The notes below the pieces were generated by a model. It searched no databases and had not been told where the DNA came from. It was given only the letters and a program-made list of their open reading frames with translations. This document shows positions 1-64,000 of a DNA stretch of 64,000 bases, piece after piece. This DNA is from Micavibrio sp. UBA2638 (lineage in GTDB: Bacteria > Pseudomonadota > Alphaproteobacteria > Micavibrionales > Micavibrionaceae), in assembly GCA_002359735.1 (NCBI GenBank), contig DENS01000018.1, positions 52,819-116,818 of the forward strand, read 5' to 3'. The position numbers and the translations under genes were made by a program. How positions within the stretch are numbered: position 1 is the first letter of the stretch; the number at the start of each line of letters is the position of its first letter.

Positions 1-142
1 AATACTTGTGTGATATCGGGTTGTATATACGCCATATCGGCTGGCCGGAGTTATCATGTCCTGCTTCATATAGTTTTATGGCTGGGTTCAGGCTTGGTAT
101 AGGAATGGTTGATAGATCGGGCTTTTTATGATCGGTTGTCAT
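1..142 (-). CDS. 5' end of a gene running off the left edge; N-terminus resembles M50 (site-2 protease) family membrane proteins that accompany paired HlyD genes
   Basis: Own translation of the minus strand from ATG 142-140 gives MTTDHKKPDLSTIPIPSLNPAIKLYEAGHDNSGQPIWRIYNPISHKY, open to the window edge. It begins 10 nt after the stop of 153..1481. The family call rests on a remembered N-terminal pattern (G-x-P-x-W-x-x-Y-[ND]-P). The catalytic HExxH would lie outside the window. Confidence 0.4.
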   Translation of the reverse strand, partial: MTTDHKKPDLSTIPIPSLNPAIKLYEAGHDNSGQPIWRIYNPISHKY

Positions 143-152
143 GATGTGTCAG

Positions 153-1481
153 TTAAAACCCTGTAATATTACGCAAAGCGATGAGTGGGCGCCGTAATAC
201 CGAATATCCAAGAATGCTCCATTGGCTGTATATTTTGGCAGTGCCCTTCCATCCAATGCGTAAATCTTGATTGTTATCCAATTGGGCGCGTATTTTATAA
301 GTAAGTAAGCCATCTGGATCAGGGCTGGCCTGGTATGCTGTGTTAAGGGTAGAGCCTTGGTAATTACTGAGCGGGGCTGTGTTGGCAAAAAAGGATACCG
401 CGGCCTTTTCATCCAGGTCTAACATTGCATCAACCGGCACCCTGATTAATAACACCAGTGTTGCCGGGTTGGCGATTGTCATGATTTTGTCTCCGGCGTT
501 TACTGGTTGGCCTTCCAGCGCGCTTGTGTCGGCAAAGACGGCTATACCATCTTGTGGGCTCGTGATTATGCTGCGTTCTAATAGGCTTTGAGCGTAATTA
601 TATTCGATTTGCCGCGATTTTATTTCTGCATTCAGACGGCTGATTTCTGATTTTTTCTGTGGATCGGAAAGGGATTCGCGGCGCGCACGAGAAAGGCTGA
701 TCTGGGCCAATTCTAGGGCCTGTTTGGCGCTTTGCGCCTCGGATTTCAGGGCCTCTCTATCCAGTTTAACCAGAGAATCCCCCTCTTTAACGCTGGAGCC
801 CGGCTTAATATCAATGGTATCAATAATACCTTGAAAAGGGGCCGTTATGGTTTTGCTGTCTTCAGCAATAACTTCGGCAGGCGCTGTAATGCTTAGTTTG
901 ACTGGGATGAAGAAAGCTAGAACCAGCAAGGCTGCTATAAGTTTCTTTGTTTTGTTATTAAGGGTTAATGATGAAAACAGGCCCTTTCGGCCGCGATAGT
1001 GTTGTAACCCAAGTGCATGGGAATAAATTTCACCAATTTCTTCAAGGATTGCGCGCTCGGGCTCGGCAAAGGGAGTCTCTCTTTGCAGGAGTAAGCAGCC
1101 AAGGCGGCCTTCTTCCTGAGTTTCCAGTATAACAACCAGATTATGTGTTCTCTCTATTAAAGCCCATTTGTCTTGAAGTGTTGGCGGGATGTGCTCTGGC
1201 TTTATTTCTATTATGCTTTGGGCTTTGTTTTTATTCGGCGCGGGCGATGCATGATCCAGTATGGCTTTTAAAATATCTGCATGAGGGCTTTGCGGGTCAA
1301 TCGAGGCGTTGCCGGAAACAGCGGCAGATTTAAGCGTATCACCTCGGTATAGCAGAAGAACGGCTTGGTCGTAGGAAACCAGATCCAGCGTTTTGTTCAC
1401 AATATGGAAGGCTGCCTCATCGGTGCTTTTTGCCTGAAGGACCAGCTTGTTTAGATGGAAAAGTGTTAAAAGTTTATCCAT
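153..1481 (-). CDS. HlyD-family membrane fusion protein with an N-terminal GAF-like cytoplasmic domain
   Basis: 442-aa ORF. Residues ~1-165 look GAF-like (LGCLLLQRETPFAEPERAILEEIGEIYSHAL). One TM follows (LIAALLVLAFFIPV), then an MFP layout: lipoyl half (APFQGIIDTIDIKPGSSVKEGDSLVKLD), a short coiled coil, a second lipoyl half (IITSPQDGIAVF) and a beta-barrel. Confidence 0.8.
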   Translation of the reverse strand: MDKLLTLFHLNKLVLQAKSTDEAAFHIVNKTLDLVSYDQAVLLLYRGDTLKSAAVSGNASIDPQSPHADILKAILDHASPAPNKNKAQSIIEIKPEHIPPTLQDKWALIERTHNLVVILETQEEGRLGCLLLQRETPFAEPERAILEEIGEIYSHALGLQHYRGRKGLFSSLTLNNKTKKLIAALLVLAFFIPVKLSITAPAEVIAEDSKTITAPFQGIIDTIDIKPGSSVKEGDSLVKLDREALKSEAQSAKQALELAQISLSRARRESLSDPQKKSEISRLNAEIKSRQIEYNYAQSLLERSIITSPQDGIAVFADTSALEGQPVNAGDKIMTIANPATLVLLIRVPVDAMLDLDEKAAVSFFANTAPLSNYQGSTLNTAYQASPDPDGLLTYKIRAQLDNNQDLRIGWKGTAKIYSQWSILGYSVLRRPLIALRNITGF

Positions 1482-1487
1482 ATCGCC

Positions 1488-3263
1488 CTATGGTGAGTTG
1501 GCAGGAATGCGGTCATTGCTGGAGTAGCGAGGTTCTTCCAGAAAGCCTTTGATTCCGGCGTTTCTGATAGCGGCAATATTAAGATGTACGTTGCCGCTCA
1601 TGCCCGGCAGTAAAGGCGTTGTATACGGGGATAATTTGGCGCTCATCTGTATGGATTGGCTAACGGGATCAACTTCGCCATGAATGCGCTCAATCTTAGC
1701 CTCGTAAGTTTCGCCGGTTTCTGTGATGCTTAAGGTCAGCGGGGCGCCAACATTGACCCAGCGCAACCAGCGTGAGGGTACCAGAAACTCAATCTCAAGG
1801 TCATCCAGGGAAGCAACTTCCATTAAAACACGATCAGAGCGCGTATATTCATGTGGGTTGGCCAAACGGTTGGTCACACGCCCATCATATGCCGCCCGGA
1901 TATAGCATTGCTCCAGCTTGCTTTCGATGATTTTGGCCTGTCCTTCGGCTTTTATATCTTCGGTTTTAATGCCTAGATGTTCTATGTCGGATATAATGTC
2001 GAGGTTTAAAAGTTTTTCATGACGCATGGTGCGTTTTTGCGTGAAATCTTTTTCGGCCTCTGCAATTTCCATCTCCGCCTTTAAATCCTTACATTCATAT
2101 TCAACAAGAATATCACCTTTACGGAACATATCCCCGTTTTCAAAATGAATGGCGGCGATTTTACCGTCTTTGCTGGATGATATGACGGTCGCTTTTTGTG
2201 GCACCAGGACGCCTTCTATATTCAGTTCGTTATCTTCAATATTATATTTGTAATGCTGCACTTGTGCCTCGGCCTCTGGTGTGGGACCGGGGTTTTCTTC
2301 AGGCTTTTCTTTTTTATTTTCAGACTTGCCGGAGCTTGACGGACGGTCATCTTGGAATAGGACGCGTTCATTATCAACTTGGGTGGTTTTAAAATTCCCT
2401 TCGTCACCAGCGGCCGGTTCGATCATTGTAATGGCCGATGCATTTGCGACCGGAAGTGTAGGAAGGGGTAAATCCGGCCATTTGAATGATGCGACAATGT
2501 TTTCAATGCTTTGAGCCGCGTAGCTTTGTAGGGCAAGAACATGATTTTTAATGCTCTGGCCCAAATCATATAGGTAATCAGGAATGGCGCTGATGAAAGA
2601 GAATGGTTTTAATGCGGCTTGCTTTATGCCGTCTATGTTTATGTCCGGTATTTCAGGAACACTAACAGTCGGCATTGTAATGTCTGGCCATTCAACTTCT
2701 GGTAAACTGGGAATTTTTATCCAGTCTTGCACTTGTACCTTTGGCAGTTCGGGTATTGAGTAAAATTTAATAGAGTGAATGTTCGGCAAGGATGGCAGGG
2801 GTAAGTCGGTACCGCGCCGTTTTATTGTTTCTGTGTCGGGTTTATACAAAGGGGCGTCAAAGGCTGTATTTTCCCATGAAAACTCTGGCCATGAAAATTC
2901 TGGTAATTTTATTTCTGGCCAGGATATGGGGGGCAAGGTGACGTCCGGCATGGAAACCTCGGGCATCGTCCAGGAATCAAATTGGGGAAGTTCGGGCCAT
3001 GATAGTGTGATATCTGGTAGTTCCGGCCATGAAAATTCCGTCACATCAATGGCGGGCATTAGCGGAGTTGGCGTTGCCGGGTTTTCAGCATGTTGTGTTT
3101 CCGAATGACCGGGCTTGGAACCCTTCTCGGCAAAAAATGTAGCGGAGGACACATAGTCACTCAGGATAATGTTTTTATCGTGCAGGTAATATCCGCAGGA
3201 TGCGCCGTACACAATGACGCTTCCCATCAACAGGGCTATGGCTTTGGCCTTCCTTGTGATCAT
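1488..3263 (-). CDS. HlyD-family membrane fusion protein with a long W-P-[ED]-x-P repeat region
   Basis: 591-aa ORF with an N-terminal TM (AIALLMGSVIVYGASCGYY), a repeat region at aa 68-272 and a low-complexity linker (SSSGKSENKKEKPEENPGPTPEAEAQ). The C-terminal MFP core includes VISSSKDGKIAAIHFENGDMFRKGDILVEY ... IRAAYDGRV. Its start overlaps the upstream stop by ATGA (3260-3263). Confidence 0.8.
   Translation of the reverse strand: MITRKAKAIALLMGSVIVYGASCGYYLHDKNIILSDYVSSATFFAEKGSKPGHSETQHAENPATPTPLMPAIDVTEFSWPELPDITLSWPELPQFDSWTMPEVSMPDVTLPPISWPEIKLPEFSWPEFSWENTAFDAPLYKPDTETIKRRGTDLPLPSLPNIHSIKFYSIPELPKVQVQDWIKIPSLPEVEWPDITMPTVSVPEIPDINIDGIKQAALKPFSFISAIPDYLYDLGQSIKNHVLALQSYAAQSIENIVASFKWPDLPLPTLPVANASAITMIEPAAGDEGNFKTTQVDNERVLFQDDRPSSSGKSENKKEKPEENPGPTPEAEAQVQHYKYNIEDNELNIEGVLVPQKATVISSSKDGKIAAIHFENGDMFRKGDILVEYECKDLKAEMEIAEAEKDFTQKRTMRHEKLLNLDIISDIEHLGIKTEDIKAEGQAKIIESKLEQCYIRAAYDGRVTNRLANPHEYTRSDRVLMEVASLDDLEIEFLVPSRWLRWVNVGAPLTLSITETGETYEAKIERIHGEVDPVSQSIQMSAKLSPYTTPLLPGMSGNVHLNIAAIRNAGIKGFLEEPRYSSNDRIPANSP
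2448..3062 (-). repeat. Degenerate tandem peptide repeats (SWPELP / SWPEIKLP / EWPDITMP / KWPDLPLP) inside the 591-aa MFP
   Basis: The protein string reads EFSWPELPDITLSWPELPQFDSWTMPEVSMPDVTLPPISWPEIKLPEFSWPEFSWEN ... EWPDITMPTVSVPEIPD ... KWPDLPLPTLP. At DNA level there are recurring tc[tc]ggccatgaaaattc[tc]g units, e.g. near 2881-2900 and 3021-3040. Confidence 0.75.
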
Positions 3264-4696
3264 GATCCAGCCTCCGTCGCGCGGTGGAGGGGGCGCCCCA
3301 GGGTATTCAGGAGCGAGGACAGGGCATCTTGCATTTCGGCATGCATTTGCAGGGCCTTAATCTTTTCCTGTTGTGCCTGTAATATAATGGGCAGAGAATT
3401 ATTCCCGGAGCTTAGGCCCTGTTTTCTTTCTGTTTCGGCTTTGCGTGCATTTTCAGCCGCAACGCGTGAAGATCGCTTCGCATCTTTATAATCTTCCATG
3501 GTAATGTCCAGCCTGCGTTGGGCTAGGTGAACTTGAGCCATAATTGCGGCGATAAGGGAAAGGCGCCTTGCCTCCCCTAGTGTTTCAATGTTTTTTGCCG
3601 CGCGGTGCCGTGCGGGTAAGGTAAACAGGGCGCTGAGGCTTTGTGAAAGACTGGCCGAAAAACTGAGCCAGTCTTGATCGTATAGAAATTGATTGCTATC
3701 GCGATTTGATGCAAAGAATAATTCTGCCCCGGGCATTGTGCGCAGTATAGTATTGCGCGTGTTTTGCGCGTCTATATTTTTTTGTAATACAGTTTCTTTA
3801 ACTTCGGGGCGATTATACAGCGCCTCTTTTTCCAGAGCCTCTATATCGGATTGCAACAATGATCGGGCCAATTGATCCTGGTCATTTGGTTTTGAGGTCA
3901 GAATTATTTTTGTTTTCTGAGGAATTGACAATAGGCTTTTCAATTCGATATCGGCGTAAGTTAGCTCGGCATCCAGGGCCTTGAGGGCCTGTAACTGCTG
4001 CAAGATACCTTGTTTCAAACTGGCGGCCTTGCTTGCAGATATGAAAGAATTTTGATCAGCCTTAGTAATGTTGCGCAGTTGCTGATCGGCTTCCGCAATC
4101 AGGGCCTTTGTTTCTTGGGTGGTTCTTTGATACGCATAGGCGCGCCAATATGCGGCATGAACATCTCTTTCAATATTTTGCAGAACTTTTTCATGGCGCT
4201 GTTGTGCGATTAGTGTTTCATCTTTGGCAATGCGGCTATTGGCAACGGCCAGCATGAAATTCAGAATATTCCAGTTTACACTGATTTCCGATGTGTCGTG
4301 ATAGCGCTCAGTTGAGAATGAAGGCTCCAGTGACTCCCTGCCTGTGACGATCGATCGGCTGGAGCTTGCGCCGGCATTGCTGCGCCCATAACGCGTACTG
4401 GTGATATTGAGGTTGGGTATAGCCTCAAGGCGGGCGATGTCAATGTCATCTTCTTTACTCAGCATTTCCAGTGCGGAAACTCTGGCATCCAGATTATGGG
4501 CGATAGCGCGTTTAAGGGCCTCAGCATAAGATAGGCTTATTTGCTCTGATGCATCCTGATCCAGAACGTTTTGCCGGTCCAGTTCGATCATCTGGCTGTG
4601 CGCGGAACTGCCCAGCTCTATGCGGTCGGCAGTGCAGGCATTCAATAGAATGCAGGCGCTTAGCAGCAAAGGAAGTGTGTGTAATGAATGCGTCAT
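3260..4696 (-). CDS. TolC/NodT-type outer membrane factor lipoprotein
   Basis: 478-aa ORF with a signal peptide and lipobox (LLLSACILLNAC). It has two OEP-like repeats rich in coiled-coil Ala/Gln/Leu. It is the first gene of the four-gene minus-strand operon. Confidence 0.85.
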   Translation of the reverse strand: MTHSLHTLPLLLSACILLNACTADRIELGSSAHSQMIELDRQNVLDQDASEQISLSYAEALKRAIAHNLDARVSALEMLSKEDDIDIARLEAIPNLNITSTRYGRSNAGASSSRSIVTGRESLEPSFSTERYHDTSEISVNWNILNFMLAVANSRIAKDETLIAQQRHEKVLQNIERDVHAAYWRAYAYQRTTQETKALIAEADQQLRNITKADQNSFISASKAASLKQGILQQLQALKALDAELTYADIELKSLLSIPQKTKIILTSKPNDQDQLARSLLQSDIEALEKEALYNRPEVKETVLQKNIDAQNTRNTILRTMPGAELFFASNRDSNQFLYDQDWLSFSASLSQSLSALFTLPARHRAAKNIETLGEARRLSLIAAIMAQVHLAQRRLDITMEDYKDAKRSSRVAAENARKAETERKQGLSSGNNSLPIILQAQQEKIKALQMHAEMQDALSSLLNTLGRPLHRATEAGS

Positions 4697-5293
4697 GAAC
4701 CGACTTTGTAAAATACAGGCGAATGCCCAATAGAAACTATACCCATGCTAATTGTAATGGAAACTGTAGTGTTTACAAAGGTTTGAAAGCTGGTTTTCTA
4801 GAAAAAATGTTAAATTTGTTGATAACTTTTTTTTGTGCGGTTGCCAAGTGCCGTGATAAATGAATTGCGAATCTGTTTTTTAGGCGGCTTTATATGAAAT
4901 TTCAATGATTGCTGCGGCTTTCAGGGGGCGAGTCTATGTGATTGTAATTTCTTTATGTTGAGCTTAAATTTTTTCTTCTATTTCTCATAAATTTAAGCAG
5001 TAAGAATACAATCCCTGATAAAATCAATGACCGTAAATGCGTGCAAAACTAAATCTTTCGCTTGGCTTGTTGGGGATTTTAGGGTATTATTCCTATCATT
5101 CAGTACGCGCTGCGCATGAGGGCACCCCCCCCACCCCCGCTAAAAATGACGAACGAACTGACGAACCTTATTATTCGTTTGTTTTCAATGCCTTACGCGG
5201 AACGTTTTCGCGCTCCGCAACGCATGCGGTGAGCCGGTCGAGGAATGTGAGATCCAGTTTTTATGGATGGTGAAATTCATGGTTTATGCAGGC

Positions 5294-6235
5294 TTAATGG
5301 TGAACGCCGTGAACTTTGTGGCGTGTGTCATACGTGTCCCCCCTGGGGTCCTTGTGGATCAAAATTTCAGCATTAGGAAATGCTTCCAGCAACGCAAATT
5401 CGATCTCACGCGAAATGGTATGGGCTTCGCGCAAGGATTGATCGGGGTCTAGTTCGATATCAAAGCTGATAATCAGGTTCATACCGCTGCGCCGGGTGCG
5501 TAGATCATGCATGCCGTAGACGCCTTTGAAGTTCTCGACGATGGAATGGATAAGATCGCGTTTGTCTTCCTCGATCTCGCGGTCCATCAGCATGTCGGCG
5601 GCTTTTTGCCCGATTTCGTACCCTGTCCAGCCGATATAAAGCGCAATCACAAAGCCGAGCAGGCTATCGGCCCAGATCATGCCGGTGAAATAATGGAAGC
5701 TGAGGCCAACAATAACTGCGCCGTTGATCAGGACGTCATTCATGTAATGGCGCTGGTCGGCTTCTATGGCCAGAGACTGGGTTTTCTTAATGGCGCGGTG
5801 TTGCACGCGTATTAGAATGACGCTCAAGATCACGGCAACCACAGAGACGCCAATCCCCAGGGCATGGTGTTCGATCGCTTCCGGCCGGAGCAGCCGGCGT
5901 CCTGATTCAAAGATCAGAAACACGCTGGCGCCGATCAGGAAAGAGGCTTGCAGCATGGCCGAGAATCCTTCGACTTTTCCATGGCCGAAACGGTGGTCTT
6001 TATCGGCGGGCATCAGGGAAATGCGGATGCTGGCAAGTGTAATCAGGGATATGACCCCATCACCCAGCGTATCGGTGAGGGAGCCGAGCAGCGCCGCCGA
6101 GCCGCTAAGGTAATACGCGATTGTTTTAATGATAACGAGAATAAGCACCGTACCGAGCGCCCAATAGGCGGCAAAGAGCGTATGCGTGCGCGTGCCCGCG
6201 GCGTAATCTTCGGCTTCATTGTTCTTGTAAATCAT
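5294..6235 (-). CDS. Cation diffusion facilitator (CDF) family divalent-metal efflux transporter (FieF/YiiP-like)
   Basis: 313 aa with six TM segments, metal-site Asp/His (SLTDTLGD ... HYMNDVLING) and a C-terminal cytoplasmic domain (GVYGMHDLRTRRSG). Confidence 0.9.
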   Translation of the reverse strand: MIYKNNEAEDYAAGTRTHTLFAAYWALGTVLILVIIKTIAYYLSGSAALLGSLTDTLGDGVISLITLASIRISLMPADKDHRFGHGKVEGFSAMLQASFLIGASVFLIFESGRRLLRPEAIEHHALGIGVSVVAVILSVILIRVQHRAIKKTQSLAIEADQRHYMNDVLINGAVIVGLSFHYFTGMIWADSLLGFVIALYIGWTGYEIGQKAADMLMDREIEEDKRDLIHSIVENFKGVYGMHDLRTRRSGMNLIISFDIELDPDQSLREAHTISREIEFALLEAFPNAEILIHKDPRGDTYDTRHKVHGVHH

Positions 6236-7356
6236 TTCGGTTTCTTTTTGCTTTTGATGGCTTCGATTTTTTCATCAAAGACACGGGAGATGGAATAAAG
6301 GAATTCTCCGTGCAAGTCCACCGTATCTTCTATACCAATTTTTTCGTAGTTTGCGGTGAGCCAGTTTTTCATGGTCTGGCGGCCCAAATCGCGCAGTTTA
6401 ATAAGAAAGTCCCAGTCGGAATCAAATTTGCTGGAAACGCCCAGGCCTTGCAGGGCATCATCGGCGCGGATGGAATGTACCAGAATATCTTTGAAATCGT
6501 CCTGGTATTCGTCTTTAAGCATCTTATTCTCGACCAGTTTTTTGACAAAAGAAATCGAGCGCATTTCCTTCAGCAGCGAGCCATTGAAGGAAATTTCATT
6601 GATGCGGTCGATAATGCCGGCGGCATCGGTGGGTGTTTCTGAAATTTCGATCGGGTTGATATGCACGATCATCAAATCGTTGCTTTTGGTGTCGTAATAG
6701 AGCGGGAATAGAGCGGGATTACCGGAATAGCCGCCATCCCAGTAATCTTCGCCGTCAATACTAACCGCTTTGAACACATAGGGCAGGCAGGCCGAGGCAA
6801 GCACGACATCCATGCTCAGCTCGTCCGTTGTAAAGATGCGGACTTTGCCGGTTTTGACGTGGGTGGTGCTGATATAAAGTTTAATGCAATCACAAGCCTT
6901 AATGGCATCAAAATCAATGACTTTTTGTAGCACGTCTTTGAGCGGGTTAAAATCAAATGGATTGGTTTGATAGGGAGAGAACATCCGTGTGAAGCTGTCC
7001 ATGGCGTGAAAAAACGGATTTTCGCCGCTAAAGAAATTATTCCCCATCATAAAATTTTCCCATGGGGTGTTTTTGAAGGGGGAATAGCCTGTGCCGCCGT
7101 AATCATGCACTTTCCACCAGAACTTTTCGAGTGTTTCGCGTGCTTTTTCCGGCCCGCCCAGTTGCAGTCCGTACGCAAAAGCACAGGCATTCATGGTTCC
7201 TGCGGATGTGGCGCTGATGGCTTCGACATGCAAACGACCATCTTCCAGCAAATAATCCAGCACGCCCCAAGTGAACGCCCCGTGCGAGCCGCCGCCCTGC
7301 AGCGCGAGATTGATGGTTTTTTGTCCAGGCTTTGGCGTGTTGGGTGTATCGCTCAT
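6232..7356 (-). CDS. Patatin-like phospholipase family protein
   Basis: 374 aa. It has the oxyanion motif LALQGGGSHGAF, the nucleophile elbow SATSAG and a downstream DGG (YWDGGYSGNP). Its stop overlaps the CDF start by 4 nt. Confidence 0.9.
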   Translation of the reverse strand: MSDTPNTPKPGQKTINLALQGGGSHGAFTWGVLDYLLEDGRLHVEAISATSAGTMNACAFAYGLQLGGPEKARETLEKFWWKVHDYGGTGYSPFKNTPWENFMMGNNFFSGENPFFHAMDSFTRMFSPYQTNPFDFNPLKDVLQKVIDFDAIKACDCIKLYISTTHVKTGKVRIFTTDELSMDVVLASACLPYVFKAVSIDGEDYWDGGYSGNPALFPLYYDTKSNDLMIVHINPIEISETPTDAAGIIDRINEISFNGSLLKEMRSISFVKKLVENKMLKDEYQDDFKDILVHSIRADDALQGLGVSSKFDSDWDFLIKLRDLGRQTMKNWLTANYEKIGIEDTVDLHGEFLYSISRVFDEKIEAIKSKKKPK

Positions 7357-7400
7357 TGCTTTAATATAGGCGATTGAAGATCAAAGGGAAATGAAAGACT

Positions 7401-9293
7401 TTAGGCGGTTTTCATGTCTTCTAATTCCAGCCACCGCGTTTCATAGCGGTCCAGTTTTAATTTGGCCTCTTCCAGCGCTTTGACGGCTTCGTGGAAACCA
7501 TCGGCATCGCGGCTGTAGAAATCTGGATCAGCCAATTGATTGTTTAATGCGCTAATTTCCTGTTCGACTTTTTTTATTTTCTCAGGCAGCTTTTTATATT
7601 CATGCTCCAGCTTATAAGTCAGGCGCGTGCGCGTTTTCTTTGCAGGGCCGGGCGCTGTATAGGTGGCTGGTTCATTATTTTGATTATGACTCGTTTTGCT
7701 GTCTGCTTTGTTTGTTTTCTTTTGGGGTTCTGTTTTCTTATGAGTGGGTTTTTGCTCACTCTGGGCTTGTTTTTTAGCCAGATAATCGCTGTAGCCGCCG
7801 ATTTGTATCTCAACTTTTCCATCCCCCTCAAAGGCCATGATTTTGGTTACGGTTTGATCAAGAAAATCACGGTCATGCGAAACCACAATCAAGGTTCCTT
7901 TGTAATTGGATAGAATTTCCTCCAGCATATCCAGCGTGTCCATGTCCAGATCATTGGTGGGTTCATCCAGTATCAGGCAACTTTTGGGGTTGGCCAGAAT
8001 GCGGGCCAACATCAGCCTGTTTTTTTGTCCGCCGGATAATTGGGATACTTTGTCCTGAGCGCGTGACGGATCAAACATAAAGTCTTTTAAATACCCGCAA
8101 ACATGGCGTTCTTTGCCCATAACGTTAATGTAGTCGTTGCCTGTCGGGGAGAGTACTTTTTTCAAGGAATCTGTTGGGTCCAGATCAGAACGTTTTTGAT
8201 CAAAATAAGAAAATTCCAGTTCTTTGCGAACTTTCACCCGCCCTTGATCGGCTTCCAGTTCTCCTATTAGGAGCTTTAAAAATGTTGTTTTCCCGGAACC
8301 ATTTTTCCCAATGATGCCAATACGTTCTCCGCGCTGGATACGGGTGGAGAATTTATTGAGGATGGAAATCGTGCCGCCATCTTCGTTGGTGAAATTTTTA
8401 TGGACGTTATAAAATTCAGCCACGACTTTAGAGTGTTGATCCACTTCTTTCGGGGCTTTAATATTAATCTTTTGCGTGGCCCGGCGATAGGCGGCTTCAT
8501 CGGCCTCAAGCTGGGCGCGCATTTCTTTAACTTGTTCCAGGCGGCGAACATTTCTTTTGACACGTGCTTTAACGCCGCGGCTGGCCCATGCTACCTCAAG
8601 ACCAACGGCTTGTTTGCGGTTTTTTAACTCGCGGGCCTCTTGTTCCAAAAGCTCTTCCGACCATTCTTCGAAATATTTGAAACCCCGGGGGGAGACCCTA
8701 AGGCGCCCTCTATCCAGCCAAAAAACCTGATTGGTGATGTTGGATAGAAAGGTACGGTCGTGCGAGATCACGAGCAGCGTACCACGGTAGCTATTTAAAT
8801 ACCCTTCCAGCCACTCAATAACATCCAGGTCAAGGTGGTTTGTTGGTTCGTCTAATAAAAGTATATCTGGCTCTTCAACAAGTGCGCGTGCCAGTCCCGC
8901 TCGTCGTAGTTGCCCGCCAGATAGCGTGGTCATATAGGCTTTTGGATCAATTTGCAGGGCTTCGGTTACGATATCAACCTTATATGCGTATAGTTCTTTG
9001 TCTTCATCTTTGATTTCTTCAAAGATATAATCAAAGACGCGCACGCCCTCCAGGGGGATGATATCCTGCTTTAGATAGCCGACTGTAAGGCCTGGGGCCT
9101 CCCAGCGGTCACCTTCCATCATATCCTGTGTGCCGGTGATGATGTTCATTAATGTGGTTTTTCCCGCCCCGTTTTTGCCAACCAAAGCAATGCGTGTGCC
9201 TTCATGGACATTGAAAGACAGGTTCTCAAAAACCGGTGTTTCCGTGTAACGGACATGAGCATCTTTGATTTGCAATAGGAGCGGTGGCGGCAT
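7401..9293 (-). CDS. uup: ABC-F family ATPase (Uup-like: two ABC domains plus a C-terminal coiled-coil tail)
   Basis: There are two Walker A motifs (GKNGAGKTT, GKNGSGKTT) and two LSGGQ signatures. A basic linker and a C-terminal coiled coil are present. The ORF is open to 9353, but Met-21 (MPPPLLLQIKDAHV, cat at 9291-9293) fits the family N-terminus better. Confidence 0.85.
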   Translation of the reverse strand: MPPPLLLQIKDAHVRYTETPVFENLSFNVHEGTRIALVGKNGAGKTTLMNIITGTQDMMEGDRWEAPGLTVGYLKQDIIPLEGVRVFDYIFEEIKDEDKELYAYKVDIVTEALQIDPKAYMTTLSGGQLRRAGLARALVEEPDILLLDEPTNHLDLDVIEWLEGYLNSYRGTLLVISHDRTFLSNITNQVFWLDRGRLRVSPRGFKYFEEWSEELLEQEARELKNRKQAVGLEVAWASRGVKARVKRNVRRLEQVKEMRAQLEADEAAYRRATQKINIKAPKEVDQHSKVVAEFYNVHKNFTNEDGGTISILNKFSTRIQRGERIGIIGKNGSGKTTFLKLLIGELEADQGRVKVRKELEFSYFDQKRSDLDPTDSLKKVLSPTGNDYINVMGKERHVCGYLKDFMFDPSRAQDKVSQLSGGQKNRLMLARILANPKSCLILDEPTNDLDMDTLDMLEEILSNYKGTLIVVSHDRDFLDQTVTKIMAFEGDGKVEIQIGGYSDYLAKKQAQSEQKPTHKKTEPQKKTNKADSKTSHNQNNEPATYTAPGPAKKTRTRLTYKLEHEYKKLPEKIKKVEQEISALNNQLADPDFYSRDADGFHEAVKALEEAKLKLDRYETRWLELEDMKTA

Positions 9294-9445
9294 GGCTGTG
9301 TTGTACCGTGTGTGGTGGGGGACTGCAAATATTTTTTTAATTCGGGGGGGCACTCATTTTGCGGGCGGCAGACGAAATCAGCACGTCGCCGCGGCGTATG
9401 CATGGTTTAATAGATGATGCTGTGGCATCACAGTAATAGACGGGC

Positions 9446-9790
9446 TTAAAACAGTTCTTCGTATTCTTTGGGTTTAAATCCAATGAATGTTTGTCCAAGG
9501 CGTAATAATAGCGGGCGTTTGATTACCGAGGGGTTTTCGTGGGCCAGTGCAATCGCGCTATCTTTTGTCATTGTATTTTTGACGTCATCTGGAAGGGCGC
9601 GCCATGTTGTCCCGTTACGGTTTATGACTGTTTCCCAGCCATGTTCTTCTATGGCCTGTTTCAAAACGGCATCATCAATGCCATCTTTTTTATAATTGTG
9701 CAGAGAATAATCAACATGATGATCATCCAGCCATTTCATTGCTTTTTTCATAGTGTCGCAATTTTTAATGCCATACAGTTTTGTAGTCAT
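9446..9790 (-). CDS. ArsC/Spx/MgsR-family protein (YffB-like)
   Basis: 114 aa. LYGIKNCDTMKKAMKWL ... NRNGTTWRAL ... PSVIKRPLL is typical of the family. Confidence 0.85.
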   Translation of the reverse strand: MTTKLYGIKNCDTMKKAMKWLDDHHVDYSLHNYKKDGIDDAVLKQAIEEHGWETVINRNGTTWRALPDDVKNTMTKDSAIALAHENPSVIKRPLLLRLGQTFIGFKPKEYEELF

Positions 9791-9807
9791 AGAAAGGCCC
9801 TAGCTTA

Positions 9808-10992
9808 TTAGACATTTTTCCCCGCCACATTACCCGATGACCAGGCCCATTGAAAGTTGTAACCGCCAAGATGTCCCGTGACATCCACAACTTCCCCAAT
9901 GAAATAAAGGCCCTTATGATCCTTGCATTCCATGGTTTTCGAAGACAGGGCATTTGTATCTACTCCGCCAAGTGTGACCTCGGCCGTGCGGTATCCTTCG
10001 GTCCCTGAGGGTTTTACAAGCCATTTATGAATAGCCGCCGCCAATTCTTTCAACCGGATATCGCTTTGGCCAGCCATGTTGCCGGATAATTTTATCTGAG
10101 TGCATATATCTTCGGCCAGGCGCCGCGGTATAATGGTGGCGGTGATGGTTAGAATATCTTGTTTCGCGTGCGTCTTCTTTTTCTCTTTAAGGATATCGTA
10201 CGCATTTTTTCCATTGGCTAGATTAACCGCAATGGGCTCCCCTTCTGTCCAGTATGAAGATATTTGTAAAATAGACGGTCCGCTCAGGCCGCGATGGGTG
10301 AAAAGTAGCCCTTCGTTGAAATGGGTTTTTTGGAAAGAAACGCAGGCATCAACCGAAATGCCGCTTAAAGATTTGCAGCGATCCAGAATGTCCCCTGAAA
10401 AGGTGAGCGGTACCAGACCAGCCCGCGTTTCAATGATATTTATGCCGAATTGACGGGCTATATCATATCCGAATTTGCTGGCGCCAATTTTGGGAATGGA
10501 CAAGCCGCCCGTTGCAATGACCAGGCTTTGGCATGTAACCTGGCCTTTTGATGTGTTGACGGTGAAGTGCTGATCTCCGGTTTTCTTAATTTCTTCTATA
10601 GATGTTTCCTGATCAATTTTAACGCCGTTGTGTTCACATTCATCCAGTAACAAATCAATAATCTGTTGTGCGCTGTTGTCGCAAAACAGTTGACCTAACT
10701 TTTTTTCGTGAAAAGAGATGCCATGTTTTTTTACCAGTTCAATAAAGTCATATTGTGTGTATTGCTTGAGTGCCGATTTGCAAAAATGTGGGTTTTGCGA
10801 TAGATAATTGTTTGGTGAACAATGTAGATTGGTGAAGTTGCAACGCCCTCCGCCGGAAATTCTGATTTTTTCTCCAATTTTCTTTGCGTGATCAACCAGC
10901 CAAACGGAACGTCCTCGTTCGCCAGCCGTTAGTGCACACATAAGTCCGGCTGCGCCTGCGCCAATAATAATTACATCATAGGAGTATTTCAT
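9808..10992 (-). CDS. NAD(P)/FAD-dependent oxidoreductase, HI0933/BaiN(YhiN)-like
   Basis: 394 aa with the N-terminal dinucleotide fold DVIIIGAGAAGLMCA. SGGGRCNFTN and the C-terminal GEVVDVTGHLGGYNFQWAWSSG are family hallmarks. Confidence 0.85.
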   Translation of the reverse strand: MKYSYDVIIIGAGAAGLMCALTAGERGRSVWLVDHAKKIGEKIRISGGGRCNFTNLHCSPNNYLSQNPHFCKSALKQYTQYDFIELVKKHGISFHEKKLGQLFCDNSAQQIIDLLLDECEHNGVKIDQETSIEEIKKTGDQHFTVNTSKGQVTCQSLVIATGGLSIPKIGASKFGYDIARQFGINIIETRAGLVPLTFSGDILDRCKSLSGISVDACVSFQKTHFNEGLLFTHRGLSGPSILQISSYWTEGEPIAVNLANGKNAYDILKEKKKTHAKQDILTITATIIPRRLAEDICTQIKLSGNMAGQSDIRLKELAAAIHKWLVKPSGTEGYRTAEVTLGGVDTNALSSKTMECKDHKGLYFIGEVVDVTGHLGGYNFQWAWSSGNVAGKNV

Positions 10993-11052
10993 AGTATGAT
11001 GTGATAGCAGAGAAACGTTTTAAAGCCTAATGTAATTCGAATAGAAGTCGTC

Positions 11053-12585
11053 ATGTCAGAAAAAATACAAAATCAAAAATTATTCATTCGTCAGGCCGAA
11101 TTTAAAGACGTGCCACAGATTGTTGCGCTGAGTAAAAAAGTTTATAAAAATGACCCTTTTACGCGCAAGATGATTGCCAGTCATTTAAATACATTCCCGG
11201 AGGGGCAGTTTGTTGCGGTTTTTAATGATAAAGTTGTTGGGCATGCCGCAACCTTTATCGTGGAAGAAAAGCTGGCTTTAAAACCGCATACATACAAAAC
11301 AATCACCGGTAATGGCTATATTACCAAACATAATCCTGACGGAGATTTTCTCTATGGAATGGAAATCTGCGTTGATCCGGATATGCGCGGTCTGCGCATT
11401 GCACAGCGGCTATATAATATGCGGAAAAAATTATGTGTTGATCTGGAATTGAAGGGGATTACCTTCGGCGGCCGCATGATGAATTATTACAAGCATAAGA
11501 AAAAGGGGGTAAGCCCGGAAGAATATCTTGCGGGGGTGCAGAATAAAAAATACCGTGATCCTGCGCTGGGGTTGCAAATTAGAAACGGGTTTGAACCCAT
11601 TCGGGTTTTAAAGAAATATCTAATCGATGATCAGAATTCTTTGGATTATGCCGCGCACATGGTTTGGTATAATGCGATGGCTAAAGACCGTGTGAAGCAG
11701 AGCCATACGGCCAGACGCGGAAGTGTTCGTGTGGCCTCTGTGCAATTTCAGGTGCGGAAGGTTAAATCATTTGATGAGTTTATCGCACAAGTGGAATATT
11801 TTGTTGATATTGCATCGGATTACCGCGCTGATTTTGTTTTGTTCCCGGAGCTATATACGCTTGCGTTACTATCGGCAGAAAAAAAGCGCCTGACGCCGGA
11901 AGAGTCTGTGCGCGCTATCACGCAGTATACAGATCAGTATATAGAGGCCATGAACAAAATGGCCATTTCTTATAATATCAATATTATTGGTGGTTCTCAC
12001 CCGACGATGGTGAAGGATGAGCTGAAAAATATCGCCTATGTATTCCTGCGCGGCGGTGAAGTGCATAAGCAGGAAAAAATTCAGCCAACGCCTAACGAAC
12101 GGTATTGGTGGAATATGGCTGGTAGTGATGATTTAAATGTGATGCAAACCGATTGCGGCCCGATAGGTGTTTTAATCTGTTATGATGCGGAATTCCCTGA
12201 GCTGGCGCGGCACCTTGCTGATCAAGGGGCGTTGATGTTATTTGTGCCGTTTTGTACGGATGAACGTCAGGGGTATTTGCGCGTAAAATACTGTTCGCAG
12301 GCGCGCGCCATTGAAAACCAGTTTTATGTGGTAACCTCTGGTGTGGTTGGTAATTTGCCTGATGTGGAAAATATGGATATTCATTATGGAGCCAGCGATA
12401 TCATAACGCCTTGTGACTTTCCGTTTGCCCGTGATGGCATCGCCGCCAGCGCACCCGTTAACACCGAAACTATTATTTTTGCCGATTTAAATCTGGACGA
12501 TCTTGTCTTAGCTCGTAAGTCAGGCACAGTACAGAATTTCAGGGATCGTCGTTTTGATCTGTATGAAGTGAAATGGCATAAATAA
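11053..12585 (+). CDS. Bifunctional GNAT N-acetyltransferase / carbon-nitrogen hydrolase (nitrilase superfamily) fusion protein
   Basis: 510 aa. The N-terminal GNAT part contains IRQAEFKDVPQIVAL ... RGLRIAQRLY. The C-terminal CN-hydrolase part has a catalytic Glu (FPE), Lys and Cys (VLICYDAEFPE). Confidence 0.85.
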   Translation: MSEKIQNQKLFIRQAEFKDVPQIVALSKKVYKNDPFTRKMIASHLNTFPEGQFVAVFNDKVVGHAATFIVEEKLALKPHTYKTITGNGYITKHNPDGDFLYGMEICVDPDMRGLRIAQRLYNMRKKLCVDLELKGITFGGRMMNYYKHKKKGVSPEEYLAGVQNKKYRDPALGLQIRNGFEPIRVLKKYLIDDQNSLDYAAHMVWYNAMAKDRVKQSHTARRGSVRVASVQFQVRKVKSFDEFIAQVEYFVDIASDYRADFVLFPELYTLALLSAEKKRLTPEESVRAITQYTDQYIEAMNKMAISYNINIIGGSHPTMVKDELKNIAYVFLRGGEVHKQEKIQPTPNERYWWNMAGSDDLNVMQTDCGPIGVLICYDAEFPELARHLADQGALMLFVPFCTDERQGYLRVKYCSQARAIENQFYVVTSGVVGNLPDVENMDIHYGASDIITPCDFPFARDGIAASAPVNTETIIFADLNLDDLVLARKSGTVQNFRDRRFDLYEVKWHK

Positions 12586-12714
12586 TCTTTTGATATTGAT
12601 TTTCCTTAATATATCTTTTACTGTCCTTTTTTACAGAATAGGGATTGCTCTTGATCAAAAATTGTTTTACGGTCTCGGTAATCAATAAAAATATAGAAAT
12701 AGGGAATGTTTGTT

Positions 12715-13824
12715 ATGGGAGAGTCAGCCGATCAGGACGCGTTGCGTTCAGACCATATATCTGAAGATGAATTGAATATTATTGCCGCCGATGTGGATCT
12801 GGCATCAAAAAAGCTAAATAGCGTTCTTGATGAGGTCCGTACCGTCGTTTGGGGGCAGGATGATGTTATTGAGCTGACCCTGACTTGTACGTTGGCTGGA
12901 GGCCATACGCTTTTAGAAGGTTTGCCTGGCCTGGCGAAAACGCGTTTTCTGCAAAATATGGCTCCGATCTTATCCTTGGATTTTAAACGGGTTCAGTTTA
13001 CGCCGGATTTGATGCCGGGCGACATTACCGGCTCTTTAATTCAGGATAAAGACAATGATGGCTTTAAGTTCGTAAAAGGCCCAATTTTTACACAGTTTTT
13101 TATGGCCGATGAGATTAACCGCGCCGGGCCGCGAACGCAGTCGGCCTTGCTGGAGGCTATGGCGGAAAAGAAAGTCAGTGTGGATGGTAAAACGCATTAT
13201 CTGCAAAACCCGTTTCATGTTGTGGCCACACAGAACCCGTTGGAACAAGACGGCACGTATCCCTTACCAGAAGCGCAGCTCGACCGTTTCCTGATGAAAA
13301 TTAATCTGGACTATCCAGATCGTGAATCGGAACGTGATGTTATGCTGAAAACCACAGGAAGTTCTGTGAAAAAATATTTGGCATTAAAAGAGAAGGCGCA
13401 AAATCCAGATGAAGATTTACGTGTTCGAACCGAAGGGGGCAACGATGTACATGTGGAGCAGGTTCTGGATAAATTTGACCTGATACAGATGCAGGAACTG
13501 GCAAAGGTTCTGCCTTTAAGCGAGAGTTTTGTTTCTGCGGTTTTGGATATTGTGCGCCATGCCCGCCCGGATGATCCGAATGCATCTGATTTTGTGAAGA
13601 ATAATGTGGAATGGGGCCCGGGCCCACGGGCAGAGCAGGCATTCGCACAGGCTGCGCGCGCACGCGCATTAATACATGGGCGCTTAAGACCAGATTATGA
13701 TGATATTCGTGCTTTGGCCAAACCTATTTTGGCCCACCGTATGGGCGTGGATTATGCGGCGCGCTCGAATGGAAATACGGAAGAGGTTGTTATCGATCAT
13801 TTGCTGGAACAGCATTTGAGCTAG
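12715..13824 (+). CDS. MoxR-family AAA+ ATPase
   Basis: Walker A-like GLPGLAKT, Walker B FMADEINRA and the MoxR C-terminal helical domain (GPGPRAEQAFAQAARARALIHGR ... ILAHRM) are present. The ORF opens at 12706, but AGGGA at 12701-12705 is better spaced for the ATG at 12715. Confidence 0.9.
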   Translation: MGESADQDALRSDHISEDELNIIAADVDLASKKLNSVLDEVRTVVWGQDDVIELTLTCTLAGGHTLLEGLPGLAKTRFLQNMAPILSLDFKRVQFTPDLMPGDITGSLIQDKDNDGFKFVKGPIFTQFFMADEINRAGPRTQSALLEAMAEKKVSVDGKTHYLQNPFHVVATQNPLEQDGTYPLPEAQLDRFLMKINLDYPDRESERDVMLKTTGSSVKKYLALKEKAQNPDEDLRVRTEGGNDVHVEQVLDKFDLIQMQELAKVLPLSESFVSAVLDIVRHARPDDPNASDFVKNNVEWGPGPRAEQAFAQAARARALIHGRLRPDYDDIRALAKPILAHRMGVDYAARSNGNTEEVVIDHLLEQHLS

Positions 13825-13881
13825 AATAAAGCACCTATAAAATACGTTTTTGTATTATTGTACCGACTTTTTAAAGTTAAA

Positions 13882-13915
13882 ACCCGCGGGGAGTAAAGTC
13901 CTGCGGGTTTTCTTA
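13882..13915 (+). terminator. Putative intrinsic terminator between convergent MoxR and DUF4159 genes
   Basis: acccgcgggg-agtaaagt-cctgcgggt hairpin followed by tttctt. Confidence 0.5.
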
Positions 13916-13968
13916 TGGCTTTTATTGTAGGGCTATGTTTATTTTAATTTGTTCGTCATTATAGGTTT

Positions 13969-14832
13969 TTATCCTTGTTCCGGGACAATGCGCGCGGCTT
14001 CCCTGGCTTCGGCTTCCCGCTGGTATTGACGCTTCATCTTGATGGTCTCTTCATTGACGGGATCGGTTTTGTAATTCCCAGTGAGGGAAAAGGACAGCAT
14101 ATTAAGCCCGGCTCTTATGGCTTTTTCAGACGCTTCCGGGTCGGTCAAAATGGATGACCAGGCGCCGGCCCAGTTATTACTGCCAATAATCACTGAGGTA
14201 GAGCTACGCTCTCCTAAGGCAGGATTGTCGCTCTCGACCCATACGGGGCGATCTTGCACGCCGGGTAATGTGGCGGTTAGATAAAAAGATTGTGTCAACG
14301 CATGACCTTCCTGCAGAATTTCAGGTTTGCTGATTTGTAAATCGTTCAACATTGTCTTTAATGGCTGCGAATTATTAACGCGGTTATCCAGGACATCAAA
14401 CGCAATTTCCCCGCCATTGGCTAAATAACTTTGTACTTTAAGACGTGCCTGCTCTGACAGGCGGGGCGTATCGTCCGTTATCTGAAATAAAATGAAGGGA
14501 AAAAGTGAAAGGTCATCGGTTTCAATGTCGAGGCCGACCACACCTGCGGGTTCAATCGATGTGCGGCGATGACTTTCAACTGCTAATGCGCTTAACCCTC
14601 TCTCGGCCAGTGTATTATTAGAACTGGAAGCGGAGCGAATATAGGCAAGAAAAATGTTATCGGCATACTGCCCGGCATTGGTTTGCATGCGGGAATGGAT
14701 TTGCAGGAATTCTTTTTGTGTCGTCATGGGCTCAACGGCATCATTTTGTAATGTATCGGCCTGACTAGTCTGCAATGGAAAAGCTGCCGCGCTAAAGAGC
14801 ATGAATGCTGCGGTTGCAGATTTCAATTTCAT
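13969..14832 (-). CDS. DUF4159-like exported protein (Bat/MoxR cluster member)
   Basis: 287 aa with a signal peptide (AAFMLFSAAAFPLQTSQA). The core DDLSLFPFILFQITDDTPRLSEQARLKVQSYLANGGEIAFD matches my recollection of the DUF4159 pattern. Confidence 0.7.
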   Translation of the reverse strand: MKLKSATAAFMLFSAAAFPLQTSQADTLQNDAVEPMTTQKEFLQIHSRMQTNAGQYADNIFLAYIRSASSSNNTLAERGLSALAVESHRRTSIEPAGVVGLDIETDDLSLFPFILFQITDDTPRLSEQARLKVQSYLANGGEIAFDVLDNRVNNSQPLKTMLNDLQISKPEILQEGHALTQSFYLTATLPGVQDRPVWVESDNPALGERSSTSVIIGSNNWAGAWSSILTDPEASEKAIRAGLNMLSFSLTGNYKTDPVNEETIKMKRQYQREAEAREAARIVPEQG

Positions 14833-14977
14833 GATATGGTCCCTGTTTAATTATTTTTATGCTTTGTCTTAGCACAAGGATTGTCTTAATGGCAATATTT
14901 CGTAAAAAAATTATAAAAAATATTGACGTTTGGAGCGAAAATCGTTAGCCATAAGATATAACAGGGAAATAAAAATT

Positions 14978-17338
14978 ATGTCTCATAAAAGAGCATTAAA
15001 ATCGGAGTTGGCCGGTGCCGCTCTCGCAATTGGCGTGTTATCCGCCGCCCCATCATTCGCCGATGAACCGTCTTCAGAAGCCGTTGCGGATTCGAACCGG
15101 CAGGTCATGAGTGAACAGGATGGCGGCTCCTTCAATGTTGTGCAAAACATTGATCCGTATAATCCGATTGTTCCTGATGGGGTTCTTTGGGGCTTGGCCG
15201 GACTTATCGCGTTAAGCGGCGCTTACCGCATTGCCAAAAAGAAAGACGGAGCTTTATCGCGTACATTGGCCATGGCTACCGGTGCTGCAGTTTTAATGCA
15301 GCCCGAAATAATCGCCGAGAAGCGTTTGGTCGAACCGACTGAATTTCTGATTTTTGTTGATAAGAGTGAATCGCAGGAGCTTGATGGGCGCGAAGAGTTA
15401 ACGCATCAGGCCTATGCTGCTTTGGAAAGTAAGCTCCAGGCGTTGGATTATCCTGTTCATATCAGGGCTATTGAGTTTGGCGGGGATGCGGAAGATAAAC
15501 CTCAGGATGGAACATCATTAAGTCAGGTCATGAAATCCAACCTTGATGCTTTGCCTGACGGCCGTTTGGGCGCTGCGTTTGTGCTGAGTGATGGAAGGAT
15601 TCAGGATATCGACGCCGCGTTAGACATACAGGGCATTGATGCCCCGGTTCATGCGTTAATTACCGGGCGTGATGATGAAGTTGACTTTGCGCTGCAGATT
15701 GAGGCTATTCCGCGTTTTGGTTTGATTGAGGACGAAAGCGCGCAGATGGCTATACGTGTTCACAGTGAGGGTGTTCAACAGCATGATGATCTTAGCTTTG
15801 TCGTGACGGTCGCTAATAACGGGGAATATGTTACGCAATATGCGATGCCTGCCAATCAAACCATGAACGTAAAATTACCACAGATTTATACTGGTAAGAA
15901 TAATATCGAATTGGAAATATCGCGCATTCATAAAACAGGTAACGGGGAGCCCTATAGCGCGGTGGAAGTAACGCAGGATAATAATAAAATATCAGCCACC
16001 GTGCAGGGAATTGAAGATAATACCAAGGTTCTTTTGCTTTCTGGAGACCCGTATCAGGGGACAGCTCAGTGGCGTGATGTCTTAAGCCGTGATGCTGCGA
16101 TTGATTTTTCACATTTTGCTTATATGCGTCCGGCTCATAAAGAAGATGCAACGCCTTTACGCGATTTGGCGACCATTGCTTTTCCTGTTCACGAAGTTCT
16201 GAACGAACGCATTGACGAATATGATGTGATTGTTTTTGATGCACGAAGTTACAGCGGGGAAATTCCTTTTGCCTATTTGGATAAAATAAAGGATTTCGTC
16301 AATGATGGCGGGGGCTTGATCATGGTCGGCGCGGATGATCTGGTCGCAGAAAATAGCCTGACCCGGACGTCACTGGGTGAGATATTGCCGATTGTGCCTA
16401 CCAATCAGGTGATTAAACGCGAATACATACCGCAGATTAGTGATGTTGGGGTGCGTCATCCTTTGGGGAGGGCTTTGGGACAGGCTCATGGTGATCCGTC
16501 TGAATGGGGGCCATGGCATAATATAGCCAATATTACGGCCCGTGCAAATGGGCAGGTTTTATTAACAGATCAGATGCACCATCCCTTGTTAACCATTGCT
16601 AAACAGGAAGAAGGCCGCGTTGCGGTCCTGGCCTCCGATCAGGGGTGGCTATGGGCGAGTGGATATAAAGGTGGCGGCCCTGCGTTTGAGCTGGAACGAA
16701 ATTTAGTGTTATGGGCCAGCGGTCATGAAGGTTTTGATGATGAAAATGTCATGATCCGTCATGAAGGTGAGCAGCTGATAATTGATTTGCAAACAATGGG
16801 CGATCAAAGTGAAGAGCTTATTCTGACCGCGCCATCTGGTGCGACAATAAAAACAACGCCGGAAGAATTTGCGCCTGGGTTACGCCGGGCTTTTGTGCCT
16901 GCGGCCGAAGTTGGTGTCTATAAAATTGAACGTACGGGCACATATGCTGATCATGCTTTTGCCGAGGTCGGTTTTGCCGACCGGCTGGAAATGATCGGTG
17001 TCGTATCGGAAACGCAGTATATAGAGCCGTTTACACGTAAAAATAACGGGATTACCGCACGTATGATGAATGGTGGTGGGGATATATCGATACCCGACTT
17101 ACAAGTGGTAGAAAATTCGCAAACCACATCACCAGAGTATATGGCCGTGAAGAAAAGCAATGTAACAGCCCTTCAAGGAACAGAGCGCCGCCCCCTTATT
17201 CCAGATTGGTTGGCGCTGGCGTTGAGTTTGGGTTTGTTTGCCTATGGTTTAAAAAGTGAAGGGGGAAAGTCCTGGAAAAAATCGTTATTCGGGTCGAAAC
17301 GCAACACGAACTCAGAGCCTCCGGCTCCGGGGCTATAA
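14978..17338 (+). CDS. Large exported/membrane-anchored Bat-cluster protein with a glutamine-amidotransferase-like (non-catalytic) module
   Basis: The ORF is open from 14930. The ATG at 14978 is preceded by AGGGA and gives a signal peptide (LAGAALAIGVLSAAPSFA). A GATase1-like segment (EYDVIVFDARSYSGEIPFAYLDKIKDFVNDGGGLIMVGAD) and a C-terminal TM (LIPDWLALALSLGLFAYGL) are present. Confidence 0.6.
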   Translation: MSHKRALKSELAGAALAIGVLSAAPSFADEPSSEAVADSNRQVMSEQDGGSFNVVQNIDPYNPIVPDGVLWGLAGLIALSGAYRIAKKKDGALSRTLAMATGAAVLMQPEIIAEKRLVEPTEFLIFVDKSESQELDGREELTHQAYAALESKLQALDYPVHIRAIEFGGDAEDKPQDGTSLSQVMKSNLDALPDGRLGAAFVLSDGRIQDIDAALDIQGIDAPVHALITGRDDEVDFALQIEAIPRFGLIEDESAQMAIRVHSEGVQQHDDLSFVVTVANNGEYVTQYAMPANQTMNVKLPQIYTGKNNIELEISRIHKTGNGEPYSAVEVTQDNNKISATVQGIEDNTKVLLLSGDPYQGTAQWRDVLSRDAAIDFSHFAYMRPAHKEDATPLRDLATIAFPVHEVLNERIDEYDVIVFDARSYSGEIPFAYLDKIKDFVNDGGGLIMVGADDLVAENSLTRTSLGEILPIVPTNQVIKREYIPQISDVGVRHPLGRALGQAHGDPSEWGPWHNIANITARANGQVLLTDQMHHPLLTIAKQEEGRVAVLASDQGWLWASGYKGGGPAFELERNLVLWASGHEGFDDENVMIRHEGEQLIIDLQTMGDQSEELILTAPSGATIKTTPEEFAPGLRRAFVPAAEVGVYKIERTGTYADHAFAEVGFADRLEMIGVVSETQYIEPFTRKNNGITARMMNGGGDISIPDLQVVENSQTTSPEYMAVKKSNVTALQGTERRPLIPDWLALALSLGLFAYGLKSEGGKSWKKSLFGSKRNTNSEPPAPGL

Positions 17339-17546
17339 GCAAGGAATGATTGGGAGATAGGTCATTAAAAAGTTAGACGGGATATATAATTTTGCAGCGG
17401 CTAGTGTTTTGTCGGCCTCTTTGTTGTCACCTTTATCAGTGGCGGCGCAGGACACCGGTTTGCAAGAACCTGGTCATGATGGCGGAGCTGTGCCTGTCTC
17501 TATGCTGGATCAGGATGACCTATTTGATCAGACTTTTTTCGAGAAA

Positions 17547-19598
17547 ATGGGGTCCCCCATAGACTTTGCATCACCTTGGATGCTGGCCACTCTACCGCCT
17601 GCGTTATTGATTGGCTTTATGTTGATGCGTTCGATTGAACGTAGGCCAAAAGAGGTGAGTTTCCCAGCCATGTTTATTCTGGAAATGCTCGATGATACTG
17701 AGCGTGATCCGGATCGCATGCCCTGGTGGCAGCAAATGATTAATTATGGCGCTATCAGTGCCGCGGTTATGGGGGCGGCTGGGCCAACATGGAATGCCCC
17801 TGACACGTTTTCGGCTGAAGGGCCGGTGATATTAGCGGTTGATAACGGCTGGGATTCTTCTGACAATTGGGACGATGTCATGCAAAAAGCCCGTGATGTG
17901 GTTAAGCAGGCCTATAATGAAAAGCGTGAGATTATTTTGGTTCAGATGGCGGCTCCTGAAAATGCGCAAGGATATTCGATTTCTTCCCCAATGGATGCTT
18001 TAATCGCGCTTCAGTCACTGGAAAACGTTGAGCCTATGCCCTGGATGGTCGATTATACGGCGCTGAGTGAGGGCGTGAATGCAATGGAGAATGGGCAATA
18101 TGGCGGGGCGTTTTGGCTGGGCAGTGGTTTGGCGCATGATGGAGTGCAAGAATTTGTAGCAGAACTACAGAGCAAGGCCCCGTTATATTATTTTGAAAAT
18201 GACAGTGAATCCCTTCCCGTAGTATTGGATGGAGCCGAATTTGATAAGGGGGATTACCGCCTGAGCATTCAGCGTCCGTATGATAGCGATGCATTGGATA
18301 TTCGCGTTGCCGGTTATGCTCAGGACGGTACTATGCTGGCCGCATATGATTATCATTTTTCCGAAGGGCAGCGTAAAATTGATGTGCAGTTTGATGTGCC
18401 TGAATTATCCAGTTCCCAATCGATTTCCAGTGAAATTTTTCGTTTCAGTGTAGAGGGGGAAAAGAATGCCGCCGCACATATCATAGTGGATGATCAATGG
18501 AAACCGCGTTCGGTTGGTCTTGTTGTGCAAAATAGAGCGGAATCAGAATCGTTGCTTAGTGAATCACGTTTTATTAAAACGGCTTTGGCGTCGCATGCGG
18601 AAACAATTTTAGGCGGTGTTGAGGAATTGGTTGAGAGCGGAGATGTCTCGGTTCTGGTTGTACCGGATGCTGTTACTATTTCGGGCGTCGCTGCCACCAA
18701 GATTAAAGATTGGGTCGAACAGGGCGGTACCTTAGTAAGGTTTGCTGGACCGAATATGGCAAGGGATGCGCACACAAATGATCCGTTATTACCATTGGAT
18801 TTGCGTCAGGGCGTTCGGGGGTTTTCGCGGGATGTTTCGGGGATGGCTGCCGCTGGTGTAAAGGGGCGTATCGGCGGGTTTGACGATCAATCACCATTGC
18901 GCGGTATTGCGCGCGATAGTGATATACAGATTGAGAAACAAGTTATGGTGCAGCCGGGGCCTGATGTTGAAGATAAAGTCTGGGCGACACTGGATGATGG
19001 TACGCCGTTGATAAGTGCCGATAAGCGCGGGGAAGGGCAGGTGGTGTTGTTCCATACCACGGCTAACACGGCTTGGGGCGATTTATCATTATCAGATAAT
19101 TTTGTTGATATGTTGGTCGGTATTGTCGCCTCAGCAAAAAGTATTCAAAATGAGGATGACCTGGATATATCAGACATGTCCCCGATGTTAACAATGGACG
19201 GGTTCGGGGTGCTGGGCACTCCCCCTGGATATGCCCAGAACTTGCAATCATTGCCATGCGAAGTATCCAGTGTAAATCCGCCAGGCCTATATGGTGGTTC
19301 CCTTTCCGCGCTTGCGTGCAATTTATCAACTTCTTTAGATGATTTGCAGATAACCGGTGATCTTGATGATAATGTCCAGCGCGAATTTTATGCGGTGGCG
19401 AATGATGGTTATGATCTGAAAGGGGCGGCATGGAGTGCTTTCCTTATCTTGATGTTGGCCAGTACGGCCGTTCTGATGTCGCAGCAGGGAGAGTTCAGTC
19501 GTAAGTCCGGGCGCCGTAATGCGAAAAATAATAAGGCCGGAGGTGATGATAAGCCGGTACATGAAGCGTTTCTTGATAACCCGGAACCGGATATTTAG
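17547..19598 (+). CDS. BatA_N / N-terminal double-transmembrane-domain protein (TIGR02226-like)
   Basis: MGSPIDFASPWMLATLPPALLIGFMLMRSIERRPKEVSFPAMFIL fits the aerotolerance-regulator N-terminal domain. A later GATase-like segment (VSVLVVPDAVTISGVAATKIKDWVEQGGTLVRFAGP) and a C-terminal TM follow. The ORF is open from a TTG at 17409, so the start is uncertain (ATG 17502 is also possible). Confidence 0.7.
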   Translation: MGSPIDFASPWMLATLPPALLIGFMLMRSIERRPKEVSFPAMFILEMLDDTERDPDRMPWWQQMINYGAISAAVMGAAGPTWNAPDTFSAEGPVILAVDNGWDSSDNWDDVMQKARDVVKQAYNEKREIILVQMAAPENAQGYSISSPMDALIALQSLENVEPMPWMVDYTALSEGVNAMENGQYGGAFWLGSGLAHDGVQEFVAELQSKAPLYYFENDSESLPVVLDGAEFDKGDYRLSIQRPYDSDALDIRVAGYAQDGTMLAAYDYHFSEGQRKIDVQFDVPELSSSQSISSEIFRFSVEGEKNAAAHIIVDDQWKPRSVGLVVQNRAESESLLSESRFIKTALASHAETILGGVEELVESGDVSVLVVPDAVTISGVAATKIKDWVEQGGTLVRFAGPNMARDAHTNDPLLPLDLRQGVRGFSRDVSGMAAAGVKGRIGGFDDQSPLRGIARDSDIQIEKQVMVQPGPDVEDKVWATLDDGTPLISADKRGEGQVVLFHTTANTAWGDLSLSDNFVDMLVGIVASAKSIQNEDDLDISDMSPMLTMDGFGVLGTPPGYAQNLQSLPCEVSSVNPPGLYGGSLSALACNLSTSLDDLQITGDLDDNVQREFYAVANDGYDLKGAAWSAFLILMLASTAVLMSQQGEFSRKSGRRNAKNNKAGGDDKPVHEAFLDNPEPDI

Positions 19599-19606
19599 AG
19601 GATAGT

Positions 19607-20551
19607 ATGGCAGAAGCAAAGAATGTAGATAATTTGGATACGGTTCTTTCCAGGGCTGATCATACTTACTCTAAACTCCCTCAGCGCTTGCGTCTTCAGG
19701 TAGAGGAACTTGTCAGAGGGTTGGCGCAATATGGTCCGCGTAAATTGAATCGGAAGGGCGCCGGTATGGAATTTATTGAAGCCCGTGATTTTCACCCTGA
19801 TAAAGATGAGGTTAAAGATATTAACTGGCGTATGAGTGCGCGCGCTGGAAAAAATATTGTTGTCGAAAAAGAGGCCGAAGTTCGTCAGCATTTTTATCTA
19901 TGGCGCAAGGGAGGGGGAAGCGCCAATTATTCATCGAATCCAAAGGTCCTGCCAACAGTTAAGGAGGCAACGGAGGTTATGCTTCTTGCCTTTGCCAAAC
20001 ATTTGGCGCGCAACGATGAATTGATAGGCGTAATGGATAGAAAGGGTACATATACCGGTGGCCGTGTTCCGGGTAATGTGGCGCACCATCTACAAGATGT
20101 AAATATTTTAACTGGTGATGTGCCCAATTTATATCGTAAATTGCCCAAAAACAGTACTGTCGTTTTGTTCAGCGACTTTTTGGAAGATGATCCATCATCG
20201 TTGGTTGATGCGCTTGATAATCTTCAAGGCCAAGGGTTGCGAGGTTTCATGGTGATGACCTTAGACCCTGAAGTTTTGGAGTTTAAGAAACATAAGGGGC
20301 ATTTGGAATTTCAGGATATGCGCAACGGCGGCATAACAAAAGAATTCAGTAAGGCTGAATCGCTGCAAAATGAATATGTGCACCGTATTGGTCAATATGT
20401 GAACTGGGTACAAAAATTGGCGCGAAATGCTGGTTACAAGTTTATACTTCAGCGTACGGATCAACCATTAAGTAATGCATTATTACAGATATACGGTTTA
20501 AAGAAAATGTCGCGGGATCACTCGCCAGAGCATAGATTGGATCAGGGATGA
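19607..20551 (+). CDS. DUF58 domain protein (vWA-like partner of MoxR)
   Basis: 314 aa. The DUF58 hallmark is GAGMEFIEARDFHPDKDEVKDINWRMSARAGKNIVVEKE. A GAGGA RBS lies upstream of the ATG. Confidence 0.85.
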   Translation: MAEAKNVDNLDTVLSRADHTYSKLPQRLRLQVEELVRGLAQYGPRKLNRKGAGMEFIEARDFHPDKDEVKDINWRMSARAGKNIVVEKEAEVRQHFYLWRKGGGSANYSSNPKVLPTVKEATEVMLLAFAKHLARNDELIGVMDRKGTYTGGRVPGNVAHHLQDVNILTGDVPNLYRKLPKNSTVVLFSDFLEDDPSSLVDALDNLQGQGLRGFMVMTLDPEVLEFKKHKGHLEFQDMRNGGITKEFSKAESLQNEYVHRIGQYVNWVQKLARNAGYKFILQRTDQPLSNALLQIYGLKKMSRDHSPEHRLDQG

Positions 20552-22167
20552 GTATATTAATGCGAACAAAATTTCGATCGGCGAGTATGGGGGCCTTTAT
20601 GCTGGGAAGTGTTTTTCTGGCGGGCAATGCGACTGCGCAAGATACTGATGTGTCTGATAAAATTTCCGGGCCGGAAACTAGGCAGGATGAGCCAGTTATT
20701 CGGATGACCTTGCCAAATTTGACCAATCATCCTTTGGCCGGCGGCATCGTATTGCAACGATTATGTGCGACAGATGGTCTTGATGAAAAAAAATGTGATG
20801 ATGTAGAGGTCTTTATTGAACCGCCAGCGTTGGAAAATCCATTGGGGCAGGTAATTCATGCCTTCAGACGGGAATTGGCGGTGGATGATTTAGACGCCGC
20901 GCCGAGGGTGGCTGACGATCTGCAAACCTTTATTAATGAACGCGGCGGGGAATTTGATAACCCGCAATCGTTGACGCGTTTGATTGAAATTCAGCAAGAT
21001 CTGGATCAGGGAATTAAAGCGCAGGATTTGGATATTCTTGATCAGGTCGTGCAGGATTTCTGGACGCTGATTGTGCAATTGGAAGAAGATATGCTGAGCG
21101 AGGCTGAAAAGGCGTTACGCGATGCGCAAGAGGCATTGAAAAAGGCTCTGGAAGAGGGCGTTAGTGAAGAGGAGTTGAAAGAGCTGCGTGAACAGGCGGA
21201 ACAAGCCATGCAGGACTTTATGGAGGAGCAGCTGCAAAAAGCTGAAGAAAATCAACTCAGCCCGGAAGATAAGGCGGCCTTGGAAGATATGCAGAAAATG
21301 ATGGAAGAACTGCAAAAAATGATGGAAAAAATGGGCCTGAGCCAAGAAGAAATGGCCAAGTTGATGCAGGAAATGATGCAGCAAGCCCAGCAAAGCCAGC
21401 AGAACCAGCAGGGGCAATCGCAAAGTGGCGAGCAGCAGGAGATGGACTATCAGAAAATGTTAGAGCAGATGCAGCAAAAAATGCAGCAGATGCAGCAGAT
21501 GCAGCAGAATATGAATGACCTAAAAGACATTATGGAGGATCAGAAAAATCTGCGTGAAGAAACATTCAATGAAGCCCTGCAAGATAATAAGGATCAGCAG
21601 CAAAACCAAAATCAACAACAGCAACAGCAAGATCAACAGCAACAGCAACAAAGTCAGTCGCAGCAAAATCAAGATAGACTGTCGCAAAAACAAGAGGAAA
21701 TCGCCAAAAAGTTGGAAGAGTTGTTGAAAAAGATGCAGCAGCAAAACCAGGATCCCAGTGAGCTTGAAAAAGCCAGGGAAGCCATGCGGCGCGCGCTCGA
21801 GGATTTGAAGAACGGTGAGGAAGGGCAAGCTGTTCCCGATCAGGATGAGGCGCTGGAGTCTATGAATAATGCGCAAAAGCAAATGCAGAAGCAGATGATA
21901 CAGCAGATGATGCCGGGCGGGCCGGGCCCTAGCGGTACTGGCCCCGGTTCCATGCCGACAGCATTACCGCCGCGTGATGTTCCGGGGGTGGATAATGATG
22001 GCCGTATACGGGAATCTGGAAACCCGAATGATAATTTAAACATATCGCCGGGTGAAAGTGGACAAGAGCAAAAACGGGTCCGTGATCGTATCCGCCGTCA
22101 AATTGACAAAGGCGGCAGTGAGTATCTGGAACATCTTTTAAATGGCAGTGACGGCCCGGATCTATAG
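20548..22167 (+). CDS. C-terminal-half homologue of DUF4175/TIGR02302 (alphaproteobacterial Gln-rich low-complexity protein), here with its own signal peptide
   Basis: 539 aa. The ATGA start overlaps the DUF58 stop. The signal-like N-terminus is SMGAFMLGSVFLAGNATAQ. Blocks remembered from the C-terminal part of full-length DUF4175 proteins are present: LTNHPLAGG, FWTLIVQLEE, VSEEELKELREQAEQAMQDFMEE, a poly-Gln tract, and the terminal SEYLEHLL. Confidence 0.7.
   Translation: MSILMRTKFRSASMGAFMLGSVFLAGNATAQDTDVSDKISGPETRQDEPVIRMTLPNLTNHPLAGGIVLQRLCATDGLDEKKCDDVEVFIEPPALENPLGQVIHAFRRELAVDDLDAAPRVADDLQTFINERGGEFDNPQSLTRLIEIQQDLDQGIKAQDLDILDQVVQDFWTLIVQLEEDMLSEAEKALRDAQEALKKALEEGVSEEELKELREQAEQAMQDFMEEQLQKAEENQLSPEDKAALEDMQKMMEELQKMMEKMGLSQEEMAKLMQEMMQQAQQSQQNQQGQSQSGEQQEMDYQKMLEQMQQKMQQMQQMQQNMNDLKDIMEDQKNLREETFNEALQDNKDQQQNQNQQQQQQDQQQQQQSQSQQNQDRLSQKQEEIAKKLEELLKKMQQQNQDPSELEKAREAMRRALEDLKNGEEGQAVPDQDEALESMNNAQKQMQKQMIQQMMPGGPGPSGTGPGSMPTALPPRDVPGVDNDGRIRESGNPNDNLNISPGESGQEQKRVRDRIRRQIDKGGSEYLEHLLNGSDGPDL
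21375..21680 (+). repeat. Gln-rich low-complexity coding tract (CAG/CAA runs) including a perfect (ATGCAGCAG)x3
   Basis: It encodes QQAQQSQQNQQGQSQSGEQQ ... MQQMQQMQQ ... QQQNQNQQQQQQDQQQQQQSQSQQNQ. The 9-nt unit atgcagcag is repeated three times at 21481-21507. Confidence 0.9.
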
Positions 22168-22200
22168 GGCAGGTGTACAAAGGGGGCCATTGCGCGCATG

Positions 22201-22246
22201 TGGCACGGCTTTTTGCCTAAAATAATGGTCCGTGCCATGTTTTCTT
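22201..22246 (+). terminator. Possible terminator in the 100-nt gap between the convergent DUF4175 halves
   Basis: tggcacgg (22201-08) pairs with ccgtgcca (22230-37), followed by tgttttctt. The 21-nt loop is long, so this is tentative. Confidence 0.35.
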
Positions 22247-22267
22247 GGGTAATCTAAATGGAATTTA

Positions 22268-23422
22268 TTAAGGCTCAAGCGGAGCGAAGCTGATGGGGGC
22301 CTCAATAGGTGGAAGTTGCGCAGAGGGCAGTTTTGATGTTTTAAAGCTACCGTTTTCGCCTTGTATGCCCGTTTCTAATTGGGCGCTGGTAATGCCGTAA
22401 TCATCATCGAGTACATATTCCAAATCGTTTAGCGTCGGGTTATCGGCATCATTTTTAATGCCAAGAATGGTGACGGAGGGTGGGTTGTCCAGGGCAACTG
22501 AAAAATTCAGGTTATGCCCTTCAATATTAAGTGCGATAGTCTCATGTGATCCGTCAAATGAGATTGTGTATTGATATGCCAGGCTATCTGTCGTTGGGGG
22601 CGTGGCAGATTGCTTGTCATCGGGTTTTATGGCGCCGCCATTGAGTGTTATGCTTCCTGGGCGCTCTTGTGTCGTGATATAAAGGGTGCTGCCTTCATGT
22701 ACATCAAGAACTGACTGGTTTTCGATTGCGTGTTGTATCATGTCAGGAAGATATCCTTGCGCGCTATCGATGTTTTGTGGCGGTGTAATCCAAGCCTTAT
22801 ACATTAATGGCGGCGGCGGGGCCTGCCAATGTAAGGCTTCATTGAATTTGCTGAAAGCACCATCGCCATATAGCCCACCAGTGATGGCGGTTGCAACTAG
22901 AATAGATGTGTGGATGGCCGCTTTGGGTTTGTTGTCCTTATAGTATGCTCCAAAGCCTGATCCGAGTTTTTCGCTCTCAATCTTTTCTGCCCATTCTTTC
23001 CATATACGTTTTTGCGCGAGTTCAAAAATTTGTTGTGAAGGTTTGGAATCGCCTTTGCTGGGTTCATCGTCCAGTTTTTTTGCGGGGGTTTCTTGAGCCG
23101 CGATGTCGTCGTCAATAGCGCGGATCGCCTCTTTTCGGTTTGCGAATGGACGTTTGTCTGCGCGCACAAAGCTGTTGGTCAGGGAGTATGCGGTCGTTAG
23201 AAGGCTTGCTGCTCCTGCGGCCATGACGGCCATTTTTTGTCCTTGCGGAGGAAGGTGGTCCCAAAGGCCGATCAGAGCTGTGAATGCGCCGCCACTGACC
23301 AATGCGGGCGGCATAACCATGGGGACAATTTTTTCATTGATCATTGACCATTTACGGCGGCTAACCGCTTTGTTAAAGCGTCCTTTAATTTCGTTAATGC
23401 TCAAATCCTGTTGTTCATTCAT
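22268..23422 (-). CDS. N-terminal-half homologue of DUF4175/TIGR02302 (TM helices plus first periplasmic region)
   Basis: 384 aa with two or three TM segments (MVMPPALVSGGAFTALIGLW, MAVMAAGAASLLTTAYSL, ILVATAITGGLYG). WQAPPPPLMYKAWITPPQ, DNPPSVTILG and LDDDYGITSAQLE parallel remembered N-half blocks of DUF4175 proteins. Confidence 0.65.
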   Translation of the reverse strand: MNEQQDLSINEIKGRFNKAVSRRKWSMINEKIVPMVMPPALVSGGAFTALIGLWDHLPPQGQKMAVMAAGAASLLTTAYSLTNSFVRADKRPFANRKEAIRAIDDDIAAQETPAKKLDDEPSKGDSKPSQQIFELAQKRIWKEWAEKIESEKLGSGFGAYYKDNKPKAAIHTSILVATAITGGLYGDGAFSKFNEALHWQAPPPPLMYKAWITPPQNIDSAQGYLPDMIQHAIENQSVLDVHEGSTLYITTQERPGSITLNGGAIKPDDKQSATPPTTDSLAYQYTISFDGSHETIALNIEGHNLNFSVALDNPPSVTILGIKNDADNPTLNDLEYVLDDDYGITSAQLETGIQGENGSFKTSKLPSAQLPPIEAPISFAPLEP

Positions 23423-23432
23423 GCCGCTTACC

Positions 23433-24401
23433 TTATGCCCCCAATTCGGGTGATGGGTATTGTTTGTTTACGTTCCGCATTGCCGCGAATTGTCTGCACT
23501 GAAATTGCTGGCACTGATACGGGTCTTGTATATCCAGGCTGGCCGTTTGCATGATGACTTGCCGACGCATGGCCAAAAGAACCTCATCTTGATAGGCGGC
23601 CATACCGCCGGCATTGCCTCTGGTATTATTGATTTGTGTTTGGCGCTCGGTTGCAACTTCGTGCACAAAGCCGCCGGATAATGGGCGCCCATTTTTTTTG
23701 ATATAGGTATTCGGGGGTGTTATCAATGCGCGTTCGGCCCAGTAATTCAGATTGCCGTAATCTGTTTTTGTCGTTAATGCGTAAACCGTTGCTTCATGAT
23801 GTTCGGCTAGAATTTTATTCCATTCTCGCACTTTAACGGTGCTACTGGTCCCATCGGTCAATATGTTTAGGCTGTTATGCTCTGATTTCCAACGTGTTGC
23901 AAGATTTTGGAAACAATATCCTGCATTTTCCATGGCGCTGGCATGTTCCGTTCCGCCAGTACCTCTGCGTTGTATGTTCAGAATTTCTTGCGAGAAGCGT
24001 AAGAACTTTGTTCTGTCGTCATCTCTGAAATCGACCCAGGGAATGACAAGTTCCGAGCGATGGTCAAAATCGACAACGCATAATGCAATCGACTGCGGTC
24101 CGCCGGGGTAGAAGATGGATTCCCGGAAGTCATCTGATGCTATAGCGTTTGCCAGGGATTCAAGCTGAGCGCGGTATTCACCCGTTCTATCTTCAATGGA
24201 CCCGGAAATGTCGATGGCGCAAACGATGGCCATACCAATATCTTCGTTGCTGTTTGTTGCCAGTGTCGGGTGAAAATAGGTGGTTGTTGGAACCACTGTA
24301 GGAGGTTCTTCGTAGTAATTTGGTTGCCCAAATGCTCTGCTGCTTGCAAGCGTTAAAAGCCCCGCCCCAGCGCCAAGTAAAAATTGTCGTCTGTTAAGCA
24401 C
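23433..24401 (-). CDS. DUF1194-like vWA-fold protein with a twin-arginine signal
   Basis: 322 aa with a Tat motif (MLNRRQFLLGAGAGLLTLASSRAFG). A MIDAS-like segment reads AIVCAIDISGSIEDRTGEYRAQLESLANAI ... IALCVVDFDHRSELVIPW ... GGTEHASAM ... NILTDGTS. Its stop lies 10 nt before the start of 22268..23422. Confidence 0.7.
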   Translation of the reverse strand: MLNRRQFLLGAGAGLLTLASSRAFGQPNYYEEPPTVVPTTTYFHPTLATNSNEDIGMAIVCAIDISGSIEDRTGEYRAQLESLANAIASDDFRESIFYPGGPQSIALCVVDFDHRSELVIPWVDFRDDDRTKFLRFSQEILNIQRRGTGGTEHASAMENAGYCFQNLATRWKSEHNSLNILTDGTSSTVKVREWNKILAEHHEATVYALTTKTDYGNLNYWAERALITPPNTYIKKNGRPLSGGFVHEVATERQTQINNTRGNAGGMAAYQDEVLLAMRRQVIMQTASLDIQDPYQCQQFQCRQFAAMRNVNKQYPSPELGA

Positions 24402-24505
24402 GATGTTAGTCCCTGTTCATTGCCAGATTTTCATCTGTCATAATTATTTTTTAATAGATCGCACCTTAGAGACTTTTTTAAGGAAATACAATGATTTTTA
24501 TTTCC

Positions 24506-25126
24506 TTAATCATTGTTATTGCCGAGCCCTTGAAAAAAGATCTGCATGAGCCTATGTGCGTCTTTTTTCATTTTAAAACGATTTGGGTTTTCCAGATATT
24601 CATGCGCAATTCCTTTCATATAGCAATTGATGCTTAATGTTAAAAGTTTCGGATCGGCATTTGCCGGCAATGTGCCTTTTTTTTGTGCTTTTTCAAAATA
24701 GCGACAAAATGCTTTTTGTTTTTCTATCTTTTGCTGCGCGTGTTTGTCTTTAAATTCTTCCAAGTCCCCGGAATAATCGCATTTAATAAGAAATAATTTT
24801 ATGGCCTGTTGTTTTTGTATGTCGATCTCTAGATCTTGCAATAACTTAATGCAGAGTTGTTTAAGTTGATCCAGCGGGTTCGGGTGATCCTTTTCTAAAT
24901 CGTCCAATATGATTTCAAGCAAGGGCTGGTGGAGGTTTTCAAATAAAGTGTCAAAGATCTGTTTTTTATTACTGAAATGCCAATAAATGGCGCCCCTTGT
25001 TACATTTGCTGTCCGGGCTATATCTTCGAGGGTTGTTTTGGATACGCCTTTGTTGCAAAACATTTGCGTTGCGGCATTCAAGATATCTTGTCTCGTTTGT
25101 TCAGCGTCCTCTTTTGTGCGGCGCAT
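24506..25126 (-). CDS. TetR/AcrR-family transcriptional repressor
   Basis: 206 aa with an N-terminal HTH (TTLEDIARTANVTRGAIYWHFSNKKQIF). It is divergent from the RND efflux operon. Confidence 0.9.
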   Translation of the reverse strand: MRRTKEDAEQTRQDILNAATQMFCNKGVSKTTLEDIARTANVTRGAIYWHFSNKKQIFDTLFENLHQPLLEIILDDLEKDHPNPLDQLKQLCIKLLQDLEIDIQKQQAIKLFLIKCDYSGDLEEFKDKHAQQKIEKQKAFCRYFEKAQKKGTLPANADPKLLTLSINCYMKGIAHEYLENPNRFKMKKDAHRLMQIFFQGLGNNND

Positions 25127-25146
25127 AAATTTTTACTCTCGCTTGG

Positions 25147-25175
25147 TTGACAGCATACATACATAAATGTATGTT
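25147..25175 (+). promoter_or_regulatory. Sigma70-like promoter (TTGACA-17-TATGTT) overlapped by an 8-2-8 perfect palindrome, the likely TetR operator
   Basis: TTGACA at 25147-52 and TATGTT at 25170-75. The palindrome ACATACAT-AA-ATGTATGT spans 25157-25174. Confidence 0.5.
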
Positions 25176-25270
25176 TATACTATAGCGTTACATTATATGT
25201 TTGTCTAGTTTGTAGCTACAGTCATATTCGGCTGCTTTATTCGCAGGGGTCTATAAAAAAGGTATTGAAG

Positions 25271-26470
25271 ATGAAAAAAACAGCGGTTATAGGCATCATT
25301 CTTTTGTTCTTAGCGGCAGGCGGAGGGTGGTATTTTTGGGCTGCTAATGGGGACAAAAGCGCAGAGAAAAGCCCTGCAGAGCGGCCGCCTCAGGCCGTTT
25401 CTGTGCTGGAATTAGAGACGACGAAAATTCGTTACGATTATTCTTTACCGGGGCGTATATCCCCGTTTCGGCAATCACAAGTACGTCCGCAGGTCGATGG
25501 TATTATTACCGAACGTTTATTTGAAGAAGGGGCCGACGTTAAAAAGGGTCAGCAACTCTATCAAATAGATGATGCGCGTTACAAGGCTGCATTAAACAGC
25601 ACCATTGCAGATTTAAAAAGCGCGGAAGCAAATGTAAAAGCCGTTGATGCAAGGGCTAAGCGCTATAAAGATCTTGTGAAAATTAATGCAGTTAGCGAAC
25701 AGGAATATGATGATATTGTTGCGCAGTTAGATCAGGCGAAAGCATCTGTGGCCGTAGCGCAAGCTGCTTATGATCTGGCGCAAGTCAATCTGGATTATAC
25801 AAAGGTATACGCGCCGATTGATGGCCGGATTAGCAAGTCTTTTGTTACCGAGGGCGCATTGGTAACCGCCAATCAAAGTCAGCACTTGGCCACAATCACG
25901 CAATTGGATCCTGTATATGTAGATATGCAGCAATCAGGAACTGAAGCCATGCATATACGGACCCGTATGATCGGGCAGGATGTCGTGCCTGTTACACTGG
26001 TTCTGGATGAAAAAACCGGCCAATCGTATGGCAAGGAAGGTATGCTGAAATTTTCTGAAGTTACAGTTGAGGAAACAACAGGATCAGTCGCTTTGCGTGC
26101 CTTGATGCCAAATCCGGACGGGATATTATTGCCTGGACTGTTTGTGCGGGCCACCATAGCGCTGGGGGAGGAAGATGTCATTTTGATTCCGCAGCGAGCG
26201 GCAACACGTACCCCTGATGGTAAGCTCACGGCTTGGATTGTGGACGAGCAAAATAGAGCGCAGCCCAGAGAATTAAAGGTGGATCATGCCTACGAAGACA
26301 ATTGGATTGTCACCGATGGCGTGAAAGAGGGCGATAGAGTGGTTGTGCTGGGGTATCAGAAAATTGGCCCCGGCATGGTCGTGGCCCCGACCAATTGGAA
26401 ACAGGCATCCGTTAAACCCAACACTGATCAAGGTGGTGAGGTGGATTCTGAGAAAAATAAAGAAGAATAA
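25271..26470 (+). CDS. RND efflux periplasmic adaptor (AcrA/MexA-like MFP)
   Basis: TM/signal segment, SLPGRISPFRQSQVRPQVDGII, coiled coil, YAPIDGRISK. The track starts at TTG 25265; the ATG at 25271 is more likely. Confidence 0.9.
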   Translation: MKKTAVIGIILLFLAAGGGWYFWAANGDKSAEKSPAERPPQAVSVLELETTKIRYDYSLPGRISPFRQSQVRPQVDGIITERLFEEGADVKKGQQLYQIDDARYKAALNSTIADLKSAEANVKAVDARAKRYKDLVKINAVSEQEYDDIVAQLDQAKASVAVAQAAYDLAQVNLDYTKVYAPIDGRISKSFVTEGALVTANQSQHLATITQLDPVYVDMQQSGTEAMHIRTRMIGQDVVPVTLVLDEKTGQSYGKEGMLKFSEVTVEETTGSVALRALMPNPDGILLPGLFVRATIALGEEDVILIPQRAATRTPDGKLTAWIVDEQNRAQPRELKVDHAYEDNWIVTDGVKEGDRVVVLGYQKIGPGMVVAPTNWKQASVKPNTDQGGEVDSEKNKEE

Positions 26471-26482
26471 GGATACAGAAAA

Positions 26483-29400
26483 ATGGCCCGTTTTTTTATT
26501 GACCGTCCGGTATTTGCTTGGGTGATTGCAATAATTATTATGCTGGCCGGGATTTTATCCATTCGGGCCCTGCCTGTCGAACAATATCCTAAAGTGGCAC
26601 CGCCAACGGTAAGCATTAATGCATCTTATCCAGGCGCGTCGGCAGAAACGGTAGAGAATTCCGTTACGCAGGTTATAGAACAGCGCCTGACCGGTATTGA
26701 TTATCTGCGGTATTTTACCTCCAACAGCTCCGATGGGTCTATGAGCATTACTCTAACATTCGAACCCGAGGCAGACCCCGATATTGCGCAGGTGCAAACC
26801 CAGAATAAAGTGCAAGGAGCGGTGACTAAGCTGCCTCAGGAAGTGCAGGCTCTTGGTGTTACGGTCACAAAATCAAATGACAGCTTCTTGTTAGTGGTCG
26901 GGTTTTACTCTGAAGATGCCAATATGACCGAGCACGAACTAAGCGATATGCTCGTTTCCAATTTTCAAGACCCGATATCCCGTATTAATGGTGTCGGTAG
27001 TGTACGCGTTTTTGGTGGTCAAAACGCAATGCGCATCTGGCTTGATCCGGCGAAATTGTATAGTTACAACTTGACGCCGCTGGATGTGCAGAATGCTGTT
27101 CAGGTGCAAAATACTGATATTTCTGCCGGGCAGTTGGGCGGAATGCCGGCCGCGCCAAATCAGCAGATTAACGCAACGATTAAGGCACAAGCGCGTTTGC
27201 AGACGGTCAATGATTTTGAACGTATTGTTTTGCGTGTAAATACCGATGGTTCCCAGGTTCGTCTAAAAGATGTTGCAAAAATAGAGTTGGGATCGGAAGA
27301 TTATGCGCGTATCGCCCGCTATAAACGTCAACCCGCCGCCGGTATGGCTGTGACATTGGCCACAGGTGCGAACGCTTTGGAAACAGCAGAGGCCGTTAAG
27401 GAGCGCGTGGCCGAGTTGGCCGAGTTTTTACCGAAAGGCGTTAAAATTATCTATCCGATTGATGCGACACCATTTATTGAACTTTCGATTGAATCGGTTG
27501 TGCATACATTGGTGGAGGCTGTGATCCTGGTATTTCTTGTGATGCTGTTATTCTTGCAAAATTTTCGGGCGACGCTAATCCCGACCATTGCGGTGCCAGT
27601 TGTTCTTCTGGGTACATTTGCAATCTTATTGGCTTTCGGATTCAGCATTAACGTGTTGACGATGTTTGCTATGGTCTTGGCGATTGGTTTGTTGGTGGAT
27701 GATGCGATCGTTGTTGTCGAAAATGTTGAGCGCATCATGAGTGAGGAGGGATTGTCCCCCAAAGAAGCCACGAAAAAGTCCATGGACCAGATTACAGGCG
27801 CATTGATTGGGATTGCTGTTGTGTTGTCGACGGTGTTTATCCCGATGGCGTTCTTTGGTGGATCCGCAGGGGCGATTTACAGGCAGTTCTCTATTACAAT
27901 TGTATCCGCAATGGGCTTGTCGGTTTTGGTTGCACTGATTTTATCGCCATCTCTATGTGCGACATTGCTGAAAAATGAAGCGGGTGCAAAACGCAGATCT
28001 GATACCGGCTTTTTTGGCGTTTTTAACAAATATTTTAACAAAGGCCGTGACAGTTACCAAAAAACAGCCTCGTATATGGCGGCGCGTACCATGCGCTTTT
28101 TCGTGGTCTATATTGTTCTGGTTGGTGGAATGATGGCCATATTTGTGCAATTGCCCGGCGCATTCTTACCTGAAGAAGATCAGGGGTTTATGTATATGAT
28201 GGTAAACACCCCGCCTGGCTCCACTGCTGAACGCACTTTGGAATCGGTTAAACAGGTCGAAGATTATTTTCTGGAGGAGCAAGGGGATAATATTGAACAT
28301 CTTTTCACAGTAGTTGGTTTCAGTTTCGCCGGATCGGCTCAGAACGCGGCTTTTGGCTTTGTCGGCCTGAAGGATTGGGAGGAGCGCCCGGACGATAATC
28401 AGAGCGTCTTTTCCATTGCCCAACAAGCTGGCCCGGCTTTGGCCAGTATTAAAGATGCGATGGCGTTTGCGTTTTTTCCGCCGCCTATTCGCGAACTTGG
28501 TAACGCCTCTGGCTTTGATTTTCAACTGGTTGACCGTACTGGTAACGGGCATGAGGCCTTGATGCAGGCACGCGGCCAGCTTTTAGGCGCGGCAGCGCAG
28601 AATCCGAAACTGACTGGTGTGCGCCCCAATGGTTTAAGTGATGTGCCACAATATAAAATTAATATTGATAGCGAGAAAGCCTCGGCATTAGGATTATCAC
28701 TCAGCGATATTAACCGCACCCTCCAGATTGCGTGGGGGTCTAGCTATGTAAATGATTTCGTGGATCAGGGGCGCATTAAACGCGTTTATCTTCAGGCTGA
28801 TGCTCCGCACCGCATGATGCCGGAAGATCTGAATAATTGGTATGTCCGCAATGCTGATGGCGAAATGGTACCTTTTGATGCTTTTTCCAGTGCAGAATGG
28901 ACATATGGGTCACCAAAACTGGAACGTTTTAATGGTAAGGCTTCTATTAATATTCAAGGCGGTGCCGCAGAAGGGGTGAGTACCGGGCAGGCCATGGAAG
29001 AGATTCTAAAAATCGTTGAAGAATTACCGGACGGATTTGGGGTGGAATGGTCCGGCATTTCTTATGAAGAACGGGCCGCGGGATCACAGGCACCGGTGCT
29101 ATATGCTCTGTCAGTTTTAATTGTATTTTTATGCCTGGCCGCACTCTATGAAAGCTGGGCCGTTCCGTTTGCTGTAATGTTGGTTGTTCCTCTCGGTATT
29201 TTTGGTGCGGTGGTCGCGGCTTATTTTGCGGGATTGCCGAATGATGTGTATCTGCAGGTGGCATTGTTGACAACGGTTGGGCTGGCCTCGAAAAACGCAA
29301 TTTTGATTGTAGAATTTGCCAAGGAGTTGAAGGAAAGTGGTCATAGTTTGCTGGAGTCAGTTGCGATAGCGGCGCGCCAACGTTTTCGTCCGATTTTGAT

Positions 29401-29623
29401 GACATCCATGGCCTTTATGTTAGGGGTTACGCCTCTGGCTTTGGCAAGCGGGGCCGGTGCCTCCAGTCAAAACGCGATTGGTATTGCTGTGATGGGCGGT
29501 ATGGCGGCGGCGACATTTCTGGCGATATTCTTTGTCCCAATGTTCTATGTTATGGTTGAAAAGCTGTTCCATCGAGATAAGGCCGAGGCAACTGAAAAAG
29601 CTGAAGCGAATAAGAAAGATTAA
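26483..29623 (+). CDS. RND multidrug efflux permease (HAE1, AcrB/MexB-like)
   Basis: 1046 aa starting [23 protein letters not shown], with 12 TMs and two large periplasmic loops. [16 protein letters not shown] is present. Confidence 0.95.
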
Positions 29624-29625
29624 CG

Positions 29626-31116
29626 ATGATTAAAAAATCAGTATCTATATCACTGACGGTTATATTGTTATCTGGTTGTACCATGATTCCTGATTATTTA
29701 ACGCCGGGTTTTTCTGCGGCCCCGAAATGGAGTGATGTGCCAGGATATGAGCTTCCCGCAGGCGAGAAGGCTGTATCGGATCTGGACTGGAAGGAATATT
29801 TTGATACATCTGAACTCTGGCTGGTGATAGGTACCGCATTGCAGAACAATAAAGATTTGGAACAAGCTGCCCTTAGTATTGATGAGGCGCGTGCGCTTTA
29901 CCGTGTTTCCCGGGCTGACTTGATTCCGAATATAAATGCTCGTGGCACCGGCAATATTACAAAAACATCTGATGATTCCAGTGGGCAGGGCCACGCGCGT
30001 AAATCTGAGTTATATGAGGCCAATGTAGGTCTGGCGAGTTATGAGCTGGATTTGTTTGGACGAATTCGCAGTAACAATCAATCTGCAATTAATGAGTATC
30101 TGGCAAGTGAGCAGGCTTATGATGTTGTTCGTAACGCTTTAATTGCAGAAACAGCGAATGCCTATTTGCAATTATTGGCCGATCAGAAATTGTTGAAGTT
30201 GACAGAAAAAACCTTAAAGGCCCAGCAGCAGACCTATGACCTGCTCTCACAGAGCTTAGACAAGGGTGTGGCAACAGAACAGGATGTCTCCCGTGCATCG
30301 ACCGCTGTAGAAACGGCGCGCGTGAATTTGCATCAATATGCTCGTTTTGTCGCTCAGGATAAAAATGCTTTATTTTTGTTGATGGGAATCCCTCAGGATG
30401 AAGAATTTTTACCGAAAACGACGTTGGATGACATTCAGATTGCCGATAATCTTGCTACGGGGCTTCCTTCACAGGCATTGTTGGCGCGTCCGGATGTGAA
30501 GCAGGCAGAATATAACTTGTTGGCGCGTAATGCAGATATCGGCGCTGCCCGCGCGGCCTTTTTCCCAAGTATTTCATTGACTGGGGCATATGGCTTTGCT
30601 TCGGATGATCTATCCTCTTTATTTACAAGCGGTGCAGCAGGAGCTTGGGCGTTTTTGCCGCAAATTACATTGCCGATCTTTCAGGGGGGGCGTAATACTG
30701 CCAATTTGGATTTGGCAGAAATTCGTAAGGAAAAAGCCATTTTGAATTATGAACAAGCCATACAGACCGCATTCCGTGAGGTTTCTGATGAGCTGGCAGC
30801 GCGTGCGACACTGGATGCGCAGCTTAAGGCGCAGCGCCGCCTTGTGGCCTCCGCGCAAAAGGTATATGACATTTCGAATGCGCGCTACCGTAGTGGTATC
30901 GATAGTTTCTTAAGTGTTCTAGACTCGCAGCGCGAGCTGTATGAATTTGAACAAAATGAAATCGTGACGCAACGTCAATATCTAGCGAATTTGGTGAATT
31001 TGTATAAAGTCCTTGGCGGCGGCCTTAACGAAGAGTCGGTCTTGTCTGTACCAGAATCCAAGTCGAAGGGGCTGGCGCAGAACGAAAACGAGACCATGTC
31101 CCAAATGGATCAATAA
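29626..31116 (+). CDS. RND efflux outer membrane lipoprotein (NodT/OprM family)
   Basis: 496 aa with lipobox LLSGC. SYELDLFGRIR and PSISLTGAYGFAS are OMF hallmarks. Confidence 0.9.
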   Translation: MIKKSVSISLTVILLSGCTMIPDYLTPGFSAAPKWSDVPGYELPAGEKAVSDLDWKEYFDTSELWLVIGTALQNNKDLEQAALSIDEARALYRVSRADLIPNINARGTGNITKTSDDSSGQGHARKSELYEANVGLASYELDLFGRIRSNNQSAINEYLASEQAYDVVRNALIAETANAYLQLLADQKLLKLTEKTLKAQQQTYDLLSQSLDKGVATEQDVSRASTAVETARVNLHQYARFVAQDKNALFLLMGIPQDEEFLPKTTLDDIQIADNLATGLPSQALLARPDVKQAEYNLLARNADIGAARAAFFPSISLTGAYGFASDDLSSLFTSGAAGAWAFLPQITLPIFQGGRNTANLDLAEIRKEKAILNYEQAIQTAFREVSDELAARATLDAQLKAQRRLVASAQKVYDISNARYRSGIDSFLSVLDSQRELYEFEQNEIVTQRQYLANLVNLYKVLGGGLNEESVLSVPESKSKGLAQNENETMSQMDQ

Positions 31117-31142
31117 CGATTTCACGCAAGTTTTTGTCTTTA

Positions 31143-33959
31143 TCAAAACATATCCAGTATGCACTTTGCAGAGCCAAGTGTTCTCGGTATTTGCTTGATC
31201 CGCTGTATGGTTGATCGTGCATTGTTCAGTTTATAAAACTCGCGCGTCATGTCGGCCATGGCCTTAAGACGGATTTCATCCTCACCGCTGATTGGTTGGC
31301 CCGTAACATTTTTGCGTTTTAGGCTTTGCTGGCATATGCCTTCCCTGATTTGTTGCGGTGTTGGCTCCGGCCTGGGGCGTTTCTCACGCAGCGGGGTCCC
31401 TTTGGATAATGTGTGCTTGACGCGGGCCCATGTTGCTTTATCGCGGAACCGGTCAAGGAATCGGTCACGCTCTAATTGCAACATACGGCTGATATTCAGG
31501 GCAATGCCCGGATGAATGCCCAGTTCATTTTCCCCGCGCTCATCCATAATCTGCAAAAGTTTTTGCGCAACGATTGGGTCATCGATGTGTTGATTGACCT
31601 CATCCCGGGTTATCCTTTCACCGCCTGTTAGAATGTCGGCCAAGGCATCAATGACTTTTACATCAATATGATTAATGCCGGTTTTTGAAGGGTCACCGCC
31701 AATTTTGTACATTTTATCAACATTCATGCGGATCGCACTTTTGCCACTGAGACCGGGAAGTTTGAAATGCGGTAATGGGGCGGGGGTGTAATCATTTGCC
31801 ATGTCCAGGGCTTTTGCTTTGGCATCGGCCAATACGCGGTCAGGATTCATACTGATGCCATCGTTGGAAGAAATCCATAGCTTCTTTTTTGCATCTTGTG
31901 AACAGGTTGCGATTGAAGCCATTGGGTTAGCCAGCGCCATAGCCGTTTCAATGACGGCGGGCATCGGCCCATGTTTTTGTTCAGGCTTTTCAATTGCGCG
32001 TTGCAGATAACGCGTAGACCCGCCCCATCCTGGAATTAGGCCAAGCCCGGATTCCGGAAGACCCATAATTTGCTCTGGCCCGGCTTGAATGGCATCGCAA
32101 TGCATTAAAATTTCACATCCGCCGCCAAAGGCTATATTCTGGGGCGTTCCTTTCGGGGCACCAATAACTGGAAACGGTGCTTGATTGAGCGCGTTATAAA
32201 CGGCTTGTCCTTCATAAACCAGTTCCTCTAGCATACCAGGCAGCTTTCGCTCAATGTATCCACCAATACCAACGGCTTTTAGCCACCATTTCTCCGTGGC
32301 ACTCATGAAAACCTCAACCAGTTTCAAATTGGCACCAAAAGAAAAGCTCTTCTCGTCGTTATAAACCACCATGGCTTTGTAGTGATCGGAGTGGTTCTGC
32401 ATAAATTTTATGCTTTCATTGATCACCCAGAAAATCGATGGATCAATTGCATTTTTTGTAGAATGAAATTCCAGCGCTGTTACACCATCACCAATATCCC
32501 AAAGGCTTGCAGAGTTATGGCTGACAAGAGGTTTCGATGCGGCCTTGATATCGTCCAGACTAAGGACGCCATCTGGCCGTTTAATTGCGGCGTATCGACC
32601 ATCGAAATTCATAACCTGATTTTGACCATCGGCCTGGCGGTAAAACGCGCCATGTTTTTGGGCTTTGGAAAGAAGGGCCGGGATGGGCAGGCCATCTTGC
32701 TGCAATTTATGGGTAAACCAGTCCAGGCCAAATTTATCAAGGAGCTGAAACGGGCCATATTCCCAATTAAATCCGGCACGCATGGCATCATCAATATCCT
32801 GCAGATCATAGGCAAGATCTTGCGCATGATCCATGGTATAAATCAAAATGTCGCGAATAACAGGCCATGCAAAATTTGAAGGCGTATCATCGGTATCAAA
32901 AAATTGACTATAGCCGCCGTATTTTTTGATTTTTCTTTCAAATTTGAAATATGGGCTGTTTTTGAAATCACGGTAATCTCCGGTTTTCAAATCTCGAGAT
33001 TCTTTTACCGGCTTACCCTTTTCGTCTTTAATTGGGTTGCCTTCGGCATCTGTTTTCTTGCGGTAATATCCGCCTTTGCTGTTGGGGTCCCTGTTGCCCA
33101 AGTATCCAGTTTGCAACATTGTTTCCAGTTCTTCTGTGCCAGAGAATATTTTCTTAAACTCATCAGTGGGCGGAAGATTTGTGTGTAGGTCGGTGCGAAC
33201 ATGTTCAATGACTGGTAGCCCGACTTCATCGGCCAACTTGAACAAGCCGAGTTTTGGGAAACCGAATGCTTGGCCCATGATAGCATCAACATCTTCAATC
33301 GGCATGTTTTTGTTCAAGGCTTCTACGCGCGCGCGTTCCATTGCGAAAATACCAATGCGGTTGGCAATAAACCCCCGTGCATCTTTACAATGCACTGTTT
33401 TTTTACCCAATTTTTCACTGCCGAATTTCATGACAGTTTCAACGATCTTTGGGTCAGTATCATCGTTTGAGATGACCTCTAACAAATGCATGAAACGGAC
33501 TGGGTTAAAGAAATGTGTGTTAACGAAGCGGCGCTTGAAATCACTTGATTGTCCACCGGTCAGGGATTCAATCTGCATTGTTGATGTATTAGACGAAAAA
33601 ATGGCATCGGGTTTGGCAATTTTTTCGATGTTTTGATAGATCCCGGCCCGAATTTCCTGTGGTGCCAGAATGGTTTCAATAATCCAGTCGCAGTCGGCCA
33701 GCATATCCAGGTTTTCATTTGATAGCCCGGTTGTTATGTTTTTGGCATTGTCTGGTATCATTAGCCCCGCATTAAAAGCATCAGTCGGTTTGGCGTTCTT
33801 CATGCGTTCAATCGCTTCGTCGGCACGGTTGTTTCCAGTCTCTTTATTTAAAAGATCTAATAAAACAACTTCAACACCGGCATTGGCCAGTTGGCCTGCA
33901 ATGCCTGCTCCCATGGTGCCGGCTCCAATTACACCAACTTTTTTGATCTCTGATGTCAT
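31143..33959 (-). CDS. Fused 3-hydroxyacyl-CoA dehydrogenase (N-terminal) / enoyl-CoA hydratase (C-terminal) protein, FadN-like
   Basis: 938 aa. The NAD fold is KVGVIGAGTMGAGIAGQLA. The crotonase segment is AFGGGCEILMHCDAIQAGPEQIMGLPESGLGLIPGWGGS. It lies directly downstream of the thiolase gene. Confidence 0.9.
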   Translation of the reverse strand: MTSEIKKVGVIGAGTMGAGIAGQLANAGVEVVLLDLLNKETGNNRADEAIERMKNAKPTDAFNAGLMIPDNAKNITTGLSNENLDMLADCDWIIETILAPQEIRAGIYQNIEKIAKPDAIFSSNTSTMQIESLTGGQSSDFKRRFVNTHFFNPVRFMHLLEVISNDDTDPKIVETVMKFGSEKLGKKTVHCKDARGFIANRIGIFAMERARVEALNKNMPIEDVDAIMGQAFGFPKLGLFKLADEVGLPVIEHVRTDLHTNLPPTDEFKKIFSGTEELETMLQTGYLGNRDPNSKGGYYRKKTDAEGNPIKDEKGKPVKESRDLKTGDYRDFKNSPYFKFERKIKKYGGYSQFFDTDDTPSNFAWPVIRDILIYTMDHAQDLAYDLQDIDDAMRAGFNWEYGPFQLLDKFGLDWFTHKLQQDGLPIPALLSKAQKHGAFYRQADGQNQVMNFDGRYAAIKRPDGVLSLDDIKAASKPLVSHNSASLWDIGDGVTALEFHSTKNAIDPSIFWVINESIKFMQNHSDHYKAMVVYNDEKSFSFGANLKLVEVFMSATEKWWLKAVGIGGYIERKLPGMLEELVYEGQAVYNALNQAPFPVIGAPKGTPQNIAFGGGCEILMHCDAIQAGPEQIMGLPESGLGLIPGWGGSTRYLQRAIEKPEQKHGPMPAVIETAMALANPMASIATCSQDAKKKLWISSNDGISMNPDRVLADAKAKALDMANDYTPAPLPHFKLPGLSGKSAIRMNVDKMYKIGGDPSKTGINHIDVKVIDALADILTGGERITRDEVNQHIDDPIVAQKLLQIMDERGENELGIHPGIALNISRMLQLERDRFLDRFRDKATWARVKHTLSKGTPLREKRPRPEPTPQQIREGICQQSLKRKNVTGQPISGEDEIRLKAMADMTREFYKLNNARSTIQRIKQIPRTLGSAKCILDMF

Positions 33960-33973
33960 ATTTAATCTCCGGC

Positions 33974-35185
33974 TTATTCTGCTGATGGTTCAAAGGCTGG
34001 GTTTTCTATGATCATGGCCATGCCCTGACCGCCGCCCACGCATAATGTGGCCATACCATAACGTTTGTTATTTCTTTGCAGTTCCAGTGCCAATGTCCCG
34101 GCCAATCTAGCCCCGGTCGCGCCCAAGGGGTGCCCGATGGCAATGGCGCCGCCGTTGACGTTAATTTTCTCCATATCAGGCTCCATGCCCTGTGCTTCCC
34201 ATTCTTTGATGACAGCGATACTTTGGGCGGCAAAGGCTTCGTTGAGTTCAATATAATCCATATCCTTTAATGTCAGACCGGATTTTTCAAAGGCGCGTTT
34301 TGATGCCTCAACAGGTCCGATCCCCATAATTTCTGGCGCGCACCCGCTTTCGCCAACGGCAATAATACGCGCAAGAATAGGCAGGTTATTGGCTTTAGCA
34401 TAAGATTCCGCCGTGACCATAACGGCAGAAGCGCCATCAGTGATTTGTGATGCTGAAGCGGCCGTGACCGTTCCGCCTTCCTTGGCGTCTTTTGCCACAG
34501 GGCGCAGCTTGGAGAGGCTCTCCACTGTACTATCCGGGCGCACTCCATCATCGTGATCCAGCCCGTTAATGGGGACAATTTCGTTTTTAAAATGCCCTGC
34601 TTTAGCGGCCGCTGCATGGCGTTGATGGGATCGGACTGAAAATTCATCTTGTTCCTGGCGTTGGATTTTATATTTTATAGCCAGATTTTCGGCCGTTGCC
34701 GGCATATCCATAAAGGCCGCGGCATTGCCGTCATGAACTTGTGGGTTCAGGTGTGGATTAAACCCGCCCATGGGGACATGGCTCATGGTTTGGACGCCGC
34801 TGCAAATATAAACGGAATCCTTATGAAACAGGCTGAGTGCCGCGCCCATATTGATGGCGTCTAATGAAGACGCACAAAACATGTCAAGGGATGTGCCAGT
34901 TACGGTATTGGGGAGTTTGCAATCAGGATGCATCACGGCAATGCGGGCAATGTTCAGTCCCTGGTCGGCCTCCTGATGAACGCATCCGGTCAATAATTTT
35001 GTGACTTTGGCTGGAGCAATGCCGCTGCTGTCTATCAGGGTATTAATTAAGGGGACCAGCATGTCCACCGGGTCAACATCGGCAAAACGCCCGGGAGGTT
35101 TACCTGATCCGGGGATGGCGGCTTTGGCAAAAGGGGTGCGGGCGTAGCCAATGATAACAGCGTGATCTTGAGTATGTGCGTTCAT
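33974..35185 (-). CDS. Acetyl-CoA C-acyltransferase (thiolase)
   Basis: 403 aa. The active-site Cys context is [13 protein letters not shown]-terminal motifs are [17 protein letters not shown] and CVGGGQGMA. Confidence 0.9.
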
Positions 35186-35361
35186 GATGATTGTCTCCTT
35201 TGATCCTAAAAGGTTAATCTAATGAAACAATTTTGCAATGATCTTTATCTATTTTGTTGTTGTCCGTAGTGATAATCGGAGCAAGGTAATATAAAAATGT
35301 ATCGGATTTTTTTGTTCGCCCTGTGGCATAATCGAAAAAATATACGTATCTTTATTCAAAA

Positions 35362-35375
35362 TTGATTCATATCAA
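35362..35375. promoter_or_regulatory. Perfect FNR/FixK-type box TTGAT-TCAT-ATCAA upstream of ompW
   Basis: Exact match to the TTGAT-N4-ATCAA consensus. It ends 65 nt upstream of the ompW ATG, in the fadA/ompW divergent region. Confidence 0.65.
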
Positions 35376-35440
35376 TTCTTGATTTGTTTTCATGTGGCAG
35401 TGTCCCATAATAATTCACAATCCTAAGAAGGAAGTACAAA

Positions 35441-36091
35441 ATGAAAAAGTTTACAAAAGTTATGTTGCTTAGCGGTGTGGCGCTGCTGGGCTTTTCTGAA
35501 TTGGCAGTGGCAAAAGATCTGGGTGATGGCCTATGGGCGAAAGAACGCTTCCAGTTCCGTTTGCGCGGTATTGGTGTGTTGCCTGATGGTGGCGGTCACA
35601 CAACAATCGGTGGTAAGCCTGATGCTGATAATGCATTTGTACCGGAAGTCGATTTCACTTATTTCCTGACCCAGAACTGGGCGTTGGAATTGATTGCGGC
35701 GACCTCTCCGCATGATCTGAAATTGAAAGGCAGTGTCCTTGGTGATCTTGATTTGGGTGACAGCATGATTTTGCCTCCGACCCTGACTTTGCAGTATCAT
35801 TTTACACCTGACAATACCTTTAGTCCTTATGTTGGTGCGGGTGTGAACTACACACTTCCGTATTCAGAAGATGCGGCTGGTGGTGCTGTTACTAGTCTTG
35901 AAGCGGACGGTAGCTTCGGTTACGCGCTGCAGGCTGGTTTTGATTATTGGATGAATGATAATTGGGGCTTAAATCTGGATGTGAAGAAAATCTGGGTGGA
36001 TGTTGATGCTTCTATTAATAAGGGAGCCATTACCGGCGAAGTTGAGTTGGACCCGTGGGTTGTTGGCGCTGGTGTATCTTACCGCTTTTAA
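35441..36091 (+). CDS. ompW: OmpW-family outer membrane protein
   Basis: 216 aa with a signal peptide (LLSGVALLGFSELAVA), beta-strand alternation and a terminal ...GAGVSYRF. AGGAAG RBS. Confidence 0.9.
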   Translation: MKKFTKVMLLSGVALLGFSELAVAKDLGDGLWAKERFQFRLRGIGVLPDGGGHTTIGGKPDADNAFVPEVDFTYFLTQNWALELIAATSPHDLKLKGSVLGDLDLGDSMILPPTLTLQYHFTPDNTFSPYVGAGVNYTLPYSEDAAGGAVTSLEADGSFGYALQAGFDYWMNDNWGLNLDVKKIWVDVDASINKGAITGEVELDPWVVGAGVSYRF

Positions 36092-36107
36092 TCAGGAATG
36101 AATCTCC

Positions 36108-36135
36108 AAAAACCCCTGCTTTGCAGGGGTTTTTT
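36108..36135. terminator. Bidirectional intrinsic terminator between ompW and the Crp/Fnr gene
   Basis: AAAAA-CCCCTGC-TTT-GCAGGGG-TTTTTT. The stem spans 36113-19 / 36123-29, with an A-tract on one side and a T-tract on the other. Confidence 0.75.
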
Positions 36136-36164
36136 GTTGTCTGTTTTACCGGTTGCTTGGTGGT

Positions 36165-36884
36165 TTATTCAGCCGCGCTGGAGATATCTTTGCAAGGGAA
36201 TTCAGATGTGCAAGCCGCACAGGAATAGCGAACCAGTTGATTGCAGTCATCCATCGTGATTGTGGAGCCTTTGACCCTTATGCCTGTTTCATTCTGTAGT
36301 TTTTTTAGGGCTCTGGAAAAAGTTTCTGGTTGCATGCCAAGCCGCGAAGCGACAAGCATCTTATCGTAAGGCAGATGTATTTGAACTTGTCCATCTTCAT
36401 TTTGCTGAAGAAGTCTAAGCAGAAAACAGCCAATTCGTTGTGATGCGTTCTGGATGGATCTGTGTTCGATTTCGCGGTCTTGTTGGCGACGGTATTTCGC
36501 CATTGACCCCAGCATTGAAAAAGCAAATTTGCTGTTATTTGCAATTTCTTCTTTTAAAGGTGCGATGGGCAGAGTGATAATTTCAGACGATTCCACAATT
36601 TCTGCGCTGTAGGGGTAGATTCCGTCTTCAAATATGGCTGTGTCACCAAAAATGTGGCCGGTAGTAAATATGTCGACGACGGCTTGGGTCCCGTCCAGGG
36701 TCTCTCTGAAAAGTTTGACCCAACCGCTCTGTACATAGAAAAAGTTATCGCCCTTATCTCCGTGTAGGAATAAAATTTTTCCTTTGTTATATTTATGTGA
36801 CTTTGCACCGGCAGCCAAATTTGTGAAGAAAGAATCCCCGCAATCTTTAAATAGACCGATATTACATAGTGTATTTTTGAGCAT
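36165..36884 (-). CDS. Crp/Fnr-family transcriptional regulator with a C-terminal Cys cluster
   Basis: 239 aa with a cNMP-binding-like beta-roll. The HTH carries the FNR-type recognition residues E-x-x-S-R (QPETFSRALKKL). C-terminal cysteines are C214, C222, C225 and C231 (CNQLVRYSCAACTSEFPC). Confidence 0.85.
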   Translation of the reverse strand: MLKNTLCNIGLFKDCGDSFFTNLAAGAKSHKYNKGKILFLHGDKGDNFFYVQSGWVKLFRETLDGTQAVVDIFTTGHIFGDTAIFEDGIYPYSAEIVESSEIITLPIAPLKEEIANNSKFAFSMLGSMAKYRRQQDREIEHRSIQNASQRIGCFLLRLLQQNEDGQVQIHLPYDKMLVASRLGMQPETFSRALKKLQNETGIRVKGSTITMDDCNQLVRYSCAACTSEFPCKDISSAAE

Positions 36885-36908
36885 AATTTTTTTGTCTTAT
36901 AGGCTAAC

Positions 36909-36922
36909 TTGACTAAAATCAA
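36909..36922. promoter_or_regulatory. FNR/FixK-type box TTGAC-TAAA-ATCAA in the fnr-like / cco divergent region
   Basis: One mismatch to TTGAT-N4-ATCAA. It lies 24 nt from the regulator ATG (36884) and 53 nt upstream of the ATG at 36976. Confidence 0.55.
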
Positions 36923-36975
36923 GGTTACACTCTACCATTTTACGCACAGTAATGGGGTCAAAAATAGGAAGTTTT

Positions 36976-37701
36976 ATGGACTTTGTGCATTGTATACAGG
37001 ATTTTTCCGGCCAATATGGTTTGGTGACCAGTCTTTTTCTAGGTGGATTGGCGGGGGGCTTTACGCACTGCACGGCCATGTGTTCTCCGTTTGTATTGTC
37101 ACAAATTGGTGCGCGGGGCGATGTTCGTGACACGGCGTTGAAGCGTTTATCCGGTGCGCTGCTTATTCCATATCATTTAGGTAGAATGACAACCTATGTT
37201 TTTATGGCGGCAATTTTTCACAGTGTTTTAAATCTGGCCTATCTTTTTTCGGAACAAAAGGCTTTGCTAAGTGGGCCTATATTGGCCTTGGCAGGGGTGT
37301 TGTTTTTAGTGAGTGTTTTTCCTGTATTTACAAAGATGTTTCCATGGGTTACCAGACTGCATGTGCCGGCGCCCATGAAATTTATGGTGGGTTTTAGTAA
37401 CGTAATGATGCTAGACCCCGGGCCAATAAAACGGTACAGTTTGGGCGTTATGCTGGGCTTTATGCCTTGTGGTCTTGTGCTTGCAGCTATTATGGCGGCT
37501 TCTACAGCTCCAAATCTGGCGCAGGCCTCTTTGGCAATGGCGGCGTTTTCGGTGGGAACGATGCCGGCACTGGTGGTAACGGCATTTGGAGGGCGTGCTT
37601 TGCAGATGAAGTTTCCCGAATTTTCAAGAATGATCAGGCAGGGGGCAATGGCCGTTAGTGCTTTATGGCTCTTTGTTCTGGCTGGATGGATGATGATATA
37701 A
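36976..37701 (+). CDS. DsbD_2 / TauE-SafE-like polytopic membrane protein leading the cco operon
   Basis: [18 protein letters not shown] motif with about six TMs. The ORF opens at 36952. The in-frame ATG at 36976 has AGGAAG (36966-71) just upstream and leaves room for an FNR-dependent promoter. Confidence 0.65.
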
Positions 37702-37714
37702 AAAGGAAGAAAAA

Positions 37715-39154
37715 ATGAGTTCAAGTGCTTTGAATGAGAAATACAATTACGATGTGGTCAGGCTTTTTACCCTGGCAACTGTTTTTTGGGGGATCGTCGG
37801 GTTTCTTGCCGGTATTTTTATCGCCGCGCAAATGGTATTCCCGGATTTAAATATTGAACCCTATCTCAGCTTTGGCCGTCTTCGCCCTGTGCATACATCT
37901 GCAGTCATTTTTGCCTTTGGGGGGAATGCGCTTTTTGCAACCAGTTATTTCATTGTTCAGCGGACATGCGGCGTAAGGCTATGGTCGGATAAGTTGGCCA
38001 TGTTCACCTTTTGGGGCTACCAGTTCTTCATTGTGCTGGCCGCGCTGGGATACGTTCTGGGCGTTACACAAAGTAAAGAATATGCGGAGCCCGAATGGTA
38101 TGCCGATCTCTGGCTGACAATTGTTTGGGTGGCTTATCTTGTTGTTTATTTGATGACCTGTATCAAACGCAAAGAATCGCATTTATATGTCGCTAACTGG
38201 TTCTATTTGTCCTTTATTATAACCGTTGCGGTCCTGCATCTTGGAAATAATATTTCGATTCCGGTCAGCTTGACAGATGCCAAAAGCTATAGTGCGTTTG
38301 CTGGTGTTCAGAGCGCCATGATCCAGTGGTGGTATGGGCATAATGCTGTTGGTTTCTTCCTGACGGCCGGTTTCCTTGGTATGATGTATTACTTTATTCC
38401 GAAACAGGCCAACAGACCGGTATATTCTTACCGCCTTTCCATTGTTCACTTTTGGTCGCTAATCTTTATCTATATCTGGGCGGGGCCTCATCACCTTCAC
38501 TATACATCGTTGCCTGATTGGGCGCAGACCTTGGGGATGACGTTTTCAATCATGCTGTGGATGCCAAGTTGGGGCGGAATGATTAATGGTGTAATGACCT
38601 TATCGGGTGCATGGCATAAATTGCGCGAAGACCCGATTATCCAGTTTATGATTATCGCTTTGGCATTTTATGGCATGAGCACATTTGAAGGTCCATTAAT
38701 GTCGATACGTGCGGTGAACTCATTGTCTCACTACACGGATTGGACCATTGGTCATGTGCACTCTGGTGCTTTGGGCTGGGTTGGTTTTATCAGCTTTGGT
38801 GCGCTGTATTATATGGTTCCGCATCTCTGGGGGCGTGATAAAATGTACTCAACGAAGTTGATTAGCATCCATTTATGGGTGGCAACGCTTGGTATCGTTT
38901 GTTACATCACGGCCATGTGGGTTTCCGGTATTATGCAGGGCCTAATGTGGCGTTCATATAATGACATGGGTTTCCTGGAATACTCATTCGTTGAGACTGT
39001 TATGGCGATGAAACCATTCTACGCTATCCGGGTCTTGGGCGGTGTGCTCTACCTCGCCGGTGCGCTGGTTATGGTCTATAATATTTATAAAACCATTCGC
39101 GGTGACGTTAATCAAAAAGAACAAAATCTTCAAGCACAAGGAGCAGCGGCATGA
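37715..39154 (+). CDS. ccoN: cbb3-type cytochrome c oxidase subunit I
   Basis: 479 aa with 12+ TMs. [10 protein letters not shown] and [17 protein letters not shown] are His-ligand motifs. Confidence 0.95.
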
Positions 39155-39888
39155 AATGGATGAAACACGATAAATTAGAACGCAATTCCCTTCTGCTGTC
39201 AGGGTTCATTATTGTGACGGTTCTGATTGGGGGTATCGTTGAGATTGTGCCACTGTTCAGACAGGAAACCGTGATTGAGCCAGTTGAGGGGGTTCGCCCG
39301 TATACTCCGCTGGAACTTGCCGGATATAATATTTATGTTCGTGAAGGCTGCTATAATTGCCATTCCCAGCAGATCCGTCCGCTGCGTGATGAGGTCGTGC
39401 GTTATGGTCATTATTCTTTGGCTGCGGAAAGTATGTATGATCATCCGTTCCAGTGGGGATCAAAGCGTACGGGTCCTGATTTGGCGCGTGTTGGCGGAAA
39501 ATATTCTGATGAGTGGCAGGTTGCACATTTGAAGGAACCGCGTGATCTGGTGCCTGAATCAATTATGCCGTCTTATGAATTTTTATTGCATAGAGCCGCA
39601 AAGCTGCATGATATCCATAACCATATGAAATCTCTGGCTGCCGTTGGGGTACCTTATGGTGAAGAACATATTAAAATGGCCAGAAAAGATGCCACCGCAC
39701 AAGCTATCGGGGAAGCAAGAACGGATACGTCCGGGTTGCAGGAACGATACGGCGATAATGTAAATGCCAGGGATTTTGACGGAAATCCTTCGATGATATC
39801 TGAAATGGATGCTTTGGTGGCTTATTTGCAGGTGCTGGGCACGATGGTTGATTTTGAGGCTGCCAAAAATGTGGAAGGGAATGAGTGA
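39151..39888 (+). CDS. ccoO: cbb3-type cytochrome c oxidase subunit II (monoheme)
   Basis: 245 aa with an N-terminal TM and the heme motif [11 protein letters not shown]. The start overlaps the ccoN stop. Confidence 0.95.
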
Positions 39889-40040
39889 TGAAAGAATTAT
39901 TTGCAGATGCAAATATGGGGCTTATCGGGCTTATTTTCTTTTTTCTGTTTTTCTGTGCCGTCCTTGTGTGGGTAATGCGCCCGGGCAGCAAAGAACAGTA
40001 TAAAAATAATTCCGAAATCCCGTTAAAAGAGGATGAATAG
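39888..40040 (+). CDS. ccoQ: cbb3-type cytochrome c oxidase subunit CcoQ/FixQ (50 aa; below the ORF-track cutoff)
   Basis: Own translation: [50 protein letters not shown]. It has a single TM and an IPLxED tail like FixQ. The ATG overlaps the ccoO TGA (TGATG), and the stop TAG at 40038-40 lies 2 nt before ccoP. Confidence 0.8.
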   Translation: MKELFADANMGLIGLIFFFLFFCAVLVWVMRPGSKEQYKNNSEIPLKEDE

Positions 40041-40042
40041 AT

Positions 40043-41116
40043 ATGACCGAAGACCATAAAAAAGACAAAGATATTGATGAGCTGAGCGGCGTTGAAACAA
40101 CTGGCCACAGCTGGGACGGCTTGCAAGAGTTGAATAACCCGCTGCCGCGTTGGTGGGTGTGGGTTTGGATTGCAACCATCGTTTGGTCGGTTTGGTATTT
40201 TGTGGTGTATCCGGCATGGCCTGTTCCTGGCGGAGCAACGGAAGGTACATCGGGCTATACGCAGTTTAAAGAATTGGCTGAAAGCCAGCAAGAAATTCGG
40301 GACCGTCAGGCGGCATATCTGGAGCGGTTTGAAAATGCAAGTTTCGAAGAAATTATGAATGATGAGGAACTATATGCCTTTGCCATGGCAGGGGGAAAAT
40401 CCGCATTTAAGGATAATTGCGCGACATGTCACGGGACCGGGGCCGAAGGCGGCATGGGGTATCCCAACCTGAATGATGATGATTGGCTATGGGGTGGGAA
40501 ATTAAGTGATATTTACCACACGCTTCGTTACGGTATTCGCGCGGATAATCTGGATACACGGTTGTCACAAATGCCGGCTTTTGGTCAGGATAAGTTGCTG
40601 GATAAGCAGCAGATTAATATGGTTGTTGACTATGTTTTGAGCCTGTCCGGCCATACAGATGATGCGCATCATGGCGGCGAATATGATCCGGCTGAATATT
40701 TGAAAGCCGGAGCGCAGATTTTCCAGCAACAGTGCGCGTCATGTCATGGCCCGGATGCAAAAGGACTGCATGAATTTGGCGCCCCGAATTTGACCGATGC
40801 GATCTGGCTTTTTGGTGGTGATCGCGACACAGTGTTTCAAACTGTGTATTATTCCCGCGCAGGTATGATGCCGGCTTGGGAAGGGCGTTTGGGAGATGAT
40901 ACCATTCGTCAGTTGGCAGTGTATATTCATGAATTGGGCGGCGGTGCGCCTGATGCGGCTATATTGCCTGATGAAGGTCTTCGCAATCCTGCTCCGTTAA
41001 AATCTCCTGAATATGAGAAAACCGAGGACCTTGATAATGACGGTGAAGTTTTATCAGTTGAGCCTGAGGTCCCGCTGGCAGAAGATGCCCAGAATGATAT
41101 GGGTGTGCATGAATAG
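40043..41116 (+). CDS. ccoP: cbb3-type cytochrome c oxidase subunit III (diheme)
   Basis: 357 aa with the N-terminal FixP domain (NPLPRWWVW) and two CxxCH motifs (CATCHG, CASCHG). The acidic C-terminal tail is about 60 aa. Confidence 0.95.
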   Translation: MTEDHKKDKDIDELSGVETTGHSWDGLQELNNPLPRWWVWVWIATIVWSVWYFVVYPAWPVPGGATEGTSGYTQFKELAESQQEIRDRQAAYLERFENASFEEIMNDEELYAFAMAGGKSAFKDNCATCHGTGAEGGMGYPNLNDDDWLWGGKLSDIYHTLRYGIRADNLDTRLSQMPAFGQDKLLDKQQINMVVDYVLSLSGHTDDAHHGGEYDPAEYLKAGAQIFQQQCASCHGPDAKGLHEFGAPNLTDAIWLFGGDRDTVFQTVYYSRAGMMPAWEGRLGDDTIRQLAVYIHELGGGAPDAAILPDEGLRNPAPLKSPEYEKTEDLDNDGEVLSVEPEVPLAEDAQNDMGVHE

Positions 41117-41128
41117 AAAGATCCAGCG

Positions 41129-42526
41129 ATGTTACAATACTTTGCGAAGCAACAAAAAGTTTATCCCAAGCGTGTTTGGGGGAAATATCGTAAATTAAAA
41201 TGGGTGGCAATGATTGTCACTTTGGGAATTTATTATCTGGTCCCCTTCATTCGCTGGGACCGTGGCCCCAATGCCCCTGATCAGGCTGTTTTGATTGATC
41301 TGAATGGTCCGCGTGCTTATTGGTTCTGGATTGAGATATGGCCGCAGGAAGTTTATATTCTGACTGGTATATTAATATTGGCCGCGATCGGGTTGTTTTT
41401 TGTGACGTCAATGTTTGGCCGTGTATGGTGCGGATATTTATGCCCGCAAACTGTATGGACAGACTTGTTTGTCTGGGTTGAACGTATTGTACAGGGGGAT
41501 CGTAATGCCCGTAAAAAGCTGCAGGAAGGCCCCTGGACATTTACCAAAATTCGTAAAATTGCGTTGACTCATTTTATTTGGCTCGTGATTGCCTGGGCAA
41601 CGGCCGGTTCTTTTGTTCTTTATTTTAATGATGCCCCGACATTGGTGCGCAGTTTTTTTGAATTTGATGTTTCTCCGACTGTTCTCTGGTTTATTATCGG
41701 GCTTACAGCCAGTACTTATTTGATGGCCGGGTTTGCCCGTGAGCAGGTTTGCACATATATGTGCCCGTATGCGCGGTTTCAATCGGCGATGTTTGATAAA
41801 GATACGTTGATTATTGGTTATGATCAAAAGCGTGGTGAACCCCGCGGCAAACATAAAAAAGGCACGAGCTGGGATGATCGTGGTGATTGTATTGATTGTA
41901 CGTTATGTGTTCAAGTTTGCCCCACAGGGATTGATATCCGTGACGGATTGCAAATGGAATGTATCGCTTGCGGGTTATGTGTGGATGCCTGTAATGGCGT
42001 TATGGATCAGGTGGAACGCCCGCGCGGTTTGATCCGTTACGACACGGCCAATCACATGCAGGCCGAAGTTAAAGGCGGTGAAGAAAGATTTCGCTTTATT
42101 CGTCCGCGCACAATATATTATTCGGCCATAATTGCGATAGTGGGTTCCATTATGCTTTATGCCCTTATATTCCGTTCTCCGCTTGAATTGCATGTATTAC
42201 ATGACCGTAACCCAGTGTTTGTTCAGCTATCCAGCGGTGAAATTCGTAATGGTTATACCATTAAAATTCTAAATAAAACTCACCAGTTTCAGACCTATGA
42301 TTTGACGCTGGATGGCTTGGATAATGCCCAGATCAATGTTAGAGCCGCCGGTGATGTTTCGGCCAGTGATCTGAGCGTACCGGCCGACAGTGTCGGGTCT
42401 TATCATATTTTCGTGAGCGCAGATGTGCCCCCTGCTGAGCCACGTAAATTTAATTTTGTATTGCGTTCACGCGATGGGGATATGGAAGATGAGTATAAAG
42501 CCAAATTCATAACAAGGCGCGATTGA
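41129..42526 (+). CDS. ccoG: cbb3 oxidase accessory protein CcoG/FixG (polyferredoxin membrane protein)
   Basis: 465 aa with CGYLCPQ and two ferredoxin motifs (CIDCTLCVQVCP, CIACGLCVDAC). Confidence 0.9.
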   Translation: MLQYFAKQQKVYPKRVWGKYRKLKWVAMIVTLGIYYLVPFIRWDRGPNAPDQAVLIDLNGPRAYWFWIEIWPQEVYILTGILILAAIGLFFVTSMFGRVWCGYLCPQTVWTDLFVWVERIVQGDRNARKKLQEGPWTFTKIRKIALTHFIWLVIAWATAGSFVLYFNDAPTLVRSFFEFDVSPTVLWFIIGLTASTYLMAGFAREQVCTYMCPYARFQSAMFDKDTLIIGYDQKRGEPRGKHKKGTSWDDRGDCIDCTLCVQVCPTGIDIRDGLQMECIACGLCVDACNGVMDQVERPRGLIRYDTANHMQAEVKGGEERFRFIRPRTIYYSAIIAIVGSIMLYALIFRSPLELHVLHDRNPVFVQLSSGEIRNGYTIKILNKTHQFQTYDLTLDGLDNAQINVRAAGDVSASDLSVPADSVGSYHIFVSADVPPAEPRKFNFVLRSRDGDMEDEYKAKFITRRD

Positions 42527-42527
42527 T

Positions 42528-43001
42528 ATGAAAGAACAAGTTATTGCAAAACCTTTGAGTGGATGGTGGGTGTTTACCGCGTTTGCGGCGTTTTTCGGTG
42601 TTGTTATTATTGTAAATGGAATTTTTATTACATCGGCCCTGGGATCATTTAGCGGTCTTGTCACCGAACAGCCTTATAAAAAGGGATTGGCATATAATGA
42701 GATTCTTGAAAATGCCCGCACCCAACCAAACATTAATCACAAAGTTTCCTTTCAAGAGGGCATTCTTCGCTGGGGTTTAAAGGAACAAGACGGTACGTAT
42801 ATAAAAGAGGCGTCCGTAACTGCAAATTTTACGCGTCCGGTAAAAGATGGTAATGATTTTTCTATGCCGTTGCACTATCAGGGAAAAGGTTTATATCTAG
42901 GTACACCTGAGTTTCCTTTGAAAGGGTTATGGGCCGTACAGTTGAGTGCAAAATGGAACAATCAGACATACAAAACAACGAAACAAATAATTGTTCGTTA
43001 G
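42528..43001 (+). CDS. ccoH: CcoH/FixH
   Basis: 157 aa. WWVFTAFAAFFGVVIIVNGIFI TM followed by a periplasmic domain. Positional match between ccoG and ccoI. Confidence 0.85.
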   Translation: MKEQVIAKPLSGWWVFTAFAAFFGVVIIVNGIFITSALGSFSGLVTEQPYKKGLAYNEILENARTQPNINHKVSFQEGILRWGLKEQDGTYIKEASVTANFTRPVKDGNDFSMPLHYQGKGLYLGTPEFPLKGLWAVQLSAKWNNQTYKTTKQIIVR

Positions 43002-45148
43002 AAAGCGGATATGAAAGTCTGGTTCAGGATGGGCTGGATGGAAATCATCAGTTATCTGTGCTGGTGAGCGGTGTACATTGTGCCGGATGTATTCAAAAAA
43101 TTGAATCGCGCCTTGCCAAAGAAACGGACGTAAACGCAGTCAGGCTTAATTTTTCGACCGGGCGGTTGGCCTTAAGCTGGACAGGCGATAAAGCACGCGC
43201 CAATGATCTTGTCGCGTTGGTTCAGGGGCTGGGTTATGGCGTTGCCCCGTATGATCCCCGCAGGGAACAGGACGAAACCGAAAAACAGGACCGTTTTTTG
43301 CTGTTATGTCTGGGCGTAGCCGGATTTGCGATGGGGAATATTATGCTCATCTCTGTTGGTTTGTGGAGTTCGGATTCCAATACAATGGGGCTTGCTACGC
43401 GTGAATTATTCCACTGGATATCTGCTTTAATTGCCATTCCCACGGTTATGTTTTCCGGTCGCCCATTCTTTAGATCGGCGGCAAAAGCCTTGCGCGCCGG
43501 TCACACGAATATGGATGTTCCGATTTCGCTGGCGTTGATATTGGCAACCAGTATGAGCATTTGGGAAATTTTTAAACAAGGGGAGCATGTGTATTTTGAT
43601 TCTGCTGTTATGCTGATGTTCTTCTTGCTGATCGGTCGTTATCTGGATTTTCGTGCCCGTAAAAATGCACGTTCAAGTGCGACGGATTTGCTGAGCACGC
43701 TCAGTGGCTTTGCCAGTGTGCTGGATAAACGCGGTGTGGTTAAACGTATGCCAATACCGGAATTGCGCGAAGACATGATTGTTCAAGTTGCCGCTGGTGA
43801 AAAATTTCCGATTGATGGTTTGGTGGAGCAGGGAAAAAGCACTGTTGATACGTCTTTGGTGACTGGTGAAACGGTACCGCGGGAAATAGAGCCGGGCTTA
43901 CAGGTTTACGCGGGGACACTGAATCTGGCAACGCCTGTTACAGTAAAAGTGGAAAAAGCAGCCGAGGATTCCCTGTTGGCCGATGTGGTTCGTTTAATGG
44001 AAAAGGCGGGACAGGGGCAGGCGGCTTATGTTCAGATTGCTGACCGTGCCGCCAGGCTATATACACCGGTTGTGCACTCTCTGGCGGCGTTTGCCTTTTT
44101 AGGGTGGTTGTTTATCGGCGGATTGGATTGGCAGGATTCTCTTTTAATTGCCGTAACGGTTTTAATTATTACATGTCCTTGCGCGTTGGGGCTGGCGGTG
44201 CCAGTGACACAGGTGCTGGCAACCGGGCGGTTAATGAAAAACGGAATTTTGGTGAAATCGGGCGATGCGCTGGAACGACTTTCGAAAATTGATATGGCAA
44301 TTTTTGATAAAACCGGTACGTTGACATTGGGAAAACCTGTTCTGCAAAAACGATACGATGCAGATATATTGCGCCCAGCCGCATCTCTTGCCATTCATAG
44401 CAGGCATCCTCTTTCAAAGGGGGTAGTTAATGCTTATCAGGGAGAACTGTTAAAGGTTGATCATATCGAAGAGGTTCCGGGTAAGGGGGTAAAAGGACAA
44501 ATTGACGGCAAGATGGTGCGTATCGGTAGCCGCGATTGGTGCGGTGATGATCAGGCTTCGCCATCGGATGAGCTGGAAATTTGGTTCAGCAGTGATGGGC
44601 AACGACCTGAGCGTTTTATTTTAAAAGATGTTTTGCGCCCTGATGCGGCTGATGTGATGGCCAATTTGGGATTGGAAACGGTATTGCTGTCTGGTGACAG
44701 GGAGCATGTGGTTAAAAACATTGCTGATGAAATTGGACTTGATCAATATTATGCGGAGAAAACGCCAACCGAAAAATATGATATCCTGCAAAGTTATAAA
44801 GATAAGGGGCGCAAAGTATTGATGGTTGGCGACGGGTTGAATGATGCACCGGTTTTGGCTGCGGCAGATGTTTCTATTGCCCCTGGAACGGCAATTGATA
44901 TGGCGCAAAACGCGGCGGATATTATTTTTATGGGGGATAAGCTGGCCCCGGTCAAAGAGGTGTATGATGTTGCCCGGCTTTCACAGAAACTTGTAAGACA
45001 GAATTTTATGCTGGCCATTGCGTATAATATTTGTGTTATTCCGATGGCATTGGCAGGTATGGTGACCCCGATGATTGCGGCCATTGCGATGTCGTGTTCA
45101 TCATTGATTGTGATTGCGAACTCTTTCAGGGTAAAGTTAGCTTCATGA
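42929..45148 (+). CDS. ccoI: Copper-translocating P1B-type ATPase CcoI/FixI
   Basis: HMA motif GVHCAGCIQKIE, CPCALGLAVP, DKTGTLT, GDGLNDAP. The start is uncertain (ATG at 42929 or 42953); both overlap the ccoH 3' end. Confidence 0.9.
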   Translation: MGRTVECKMEQSDIQNNETNNCSLESGYESLVQDGLDGNHQLSVLVSGVHCAGCIQKIESRLAKETDVNAVRLNFSTGRLALSWTGDKARANDLVALVQGLGYGVAPYDPRREQDETEKQDRFLLLCLGVAGFAMGNIMLISVGLWSSDSNTMGLATRELFHWISALIAIPTVMFSGRPFFRSAAKALRAGHTNMDVPISLALILATSMSIWEIFKQGEHVYFDSAVMLMFFLLIGRYLDFRARKNARSSATDLLSTLSGFASVLDKRGVVKRMPIPELREDMIVQVAAGEKFPIDGLVEQGKSTVDTSLVTGETVPREIEPGLQVYAGTLNLATPVTVKVEKAAEDSLLADVVRLMEKAGQGQAAYVQIADRAARLYTPVVHSLAAFAFLGWLFIGGLDWQDSLLIAVTVLIITCPCALGLAVPVTQVLATGRLMKNGILVKSGDALERLSKIDMAIFDKTGTLTLGKPVLQKRYDADILRPAASLAIHSRHPLSKGVVNAYQGELLKVDHIEEVPGKGVKGQIDGKMVRIGSRDWCGDDQASPSDELEIWFSSDGQRPERFILKDVLRPDAADVMANLGLETVLLSGDREHVVKNIADEIGLDQYYAEKTPTEKYDILQSYKDKGRKVLMVGDGLNDAPVLAAADVSIAPGTAIDMAQNAADIIFMGDKLAPVKEVYDVARLSQKLVRQNFMLAIAYNICVIPMALAGMVTPMIAAIAMSCSSLIVIANSFRVKLAS

Positions 45149-45357
45149 GTATTCTTTTATATCTAATCCCCATTGCCTTGCTGCTTGGTTTAATTGGCCT
45201 TAGTGCATTTATATGGGCCCTTAAATCCGGCCAGTATGATGATCTGGATGGTGCCGCGCAACGTATCTTGATGGATGACGATGACGGCACAGATATAAAA
45301 ACAGGCACCAATACAGCGCTGGACAAGGCCGCTAACAAAAGTCAGGATGAACAATAA
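45145..45357 (+). CDS. ccoS: CcoS/FixS
   Basis: MSILLYLIPIALLLGLIGLSAFIWALKSGQYDDLDGAAQRIL... (70 aa). The ATG overlaps the ccoI TGA (ATGA at 45145-48). The 108-aa track ORF from 45031 is an in-frame upstream extension inside ccoI. Confidence 0.85.
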   Translation: MSILLYLIPIALLLGLIGLSAFIWALKSGQYDDLDGAAQRILMDDDDGTDIKTGTNTALDKAANKSQDEQ

Positions 45358-45399
45358 TGTGTGGTTTTTTTATAACCAGTACTATTTTGCGATAATGAG

Positions 45400-46083
45400 A
45401 TGCGTTTATTAATAATCGAAGATGATAAAGAAGTTGCGGCCTATATCACCAAAGGTATGAAAGAGGCAGGGCATACGATTGATACCGCAGATAATGGCAA
45501 AGACGGTTTGTTTTTAGCCACGACCGAAAATTATGATGCTTTGATTGTTGACCGGATGCTACCCGGTCTGGATGGGCTGAGCATTATTCGTACGATACGC
45601 GGTGCTGATAATAAAACACCCGCATTGATCCTGTCCGCATTGGGAGAGGTCGATGACCGTGTAAAGGGATTGCGTTCCGGCGGGGATGATTACATGGTCA
45701 AGCCTTTCGCCTTTGCCGAGCTGCTGGCCCGTATAGAAATCCTGGCGCGGCGTGGGCGCGAGAATAGCCAGAACGGTGCGTCAAATTGTCTTGAAGCCGG
45801 CGACCTGAAACTGGATTTATTGTCACGTAAGGTTACGCGTGGACAACAGGTGATAGAGTTACAAGCCACTGAATTTCGTTTACTGGAATATTTGCTGCAG
45901 CATAAAGGGCAGGTTGTAACCCGAACCATGCTTTTGGAACATGTATGGGATTATCATTTTGACCCTCAGACTAATGTCATTGATGTACATATCAGCCGTT
46001 TACGCGCCAAAATAGACAAAGGTTTTAAAGGGCAAATCATTAGAACGGTTCGCGGGGCTGGCTATATCATCGAAGGGGAATGA
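45400..46083 (+). CDS. OmpR-family response regulator
   Basis: 227 aa. The receiver domain (LLIIEDD ... LIVDRMLPGLDG ... DDYMVKPF) is followed by a winged-helix domain (IRTVRGAGYII). Confidence 0.9.
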   Translation: MRLLIIEDDKEVAAYITKGMKEAGHTIDTADNGKDGLFLATTENYDALIVDRMLPGLDGLSIIRTIRGADNKTPALILSALGEVDDRVKGLRSGGDDYMVKPFAFAELLARIEILARRGRENSQNGASNCLEAGDLKLDLLSRKVTRGQQVIELQATEFRLLEYLLQHKGQVVTRTMLLEHVWDYHFDPQTNVIDVHISRLRAKIDKGFKGQIIRTVRGAGYIIEGE

Positions 46084-47390
46084 TGCGCATTTCAAAATCC
46101 ATGCGAAATTCAAAACGCAGTTATATTCGAAGCTCCAGCTTTGTTATGGCTGTGTTGTTCACTATTTTGTGTGGGGGCGCGGCTTTGAGTCTGGGATATT
46201 TTATCAATTATTTCGCGAAGGGACACGTTGTTTACAGCACCAACGCGATTTTGGATGCTGAGCTGAAATACATCAAGGCGCGTGGTTTACCGGATGAAGG
46301 GCGTGATGGTGAATATCTTTATATCTATCTTGATAAAGATCAAACCGGGTTGCCGGAAAATATGTCTGAAGAAGATATGCGCTTAAGTGAGGGCATTCTC
46401 GTATTTAAAATGAATGACGGTCTGCGTGAGAGCTATGCCGGAAAAACATTGCCGCTGGACAACGGGCGGCGTTTGCTTGTTGCGTATAACATAACCAATG
46501 TTGCTGCGGATTTTAAGTTTATGCAATGGTTAGGCATCGCCAGTATTTGTTTTGTTATGCTGGTTGTTTTTATCAGTTACCTGATTAGTGTATTTGTGGT
46601 TAAGGGAACCAACCGCATTGCCGAAACCGCGCAAGATATTATTGCAACGGGGGATTTGTCACGGCGGCTGGAAGTTACAAATCGCTGGGATGATCTGAGT
46701 AATATGGCCGCGGTTTTAAATACACTGCTGGCTCGTATAGAAGAATTGATGCAAGGCGTTCGTCAGGTGTCGGACAATATAGCCCATGATTTACGAACCC
46801 CTTTGACACGCATGCGTAATAAAATCGAAGCGCTGCAAAAAAAACATAAAGACGATAATTATGATGATCTGATAGAGGAGGCAGACCGTTTGCTTTCCAC
46901 ATTTAATGCGCTGCTGCGTATCACACGTATTGAGACAGAGCGCCAGCGTGGGCATTTCGGCGCGGTCGATGTAAAAGCGCTTTTGGAAGATGTTATTGCA
47001 TTTTACGCTCCTTTGGCGGAAGAAAAACATATTAAGATAGACCATCTTCTCAGCGAAGCCATTGTTCATGGGGACCGTGATCTATTGTTTCAGGCCTTTG
47101 CCAATATGCTGGATAACGCCATAAAGTTTACGCCTGAAGGCGGTCATGTTGATATTAAACTTGTGCGTTCGGGGGCACATACGATTGTATCAATTTCGGA
47201 TAGTGGAATTGGTGTGAGCAAGTCCGATGCCGATAAAATTTTTGAACGGTTTTACCGGGCAGAACAAAGCCGTTCGACCAGGGGAACAGGGCTTGGGCTA
47301 AGCCTTGTAAAGGCCGTTATTAATTTGCATCGGGGGCACATTCAAATTGAGCCAAACATGCCGGGTCTGAAGATTGTTACAACTTTGTAA
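46080..47390 (+). CDS. Sensor histidine kinase (2 TM, HAMP, HisKA, HATPase_c)
   Basis: 436 aa with H-box SDNIAHDLRTPLT, N-box LDNAIKFTP and G-boxes DSGIG / GTGLGLSLV. The start overlaps the regulator stop. Confidence 0.9.
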   Translation: MMRISKSMRNSKRSYIRSSSFVMAVLFTILCGGAALSLGYFINYFAKGHVVYSTNAILDAELKYIKARGLPDEGRDGEYLYIYLDKDQTGLPENMSEEDMRLSEGILVFKMNDGLRESYAGKTLPLDNGRRLLVAYNITNVAADFKFMQWLGIASICFVMLVVFISYLISVFVVKGTNRIAETAQDIIATGDLSRRLEVTNRWDDLSNMAAVLNTLLARIEELMQGVRQVSDNIAHDLRTPLTRMRNKIEALQKKHKDDNYDDLIEEADRLLSTFNALLRITRIETERQRGHFGAVDVKALLEDVIAFYAPLAEEKHIKIDHLLSEAIVHGDRDLLFQAFANMLDNAIKFTPEGGHVDIKLVRSGAHTIVSISDSGIGVSKSDADKIFERFYRAEQSRSTRGTGLGLSLVKAVINLHRGHIQIEPNMPGLKIVTTL

Positions 47391-47436
47391 TAATGTGGCC
47401 ATAGAAATGTAAGGCAGTTGCAGGCATTATGATGTA

Positions 47437-48687
47437 ATGAAAATAGCAGTGATAGGAGCAGGCATTTCAGGGTTGGGCGCGGCATATTTATTGTCTCCAG
47501 ATCATGATGTCCATGTATTTGAAAAAAATAATTACACGGGTGGGCACAGCCGAACCATTGACGCCGCCGTTAAATATAGCAAGGTTCCGGTTGATACCGG
47601 GTTTATCGTTTTTAATAATTGGAATTACCCAAATTTAATGGGCTTATTTAAGAAACTAAACGTTCAGTATCATAAATCAAATATGTCCTTCGGTGTTAGT
47701 ATTCAAGATGGTTGGCTTGAATATGCATCCGGCGGCATGTTGGCGCAAAAACGTAATATTTTTCGCCCTGCGTATTGGAAAATGATCTTTGATATTTTGC
47801 GTTTTAATCGCGAAGCCCCAGCCTATATTGACAAAGATGACTCTATAACGCTGGCGCAATGTCTGGATGAAATGAATATGGGGGAATGGTTCCGTAGATA
47901 TTATTTGTTGGCGATGGGGGCCGCGATTTGGAGCTGCCCACTTGAGACCATTATGAAATTTCCGGCCAGGACTTTTTTACAGTTCTTTAAAAACCACGGA
48001 TTATTGAGTATTAACAATCGCCCGCAATGGTATTCTGTTTGCGGCGGAAGCCGTGAATATGTCTCACGTTTAACAAGCGAATTGAAAAATGGTGTCCGTA
48101 ATGATTTTAATGTGATCAAGGTGATGCAAAAATCAGATGGATTCCGAATTGAAGACGATTTGGGAAACGGGGATGATTTTGATGCGGTTATTTTAGCTTG
48201 TCATGCTGACGAAGCGTTGGCGATGATTGAAGAGCCAACCGAAGATGAGCGAGATGTTCTTGGATGTTTCGGTTATCAGGATAACAGGATTGTCGTTCAT
48301 AGCGATGAGAGTTTTATGCCGTATCAGAAGAAATGCTGGGCCAGCTGGGTTTATCTGTCCCGGGATCAGAAGGATGAGCAGCCATCAGTATCATTGAGTT
48401 ACTGGATGAATAACCTGCAACAGTTGGAAACGGATCAGCCTGTATTGGTGACGCTTAACCCTGGCCATGACCCGGCGTCGGAAACCATAATTGATGAGCA
48501 TTCTTTTTCGCATCCAGTATTCGATGAAAAGGCCATAAAGGCGCAATCGCGAATTGCGGATATACAAGGTGTCCGTGGTCTGTGGTTTTGCGGGGCGTAT
48601 CAGCGATATGGGTTTCACGAGGATGGCCTGTTAAGTGCGGTCAATGTCGTAAAGCAAATGGGGGGTACAATCCCATGGGAAACATAA
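47437..48687 (+). CDS. FAD-dependent oxidoreductase (amine-oxidase/desaturase-like), first gene of the lipid-modification cluster
   Basis: 416 aa with KIAVIGAGISGLGAAYLL ... FEKNNYTGGHSRT and C-terminal GLWFCGAYQRYGFHEDG. Confidence 0.85.
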   Translation: MKIAVIGAGISGLGAAYLLSPDHDVHVFEKNNYTGGHSRTIDAAVKYSKVPVDTGFIVFNNWNYPNLMGLFKKLNVQYHKSNMSFGVSIQDGWLEYASGGMLAQKRNIFRPAYWKMIFDILRFNREAPAYIDKDDSITLAQCLDEMNMGEWFRRYYLLAMGAAIWSCPLETIMKFPARTFLQFFKNHGLLSINNRPQWYSVCGGSREYVSRLTSELKNGVRNDFNVIKVMQKSDGFRIEDDLGNGDDFDAVILACHADEALAMIEEPTEDERDVLGCFGYQDNRIVVHSDESFMPYQKKCWASWVYLSRDQKDEQPSVSLSYWMNNLQQLETDQPVLVTLNPGHDPASETIIDEHSFSHPVFDEKAIKAQSRIADIQGVRGLWFCGAYQRYGFHEDGLLSAVNVVKQMGGTIPWET

Positions 48688-49481
48688 GGAATTGTAACGC
48701 TCGCGCTGCGCCGCAAATTATGTTTGGCAAAGTTATGCATGCCCGGCTCTTCCCCAAAAAAAATAAATTCCGCTATGGAATTTACTATTTTAATTTACCT
48801 TTATCGGAATTAAATACTTTGCCTATTGCTTATAACCGTTTTGGGCTGATGAGCTTTCATGATCAAGACCATGGCGCCTGTGACGGGTCTTCCCTTGAAG
48901 AATGGGCACGTGCGTTATTAAAAGATTATGATTTAGCGCAGGTCTGTGACGGGGCAATATCGCTTGTCACCATGCCACGTATATTAGGCTATGTTTTTAA
49001 TCCGGTCAGTTTTTGGCTATGCCGTGACCGTAATCAGCAAATCAGAGCAGTCATTTGCGAGGTGCATAATACTTTTGGTGAGCGCCATAGCTATCTTTGT
49101 GCGCATGAGGATCACAGGCCAATTACCGGCCGCGATATACTTTATGGCGAAAAGTTGTTTCATGTTTCTCCGTTTATGATACGCGATGGAGATTATCAAT
49201 TTCGTTTTGATTTAACGGGCGATCGATTTGGAGTCTGGATTGATTATTTCACGCCGGATGGCAAAAAACAGCTTGTGACATCACTAACCGGTGAGGCAGA
49301 GGCCATGACCAAACAAGGTCTGCGCCGTGCATTTTGGGGGTATCCGCTGGTAACGATAAAGGCGATCGCCCTTATTCATTGGCAAGCACTAAAGCTGGTG
49401 ATTAAAGGTATCAAATATATACCGCGCCCGGCACAAAGAGAGATAAAAATCAGCGCAACGCGCAACATTACAAAAATGTAA
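48675..49481 (+). CDS. DUF1365 family protein
   Basis: GKVMHARLFPKKNKFRYGIYYF ... PRILGYVFNPVSFWLC ... EVHNTFGERHSY ... FHVSPF are strong family blocks. The start is uncertain (ATG 48675 or 48719); the track ORF from 48582 overlaps the preceding gene. Confidence 0.85.
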   Translation: MGNIRNCNARAAPQIMFGKVMHARLFPKKNKFRYGIYYFNLPLSELNTLPIAYNRFGLMSFHDQDHGACDGSSLEEWARALLKDYDLAQVCDGAISLVTMPRILGYVFNPVSFWLCRDRNQQIRAVICEVHNTFGERHSYLCAHEDHRPITGRDILYGEKLFHVSPFMIRDGDYQFRFDLTGDRFGVWIDYFTPDGKKQLVTSLTGEAEAMTKQGLRRAFWGYPLVTIKAIALIHWQALKLVIKGIKYIPRPAQREIKISATRNITKM

Positions 49482-49527
49482 TTTTTCGGCAAGCTGGATG
49501 ATAACAACACTTTAGTAAGATGAAACT

Positions 49528-50691
49528 ATGTTAGCACAAATCGCATCAGATCAGTTATTTAAACGTCTTGATCATTTGGACAGCGGCACGCTCGTGTTGA
49601 AGACTCCAGATGGGAAAACCCGTATATTTGAAGGGAAAAATCCCGGAGAAAAAGCGGAGCTGGAATTGCGTGACTGGAAAGTGGTGACCAATATGCTTCA
49701 GCGCGGCGATATTGCTTTTGCCGAAGATTACCGCGCAGGAAATTGGGACTCCAACAATTTGGTGGCCCTCACGTCATTGGGGCTAAAGAATAAAGTTGCT
49801 TTGGATGATATGGTTGCCGGTCATTCAATTTGGCGTCGATTTTCGATGTTATCGTATTTGCTGCGTTTGAATACATTAAACGGCAGCAAGAAAAACATAC
49901 ATGCCCATTATGATTTGGGGAACGAATTTTATAAGCTCTGGCTTGACCCCTCTATGACGTATTCATCTGCACTATATAAACATGGTGGTGAAACTCTGCC
50001 CGAGGCCCAGAATAATAAATATGATCGCATGATTGACGCCCTTGAAAACACATCAGGCAGCCTGCTTGAAATCGGGTGCGGTTGGGGTGGCTTCGCCGAG
50101 CGCGCTGCTGATAAGGGTCATTATAATATAAAAGGAATTACCCTGTCCGAGGAACAATATGATTATGCAACGGCGCGCTTGCAGGATAAGGCCAATATCG
50201 CCTTGGAAGATTATCGGCATCAAAACGGCAAGTTTGATAACATTGTTTCGATTGAAATGTTCGAGGCCGTTGGTGAACGTTATTGGCCCACATATTTTTC
50301 AAAGGTTGGCAGTCTGCTAAAAAGCAATGGCCGCGCCGTTATTCAAACCATTACGATGAATGAAAACGACTTTCCCCGATACCGCCGGGGCGGTGACTTT
50401 ATACGAAGTTTCATTTTCCCCGGTGGTATGCTGCCTAGCCCCTCGCGCTTCAAAGAGGAAGCCGAGCGGGTTGGGTTGCAATCCGGTAATGAATTTTATT
50501 TCGGTAAGGATTATGCCCGCACATTAGAATTGTGGCTGGATAATTTTGATAATAAGCGTGAAGAAATAATGGCCTTGGGGTTTGATGAAGGATTTATGCG
50601 TTTGTGGCGTTTTTACCTGGCCGCTTGTGCTTCTGGTTTTAAGACCGGAAAGACAAATGTGATGCAGATAGAATTAGGGCATAATGGCTAA
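49528..50691 (+). CDS. Cyclopropane-fatty-acyl-phospholipid synthase family SAM-dependent methyltransferase
   Basis: 387 aa with HAHYDLGNEFYKLWLDPSMTYSSALY and the SAM motif LLEIGCGWGGFA. Confidence 0.9.
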   Translation: MLAQIASDQLFKRLDHLDSGTLVLKTPDGKTRIFEGKNPGEKAELELRDWKVVTNMLQRGDIAFAEDYRAGNWDSNNLVALTSLGLKNKVALDDMVAGHSIWRRFSMLSYLLRLNTLNGSKKNIHAHYDLGNEFYKLWLDPSMTYSSALYKHGGETLPEAQNNKYDRMIDALENTSGSLLEIGCGWGGFAERAADKGHYNIKGITLSEEQYDYATARLQDKANIALEDYRHQNGKFDNIVSIEMFEAVGERYWPTYFSKVGSLLKSNGRAVIQTITMNENDFPRYRRGGDFIRSFIFPGGMLPSPSRFKEEAERVGLQSGNEFYFGKDYARTLELWLDNFDNKREEIMALGFDEGFMRLWRFYLAACASGFKTGKTNVMQIELGHNG

Positions 50692-51295
50692 TTTAAAAAC
50701 GATAATACAGACAGCCAGTGTAATGGCCTTGATTGGCGTTAGCCCTGCTTTGGCTGCCAATTATATTAACCGTCTTGTTCCTAACGCGCAAAAGGTTGGC
50801 ACGGCGCGCATGCAGTATATGTTATGGGATATATACGATGCTGCGTTGTATGCCCCGGATGGGAAATGGTCTTCCAATAGACCATATGCCCTGCAATTAA
50901 CATATCTAAAAAACCTGAACGGTGAAAAGATTGCAGATCGCAGCATACAAGAAATGCGCGGCCAGGGTTTTCATGATGATAACAGGCTGGCTGTCTGGCA
51001 CGAGCAGATGAAGGCCATTTTCCCGGATGTCCAAGAAGGCGATATTTTGATTGGTATTTATACGCAAGAGGCCGAAACTGTATTTTTTGATGCGGAAAAA
51101 GAGATTGGACGAATTATTGACCCGGAATTCGGCAAACGCTTTTTCGGCATATGGTTAAATGAAGCCACAAGTGAGCCGGATATTCGTATGGGATTATTAG
51201 GTAACAAATATAATAATGACAATGGAAAGGCTCAATATGATGTTCAAAACTATGAAAACACTATTGGCTATAGGAGTGCTCGGCGTAATGACTAG
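50684..51295 (+). CDS. Chalcone-isomerase-like family protein (exported)
   Basis: 203 aa with a signal peptide (ASVMALIGVSPALA). MLWDIYDAALYAP ... YALQLTYLKNL is the pattern I associate with chalcone-isomerase-like lipid-binding proteins in cfa clusters. Confidence 0.65.
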   Translation: MANLKTIIQTASVMALIGVSPALAANYINRLVPNAQKVGTARMQYMLWDIYDAALYAPDGKWSSNRPYALQLTYLKNLNGEKIADRSIQEMRGQGFHDDNRLAVWHEQMKAIFPDVQEGDILIGIYTQEAETVFFDAEKEIGRIIDPEFGKRFFGIWLNEATSEPDIRMGLLGNKYNNDNGKAQYDVQNYENTIGYRSARRND

Positions 51296-51773
51296 CTGTT
51301 CTTCAAAAGGGATAACTTCGTATGAAAATGTAGAGCCAAAACTGGTTTTGGAAGAATATTTTAATGGCCCGATTAAGGCTTGGGGCCTGGTTCAAGACCG
51401 ATCGGGGCAAGTGAAGCGCCGTTTTGATGTTGATTTGGTCGGCAAATGGGACGGTGATACCGGTACCTTGACCGAACATTTCAAATATTATGACGGGGAA
51501 ACTCAGGACCGCGTTTGGACAATCACCAAGGTCGCACAGAATAAATACGAGGGGACGGCCGGTGACATACGGGGCAAGGCCAGTGGTCAAATAGCAGGTA
51601 ATGCGGTGCGCTGGGCCTATGTGATGGATTTAGAAGTCGGCGGCACAACCTACGCCATTACCTTTGATGACTGGATGTTTTTAATGAATGATGGTGTTTT
51701 GATTAACAAGTCCAAGCTGAAGAAATTTGGCTTTTCAGTAGGTGAGTTAACCTTGTTCATGCAAAAGCAGTAA
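51252..51773 (+). CDS. DUF3833 family lipoprotein (lipocalin-like)
   Basis: Lipobox MKTLLAIGVLGVMTSC. LEEYFNGPIKAWGLVQDRSGQVKRRFDVDLVGKWDGDTGTLTEHFKYYDGE is typical of the family. Upstream in-frame ATGs lie at 51216 and 51237. Confidence 0.8.
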   Translation: MKTLLAIGVLGVMTSCSSKGITSYENVEPKLVLEEYFNGPIKAWGLVQDRSGQVKRRFDVDLVGKWDGDTGTLTEHFKYYDGETQDRVWTITKVAQNKYEGTAGDIRGKASGQIAGNAVRWAYVMDLEVGGTTYAITFDDWMFLMNDGVLINKSKLKKFGFSVGELTLFMQKQ

Positions 51774-51786
51774 TCCTTTTTGATAT

Positions 51787-52677
51787 ATGGTCGTCAAGAT
51801 GATTTGTTTACGAAAATCCCTGACCATTCTTGTTTTGGTGATTGGCGGGTTGGTCAATACGGCCTGCACGAAAATTGGTCTTTTTGCTGCCAATGTACCG
51901 GCACATTTTAACGATGCCAAAATTGTTCGGGATATAGCCTATGGCCAAAGCGCGCTGCAAAAGCTGGATATATATATTCCTGGGCATATTGATGGCGATG
52001 AAAAGGCCCCTGTGCTGGTTTTCTTTTATGGGGGGCGCTGGAGCGGCGGTAGCAAGGCTCAGTACAAGTTTATTGCAGATGTATTTACCAAAGAAGGGTA
52101 TATCGTTGTTTTGCCTGATTATCGTCAATACCCCGATGTTAAATTCCCTGCATTTGCGCAAGACGCTGCCAGGGCGCTTGCATGGGTGTATCAGAATATT
52201 CAGGGCTATCACGGGGATGTCGAAAATCTGTATTTGGCGGGCCATTCTGCCGGCGCGCATTTAGCCGCCCTGATTGCCACAAATCAGGACTATCTTGCGA
52301 AGCATTCCTTGTCGCTGGATATCATTAATGGGTTTGTTGGCCTATCGGGGCCCTATGCTTTTGTTCCGGATGCGCCGGATTTAGAGGATATGTTCGGGCC
52401 GCCCGAGCGCTATCCCCTAATGCGCGCATCAAATTTTGTGGATGGAACGCAGCCGCCAATGCTATTGATTCATGGTCTGGATGACGAAATTGTGGCTTTA
52501 AAAAACGCCGAAAAGTTGCGTGATGCTATACGGCGCGAAGGCGGGGATGTGCGTTTGGTTACCTATGATGGTATTGATCACGTGGAAACTGTGGGCGCCT
52601 TAATGTGGTTTTGGTCGTATAAGGCGCCAGTCAAAGATGATATGCTGGTATTCTTTCGCAAGGTCCGTCCTGAATAA
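51787..52677 (+). CDS. Alpha/beta hydrolase (esterase/lipase-like), probable lipoprotein
   Basis: 296 aa. LVNTAC lipobox-like, VFFYGGRW oxyanion region, nucleophile elbow GHSAGAH and a C-terminal HGLDDEIV. Confidence 0.85.
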   Translation: MVVKMICLRKSLTILVLVIGGLVNTACTKIGLFAANVPAHFNDAKIVRDIAYGQSALQKLDIYIPGHIDGDEKAPVLVFFYGGRWSGGSKAQYKFIADVFTKEGYIVVLPDYRQYPDVKFPAFAQDAARALAWVYQNIQGYHGDVENLYLAGHSAGAHLAALIATNQDYLAKHSLSLDIINGFVGLSGPYAFVPDAPDLEDMFGPPERYPLMRASNFVDGTQPPMLLIHGLDDEIVALKNAEKLRDAIRREGGDVRLVTYDGIDHVETVGALMWFWSYKAPVKDDMLVFFRKVRPE

Positions 52678-52687
52678 TGCCCGGGTT

Positions 52688-54532
52688 TTAAATATCTGTC
52701 TTAATGCTTTTGTTCCAGGTCATACGCAATGCGTTTGCAATAGCAAGTATATCAATGCCCTCTTGTAAAAGTGCACCCGCCACGGGGCTGATATATCCGG
52801 CGGCGGCGAACCCCATGGCGATTATGCTCAGTGCCATTCCGCCCAGCGCGCTTTGTAAGACTATTTTTCGCATACCGGTCGAAATATGGATGAGTTCATC
52901 AACTTTAACCAAAGAGTTTTCCATGATAACCGCGCCTGCGGCTTCTGCTGTTATGCTGCTGCTTTGCCCGAAAGCAATGCCGACTGTGGCGGATGTTAAG
53001 GCGGGGGCGTCATTAATGCCGTCTCCGACATAAACCGTTGGGCTTTGTGCCGTTTCTTTTCGCACGATTTCGACTTTTTGTTCCGGGCTTTGTGCGGCGT
53101 AAGTTTCTTTTATGCCCATTAAATCGGCCAGATATGTTACCTCAGACTGGCGATCACCCGATACGATCATTGTTTTTGTGAATTGATGACGTGGCCCCAG
53201 GTGATCGATAAATGGCTTGCCGTCCGCGCGCGGCGCATCGCGCAGGCGGATAATTCCGGCATATTGGTCATCGATTGTAATCAGGCACTCCAGACCTTCT
53301 GAGGTGCCGGGCAGATCTTGGGCGCTTTGGGGATTGTTGATCAGAAATTTTTTGCGGCTGGTCAGGGCAATGCGCTGATTATTAATTGTTCCGGTTAGTC
53401 CCATTCCAGGCTTTTCCGATACGGCGCTTGCATCCAGTAATGTTAGATTTTTTTCGTTCGCGGCCTGAAGGATGGCTTGAGCCAAAGGGTGTTTTGAATA
53501 TCTCTCTAAACTGGCGGCCAGCCGTAAAATTGTGTCGCGGTCTTGGGCGGCGGGCACAATGATGTCTGTCATTTCTGGCTTGCCGTAGGTAAGTGTTCCT
53601 GTTTTGTCGAATATGGCGGTGCGGCATGTCGGAAGACGTTCCAAAGCAGTGGGGTCTTTTATGATAATGCCGCGCTTGGCCGCCATGGATATGGCGCTAA
53701 TCAGTGTGATGGGGATTGCAATCAATAAAGGGCAAGGCGTTGCCACAACCAGAACAGCCAGAAAGCGGGTTGGATCGCCGGTTAAAAGCCATGCGGCCAG
53801 TGCAACGAATAGGGCAAAGGGGGCAAAAACGGCGCCGATCTGGTCACCTATGCGGCGCATGGCTGGGCGTCTTTGTTCGGCATCCTGCATCACTTTCATG
53901 ATTTGAGCATAGCGCGAATCGGTTGCCAATTTATCGGCCCGTATGGTAATGGCTGTTTCTCCATTTATGGAACCGGATAAAACAGTGGCCCCTGTTGCCT
54001 TGTTAACCAGATAGGGTTCGCCGGTAAGGTAGGATTCATCCATAGTGCCGTGACCGGATATTACGGTGCCGTCAACCGGTGCGGTTTCATGTGGGTAAAT
54101 TACGATTTTGTCCCCGATTGTAATATTCGCCAAGGGAATATCTGTTGTTTCTGTGCCATTTATACGATGTGCCAGAGCAGGCATGCGATTAGCCAGAGCG
54201 TGTAACACGGAGGAGGCTTTGCTCATGGCATAAAATTCTAAAGCCTGACCGCCGGCCAGCATGATAATAATAATGACGCCAGCAAGATATTCGCCAAGGG
54301 CGGCAGCTGTGATTAGGGCAATAATCGCCATTAAATCGGCGCCAAAATCTTTTTTGAGGAGCTTGCGAGCGATTTGAACAAATAGCGGTATACCGCCGCT
54401 TATCATGATCACCAATAAGGGGAGATCTTTATAGGGGCTATCCCACAGGATGAAATGCAGGGCGATCGCCATGACTGATGCTGCTGCAATCCATAATTCC
54501 CAGTGTTTACATAGCTGCAAAAAATTCTTCAT
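52688..54532 (-). CDS. P1B-type heavy-metal ATPase with a TPCP transmembrane motif and no N-terminal metal-binding domain
   Basis: 614 aa. VVATPCPLLIAIP (TM metal site), DKTGTLT, TGEP and VGDGINDAP are present. It starts directly in the TM helices. Confidence 0.9.
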   Translation of the reverse strand: MKNFLQLCKHWELWIAAASVMAIALHFILWDSPYKDLPLLVIMISGGIPLFVQIARKLLKKDFGADLMAIIALITAAALGEYLAGVIIIIMLAGGQALEFYAMSKASSVLHALANRMPALAHRINGTETTDIPLANITIGDKIVIYPHETAPVDGTVISGHGTMDESYLTGEPYLVNKATGATVLSGSINGETAITIRADKLATDSRYAQIMKVMQDAEQRRPAMRRIGDQIGAVFAPFALFVALAAWLLTGDPTRFLAVLVVATPCPLLIAIPITLISAISMAAKRGIIIKDPTALERLPTCRTAIFDKTGTLTYGKPEMTDIIVPAAQDRDTILRLAASLERYSKHPLAQAILQAANEKNLTLLDASAVSEKPGMGLTGTINNQRIALTSRKKFLINNPQSAQDLPGTSEGLECLITIDDQYAGIIRLRDAPRADGKPFIDHLGPRHQFTKTMIVSGDRQSEVTYLADLMGIKETYAAQSPEQKVEIVRKETAQSPTVYVGDGINDAPALTSATVGIAFGQSSSITAEAAGAVIMENSLVKVDELIHISTGMRKIVLQSALGGMALSIIAMGFAAAGYISPVAGALLQEGIDILAIANALRMTWNKSIKTDI

Positions 54533-54620
54533 GCATTTTTATATCATGAATGGTGATGCGGCTTAAATCGAGATTTTCTTGGGGGCACATATGCGGCGCT
54601 TATATTGCGCGCACAAAAAA

Positions 54621-54707
54621 AGATGCGACTTTAAAAACTGGGTGCAACTCTTTTGTATAAGGCTCGAAGCATAAAGATATGTGTTTGCACGGTTTTTTGT
54701 CGCATCT
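54621..54707 (-). promoter_or_regulatory. Long hairpin plus U7 tract in the 5' leader of the TPCP ATPase (attenuator/riboswitch-like)
   Basis: On the minus strand: AGAUGCGAC (54707-54699) ... GUGCAA / UUGCAC inner stem ... GUCGCAUCU (54629-54621), followed by UUUUUUU (54620-54614). It lies about 80 nt upstream of the ATG at 54532. Confidence 0.4.
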
Positions 54708-54748
54708 TAGATTGACGGAACAAAGGGGATGAGAGTGTGGGTGTTCCG

Positions 54749-54781
54749 CTACTTAAATCGTCCTTTGTGTTGTTTCATCAT
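54749..54781 (-). CDS. Candidate 10-codon leader ORF (MMKQHKGRFK) upstream of the ATPase
   Basis: AAGGAG (complement of 54789-54794) lies 7 nt upstream of ATGATG. The stop is TAG at 54751-54749. Own translation; no other support. Confidence 0.25.
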   Translation of the reverse strand: MMKQHKGRFK

Positions 54782-54871
54782 TTTGTGGCTCCTTTTTCTC
54801 TTGTCTTCTGGTTTCATATTCTCAATTTGTACGGAGTACATTTGTTTTCCTTGCTGTCTATTTATAAGATT

Positions 54872-54900
54872 AATATATCGCGTGATGTCGCATTTGTTAA
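54872..54900 (-). promoter_or_regulatory. Candidate sigma70 promoter for the ATPase leader (TTAACA-17-TATATT on the minus strand)
   Basis: The -35 is the complement of 54895-54900 and the -10 is the complement of 54872-54877, with an exact 17-nt spacer. The spacer contains one ATGCGAC motif copy. Confidence 0.35.
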
Positions 54901-54955
54901 ATTAATTGATTTTATGTTATTAATCGTATTTTCTAATTAACTAATACCTGATACG

Positions 54956-54980
54956 AAAAAGGCGCGGATATCCCCGCGCC
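54956..54980 (-). terminator. Intrinsic terminator of the 71-aa gene
   Basis: On the minus strand: GGCGCGG-GGATAT-CCGCGCC followed by TTTTT, starting 5 nt after the stop at 54986. Confidence 0.7.
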
Positions 54981-54985
54981 CTGGC

Positions 54986-55201
54986 TTAACTGCCTATCAG
55001 TTTTAGTCTTGGTGGTGCGTCCAGCCCGGCGCTTATTTTTCTGTTTTGTGTGTTGCCTGTTGCGGCCATAAGTGCCTTTTCGTCAAAGACCCAGCTTAAG
55101 CGGACATCGTATTCCCTTATGCCGTATTTATTAAGCAGATTCTGTGCAAATGCACTGACCAGTCTTTTGGGGCTTTGGACTGTGTTTTTCGTTCTTTTCA
55201 T
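54986..55201 (-). CDS. Hypothetical small basic protein (71 aa), family not recognised
   Basis: The ORF has its own terminator and is divergent from the LysR gene. GGAGA lies upstream of the ATG (complement of tctcc at 55208-55212). Confidence 0.5.
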   Translation of the reverse strand: MKRTKNTVQSPKRLVSAFAQNLLNKYGIREYDVRLSWVFDEKALMAATGNTQNRKISAGLDAPPRLKLIGS

Positions 55202-55338
55202 TTTTGTCTCCTGTTTAATTTGGTGTTGATGGTGAATATAGGAATTTTTATAAATTTGAAAAATTAATTATTTTTCTTGTATTGATTTGAAAAAACGATA
55301 TATAAGTACCATTAGATTTAACGATTAGAGTTTTGACT

Positions 55339-56226
55339 ATGATTAGAAATATTGATGTGGACCTGCTGCGCGCGTTCTTAACGATATATGAGGCGGGCAG
55401 TTTTTCTCATGCGGCTGAACGGTTGGGGCGGACGCAATCAACGATTAGCCAGCAAATAAAAAAGCTGGAAGATATTTTGGGGCGCGAGGTTTTCCTGCGC
55501 AATAACCGTTCGGTCAGTCTGACAACGGAAGGAGAGGTTCTGCTCTCTTACGCGCGCAGAATGATTGCCCTGAATGATGAGGTTTTTGGACGTATTTCAA
55601 AGCCCGATATATCCGGGACTGTTCGCTTGGGAGCGCCAGAGGCGTTTGCCGCACACCATTTGCCTGATATTTTGGTGCAATTTGCAAAATCCCACCCCAA
55701 TGTTGGTCTGGAGGTGCATTGTGACTTGTCTCATCATTTGGCAGACGATTTCGAGAGGGGGGAGCTCGACCTTATTCTTATAAAGCGTGACAATAAAACA
55801 AAGATTTACGGCAACAAGGTTTGGCGTGAAGGTCTGGTTTGGGCTGGACAAGGTAAAGAGCAATTTAAGATGGGCGATACGGTACCCCTGGTTTTGTCCC
55901 CTAACCCTTGTGTTTACCGAAGCAAAATGATCGACATATTGGACAAAAAGAAAATTAAATGGAAAGCGGTCTTCACCAGCTCCAGCATGACAAGCCGCAT
56001 TGCCGCTGCCAAAGCCGGCCTTGGGATTACTATAATCCCGAAGGAGATGTTGGCCGGTATTCATGGTCTTTTTTCCCTTGGCGAAAATTCAGGGCTGCCT
56101 GCGCTTCCGGCTGTGGAAATCGATTTGATTGTGAATGAAGAAAAGGCCAGCGATGCGACGGCCAGGTTGGCAGAACACATCATTTTCGCATTAGAAAATA
56201 ATCCGTCCATTGGACAAGCCGCATAG
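55339..56226 (+). CDS. LysR-family transcriptional regulator
   Basis: HTH LLRAFLTIYEAGSFSHAAERLGRTQSTISQQIKKLE plus a LysR substrate domain. The ATG at 55339 is preferred over the TTG at 55333. Confidence 0.9.
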   Translation: MIRNIDVDLLRAFLTIYEAGSFSHAAERLGRTQSTISQQIKKLEDILGREVFLRNNRSVSLTTEGEVLLSYARRMIALNDEVFGRISKPDISGTVRLGAPEAFAAHHLPDILVQFAKSHPNVGLEVHCDLSHHLADDFERGELDLILIKRDNKTKIYGNKVWREGLVWAGQGKEQFKMGDTVPLVLSPNPCVYRSKMIDILDKKKIKWKAVFTSSSMTSRIAAAKAGLGITIIPKEMLAGIHGLFSLGENSGLPALPAVEIDLIVNEEKASDATARLAEHIIFALENNPSIGQAA

Positions 56227-56260
56227 ATTTAACCCAAACGAACCAAAAGGAAAAAAGAAA

Positions 56261-56563
56261 ATGCCCTTACTGACCTCACCAATAGATGGATCACCGATGA
56301 AAGAAATAGAACGATATGGCATAAAATTGGACATGTGCACTACGTCGGGTGGCATATGGTTCGATAAAGGTGAAGTGGAAAAGTTGATCCATTTTGTTCG
56401 GGAAGAGGCTATAAAGGAACAAGCTGATATGCAGTATAATCATTCGGCTGCTGCCAATGCAGCTACTGATAACCGCTCCCATTCTAAAGATCATCAGGCG
56501 GTTTATAAAAAACGGAAAAGGGAAAACCCGCTTTCTGACTTACTGGATATTTTTGAATTCTAG
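56261..56563 (+). CDS. TFIIB-type zinc-ribbon family protein, Cys-depleted variant
   Basis: MPLLTSPIDGSPMKEIERYGIKLDMCTTSGGIWFDKGEVEKL aligns by eye with the CPxC...CPxCGGxWxDxGE family. The tail KKRKRENPLSDLLDIFEF is family-typical. Only one of the four Zn Cys is retained. Confidence 0.65.
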   Translation: MPLLTSPIDGSPMKEIERYGIKLDMCTTSGGIWFDKGEVEKLIHFVREEAIKEQADMQYNHSAAANAATDNRSHSKDHQAVYKKRKRENPLSDLLDIFEF

Positions 56564-56571
56564 GGTGCTTT

Positions 56572-57741
56572 ATGGGTGCGATAGTCCGTTTCTTCCATTC
56601 CAAAACCGCGCCGGGCATATTGTTGTGTCTGGCGGCGTTTTTGGCGATGGTAATTGAAAATTCTCCCTATCAAGGCTTGTATGACGGCTTCAAAAATATT
56701 CCTGTCGTGTTTCAAGCTGGTGATTTTTTAATAGATAAACCGTTATTGCTTTGGATTAACGATGGGCTTATGGCTATCTTTTTTCTTCTGATTGGCCTTG
56801 AAATCAAGCGCGAGATATTGGATGGCCATTTGTCAAAGCGTGATCAAGTGATTTTGCCTGCGGTGGCGGCCCTTGGCGGTTTGGCAGTTCCTGCCTTGAT
56901 TTATGCTTTTATTAATTGGGGTAACGCCGTAACAATTCAGGGATGGGCGATACCCGCGGCAACAGATATCGCCTTTGCTTTGGGCGTTTTAATTTTGCTG
57001 GGTAATCGCATTCCACCCGCGCTTAAAGTCTGTCTTGTGGCCATCGCCATTATTGATGATTTGGCCGCCATTGTCATTATTGCTTTGTTTTATACGGCCG
57101 AAACATCTCTGATGTCTCTTGGGTTGGCATTTATTGGTCTTACCGCGGCGTTTGTGATGAACAGACGGGGCGTTATAAAACTTGGGCCGTATATATTGCT
57201 TGGATTTTTCATCTGGGCCTGTGTTTTGAAATCAGGCGTTCATGCGACATTGGCGGGGGTTGCCCTGGGCTTGCTCATTCCATTGCGAACAAAAACCGAT
57301 CCGGACCATTCCCCGTTGTTACAACTGGAACATACACTGCATCCATTCGTGGCCTTTGTCGTTCTGCCAGTTTTTGCCTTCGCCAACGCTGGCGTCTCAC
57401 TGAGTGGTCTTAGCTTGGCCACATTCATGCAGCCGATCCCCTTGGGCATTATGCTGGGGCTTTTCTTTGGTAAGCAGCTTGGTGTTATGGGGCTAACGTT
57501 TCTTGCGATTTCAATAAAACTTTGCAAGTTGCCGGAAGGCGTGAACTGGATGCAGTTTTATGGCATGGCGCTTTTAACCGGCATTGGTTTTACGATGAGT
57601 TTGTTTATCGGAACGCTGGCTTTTAGTGATGTTGAATATGCATCTGATGTCAGGGTTGGGGTTTTGAGCGGATCCATTCTTTCCGGGGTGGCTGGCGTTT
57701 CAATTCTTCTGATGAGTACGCATAAGAGGAAGGTAAAATGA
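56572..57741 (+). CDS. nhaA: Na+/H+ antiporter NhaA
   Basis: 389 aa. GILLCLAAFLAMVIENSP, WINDGLMAIFFLLIGLEIKRE and AIIDDLAAI are NhaA hallmarks. Confidence 0.9.
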   Translation: MGAIVRFFHSKTAPGILLCLAAFLAMVIENSPYQGLYDGFKNIPVVFQAGDFLIDKPLLLWINDGLMAIFFLLIGLEIKREILDGHLSKRDQVILPAVAALGGLAVPALIYAFINWGNAVTIQGWAIPAATDIAFALGVLILLGNRIPPALKVCLVAIAIIDDLAAIVIIALFYTAETSLMSLGLAFIGLTAAFVMNRRGVIKLGPYILLGFFIWACVLKSGVHATLAGVALGLLIPLRTKTDPDHSPLLQLEHTLHPFVAFVVLPVFAFANAGVSLSGLSLATFMQPIPLGIMLGLFFGKQLGVMGLTFLAISIKLCKLPEGVNWMQFYGMALLTGIGFTMSLFIGTLAFSDVEYASDVRVGVLSGSILSGVAGVSILLMSTHKRKVK

Positions 57742-59051
57742 GGCATATTTTTCAAAATAAAACAGCAGAGATATTACACAATGTTTTGGTTGGGCTGGCC
57801 GTTAGTATCGTCATGCTGAATTTGGGGGCGGCGCTGGGCATTCTCTCTGGCCGCGGAGCCTTTGCCGGTATGCTATCAGCGGGCTTAATTGCCTTAATTA
57901 CATCGGCCTTTGGTGGAACGCGCATTCAGGGGTCCGGCACGACCGCGCCTATGAGTACGGTTACGGCTGTTATTGTCGCATATGCAATGGAGCAATTGCC
58001 ACAAGAAGTTGCGGGGATGAATGCGGATCATTTTGTGAATATTGTTTTGATGATGACAGCATTTATGATGATCGTATTTGCCGTTTTAAGAATTGGGCGC
58101 TTTATTGCCTATGTCCCCAAATTGGTGATTTCGGGTTTTATGTGCGGTATCGCCTTAATTATATGGGTTTTGCAAATTGATTTACTGATAGGGTTTGATC
58201 GTTCGCCAATTGAGGGGCCTACAATACTAAATATTGCTATTGCTGTCTCAACGCTGGTGATTGCATTTCTGGTCACGCCATTATTGAAAAAAGTATCAAA
58301 TAAGCTGGCCAGTTTTTTGCCCGGTACATTGGTGGCCCTGGTTCTGGTAAGCGGGGCTTCTTCCTATTTCATGCTGCCTGTCGGGTATTTAACCATTGAG
58401 AACAACTTGGGCAGCCTGAAGGATTTTGGTGACGTTCTTGCAAGCCAGATTCCAACAACTATTAGTTGGGATATTCTTTTTCTGGCTTTTCCGTTCGCGT
58501 TAAAACTTGCCGCTTTATGTTATATTGATACACTTTTGACATCGTTGATCGTTGATAAAATGCGCGGTACGCAGACCCGGCAAAACAGAGAGCTTGCCGC
58601 GCAAGGCCTGGCTGTGGGGGCGGTTAGTCTGGTTGGCGGGGTTCCGGGCGCGCAATCAACCGTGCCATCTGTTTTGACGGTGAAAGAAGGGGCGACAATG
58701 CGCCTTGCCGGAATTTGCGCTGGGGTCTTTGTTATTCTTGAAATGCTATTGCTTGCCGATTTAATGAATTATATTCCCAAAGCTGTTTTTGCCGGTATTT
58801 TGCTCAAGGTTGGGTATGACGTTTTTGATTTCAAACCAATATGGGCGTATTTGCGTACTTTAAGACGTCAATCCCAAAAATTGCCATCCCGTATTATGGG
58901 GCATAAGGAAATGTCTGTTATTTCCGGGACGGCGCTTGCCACAGCCTTTATTGACCTCATTACGGCTGTTGGCGTTTTTACTTTCGGGTATCATCTCTTT
59001 AATCGTTACCGTAAAAAACAAAAAGCCCTTCGGGATTACGTCCCAGGATAA
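57738..59051 (+). CDS. SulP-family anion transporter core without a STAS domain
   Basis: 437 aa, polytopic. The FGGTRIQGSGTTAPMSTVTAVIV pattern resembles the SulP N-terminal core. The ATGA start overlaps the nhaA stop. Confidence 0.7.
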   Translation: MRHIFQNKTAEILHNVLVGLAVSIVMLNLGAALGILSGRGAFAGMLSAGLIALITSAFGGTRIQGSGTTAPMSTVTAVIVAYAMEQLPQEVAGMNADHFVNIVLMMTAFMMIVFAVLRIGRFIAYVPKLVISGFMCGIALIIWVLQIDLLIGFDRSPIEGPTILNIAIAVSTLVIAFLVTPLLKKVSNKLASFLPGTLVALVLVSGASSYFMLPVGYLTIENNLGSLKDFGDVLASQIPTTISWDILFLAFPFALKLAALCYIDTLLTSLIVDKMRGTQTRQNRELAAQGLAVGAVSLVGGVPGAQSTVPSVLTVKEGATMRLAGICAGVFVILEMLLLADLMNYIPKAVFAGILLKVGYDVFDFKPIWAYLRTLRRQSQKLPSRIMGHKEMSVISGTALATAFIDLITAVGVFTFGYHLFNRYRKKQKALRDYVPG

Positions 59052-59074
59052 AATTTGGTGGCATTGTTGTATAG

Positions 59075-60436
59075 CTATAACTCTATTGTTTGGCCAAAGG
59101 ATGGAACTTCGACATTCCATCCGAGATGGTTTTCGATTTTGAATTTAAAAGAGGAGACGGCTTCGGGCTCTCCGTGAGTCAGAAATACTTTACGTGGGGG
59201 CTCCCTGAAGTTATTCAGCCAATTCAGGATTTCCTGATAATCACCATGGGCCGATATGTTGTGCAGCATATGAATATCTGCGCGAACGGGGTGGAGGTCC
59301 CCATGGATTTTAATCTCTGTTTCACCATGGGCAAGTCTTGCCCCGCGCGTTCCGGCCGCCTGATATCCAGCAAGAACGACACTGTTGCGCGGATCGCTAA
59401 TATAGGCCTTTAAATGATGTAATACACGGCCGCCCGTTGCCATACCGCTGGCGGAGATAACGATTGTCGGTAATCCATTATTCTTGCTGTATATGGCTTT
59501 GGATTGGTCGACGGTTCTTGTGTAAATAACACTGGAACACATTTTTTCGCATTCGCTTTCTGATAGGCGGTGTTCTGCGCTGTATTGCCGCAATAAATTG
59601 GTAACGTTAATGGCCATGGGGCTGTCCAGATAAACCGGAATATCAGGGATGCGCCCTGCCTCTTTAAGTTTATAGATATAATAAATTAAACTTTGCGCCC
59701 GTCCTACGGCAAAAGCCGGGATGACAACTGTTCCGCCGCGTGCGCTTGTTTTATTGATAATGCCTTCTAGTTGGTCCAGCGGATTGGCGGTTTCGTGCAA
59801 TCGGTCCCCATAGGTTGATTCCAGAATCAGGTAATCCGCATCCTGAATTTGTGCAGGAGGCTTAATGATTGCGTCATTTGGGCGCCCAAGATCACCAGAG
59901 AAAACCAGTTTGATCTGGCCATCTGTTATGGTCACGCAAGAGGCGCCTAAAATATGCCCGGCATGCGTCATATGAAAAGACAGCATGTCACTTAAGGGGT
60001 GTTCATCACCAAAGGAAACCGGCTTTAAATATTCCAGCGCATTATAGGCATCTTCCTGTGTATACAGCGGCAGGGCGGGGCTGTGCTTACTGTAATTATA
60101 ACGATTGGCTCTGGCGGCATCTTCTTCTTGCAGGTAGCCGCTGTCCGGTAAAAGGATGTCGCATAAATCCGCCGTGCCCGCCGAGCAGTAAATCGGGCCT
60201 TTAAAGCCATTCTTTACAAGTACGGGAAGGTATCCACTATGGTCAATATGGGCATGGGTTAAAATGACAGCATCAATAGAGGCCGGATCAAATGGTGGCT
60301 TATCCCAGTTTTGCAGGCGCAAATCCTTTAGGCCTTGAAACAGGCCGCAATCAATTAGAAATTTTTTATTTTCATCTTCCAGAAGGTATTTTGAACCGGT
60401 TACCGTTCCGGTTGCCCCTAAGAATGTTAATTTCAT
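59075..60436 (-). CDS. MBL-fold beta-CASP family hydrolase (RNA-metabolising type)
   Basis: 453 aa. FLGATGTVTGSKYLL, HAHIDHSG and the C-terminal SAHGD / LTHGE motifs are present. Confidence 0.85.
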   Translation of the reverse strand: MKLTFLGATGTVTGSKYLLEDENKKFLIDCGLFQGLKDLRLQNWDKPPFDPASIDAVILTHAHIDHSGYLPVLVKNGFKGPIYCSAGTADLCDILLPDSGYLQEEDAARANRYNYSKHSPALPLYTQEDAYNALEYLKPVSFGDEHPLSDMLSFHMTHAGHILGASCVTITDGQIKLVFSGDLGRPNDAIIKPPAQIQDADYLILESTYGDRLHETANPLDQLEGIINKTSARGGTVVIPAFAVGRAQSLIYYIYKLKEAGRIPDIPVYLDSPMAINVTNLLRQYSAEHRLSESECEKMCSSVIYTRTVDQSKAIYSKNNGLPTIVISASGMATGGRVLHHLKAYISDPRNSVVLAGYQAAGTRGARLAHGETEIKIHGDLHPVRADIHMLHNISAHGDYQEILNWLNNFREPPRKVFLTHGEPEAVSSFKFKIENHLGWNVEVPSFGQTIEL

Positions 60437-60512
60437 TCGCTGTGCCCTCTTTATGTTTTAAGCCCGTTATTTATACGCTATATTGGTGGTCGAGTAAAAA
60501 AGAATTGCCTGT

Positions 60513-61187
60513 ATGAGATATGATGCTGATTTTTATTTGTTACAAGGAGCGCGTAATTATGCGCTTGATTTGTGGCGCAGTTTCCGTATTTGGCGGGAGT
60601 TCCGCAAAGGGTTCGTAAAGTTACGCCATGTTGAAAAATGCGTAACTTTTTTCGGTTCGGCCCGTTTTTCTGAAGACCATAAATATTATAAACTGGCCTA
60701 TGATATGGCGTTTAAGCTGGGCCAGGAAGGGTATGCGATCATGAGTGGAGGCGGGCCAGGAATTATGGAGGCCGCCAATAGGGGGGCAAAAGACGCCGGA
60801 GCCTTATCCATTGGATGCAATATCAGGCTTCCTGAAGAACAAAAACCAAACCCATATCAGGATATATCCCTGCATTTCGATCATTTTTTTGTACGAAAAG
60901 TCATGCTTTTAAAATATTCACAGGCCTTTGTTCTTCTACCCGGTGGTTTCGGTACGATGGATGAGATTTTTGAAACGGCCACTTTAATGCAAACGAAGAA
61001 AATATATGATTTTCCGGTGGTCGTGATGGGCGGTAAGTATTGGCGGGAATTGGGCACGTTTTTAGATAAGGCAATGCTGGAGCTGGGCACCATAGACGAA
61101 CATGATCTGGACTTTATTAAAATGACGGATGATCTGCAAGAGGCATTTGATATCATTCATTCCCCTCGTCCTCGGGGCCTGATTTAA
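60513..61187 (+). CDS. LOG / TIGR00730-family Rossmann-fold nucleotide-binding protein
   Basis: 224 aa with GGGPGIMEA and PGGFGTMDE motifs. Confidence 0.85.
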   Translation: MRYDADFYLLQGARNYALDLWRSFRIWREFRKGFVKLRHVEKCVTFFGSARFSEDHKYYKLAYDMAFKLGQEGYAIMSGGGPGIMEAANRGAKDAGALSIGCNIRLPEEQKPNPYQDISLHFDHFFVRKVMLLKYSQAFVLLPGGFGTMDEIFETATLMQTKKIYDFPVVVMGGKYWRELGTFLDKAMLELGTIDEHDLDFIKMTDDLQEAFDIIHSPRPRGLI

Positions 61188-61301
61188 CGCTTCAAATTTA
61201 TCCTTTTGTATTTTATTGTTACTGTTCGTCGGTTATGGGGGGAAATAATTCATAAGGCCGCGATGCAATAACCAAAAGAATTTAAAAAGGGGTGTGGAGA
61301 T

Positions 61302-61982
61302 ATGCTTAACTTACAATGTAAAATCACCGTTCTTTGTGCGTATGCTTTCATATTAATGCTGCCGCAAATTGCGTACGCAAATGACGCGTTTATCCGCAAT
61401 ACGATAGAAAATTTTTCTTTAAATGGCCTAAGCCTAAAAAGTAGTATGCAAGATGTTGATGATTATATTACAAATCATCCCACACCCTTAAAGTGTAAGG
61501 TTACAGAGGGGAGAATGGCTGATCCGGCCGATTATATTCAACATTATCCGGTTAAAAACTGGAGCTGCTTTAACGCGGGTGGGGAAGCTAAGTATCGTTT
61601 GAAAATTGAAGCCGTTGATCAAAAAATTTCAATTATCGCCTTTAACGCCAGTGGTAAGTCTGATCGGTTCACCCGTATACAAGAGGGTTTAGAGACGATC
61701 AACAAAACGCTTCTTGATATGGGTATGAAGCATAACCAAGACATTAATGCCAATGATGTATTTTTGTATAGAAATGACTCTATAACCCCCAATTATTTGG
61801 ACGTAAAATTCAGGCTAAGCACTGAAAACAGCTGTAAACGCTTCGATAAAAGCGACGGGAAAACAGTGTCTAACCTTAGCGCCGATATTCGAAAAATCAA
61901 TGGGTCATATATCATTGATTTAAATATCAGTAACGGCTTAGCGCATACATGTGGGGAGCGTTACTATAACAGCAAGCCGTAA
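61302..61982 (+). CDS. Hypothetical secreted protein, no recognisable family
   Basis: 226 aa with a signal peptide (VLCAYAFILMLPQIAYA) and a GGAG-containing RBS. It is flanked by 114-nt and 242-nt non-coding gaps. Confidence 0.55.
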   Translation: MLNLQCKITVLCAYAFILMLPQIAYANDAFIRNTIENFSLNGLSLKSSMQDVDDYITNHPTPLKCKVTEGRMADPADYIQHYPVKNWSCFNAGGEAKYRLKIEAVDQKISIIAFNASGKSDRFTRIQEGLETINKTLLDMGMKHNQDINANDVFLYRNDSITPNYLDVKFRLSTENSCKRFDKSDGKTVSNLSADIRKINGSYIIDLNISNGLAHTCGERYYNSKP

Positions 61983-62224
61983 TGCTTTAGAGGGGGCGCT
62001 GATTTTTCTATATTCAATGGTTAAATATGCCAAATTTTAATGCATGTTTCGAACTGGATTTTTTAGTGCTGTGTGCGTTAATTGAAAATACAGTGGTGTA
62101 AATAATTGATACGCTTATGTCTTCACAGAATATTTCAGGTAGGGCGAAATATGTCAGGGCATAGACAAGTTTAAGGCTTGGTTGTATCCTGATCGTTGTT
62201 CTGTTTTTTAAAAGACATATTTCA

Positions 62225-63652
62225 ATGCTCTTTAATTCCTACACCTTTCTGATTTTTTTTGCCATTGTGTTCGCGTTGCACATGATGCCGTTTTCATGGC
62301 GGGTGAAAAAACTCAACTTGCTGTTGGGCAGTTATGTTTTTTATGCGGCCTGGAACCCTCCTTTTGTGGCGCTGCTCTGGATTTCGAGTGTGGTGGACTG
62401 GTATCTCGCAAAATGGATGTACGTTGCGGCGTCTAAAGCCAAAAAGAAATTGCTGCTCTATGCCTCGCTCGGGGTTAATCTGGGGATGCTGGGCTTTTTT
62501 AAATATGCCAATTTTTTTAATGAGAATTTTACAGCGCTGATGCAGGGCATGGGTATGGATTACGTGCCTCCGGAATGGAATATCGTTCTTCCGGTTGGGA
62601 TTTCATTTTTCACCTTCCAGACACTCTCATACACATTTGATGTTTACAGGGGGCAATTAAAGCCTTGGCACAGCTTTCTTGATTATGCCATGTATGTGAC
62701 CTTCTTCCCGCAATTGGTCGCCGGTCCGATTGTTCGTGCCGCGGATTTTTTGCCGCAATGTCTAGAGGCCAGCAAAGTTACGCTGCAACGCTTTGGCTGG
62801 GGTATTTCTCTGTTTGTGATCGGTATGTTTTCGAAAGTCGTAATTGCCGATGGTTTTATGGCGCCAATCGTCGATAAAGTATATCTGGGCAGCACAGATC
62901 CGACTTTCCTTGAGGCATGGCTGGGGACTTTTGCTTTTGCTATACAAATTTTTGGTGATTTTGCAGGATATTCGACCTGCGCAATTGGTATAGCGCTTTG
63001 TTTTGGCTTTATCCTTCCCGATAACTTCCGCTTTCCATATGCTGCCGTCGGGTTTTCTGATTTCTGGCGCCGCTGGCATATCTCTCTGTCAAGCTGGCTG
63101 CGCGATTACCTTTATATTTCCTTGGGCGGCAATCGCAAAGGGCGTATTCGTACGCAAATCAATTTGATGATTACGATGCTGCTGGGTGGCCTGTGGCACG
63201 GCGCAAGCTGGAATTTTGTGATATGGGGGGCGTTGCATGGCGGGTATTTGGTCGGTGAGCGCTGGGTGAAAGCAATTATACCGCCGCACCGTATCTGGGC
63301 GGCTTGGCCGCTGCAAATGCTTTTGGCGGGGCTAACGTTTCTGCTGGTTTGTATCGCATGGGTGTTTTTTCGCAGCACGACACTGGATCAATCGTTAAGT
63401 TTTATCCAGATCATGTTTAGCCCGAACGGTAACTTGCTGGATGGGGCTTTACTGGAGAAAATAGATATGGCTTTGGTCGTTTTAATGACTGGTGTTATTT
63501 TAACGTTTCAATGGACATTTCGCCATAAAACCATCGAATGCGCAGCGGGGCAGTTGCCATGGTGGCTGCGTGGCCTGGTTTTGGCCGGATTGGCTATAGC
63601 GATAACCCTTATGCCGGGAGATGACCGTGCCTTCATTTACTTCCAGTTCTGA
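62225..63652 (+). CDS. MBOAT-family membrane O-acyltransferase (AlgI/DltB/PatA-like)
   Basis: 475 aa. FWRRWHISLSSWLRDYLYISLGGNR and the catalytic His context GGLWHGASWNF are present. Confidence 0.9.
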   Translation: MLFNSYTFLIFFAIVFALHMMPFSWRVKKLNLLLGSYVFYAAWNPPFVALLWISSVVDWYLAKWMYVAASKAKKKLLLYASLGVNLGMLGFFKYANFFNENFTALMQGMGMDYVPPEWNIVLPVGISFFTFQTLSYTFDVYRGQLKPWHSFLDYAMYVTFFPQLVAGPIVRAADFLPQCLEASKVTLQRFGWGISLFVIGMFSKVVIADGFMAPIVDKVYLGSTDPTFLEAWLGTFAFAIQIFGDFAGYSTCAIGIALCFGFILPDNFRFPYAAVGFSDFWRRWHISLSSWLRDYLYISLGGNRKGRIRTQINLMITMLLGGLWHGASWNFVIWGALHGGYLVGERWVKAIIPPHRIWAAWPLQMLLAGLTFLLVCIAWVFFRSTTLDQSLSFIQIMFSPNGNLLDGALLEKIDMALVVLMTGVILTFQWTFRHKTIECAAGQLPWWLRGLVLAGLAIAITLMPGDDRAFIYFQF

Positions 63653-64000
63653 TCTTGTCAAAAACTCAAGTCATGGCCGTGCTCCCGGCGGGCATTGGCT
63701 TGGTGCGCTAATAATATTTATCATTGGCTTTATAGCGTTATTTGGCGGCCTCGAACTGTTTTGGCGAGCGCAAGGTCATGCGCCTAGCATTAACGATTCG
63801 CAGAGCTTGTGGGCTCAGCAAAGAGCCTTGATCAACAAAAATGCGGGCAACCCTAAAACCACTGTTTTGGTTGGCGCTTCTCGTATCCAGCTTGGTTTTG
63901 ATACGCAAGTTTTCCGTGAAACTTACCCTGACAGACCGCTTGTAAATCTGGCTATTGACGGAAGTCCATCCGCCGCTGTTTTGCGCGATCTGGCGCTGGA
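63621..64000 (+). CDS. Partial CDS (126 codons, open at the right edge): membrane-anchored partner of the MBOAT protein
   Basis: Own translation: MTVPSFTSSSDLVKNSSHGRAPGGHWLGALIIFIIGFIALFGGLELFWRAQGHAPSINDSQSLWAQQRALINKNAGNPKTTVLVGASRIQLGF.... There is no stop before the window end. It overlaps the MBOAT 3' end by 32 nt in another frame. Confidence 0.5.
   Translation, partial: MTVPSFTSSSDLVKNSSHGRAPGGHWLGALIIFIIGFIALFGGLELFWRAQGHAPSINDSQSLWAQQRALINKNAGNPKTTVLVGASRIQLGFDTQVFRETYPDRPLVNLAIDGSPSAAVLRDLAL

What the first reader, a model, noticed from the sequence alone, without database searches (positions are those of the whole stretch)
1..4696. OMF + two membrane-fusion proteins + M50/S2P-like protein: a tripartite-style envelope operon with no recognisable pump
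Four same-strand genes are packed tightly: an ATGA overlap at 3260-3263, then gaps of 6 nt and 10 nt. They encode a TolC/NodT-type lipoprotein (lipobox LLNAC) and two different HlyD-type adaptors. The next gene begins at 142 with MTTDHKKPDLSTIPIPSLNPAIKLYEAGHDNSGQPIWRIYNPISHKY. I associate that N-terminus with M50 (site-2-protease family) polytopic proteins found next to paired HlyD genes. The visible part of the operon has no ABC, RND or MFS component. The inner-membrane slot of a TolC-dependent machine may therefore be filled by an intramembrane-metalloprotease-like protein. As far as I know, the function of this arrangement has not been established experimentally.
Basis: partly seen in the sequence, partly recalled or inferred. 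Interest (0 to 1): 0.72.

Follow-up and report, generated by a model that had tools for sequence, protein, structure and literature searches.

The report
Pump-less TolC machine for giant protein
The four genes are real and belong to a widespread, unstudied five-gene module in which a leader-binding membrane protease fused to a periplasmic adaptor replaces the usual pump of a TolC-type machine, and a giant signal-less surface protein encoded next door is its likely cargo.

Summary
The minus strand carries a TolC-family gene (3260-4696), two different HlyD-type adaptor genes (1488-3263 and 153-1481) and a fourth gene that starts at 142. The ATGA overlap and the 6-nt and 10-nt gaps are as described.

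Identical metagenome contigs extend the fourth gene to 722 aa. It has three parts: a leader-peptide-binding (RRE/PqqD-like) domain, an M50/site-2-protease-like membrane domain with invariant HExxH and NxxPxxxxDG, and a third HlyD adaptor.

The next gene encodes a 3308-aa cadherin-repeat protein. It has no cysteine, no hydrophobic segment and no RTX repeats. Its N-terminus carries a basic stretch followed by LEKRLMFDAS.

In 80 related loci from Proteobacteria and Nitrospira, the only conserved neighbour of the cassette is such a giant gene with an N-terminal LE-x-R-x-x-F-D-A (LEPR-XLL) motif. No ABC, RND or MFS pump is conserved. On E. coli plasmids the five genes lie directly between IS elements.

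Best reading: an ABC-less, type-I-like machine that recognises, probably cleaves, and exports or tethers the giant protein. The energy source is unknown. Ten literature searches found no description of it.

The parts
3260..4696 (-). Outer-membrane factor (TolC/NodT-type, 478 aa), probably a lipoprotein. First gene of the cassette.
   Evidence: ORF. Pfam OEP 3.6e-21 with two stretches. One N-terminal hydrophobic segment at residues 5-23 containing LLSAC and LLNAC. An orthologue occupies the same position in 38 of 63 related loci with enough upstream sequence.
1488..3263 (-). Adaptor MFP-A (591 aa). It has an N-terminal membrane anchor (residues 6-24), a proline-rich spacer with WPE(L/F)P-like motifs (about residues 60-340), and an HlyD/RND_mfp core (347-566).
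   Evidence: (TIGR01730 RND_mfp 117.4 bits, cut-off 94.9). Orthologues are 238-526 aa, so the spacer is clade-specific.
153..1481 (-). Adaptor MFP-B (442 aa). It has a cytoplasmic GAF-like domain of about 170 aa, one transmembrane helix (181-199) and an HlyD core (199-418).
   Evidence: Pfam GAF or GAF_2 matches 7 and 2 of 35 orthologues, best E-value 2.5e-5, but not the window's own protein. It lies directly upstream of the M50 fusion in 57 of 63 loci.
1..142 (-). First 47 codons of the 722-aa RRE-M50-HlyD fusion gene. The rest lies beyond the left edge of the window (L006 10001-12169, L001 11340-13508).
   Evidence: Pfam Peptidase_M50 at 194-337 and HlyD_D23 at 453-627. NCBIfam daptide intramembrane metalloprotease 7.8e-46 over residues 41-397. 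AlphaFold2 model with pLDDT 93. The N-terminal domain matches lasso-peptide RRE proteins bound to leader peptides.
4697..5293 (.). 597-nt non-coding stretch upstream of the OMF gene, the likely promoter region of the operon.
   Evidence: No ORF on the operon strand. Sigma-70-like hexamers on the minus strand at 4778-4751 and 4763-4736, but such sites are no more frequent here than in shuffled sequence.

Best explanation
The four genes and the gene that follows them outside the window form one conserved five-gene module.

Components (shown by sequence and models):
- A TolC-family outer-membrane channel.
- Two single-pass HlyD-type adaptors, one with a cytoplasmic GAF-like domain.
- An inner-membrane protein with three parts: a cytoplasmic leader-peptide-binding RRE domain, an M50/site-2-protease-like membrane domain with intact catalytic motifs, and a third periplasmic adaptor.
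- A giant, acidic, cysteine-free cadherin-repeat protein with no signal peptide and no hydrophobic segment. Its N-terminus carries a basic stretch followed by LE(K/P)R(L/I)M(F/L)DA(S/A).

Proposed mechanism (inferred):
1. The RRE domain binds the N-terminal leader of the giant protein in the cytoplasm.
2. The M50 active site cuts the leader at the inner membrane.
3. The three kinds of adaptor, all with alpha-hairpins of similar length, build a mixed periplasmic tube that docks to the TolC-like channel.
4. The giant protein crosses both membranes in one step, as in type I secretion, but without an ABC transporter.

Not established: the energy source (candidates are proton-motive force or calcium-driven folding of the cadherin-like repeats outside the cell); the direction of threading; and whether leader cleavage accompanies export or later releases a surface-tethered protein.
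For: Architecture:
- The fourth gene is 722 aa on identical contigs.
- Pfam gives Peptidase_M50 32.1 bits against a cut-off of 27.2, plus HlyD_D23 and HlyD_3 in the C-terminal part.
- H204, E205, H208, N298, N300, P301, D306 and G307 are invariant in 120 homologues.
- The AlphaFold2 model has pLDDT 93.
- The C-terminal part matches MacA, MexA and EmrA at E about 1e-13 and HlyD of the type I system by sequence (8dck, 7e-15).
- Residues about 20-100 match TbiB1 and another lasso-peptide RRE protein solved with their leader peptides (probability 1.00, TM-score 0.72-0.74 on the target).
- The closest named family is the daptide RRE-dependent intramembrane leader peptidase MpaP (7.8e-46; paper 10.1101/2023.03.08.531785).
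- Another M50 enzyme, EpeP, is thought to both cleave and export its peptide (PMC10885120).

Cargo link:
- The only family conserved next to the cassette in 77 loci is the giant proteins, present in 52 loci.
- At least 40 of 80 loci show a giant ORF with the N-terminal motif. A further 17 have a giant gene upstream of the OMF whose N-terminus is cut off by the locus edge.
- The motif occurs 40 times in the first 260 residues of 1003 ORFs and once elsewhere, where about one is expected.
- NCBIfam LEPR-XLL (NF012209) passes its cut-off on a Pseudomonas orthologue.
- This organism's giant protein has no cysteine, no hydrophobic segment and no signal peptide.

No pump:
- An ABC-like ORF lies within five genes of the fusion in 1 of 63 loci.
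- Flanking genes in the closest clade are housekeeping genes.
- On E. coli plasmid NZ_CP060066.1 the order is giant, TolC, adaptor, adaptor, fusion, with an IS5 remnant directly upstream and IS1 directly downstream.
- The same order is found in Azospirillum brasilense Sp7.
Against: - No component with an evident energy source (ATPase or known proton-driven transporter) belongs to the module. Moving more than 3000 residues across two membranes without one has no precedent.
- An unlinked ABC transporter cannot be excluded, because whole genomes could not be searched.
- The M50 membrane domain found no solved S2P structure by fold search (best non-RRE hits E > 0.5). By sequence it gave only a weak match to 3b4r (E 0.007).
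- The RRE match has a weak Foldseek E-value (0.06), despite probability 1.00.
- The window's own giant protein is not detected by the LEPR-XLL model. Its motif is assigned by eye and by alignment with orthologues.
- About 20 of the 80 loci show no giant gene within 10 kb. Some of these are short contigs, but several are not.
- The giant proteins also carry conserved C-terminal motifs. These could be classical C-terminal type I signals read by a transporter encoded elsewhere.
- The region downstream of the giant gene in this organism was not seen.
Confidence: 0.55

Rival explanations
1. The cassette only processes, regulates or tethers the giant protein. Translocation is powered by a classical type I ABC transporter (or another pump) encoded elsewhere. 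In one version the RRE holds the N-terminal leader at the inner membrane while the protein, threaded C-terminus first, spans the envelope. M50 cleavage, perhaps controlled through the GAF-like domain, then releases it, much as LapG releases LapA.
For: - The module has no energy-coupling component.
- The giant proteins have conserved extreme C-terminal motifs, for example FxDVLTYHEQRQxxLRxAL in the Micavibrio-like clade. Type I secretion signals are C-terminal (established knowledge; PMC5018854 abstract).
- The composition is acidic and cysteine-free, as in type I substrates.
Against: - The module brings its own OMF and three adaptors, which an accessory protease would not need.
- It moves as a five-gene unit between IS elements on E. 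coli plasmids.
- Known giant-adhesin type I systems keep ABC, adaptor and OMF genes next to the cargo (LapA/LapBCE; knowledge, not tested here). Here an ABC-like gene is near in 1 of 63 loci.
Confidence: 0.2
2. The cassette matures and exports a small ribosomal peptide (RiPP or bacteriocin-like), as MpaP and EpeP do. The neighbouring giant gene is an unrelated passenger.
For: - The closest named families are RiPP leader peptidases: daptide MpaP at 7.8e-46 and YydH/LiaK at 9.5e-7.
- The RRE domain is typical of RiPP pathways.
- Databases name the family 'putative peptide zinc metalloprotease'.
Against: - No small ORF family and no RiPP-modifying enzyme is conserved next to the cassette.
- A six-frame search for the leader motif in loci without giant genes found nothing.
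- The motif is found only at the N-termini of the large neighbouring proteins.
- The score is far below the daptide family cut-off (157 against 300 bits).
Confidence: 0.1
3. The M50-like membrane domain has lost protease function. It acts as a novel proton-driven transporter for small molecules, making this an ordinary tripartite efflux pump with an unusual inner-membrane component.
For: - All three adaptors resemble drug- and metal-efflux adaptors.
- RefSeq annotates all of them as efflux adaptors.
Against: - The zinc-binding and catalytic motifs are invariant in 120 of 120 homologues.
- A leader-binding RRE domain has no role in small-molecule efflux.
- The giant cargo-like gene is tightly linked.
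Confidence: 0.05

Closest known systems
Type I secretion systems, especially those for giant adhesins (HlyB-HlyD-TolC; LapB-LapC-LapE with LapA)
   Same: - An envelope-spanning OMF plus HlyD-type adaptors. The fusion's adaptor part is closest by sequence to HlyD of the solved HlyB/D complex (8dck and 7sgr).
- The cargo is a giant, acidic, cysteine-free repeat protein without a Sec signal, encoded next to the machine.
   Different: - No ABC transporter or ATPase.
- Three different adaptors instead of one.
- The inner-membrane component is an RRE-M50 protease.
- The cargo lacks RTX GGxGxD repeats.
- The cargo carries a conserved N-terminal motif in addition to a C-terminal one.
RRE-dependent intramembrane site-2 proteases of RiPP pathways (daptide MpaP, NF041824; epipeptide EpeP/YydH)
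   Same: - An N-terminal RRE fused to an M50 membrane protease.
- These enzymes remove an N-terminal leader from a ribosomal product.
- EpeP is thought to couple cleavage with export (PMC10885120).
   Different: - Those are Gram-positive enzymes of about 250-380 aa acting on short peptides, with no adaptor domain and no OMF.
- Here the score is below the family cut-off (157 against 300 bits).
- Here the protein carries a C-terminal HlyD adaptor.
- The presumed substrate has more than 3000 residues.
- No RiPP-modifying enzymes are nearby.
Peptidase-containing ABC exporters of bacteriocins working with an adaptor and TolC (colicin V CvaA-CvaB-TolC; from established knowledge, not tested here)
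   Same: The logic is the same: an N-terminal leader is recognised and cut by a protease domain that is part of the inner-membrane exporter, and the product leaves through adaptor plus TolC.
   Different: - The protease there is a cytoplasmic C39 cysteine peptidase fused to an ABC transporter that supplies ATP energy.
- Here it is an intramembrane zinc protease with no nucleotide-binding domain.
Tripartite efflux pumps (MacAB-TolC, AcrAB-TolC, EmrAB-TolC)
   Same: - The adaptor folds match MacA, MexA, EmrA and AcrA at E 1e-13 to 1e-10.
- The OMF is of the OEP family.
   Different: - No ABC, RND or MFS inner-membrane pump.
- One adaptor is covalently fused to the inner-membrane component.
- There are three paralogous adaptors.
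- The system is linked to a protein cargo.

Membership tests
Peptidase M50 / site-2 protease (PF02163) | HExxH zinc-binding motif within a transmembrane helix | tested here: met
   HEFGH at residues 204-208 inside model helix 187-214. H204, E205 and H208 are invariant in 120 homologues.
Peptidase M50 / site-2 protease (PF02163) | Second motif NxxPxxxxDG, which supplies the third zinc ligand | tested here: met
   NLNPLMRFDG at 298-307. N298, N300, P301, D306 and G307 are invariant.
Peptidase M50 / site-2 protease (PF02163) | Profile score above Pfam's gathering threshold | tested here: met
   32.1 bits against 27.2, E 9.3e-8. Only profile positions 3-106 of 221 are matched.
Peptidase M50 / site-2 protease (PF02163) | Fold similarity to solved S2P structures | tested here: inconclusive
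   Foldseek of the 1-438 model found no S2P entry; the best non-RRE hits have E > 0.5. A profile search gave 3b4r at E 0.007 over the HExxH helix only. The model does show a beta-hairpin (222-235) after the HExxH helix, as in S2P proteases (the comparison is from knowledge).
Peptidase M50 / site-2 protease (PF02163) | Proteolytic activity | not testable with these tools
   Needs biochemistry or genetics.
Daptide-type RRE-dependent intramembrane peptidase (NF041824, MpaP) | Equivalog score above the curated cut-off | tested here: not met
   156.9 bits against a cut-off of 300. It is a relative, not a member.
Daptide-type RRE-dependent intramembrane peptidase (NF041824, MpaP) | N-terminal RRE (PqqD-like) domain fused to the protease | tested here: met
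   Beta3-alpha3 topology at residues 23-96. Foldseek hits to TbiB1 with leader peptide (5v1u, 5v1v) and 6jx3_B: probability 0.99-1.00, TM-score on the target 0.68-0.74, E 0.06-0.34. RefSeq labels distant relatives 'PqqD family protein'.
Daptide-type RRE-dependent intramembrane peptidase (NF041824, MpaP) | Neighbouring short precursor peptides and modifying enzymes | tested here: not met
   No such conserved neighbours in 77 loci.
Type I secretion system | Inner-membrane ABC transporter with a nucleotide-binding domain | tested here: not met
   None in the operon. An ABC-like ORF lies within five genes in 1 of 63 loci. None in the E. coli plasmid module. The rest of the genome was not searched.
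Type I secretion system | HlyD-type membrane fusion protein and TolC-type OMF | tested here: met
Type I secretion system | Cargo with C-terminal secretion signal and RTX repeats | tested here: inconclusive
   No GGxGxD repeat. There is a clade-conserved C-terminal motif of unknown role.
Membrane fusion protein / HlyD family | Barrel-sandwich (lipoyl-like) domain, alpha-hairpin and beta-barrel | tested here: met
   All three proteins hit HlyD_3 and HlyD_D23. The fusion model shows a hairpin at 488-546 and matches MacA and MexA.
Outer membrane factor (OEP, PF02321) | Two OEP repeats | tested here: met
   E 3.6e-21 with two stretches.
LEPR-XLL domain proteins (NF012209), for the cargo | N-terminal LEPRxLL-type motif scoring above the cut-off | tested here: inconclusive
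   The window organism's cargo (DLEKRLMFDAS) is not detected by the model. A Pseudomonas orthologue scores 19.8 against 17, and a Nitrospira orthologue scores 13. The motif aligns by position across at least 40 loci.
RND, ABC or MFS tripartite efflux pump | A pump of one of these families as the inner-membrane component | tested here: not met
   The RND pump at 25265-31116 has its own adaptor and OMF.

The most novel reading that the evidence does not exclude
This is a new kind of one-step protein secretion system in Gram-negative bacteria. Giant surface proteins would be targeted by an N-terminal LEPR-type leader that is bound by an RRE domain and cut by an intramembrane M50 protease. They would then pass through a tube of three different adaptors and a TolC-like channel with no ATPase, driven by proton-motive force or by calcium-dependent folding outside the cell. 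This would also give the widespread LEPR-XLL/DUF4347 giant proteins their missing sorting machine. It would extend leader-peptide (RRE) recognition, so far known for small RiPP peptides, to proteins of thousands of residues.
Probability: 0.35. Interest if true: 0.9.

Novelty: new variant of a known kind. Interest (0 to 1): 0.78.

Why it matters
- Every tripartite TolC-dependent machine described so far is built on an ABC, RND or MFS motor (review PMC8277102). A large family that puts an intramembrane protease in that position raises the question of how it is energised.
- The family has at least 4,371 clusters at 50% identity with E <= 1e-30. It is found in more than 580 species genomes, including Pseudomonas, Azospirillum, Cupriavidus, Nitrospira and E. 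coli plasmids.
- It offers a concrete, testable partner for giant LEPR-XLL/DUF4347 proteins, whose export route is unknown.
- It links RiPP-style leader recognition to protein secretion.
- The module is present on E. coli plasmids and in the model bacterium Azospirillum brasilense Sp7, so the question can be tested directly by genetics.
- In a Micavibrio-like predator, such a surface giant could matter for attachment to prey.

Tried and rejected
- **Metagenome DNA scan.** A 50-nt exact pattern from the JGI contig was used to try to reach the DNA beyond the giant gene. It found nothing.
- **Homologue search with the giant protein.** The first 400 aa returned only fragments, not the 3308-aa protein. 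The contig downstream of it could therefore not be fetched. What follows the giant gene in this organism remains unseen.
- **Fold search with the full-length model.** Adaptor structures swamped the results. A second model of residues 1-438 was needed.
- **GAF domain check.** A PDB profile search with MFP-B orthologues did not confirm the GAF domain. The GAF-like call rests on Pfam hits in 7 of 35 orthologues.
- **Promoter and terminator scan.** Counts were no higher than in shuffled sequence.
- **The nearby RND pump as the missing motor.** The RND pump at 25265-31116 was rejected as the missing motor because it has its own adaptor and OMF.
- **The ABC-F gene at 7401-9353.** This gene was rejected as a transporter because it has no membrane segment.
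- **AAA+/DUF6638/DUF2333 gene set as an energy source.** Some Rhizobiaceae-group loci carry this set. It is in only 3-4 loci, so it is not a general component.
- **Literature.** Ten searches found no paper on M50-HlyD fusions or on LEPR-motif protein secretion.

Full report
**1.

On the minus strand of the window lie three complete genes and the start of a fourth:
- OMF, 3260-4696, 478 aa.
- MFP-A, 1488-3263, 591 aa.
- MFP-B, 153-1481, 442 aa.
- A fourth gene whose ATG is at 142.

The 4-nt ATGA overlap and the 6-nt and 10-nt gaps are exactly as described. Pfam assigns OEP to the first gene (3.6e-21) and HlyD_3 and HlyD_D23 to the next two. MFP-A also passes the NCBIfam RND_mfp cut-off. The two adaptors differ in build:
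- MFP-A has an N-terminal anchor and a long proline-rich spacer.
- MFP-B has about 170 cytoplasmic residues, one membrane helix at 181-199, and then the adaptor core.

The OMF N-terminus has two candidate lipoboxes, LLSAC and LLNAC.

**2. The fourth gene**

Looking up MFP-B by exact sequence found the same operon on several marine (TARA) metagenome contigs of up to 151 kb. There the fourth gene is 722 aa. A 99%-identical copy is annotated in a MAG named Micavibrio sp..

Pfam finds Peptidase_M50 at residues 194-337 (32.1 bits, cut-off 27.2) and HlyD_D23 and HlyD_3 at 453-627. NCBIfam's best match is the daptide biosynthesis intramembrane metalloprotease (7.8e-46, residues 41-397, below the family cut-off), followed by adaptor families.

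In an alignment of 120 homologues, HExxH (H204, E205, H208) and NxxPxxxxDG (N298, N300, P301, D306, G307) are invariant.

An AlphaFold2 model (pLDDT 93, pTM 0.80) shows four regions:
- A small beta3-alpha3 domain at residues 23-96.
- A helical membrane domain, about 137-436, with a beta-hairpin at 222-235 just after the HExxH helix.
- A complete adaptor with a hairpin at 488-546.
- A final helix.

The adaptor part matches MacA, MexA and EmrA (E about 1e-13) and, by sequence, HlyD of the type I system.

A second model of residues 1-438 gave only one meaningful set of fold matches. These were the lasso-peptide leader-binding proteins TbiB1 and 6jx3_B, both solved with their leader peptides (probability 0.99-1.00, TM-score 0.68-0.74 on the target, E 0.06-0.34).

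The protein is therefore RRE - M50 protease - HlyD adaptor. The daptide paper describes exactly such an RRE fused to an intramembrane site-2 protease as an RRE-dependent leader peptidase (10.1101/2023.03.08.531785). A review notes that the M50 enzyme EpeP is thought to both cleave and export its peptide (PMC10885120).

**3. The fifth gene**

Ninety-three bases after the fusion gene starts a 3308-codon gene, of which 3302 codons were read. It is full of Cadherin_3, Cadherin and Cadherin_4 repeats. It has no cysteine and is rich in T, D, G and N. It has no RTX nonapeptide and no hydrophobic segment, so it has no Sec signal or membrane anchor. It begins MDGIRKKSIKIKDLEKRLMFDASLGAL.

**4. Comparative evidence**

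The best 80 loci were kept. They come from Alpha-, Beta- and Gammaproteobacteria, Nitrospira and Micavibrio-like bacteria.

My own ORF calling and phmmer labelling gave the following for the 63 loci with enough upstream sequence:
- OMF, MFP-A, MFP-B and fusion in that order: 38 loci.
- MFP-A, MFP-B and fusion: 48 loci.
- MFP-B and fusion: 57 loci.

These counts are lower bounds, because spurious opposite-strand ORFs in GC-rich genomes displace real genes.

Clustering all neighbouring ORFs showed a single family conserved across clades: giant proteins, present in 52 loci. They lie either just after the fusion gene or just before the OMF gene. All other neighbour families are confined to 8 loci or fewer.

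Where the N-terminus of the giant protein is visible, it carries a basic stretch followed by (A/P)LE(K/P/S/Q/A)R(L/I/M/F)(M/L/A/V)(F/L)D(A/G)(A/S):
- 37 ORFs by regular expression.
- Four more loci by six-frame scan.
- 17 further loci have a giant gene whose N-terminus is cut off by the locus edge.

The motif occurs 40 times in the first 260 residues of 1003 ORFs and once in the remainder, where about one is expected. It does not occur in the window's six frames.

NCBIfam's LEPR-XLL model passes its cut-off on the Pseudomonas version (19.8 against 17). It does not detect the Micavibrio-like version.

With a profile of the RRE and M50 part only, 4,371 cluster representatives at 50% identity score E <= 1e-30. 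The best 150 are almost all 690-750 aa, which means they are fused to the adaptor.

**5. No pump**

- An ABC-like ORF lies within five genes of the fusion in 1 of 63 loci.
- In the closest clade, the genes beyond the module are housekeeping genes such as lspA, glyS, mutL and aconitase-like genes, judged from their N-terminal sequences.
- In A. brasilense Sp7 the order is DUF4347 giant (N-terminus MALEPRFMFDAAG), TolC, adaptor, adaptor, fusion.
- On E. coli plasmid NZ_CP060066.1 the same five genes, with the giant's N-terminus RFALESRQLFDGAA followed by DUF4347, sit directly between an IS5 remnant and an IS1 copy.
- The E. coli fusion gene is found at 99% identity or more in 24 of 5,426 complete E. 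coli genomes, mostly on plasmids.

A five-gene unit that travels on its own argues that it is functionally self-contained.

In the window itself, the only ABC protein is a soluble ABC-F. The RND pump at 25265-31116 is a complete separate system.

**6. Mechanism**

Shown:
- The domain composition.
- The intact catalytic motifs.
- The RRE-like fold.
- Three adaptors plus an OMF.
- The tight, cross-phylum linkage to a signal-less giant protein with a conserved N-terminal motif.
- The absence of a conserved pump.

Inferred:
- The RRE binds the leader.
- The M50 site cleaves it.
- The three adaptors form a mixed tube under the OMF.
- The giant protein leaves through it without an ABC motor.

Open:
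- The energy source.
- The direction of threading.
- The role of the GAF-like domain of MFP-B, which is supported only by Pfam hits in 7 of 35 orthologues and not by the PDB profile search.
- The role of the conserved C-terminal motifs of the cargo.

The main rival is that the cassette only processes or tethers the protein while an unlinked ABC transporter moves it. I give the dedicated export and processing model about 0.55, the accessory model 0.2, a small-peptide system 0.1 and a small-molecule pump 0.05.

**7. Comparison with known systems and novelty**

The system works most like a type I secretion system, and like bacteriocin exporters that cut an N-terminal leader during export. It fails the defining test of type I systems because it has no ABC transporter. 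Its inner-membrane component is a relative, not a member, of the RiPP leader peptidase family MpaP.

Databases annotate the genes generically, as 'HlyD family efflux transporter periplasmic adaptor subunit', 'site-2 protease family protein' or 'putative peptide zinc metalloprotease'. Ten full-text searches found no study of the fusion, of the cassette, or of the secretion of LEPR-motif proteins. I cannot exclude papers outside the held library.

I rate it a new variant of a known kind (tripartite, type-I-like machines). There is a substantial chance that it is a distinct secretion system.

**8. Limits**

- Only 47 codons of the key gene lie in the window. The rest comes from identical or 99%-identical contigs.
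- Gene calling in the related loci was my own simple procedure.
- The DNA beyond the giant gene in this organism was not obtained.
- No complex modelling was possible.

Noticed in passing
window 25265-31116 (+ strand): A complete, canonical RND tripartite efflux operon. It has an adaptor (401 aa, HlyD_D23), an AcrB-family pump (1046 aa, ACR_tran 1288 bits) and an OMF (496 aa, OEP 8e-57). It is unrelated to the finding and is not the missing pump.
   Followed up: yes
window about 2240-3090 (MFP-A residues about 60-340): MFP-A has a proline-rich periplasmic insert with repeated WPE(L/F)P- and PE(I/V)-type motifs. Only a 15-nt unit repeated twice is visible at DNA level (2874-2903). Orthologues lack most of the insert; they are 238-526 aa against 591 aa here. 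Its role is unknown.
   Followed up: partly
L006 about 21800-22169 and the C-termini of giant genes in L009-L027: In the Micavibrio-like clade the giant proteins end with a conserved pair of motifs: YTNLRxALxFL, an acidic linker, then (D)RQFxDVLTYH(E/Q)xRQxxLRxAL. Enterobacterial and Pseudomonas versions share a different ending (FSGGSWK ... QLxxI). This may be a C-terminal signal or an anchoring element.
   Followed up: partly
L070, L074, L083, L087 (Pseudomonas) and L090 (A. brasilense Sp7, record 234912-237754): A GNAT acetyltransferase of about 167-190 aa and phage-tail-collar-domain proteins (annotated 'tail fiber protein') recur between the cassette and the giant gene. This suggests possible cargo modification or accessory partners in some clades.
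   Followed up: partly
L019, L020, L036, L043 (Rhizobiaceae-group loci), downstream of the fusion gene: A conserved set of six genes follows the cassette. It includes an AAA+ ATPase (634 aa), DUF6638, DUF2333 and two coiled-coil proteins with no Pfam match. It is seen only in this subclade, so it is not a general energy source, but it could be an add-on.
   Followed up: partly
L091 and L092 (E. coli G5 plasmid NZ_CP060066.1, record 20836-38214): The five-gene module sits directly between an IS5 remnant and IS1 on an IncHI1B plasmid. It occurs at 99% identity or more in 24 of 5,426 complete E. coli genomes and on Citrobacter and Hafnia plasmids. It is therefore mobile among enterobacteria.
   Followed up: yes
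N-termini of giant proteins (for example L006 12263-12340) compared with the daptide precursors described in 10.1101/2023.03.08.531785: The daptide leader motif ELExMEAP and the giant-protein motif LE(P/K)RxMFDA share an L-E...M...A pattern. This may reflect a common way of binding to related RRE domains, or it may be coincidence.
   Followed up: no
window 5294-9353 (- strand): The genes upstream of the operon are a cation-diffusion facilitator (313 aa), a patatin-like phospholipase (374 aa) and a soluble ABC-F protein (650 aa). They are conserved on the identical contigs but not in related loci, so they are not part of the module.
   Followed up: yes

Follow-up and report, generated by a model that had tools for sequence, protein, structure and literature searches.

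Full-length proteins of the DUF4175 family (Pfam PF13779; NCBIfam TIGR02302) are single polypeptides of 820–925 residues, with ~860 residues in most alphaproteobacteria. They share a common order of blocks: N-terminal transmembrane (TM) helices, WxxPPxYT, DDYG, HPLAG, a Gln/Glu-rich helical region and a C-terminal YLERLL. The TIGRFAM description of TIGR02302, a family restricted to Alphaproteobacteria, reportedly mentions a tandem two-ORF form in Bradyrhizobium japonicum, on one strand and in this one species. Opposite-strand halves of one protein are known from cyanobacterial dnaE-n and dnaE-c, the products of which are rejoined by a cytoplasmic split intein. In Rhodobacter, the DUF4175 family is part of the regulon controlled by the essential two-component system CenKR, and RSP_0730 of R. 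sphaeroides is a full-length DUF4175 protein encoded by a CenR-regulon gene (PMC9275681). AdvA of Acinetobacter baumannii, which is linked to the envelope and cell division, matches DUF4175 over an N-terminal two-TM region (PMC7481262). MoxR–DUF58–BatA 'aerotolerance' (Bat) clusters have been described for BatI of Bacteroides fragilis, bb0170–bb0176 of Borrelia and RL3499–RL3502 of Rhizobium leguminosarum (PMC5700661 and its references 24 and 25); these descriptions name no DUF4175 component.

The family itself is already known; its two-gene variant, which we describe here from a 64 kb stretch of DNA (the window), is new. The locus very probably represents an ancient, fixed fission of a DUF4175/TIGR02302 gene into two genes that are predicted to be expressed separately. 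The split is a trait of a large Micavibrio-like clade and not an event in the genome of the window, so that no trace of the rearrangement is to be expected in this DNA. The N-half gene lies on the minus strand (22268–23422, 384 amino acids) and the C-half gene on the plus strand (20548–22167, 539 amino acids), exactly as the sequence-only reading had placed them, and every motif quoted there was found in its ORF: KAWITPPQ, DNPPSVTILG and LDDDYGITSAQLE in the N-half, and LTNHPLAGG, FWTLIVQLEE, the poly-Q runs, SEYLEHLL and the leader SMGAFMLGSVFLAGNATAQ in the C-half. The block order is that of full-length proteins such as Roseibium P0033 (863 amino acids), and an envelope location is predicted for both forms, but the full-length protein is one chain whereas the split pair comes from opposite-strand genes, the C-part having its own signal peptide. 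The B. japonicum form also has two frames, reportedly in tandem; the genes here are convergent, the C-half carries a signal peptide and the arrangement is fixed across a clade. AdvA is set apart by its description as a gammaproteobacterial, unsplit protein with a partial, N-terminal resemblance.

Profile searches assign the two ORFs to complementary parts of one family. The N-half covers positions 2–325 of the 825 positions of PF13779 (E = 2e-24, 86.1 bits) and the C-half positions 350–806 (E = 5.5e-55, 187.2 bits), both above the gathering cut-off of 27.3 bits; E-values of this size rule out chance. With TIGR02302 (851 positions) the coverage is 2–335 and 371–836, and with a local HMM of 870 positions, built from 99 full-length homologues, it is 9–356 and 388–867, so the proposed check for non-overlapping N- and C-terminal coverage gave the same answer in all three profiles. 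In the family profile the two halves meet end to end, with ~10 linker positions absent, which bears out the idea of one ancestral gene that is now two complementary genes. A chimera of the N-half tail and the start of the mature C-half gave one continuous alignment over PF13779 positions 277–381. TIGR02302 gives 40.8 and 111.1 bits, which together (152 bits) still fall short of the curated cut-off of 394.3 bits, making the halves divergent relatives and not equivalogs under NCBI's rule. Where TIGR02302 describes a single polypeptide of ~850 amino acids spanning the whole profile, the window has two chains of 384 and 539 amino acids; the TIGR02302 layout of two or three N-terminal TM helices followed by a long extracytoplasmic region with Gln/Gly-rich low complexity is present, but divided between two proteins. 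The break falls in a variable linker between the conserved '...LPxIxLP' and 'DLTxHPLAG' blocks, the same place in every split member that we examined. No further DUF4175-like ORF was found in the 64 kb window.

The N-half has an RBS-like AAGG 9–12 nt upstream of its ATG. Its AlphaFold2 (AF2) model has a mean pLDDT of 89.9 and contains three predicted TM helices with hydrophobic cores at residues ~33–55, 62–85 and 169–190 (within helices 9–56, 59–86 and 165–197), with a cytoplasmic helical insert. Residues 207–340 form a predicted periplasmic Ig-like beta-sandwich, followed by a tail ending in LPSAQLPPIEAPISFAPLEP; the last 29 residues lie outside the family profile and are closed by the gene's own stop codon. 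Foldseek returned weak Ig-like matches for the N-half and nothing else. From sequence and model we infer an inner-membrane protein with its N-terminus in and its C-terminus out, the Ig-like domain facing the periplasm.

The C-half begins with a ~50-residue leader outside the family profile, followed by the HPLAGG block with a beta-hairpin (67–89) and a Glu/Gln/Met-rich, all-helical region (98–454); a disordered Gly/Pro stretch then leads to conserved C-terminal helices that run up to YLEHLL. Its low-complexity sequence consists of poly-Q/E/M repeats and the Gly/Pro-rich stretch. The AF2 model has a mean pLDDT of 78.4, with the leader disordered. Residues 1–30 (20548–20637, plus strand) read as a Sec-type signal peptide, with the n-region RTKFR, the h-region MGAFMLGSVFLAG and a predicted cleavage site ATA|Q. 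The gain of a signal peptide by the C-half, first proposed for this gene, extends to all 18 standalone C-halves, whose leaders, measured by hand, show the features of a Sec (SPase I) leader, for which a hydrophobic h-region of 10–15 residues is expected: a net charge of +2 to +4 and a hydrophobic core with a small-x-small motif after it. The mean 11-residue hydropathy of the core is 2.03, compared with 0.94 for the equivalent stretch in full-length proteins, and dN/dS for the leader is ~0.08. These leaders agree with the predicted N-in/C-out topology of the three-helix N-half, which puts the severed C-part in the periplasm. Sequence and model together suggest that the C-half, having lost its covalent anchor, would reach the same compartment by means of a Sec signal peptide acquired at the fission. 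It presumably acts together with the N-half in that compartment, whether in a non-covalent association or side by side.

The two genes are embedded in a cluster that the sampled full-length genes do not share. On the plus strand are a MoxR-type AAA+ ATPase (12706–13824; PF07726 AAA_3, E = 7.3e-59; AAA_lid_2; bpMoxR), a GATase1-like/DUF7408 protein (14930–17338; PF07090, E = 4.5e-9; PF24157, E = 1.6e-6), a BatA N-terminal double-transmembrane protein (17409–19598; PF07584, E = 5.3e-9; TIGR02226, 24.2 bits against a cut-off of 23.05) and, directly upstream of the C-half, DUF58 (19607–20551; PF01882, E = 2.4e-8). On the minus strand are DUF4159 (13969–14832; PF13709, E = 6.1e-21) and DUF1194, a VWA-like gene (23433–24401; PF06707, E = 1.2e-10). 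MoxR, DUF58 and BatA-N, three markers of a MoxR–VWA or Bat-like cluster, are found in the window, and together with a VWA-like protein they are what it has in common with the Bat clusters. The order MoxR, DUF4159 (opposite strand), GATase1-like, BatA, DUF58, C-half differs from that of the Bat clusters, and the sole recognized VWA-like protein is the DUF1194 protein, which is predicted to be exported. Such clusters are expected to include a VWA-domain partner with a MIDAS motif; the DUF1194 protein reaches 19.7 bits against the VWA model (E = 0.0011; cut-off 23.8) and has a twin-arginine-like leader, RRQFLLGAGAGLL, for which the TAT_signal match (E = 0.0086) is below the cut-off. The DUF1194 stop is 10 nt before the N-half start and the two genes are probably co-transcribed; the same pair in the same order recurs in most lineages sampled (L001, L003, L018 and L021). 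Throughout the split clade the C-half follows DUF58 and ends the MoxR/DUF4159/GATase1-like/BatA/DUF58 cluster. Full-length genes, in contrast, lie after argH–lptM–lysA or elsewhere and never beside a MoxR cluster in the loci sampled; no MoxR-cluster gene was found in the flanks of ten of them, and linkage to the cluster was seen in the split clade only. Both halves would have been drawn into the MoxR/DUF4159/GATase1-like/BatA-N/DUF58 (plus DUF1194) envelope cluster in the split clade. With the C-half coupled to DUF58 and the N-half placed after DUF1194, gene order suggests that the split protein probably serves a MoxR–VWA type system as a periplasmic component or client.

The idea that an intact gene was split because part of a metagenome-assembled genome (MAG) had been joined in the wrong orientation draws on the window being from a MAG and on the halves lying exactly back to back. 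Identical DNA that spans both junctions nevertheless recurs in 22 or more contigs, which come from independent assemblies of different Tara, JGI and NCBI samples. The convergent pair occurs in seven lineages (the window, L001/L002/L004/L018, L005, L003, L008, L020 and L021) at 27–58% identity, and the halves are separate genes in the complete genome of Micavibrio aeruginosavorus. They also have their own stop codon, leader and tail, and the probability of an artefact is practically nil; misassembly had already been refuted by the independent assemblies. In M. aeruginosavorus the N-half is 3 kb from the C-half on the same strand, so adjacency of the halves is not obligatory. A search of 1.84 billion representatives with an N-half profile gave 206 matches, of which the top ~65 are nearly all of 350–430 amino acids, and our local classification distinguishes 92 standalone N-halves from 139 full-length proteins, the former counted as distinct clusters at 50% identity (~90). 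In a neighbour-joining tree, 89 of the 92 N-halves form a bipartition with one full-length cluster (Jaccard 0.94–0.95), and the 18 C-halves form an exact clade. A full-length protein of 1054 amino acids, P0283, nests in the split clade, where 78 of 79 bootstraps pair it with P0178, a standalone N-half; this conflicts with a single irreversible fission. Three short proteins (P0216, P0220 and P0270) group with full-length genes and may be two-frame cases like that of B. japonicum, or fragments.

Were the ORFs the decaying remains of a gene inactivated by a recent inversion, TIGR02302 scores of 111 and 41 bits, far under the equivalog cut-off of 394, would be natural. This is nonetheless very improbable: the ORFs are intact over a deep divergence spanning the ~90 N-half clusters, the signal peptide has been conserved, AF2 models both proteins with confidence, and pN falls far short of pS in the leader as well as in the two halves. 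Against the orthologue, pN and pS are 0.122 and 0.653 for the N-half and 0.108 and 0.722 for the C-half, similar to the neighbouring genes. The corresponding dN/dS is ~0.05–0.09 for both halves, but the pair compared is close to dS saturation and the exact ratio is unreliable, leaving the contrast between pN and pS as the reliable measure. Both halves are intact and under purifying selection, and the view that they are maintained rather than decaying holds. A reversible inversion switch between a fused and a split gene takes its appeal from the colinearity of the halves after inversion of ~20550–22250. We give it a negligible probability: the segment lacks flanking inverted repeats (at best, arms of 25 nt match at 72%), an adjacent recombinase gene was not found, and the 22 or more assemblies, like every lineage, show a single orientation. 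Inversion would give no ORF, because a stop codon closes the N-half and a signal peptide opens the C-half. Equally remote is rejoining after translation in the manner of dnaE, with which the DUF4175 pair shares complementary opposite-strand halves that are both maintained. Split-intein halves would need more than the ~29 residues of the N-half and ~50 of the C-half that lie outside the profile. The leader of the C-half is a signal peptide, disordered in the AF2 model, and Pfam shows no intein domain. Unlike those of dnaE, the two DUF4175 chains would make contact in the periplasm and without a covalent bond, if they do so at all.

How the fission arose is the weakest step in our account. The present layout would result if an intact gene had converged on DUF58 and been inverted between one breakpoint in its linker and another just past its 3' end; a new start, leader and stop signals would then have evolved. 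The sequence-only reading held that one inversion of ~20550–22250 would restore a single gene; the colinearity and geometry agree with this, but the N-half stop with its 29-residue tail and the C-half leader of ~50 residues do not. Inspection of the relatives' loci revealed no intact gene converging on DUF58, the ancestor that a single inversion needs. Full-length genes are unlinked to the cluster, so relocation is needed under any origin. The same end state could have come from an inverted duplication beside the operon with reciprocal loss, or from two successive inversions of a co-directional gene after DUF58. Gene fission classically proceeds through duplication and subsequent degeneration, and the unusual gene order of the whole cluster in the split clade points to more than one rearrangement. 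Such origins take more steps than a single inversion, and neither a pair of overlapping partial copies nor an N-then-C tandem within the cluster turned up in any lineage; we regard them as rather unlikely.

A bolder extension of the fission reading places the break inside a second Ig-like beta-sandwich, which would reassemble in the periplasm by strand complementation, capture by the cluster marking DUF4175 as a substrate or scaffold. The models offer some ground for this, which we nonetheless consider unlikely: after the DNPPSV block the N-half has two full strands only (316–324 and 332–339) besides some isolated bridges, while all that the C-half adds ahead of its helical region is a single beta-hairpin (67–89). 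If true, the DUF4175 pair would be a natural split protein, DUF4175 would be a periplasmic substrate or scaffold of an AAA+/VWA envelope machine (MoxR/DUF58/BatA/DUF1194), and the family would have its first functional handle.

The stop-to-stop gap between the convergent halves is 100 nt (22168–22267). It contains a 9 bp hairpin (22200–22208/22230–22238) with TTTTCTT after it on the plus strand; the gap folds no better than shuffled sequence (z = 0.6). The gap shrinks in relatives (89, 83, 44, 15, 10 and 2 nt) and is therefore not a conserved element. At the other end of the C-half, the predicted ATGA coupling to DUF58 is supported: the DUF58 stop and the C-half start overlap at 20548–20551 on the plus strand, and a close junction recurs in relatives, with a 4 nt overlap in L003, L008 and L020 and gaps of 2 nt in L001 and 19 nt in L006. 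The host is a marine Micavibrio-like bacterium; NCBI taxonomy files Micavibrio under Bdellovibrionota, and genome phylogenies put it in the Alphaproteobacteria.

The split of the DUF4175/TIGR02302 gene is real, as the sequence-only reading had interpreted it, and the analysis adds that it is ancient, clade-wide, under selection and associated with a MoxR envelope cluster. The ORF listing places the N-half gene (384 aa, 22268–23422, minus strand) and the C-half gene (539 aa, 20548–22167, plus strand) in convergent orientation with 100 nt from stop to stop, and every motif quoted earlier is present in the translations of the two ORFs. The proposed coupling of the C-half to DUF58 (19607–20551, plus strand) can be read directly as an ATGA overlap of the DUF58 stop and the C-half start. 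In the Pfam search the N-half covers positions 2–325 of the 825 in PF13779 (E = 2e-24) and the C-half positions 350–806 (E = 5.5e-55); in the NCBIfam search they cover 2–335 and 371–836 of the 851 positions of TIGR02302, and in a local HMM (870 positions, from 99 full-length homologues) 9–356 and 388–867. The coverage is thus complementary, with no overlap in any of the three models, and no further DUF4175 copy turned up when the window was scanned in all six frames. In public annotation the C-half genes of the window lineage and of relatives at 50% identity (the window and loci L001 and L012–L018) have no Pfam entry, despite the hmmscan match of the window C-half to PF13779, and the NCBI name of the N-half is only 'hypothetical protein'. 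As the halves are called hypothetical or lack a Pfam match in several lineages, comparative studies would wrongly score the family as absent there.

The split is neither an artefact nor peculiar to this genome. At least 22 contigs in Tara Oceans, JGI and NCBI assemblies carry the N-half protein, one record having 'Micavibrio sp.' in its organism field, and the six contigs retrieved are 100% identical to the window across both halves and their neighbours. The same convergent pair with its neighbours is found at 50–53% identity in four relatives (L001, L002, L004, labelled 'uncultured Micavibrio sp.', and L018), at 44% in L005 and at 27% in L003; convergence and neighbours are also shared by the lineage of protein P0020 (L008) and by a second, metagenome-derived sub-clade (L020 and L021). 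Misassembly, which would turn the layout into an inversion artefact, is rejected on this agreement among independent assemblies and relatives. In the complete genome of Micavibrio aeruginosavorus (CP066681.1; L006:10001–16194) the C-half (733 aa) again directly follows DUF58; the N-half (372 aa) has the same orientation and is found 3 kb further downstream, so that the pair is not convergent, and between them sits an oppositely oriented AAA gene (825 aa). No DUF1194 gene was found near the halves at this locus. Another contig with an identical C-half protein (L007) has an N-half gene call of 314 aa rather than 372 aa.

A profile from seven N-halves, searched against 1.84 billion representative proteins, gave 206 matches, of which the best ∼65 are almost all 350–430 aa long and rank above proteins of 830–1054 aa. 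The local HMM, applied to all retrieved proteins, classed 92 of them (non-redundant) as standalone N-halves, 18 as standalone C-halves and 139 as full-length. On the profile, N-halves terminate at positions 355–380 and C-halves start at 371–391 (most at 386–390); as these coincide, the break is at the same place throughout, in a variable linker between '...LPxIxLP' and 'DLTxHPLAG'. In neighbour-joining trees of the N-region, computed with capped distances, a single bipartition unites 89 of the 92 standalone N-halves with just one full-length cluster (Jaccard index 0.94–0.95; 0.89 to 0.95 in bootstrap replicates), and in the C-region tree all 18 C-halves form an exact clade. The trees and the shared break point fit one old fission inherited by a large Micavibrio-like clade. 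This is a new two-gene form of a known, uncharacterised family and not a new kind of system; a literature search for DUF4175/TIGR02302 found no paper on a split form or on Micavibrio.

One full-length gene falls inside the otherwise split clade: P0283 (1054 aa; L010:10001–13165) pairs in 78 of 79 bootstraps with P0178, a genuine standalone N-half (L019:1537–2703) that is 46% identical to it. No signal-peptide relic was found at the P0283 junction, and the MoxR cluster is absent from its locus; the contigs of P0178 and of P0192 are too short to include neighbouring genes. P0283 may have arisen by re-fusion, may be a paralogue that was retained or may point to a second fission. Three further proteins of N-half length (P0216, P0220 and P0270; 293–418 aa) group with full-length TIGR02302 outside the split clade and may stem from truncation at contig ends, from frameshifts or from splits that arose independently. 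The tandem split of TIGR02302 in Bradyrhizobium, from the TIGRFAM description, is a possible parallel.

Selection was assessed on the orthologues of L001 and L018, with proteins 78–83% identical, the nearer pairs being uninformative (100% identity for L012–L017, and 98.7% between L004 and L001). We obtained pN and pS values of 0.122 and 0.653 for the N-half and of 0.108 and 0.722 for the C-half. Nominal dN/dS is 0.09 and 0.05, respectively, with 0.015–0.15 for neighbouring genes and 0.08 for the first 50 C-half codons, leader included; as dS is near saturation, the contrast of pN with pS is reliable and the exact ratio is not. Pseudogene decay is rejected, with pN far below pS in each half, and by this measure both halves are maintained, as had been proposed.

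The AlphaFold2 (AF2) model of the N-half (mean pLDDT 89.9) has long N-terminal helices at residues 9–56 and 59–86, a helical insert at 96–149, a third long helix at 165–197 and a beta-rich region at 207–340 followed by a tail. The hydrophobic cores and the Lys/Arg distribution fit an N-in, three-transmembrane, C-out topology, which would put the beta-domain in the periplasm. The C-half model (mean pLDDT 78.4) is disordered over residues 1–46 and has a single beta-hairpin (67–89) right after HPLAGG, helices from 98 to 454, a disordered Gly/Pro stretch and C-terminal helices. Foldseek gave only weak generic Ig-like matches for the N-half model (E at least 0.04) and no significant fold match for the C-half model, and a PDB sequence search gave no match. 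At the break the models leave only two full strands after DNPPSV in the N-half and one hairpin in the C-half, so the cut may fall at a domain boundary or within a second Ig-like sandwich. An hhalign internal-repeat test of the first beta-domain against the junction region gave no signal (probability 0.7%), and a Pfam scan for a named Ig-like family in the junction of full-length proteins, or in a chimera of N-tail and C-start, matched DUF4175 only. Two cysteines (C-half residues 73 and 83; window 20750–20808, LCATDGLDEKKCDD) flank the turn of the predicted hairpin and may form a periplasmic disulfide; they occur in the window lineage and closer relatives (P0008–P0015), and distant C-halves lack them.

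The intact protein would be periplasmic beyond its third transmembrane helix, so that a C-part cut off from it needs to carry an export signal of its own. The signal-peptide-like N-terminus noted for the window C-half has its counterpart in all 18 standalone C-halves, which carry an n-region of net charge +2 to +4, a hydrophobic core and a small-x-small motif (ATA|Q, after residue 30, in the window); the mean 11-residue hydropathy of the leader core is 2.03 compared with 0.94 in the equivalent stretch of full-length proteins. From these features the C-half would be exported to the periplasm by its own signal peptide and may there re-associate with the N-half. Once severed, an exported part requires a new translational context as well as a new signal peptide, and the C-half has both, making the locus a clean worked example of a fission that became fixed with signal peptide gain. 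For this envelope protein, widespread in alphaproteobacteria and functionally uncharacterised, a natural cut at one defined point indicates parts able to fold and function as separate chains, and the export signal of the split clade points to a periplasmic C-part.

DUF58 followed by the C-half on one strand faces DUF1194 followed by the N-half on the other. The single inversion suggested earlier would give this geometry if an intact gene had once converged on DUF58; that ancestral layout was not found in any lineage examined. No inverted repeats or mobile elements that could mark an inversion were found at the flanks, and the divergence is so great that no flanking repeats are expected. The geometry fits a single inversion, and it may also have arisen by two inversions in succession or by an inverted duplication with reciprocal loss afterwards. 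A reversible switch was rejected, as no inverted repeats flank the segment, and a split intein was rejected too. In Rhizobium (RL3499–RL3502) and the Bacteroides Bat operon the order is MoxR-DUF58-BatA, unlike that of the split clade, which suggests further rearrangements at the MoxR-cluster locus.

Common to the split clade is the order, given here with window coordinates, MoxR (12706–13824, plus strand), DUF4159 (13969–14832, minus), GATase1-like/DUF7408 (14930–17338, plus), BatA-N/TIGR02226 (17409–19598, plus), DUF58 and C-half. Ten full-length loci, examined over flanks of up to 10 kb, have no MoxR-cluster gene (two show the order argH-lptM-lysA-TIGR02302), and the MoxR/Bat-like linkage is therefore confined to the split clade. 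This guilt-by-association link to MoxR-DUF58-BatA, absent where the gene is intact, is the sole functional lead for the family here and is based on gene order. Studies in other bacteria have connected MoxR/Bat-like clusters with envelope integrity and aerotolerance (PMC5700661 and references therein). In Rhodobacter sphaeroides, in which cell division and envelope biosynthesis are under the control of the essential two-component system CenKR, the TIGR02302 gene is listed among those associated with binding of CenR (PMC9275681). The BatA-N start is ambiguous: the longest window ORF begins at TTG (729 aa), and calls on identical DNA from other assemblies give 712 or 729 aa (L012–L016).

A search for a terminator in the 100-nt gap between the halves gave only a 9-bp hairpin, which is no better than shuffled sequence, is not conserved in relatives and was rejected; Rfam and tRNA scans of the window gave no matches. 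On the other side of the pair, the N-half starts 10 nt past the stop of DUF1194 (23433–24401, minus strand), a VWA-like gene with a TAT-like leader, and has AAGG upstream. This unit adjoins a TetR/AcrR-family repressor gene (24506–25126, minus strand), divergent from an RND efflux operon (MFP, 25265–26470; AcrB-like, 26483–29623; OEP, 29626–31116), and the whole TetR and RND unit (24506–31116) keeps its position in the 50%-identity relatives L001, L004 and L018. An A/T-rich palindrome, AAGGAAATA...TATTTCCTT (24472–24506, minus strand), lies in the 104 nt that separate the DUF1194 start from the TetR stop and may act as an operator or form a terminator-like hairpin.
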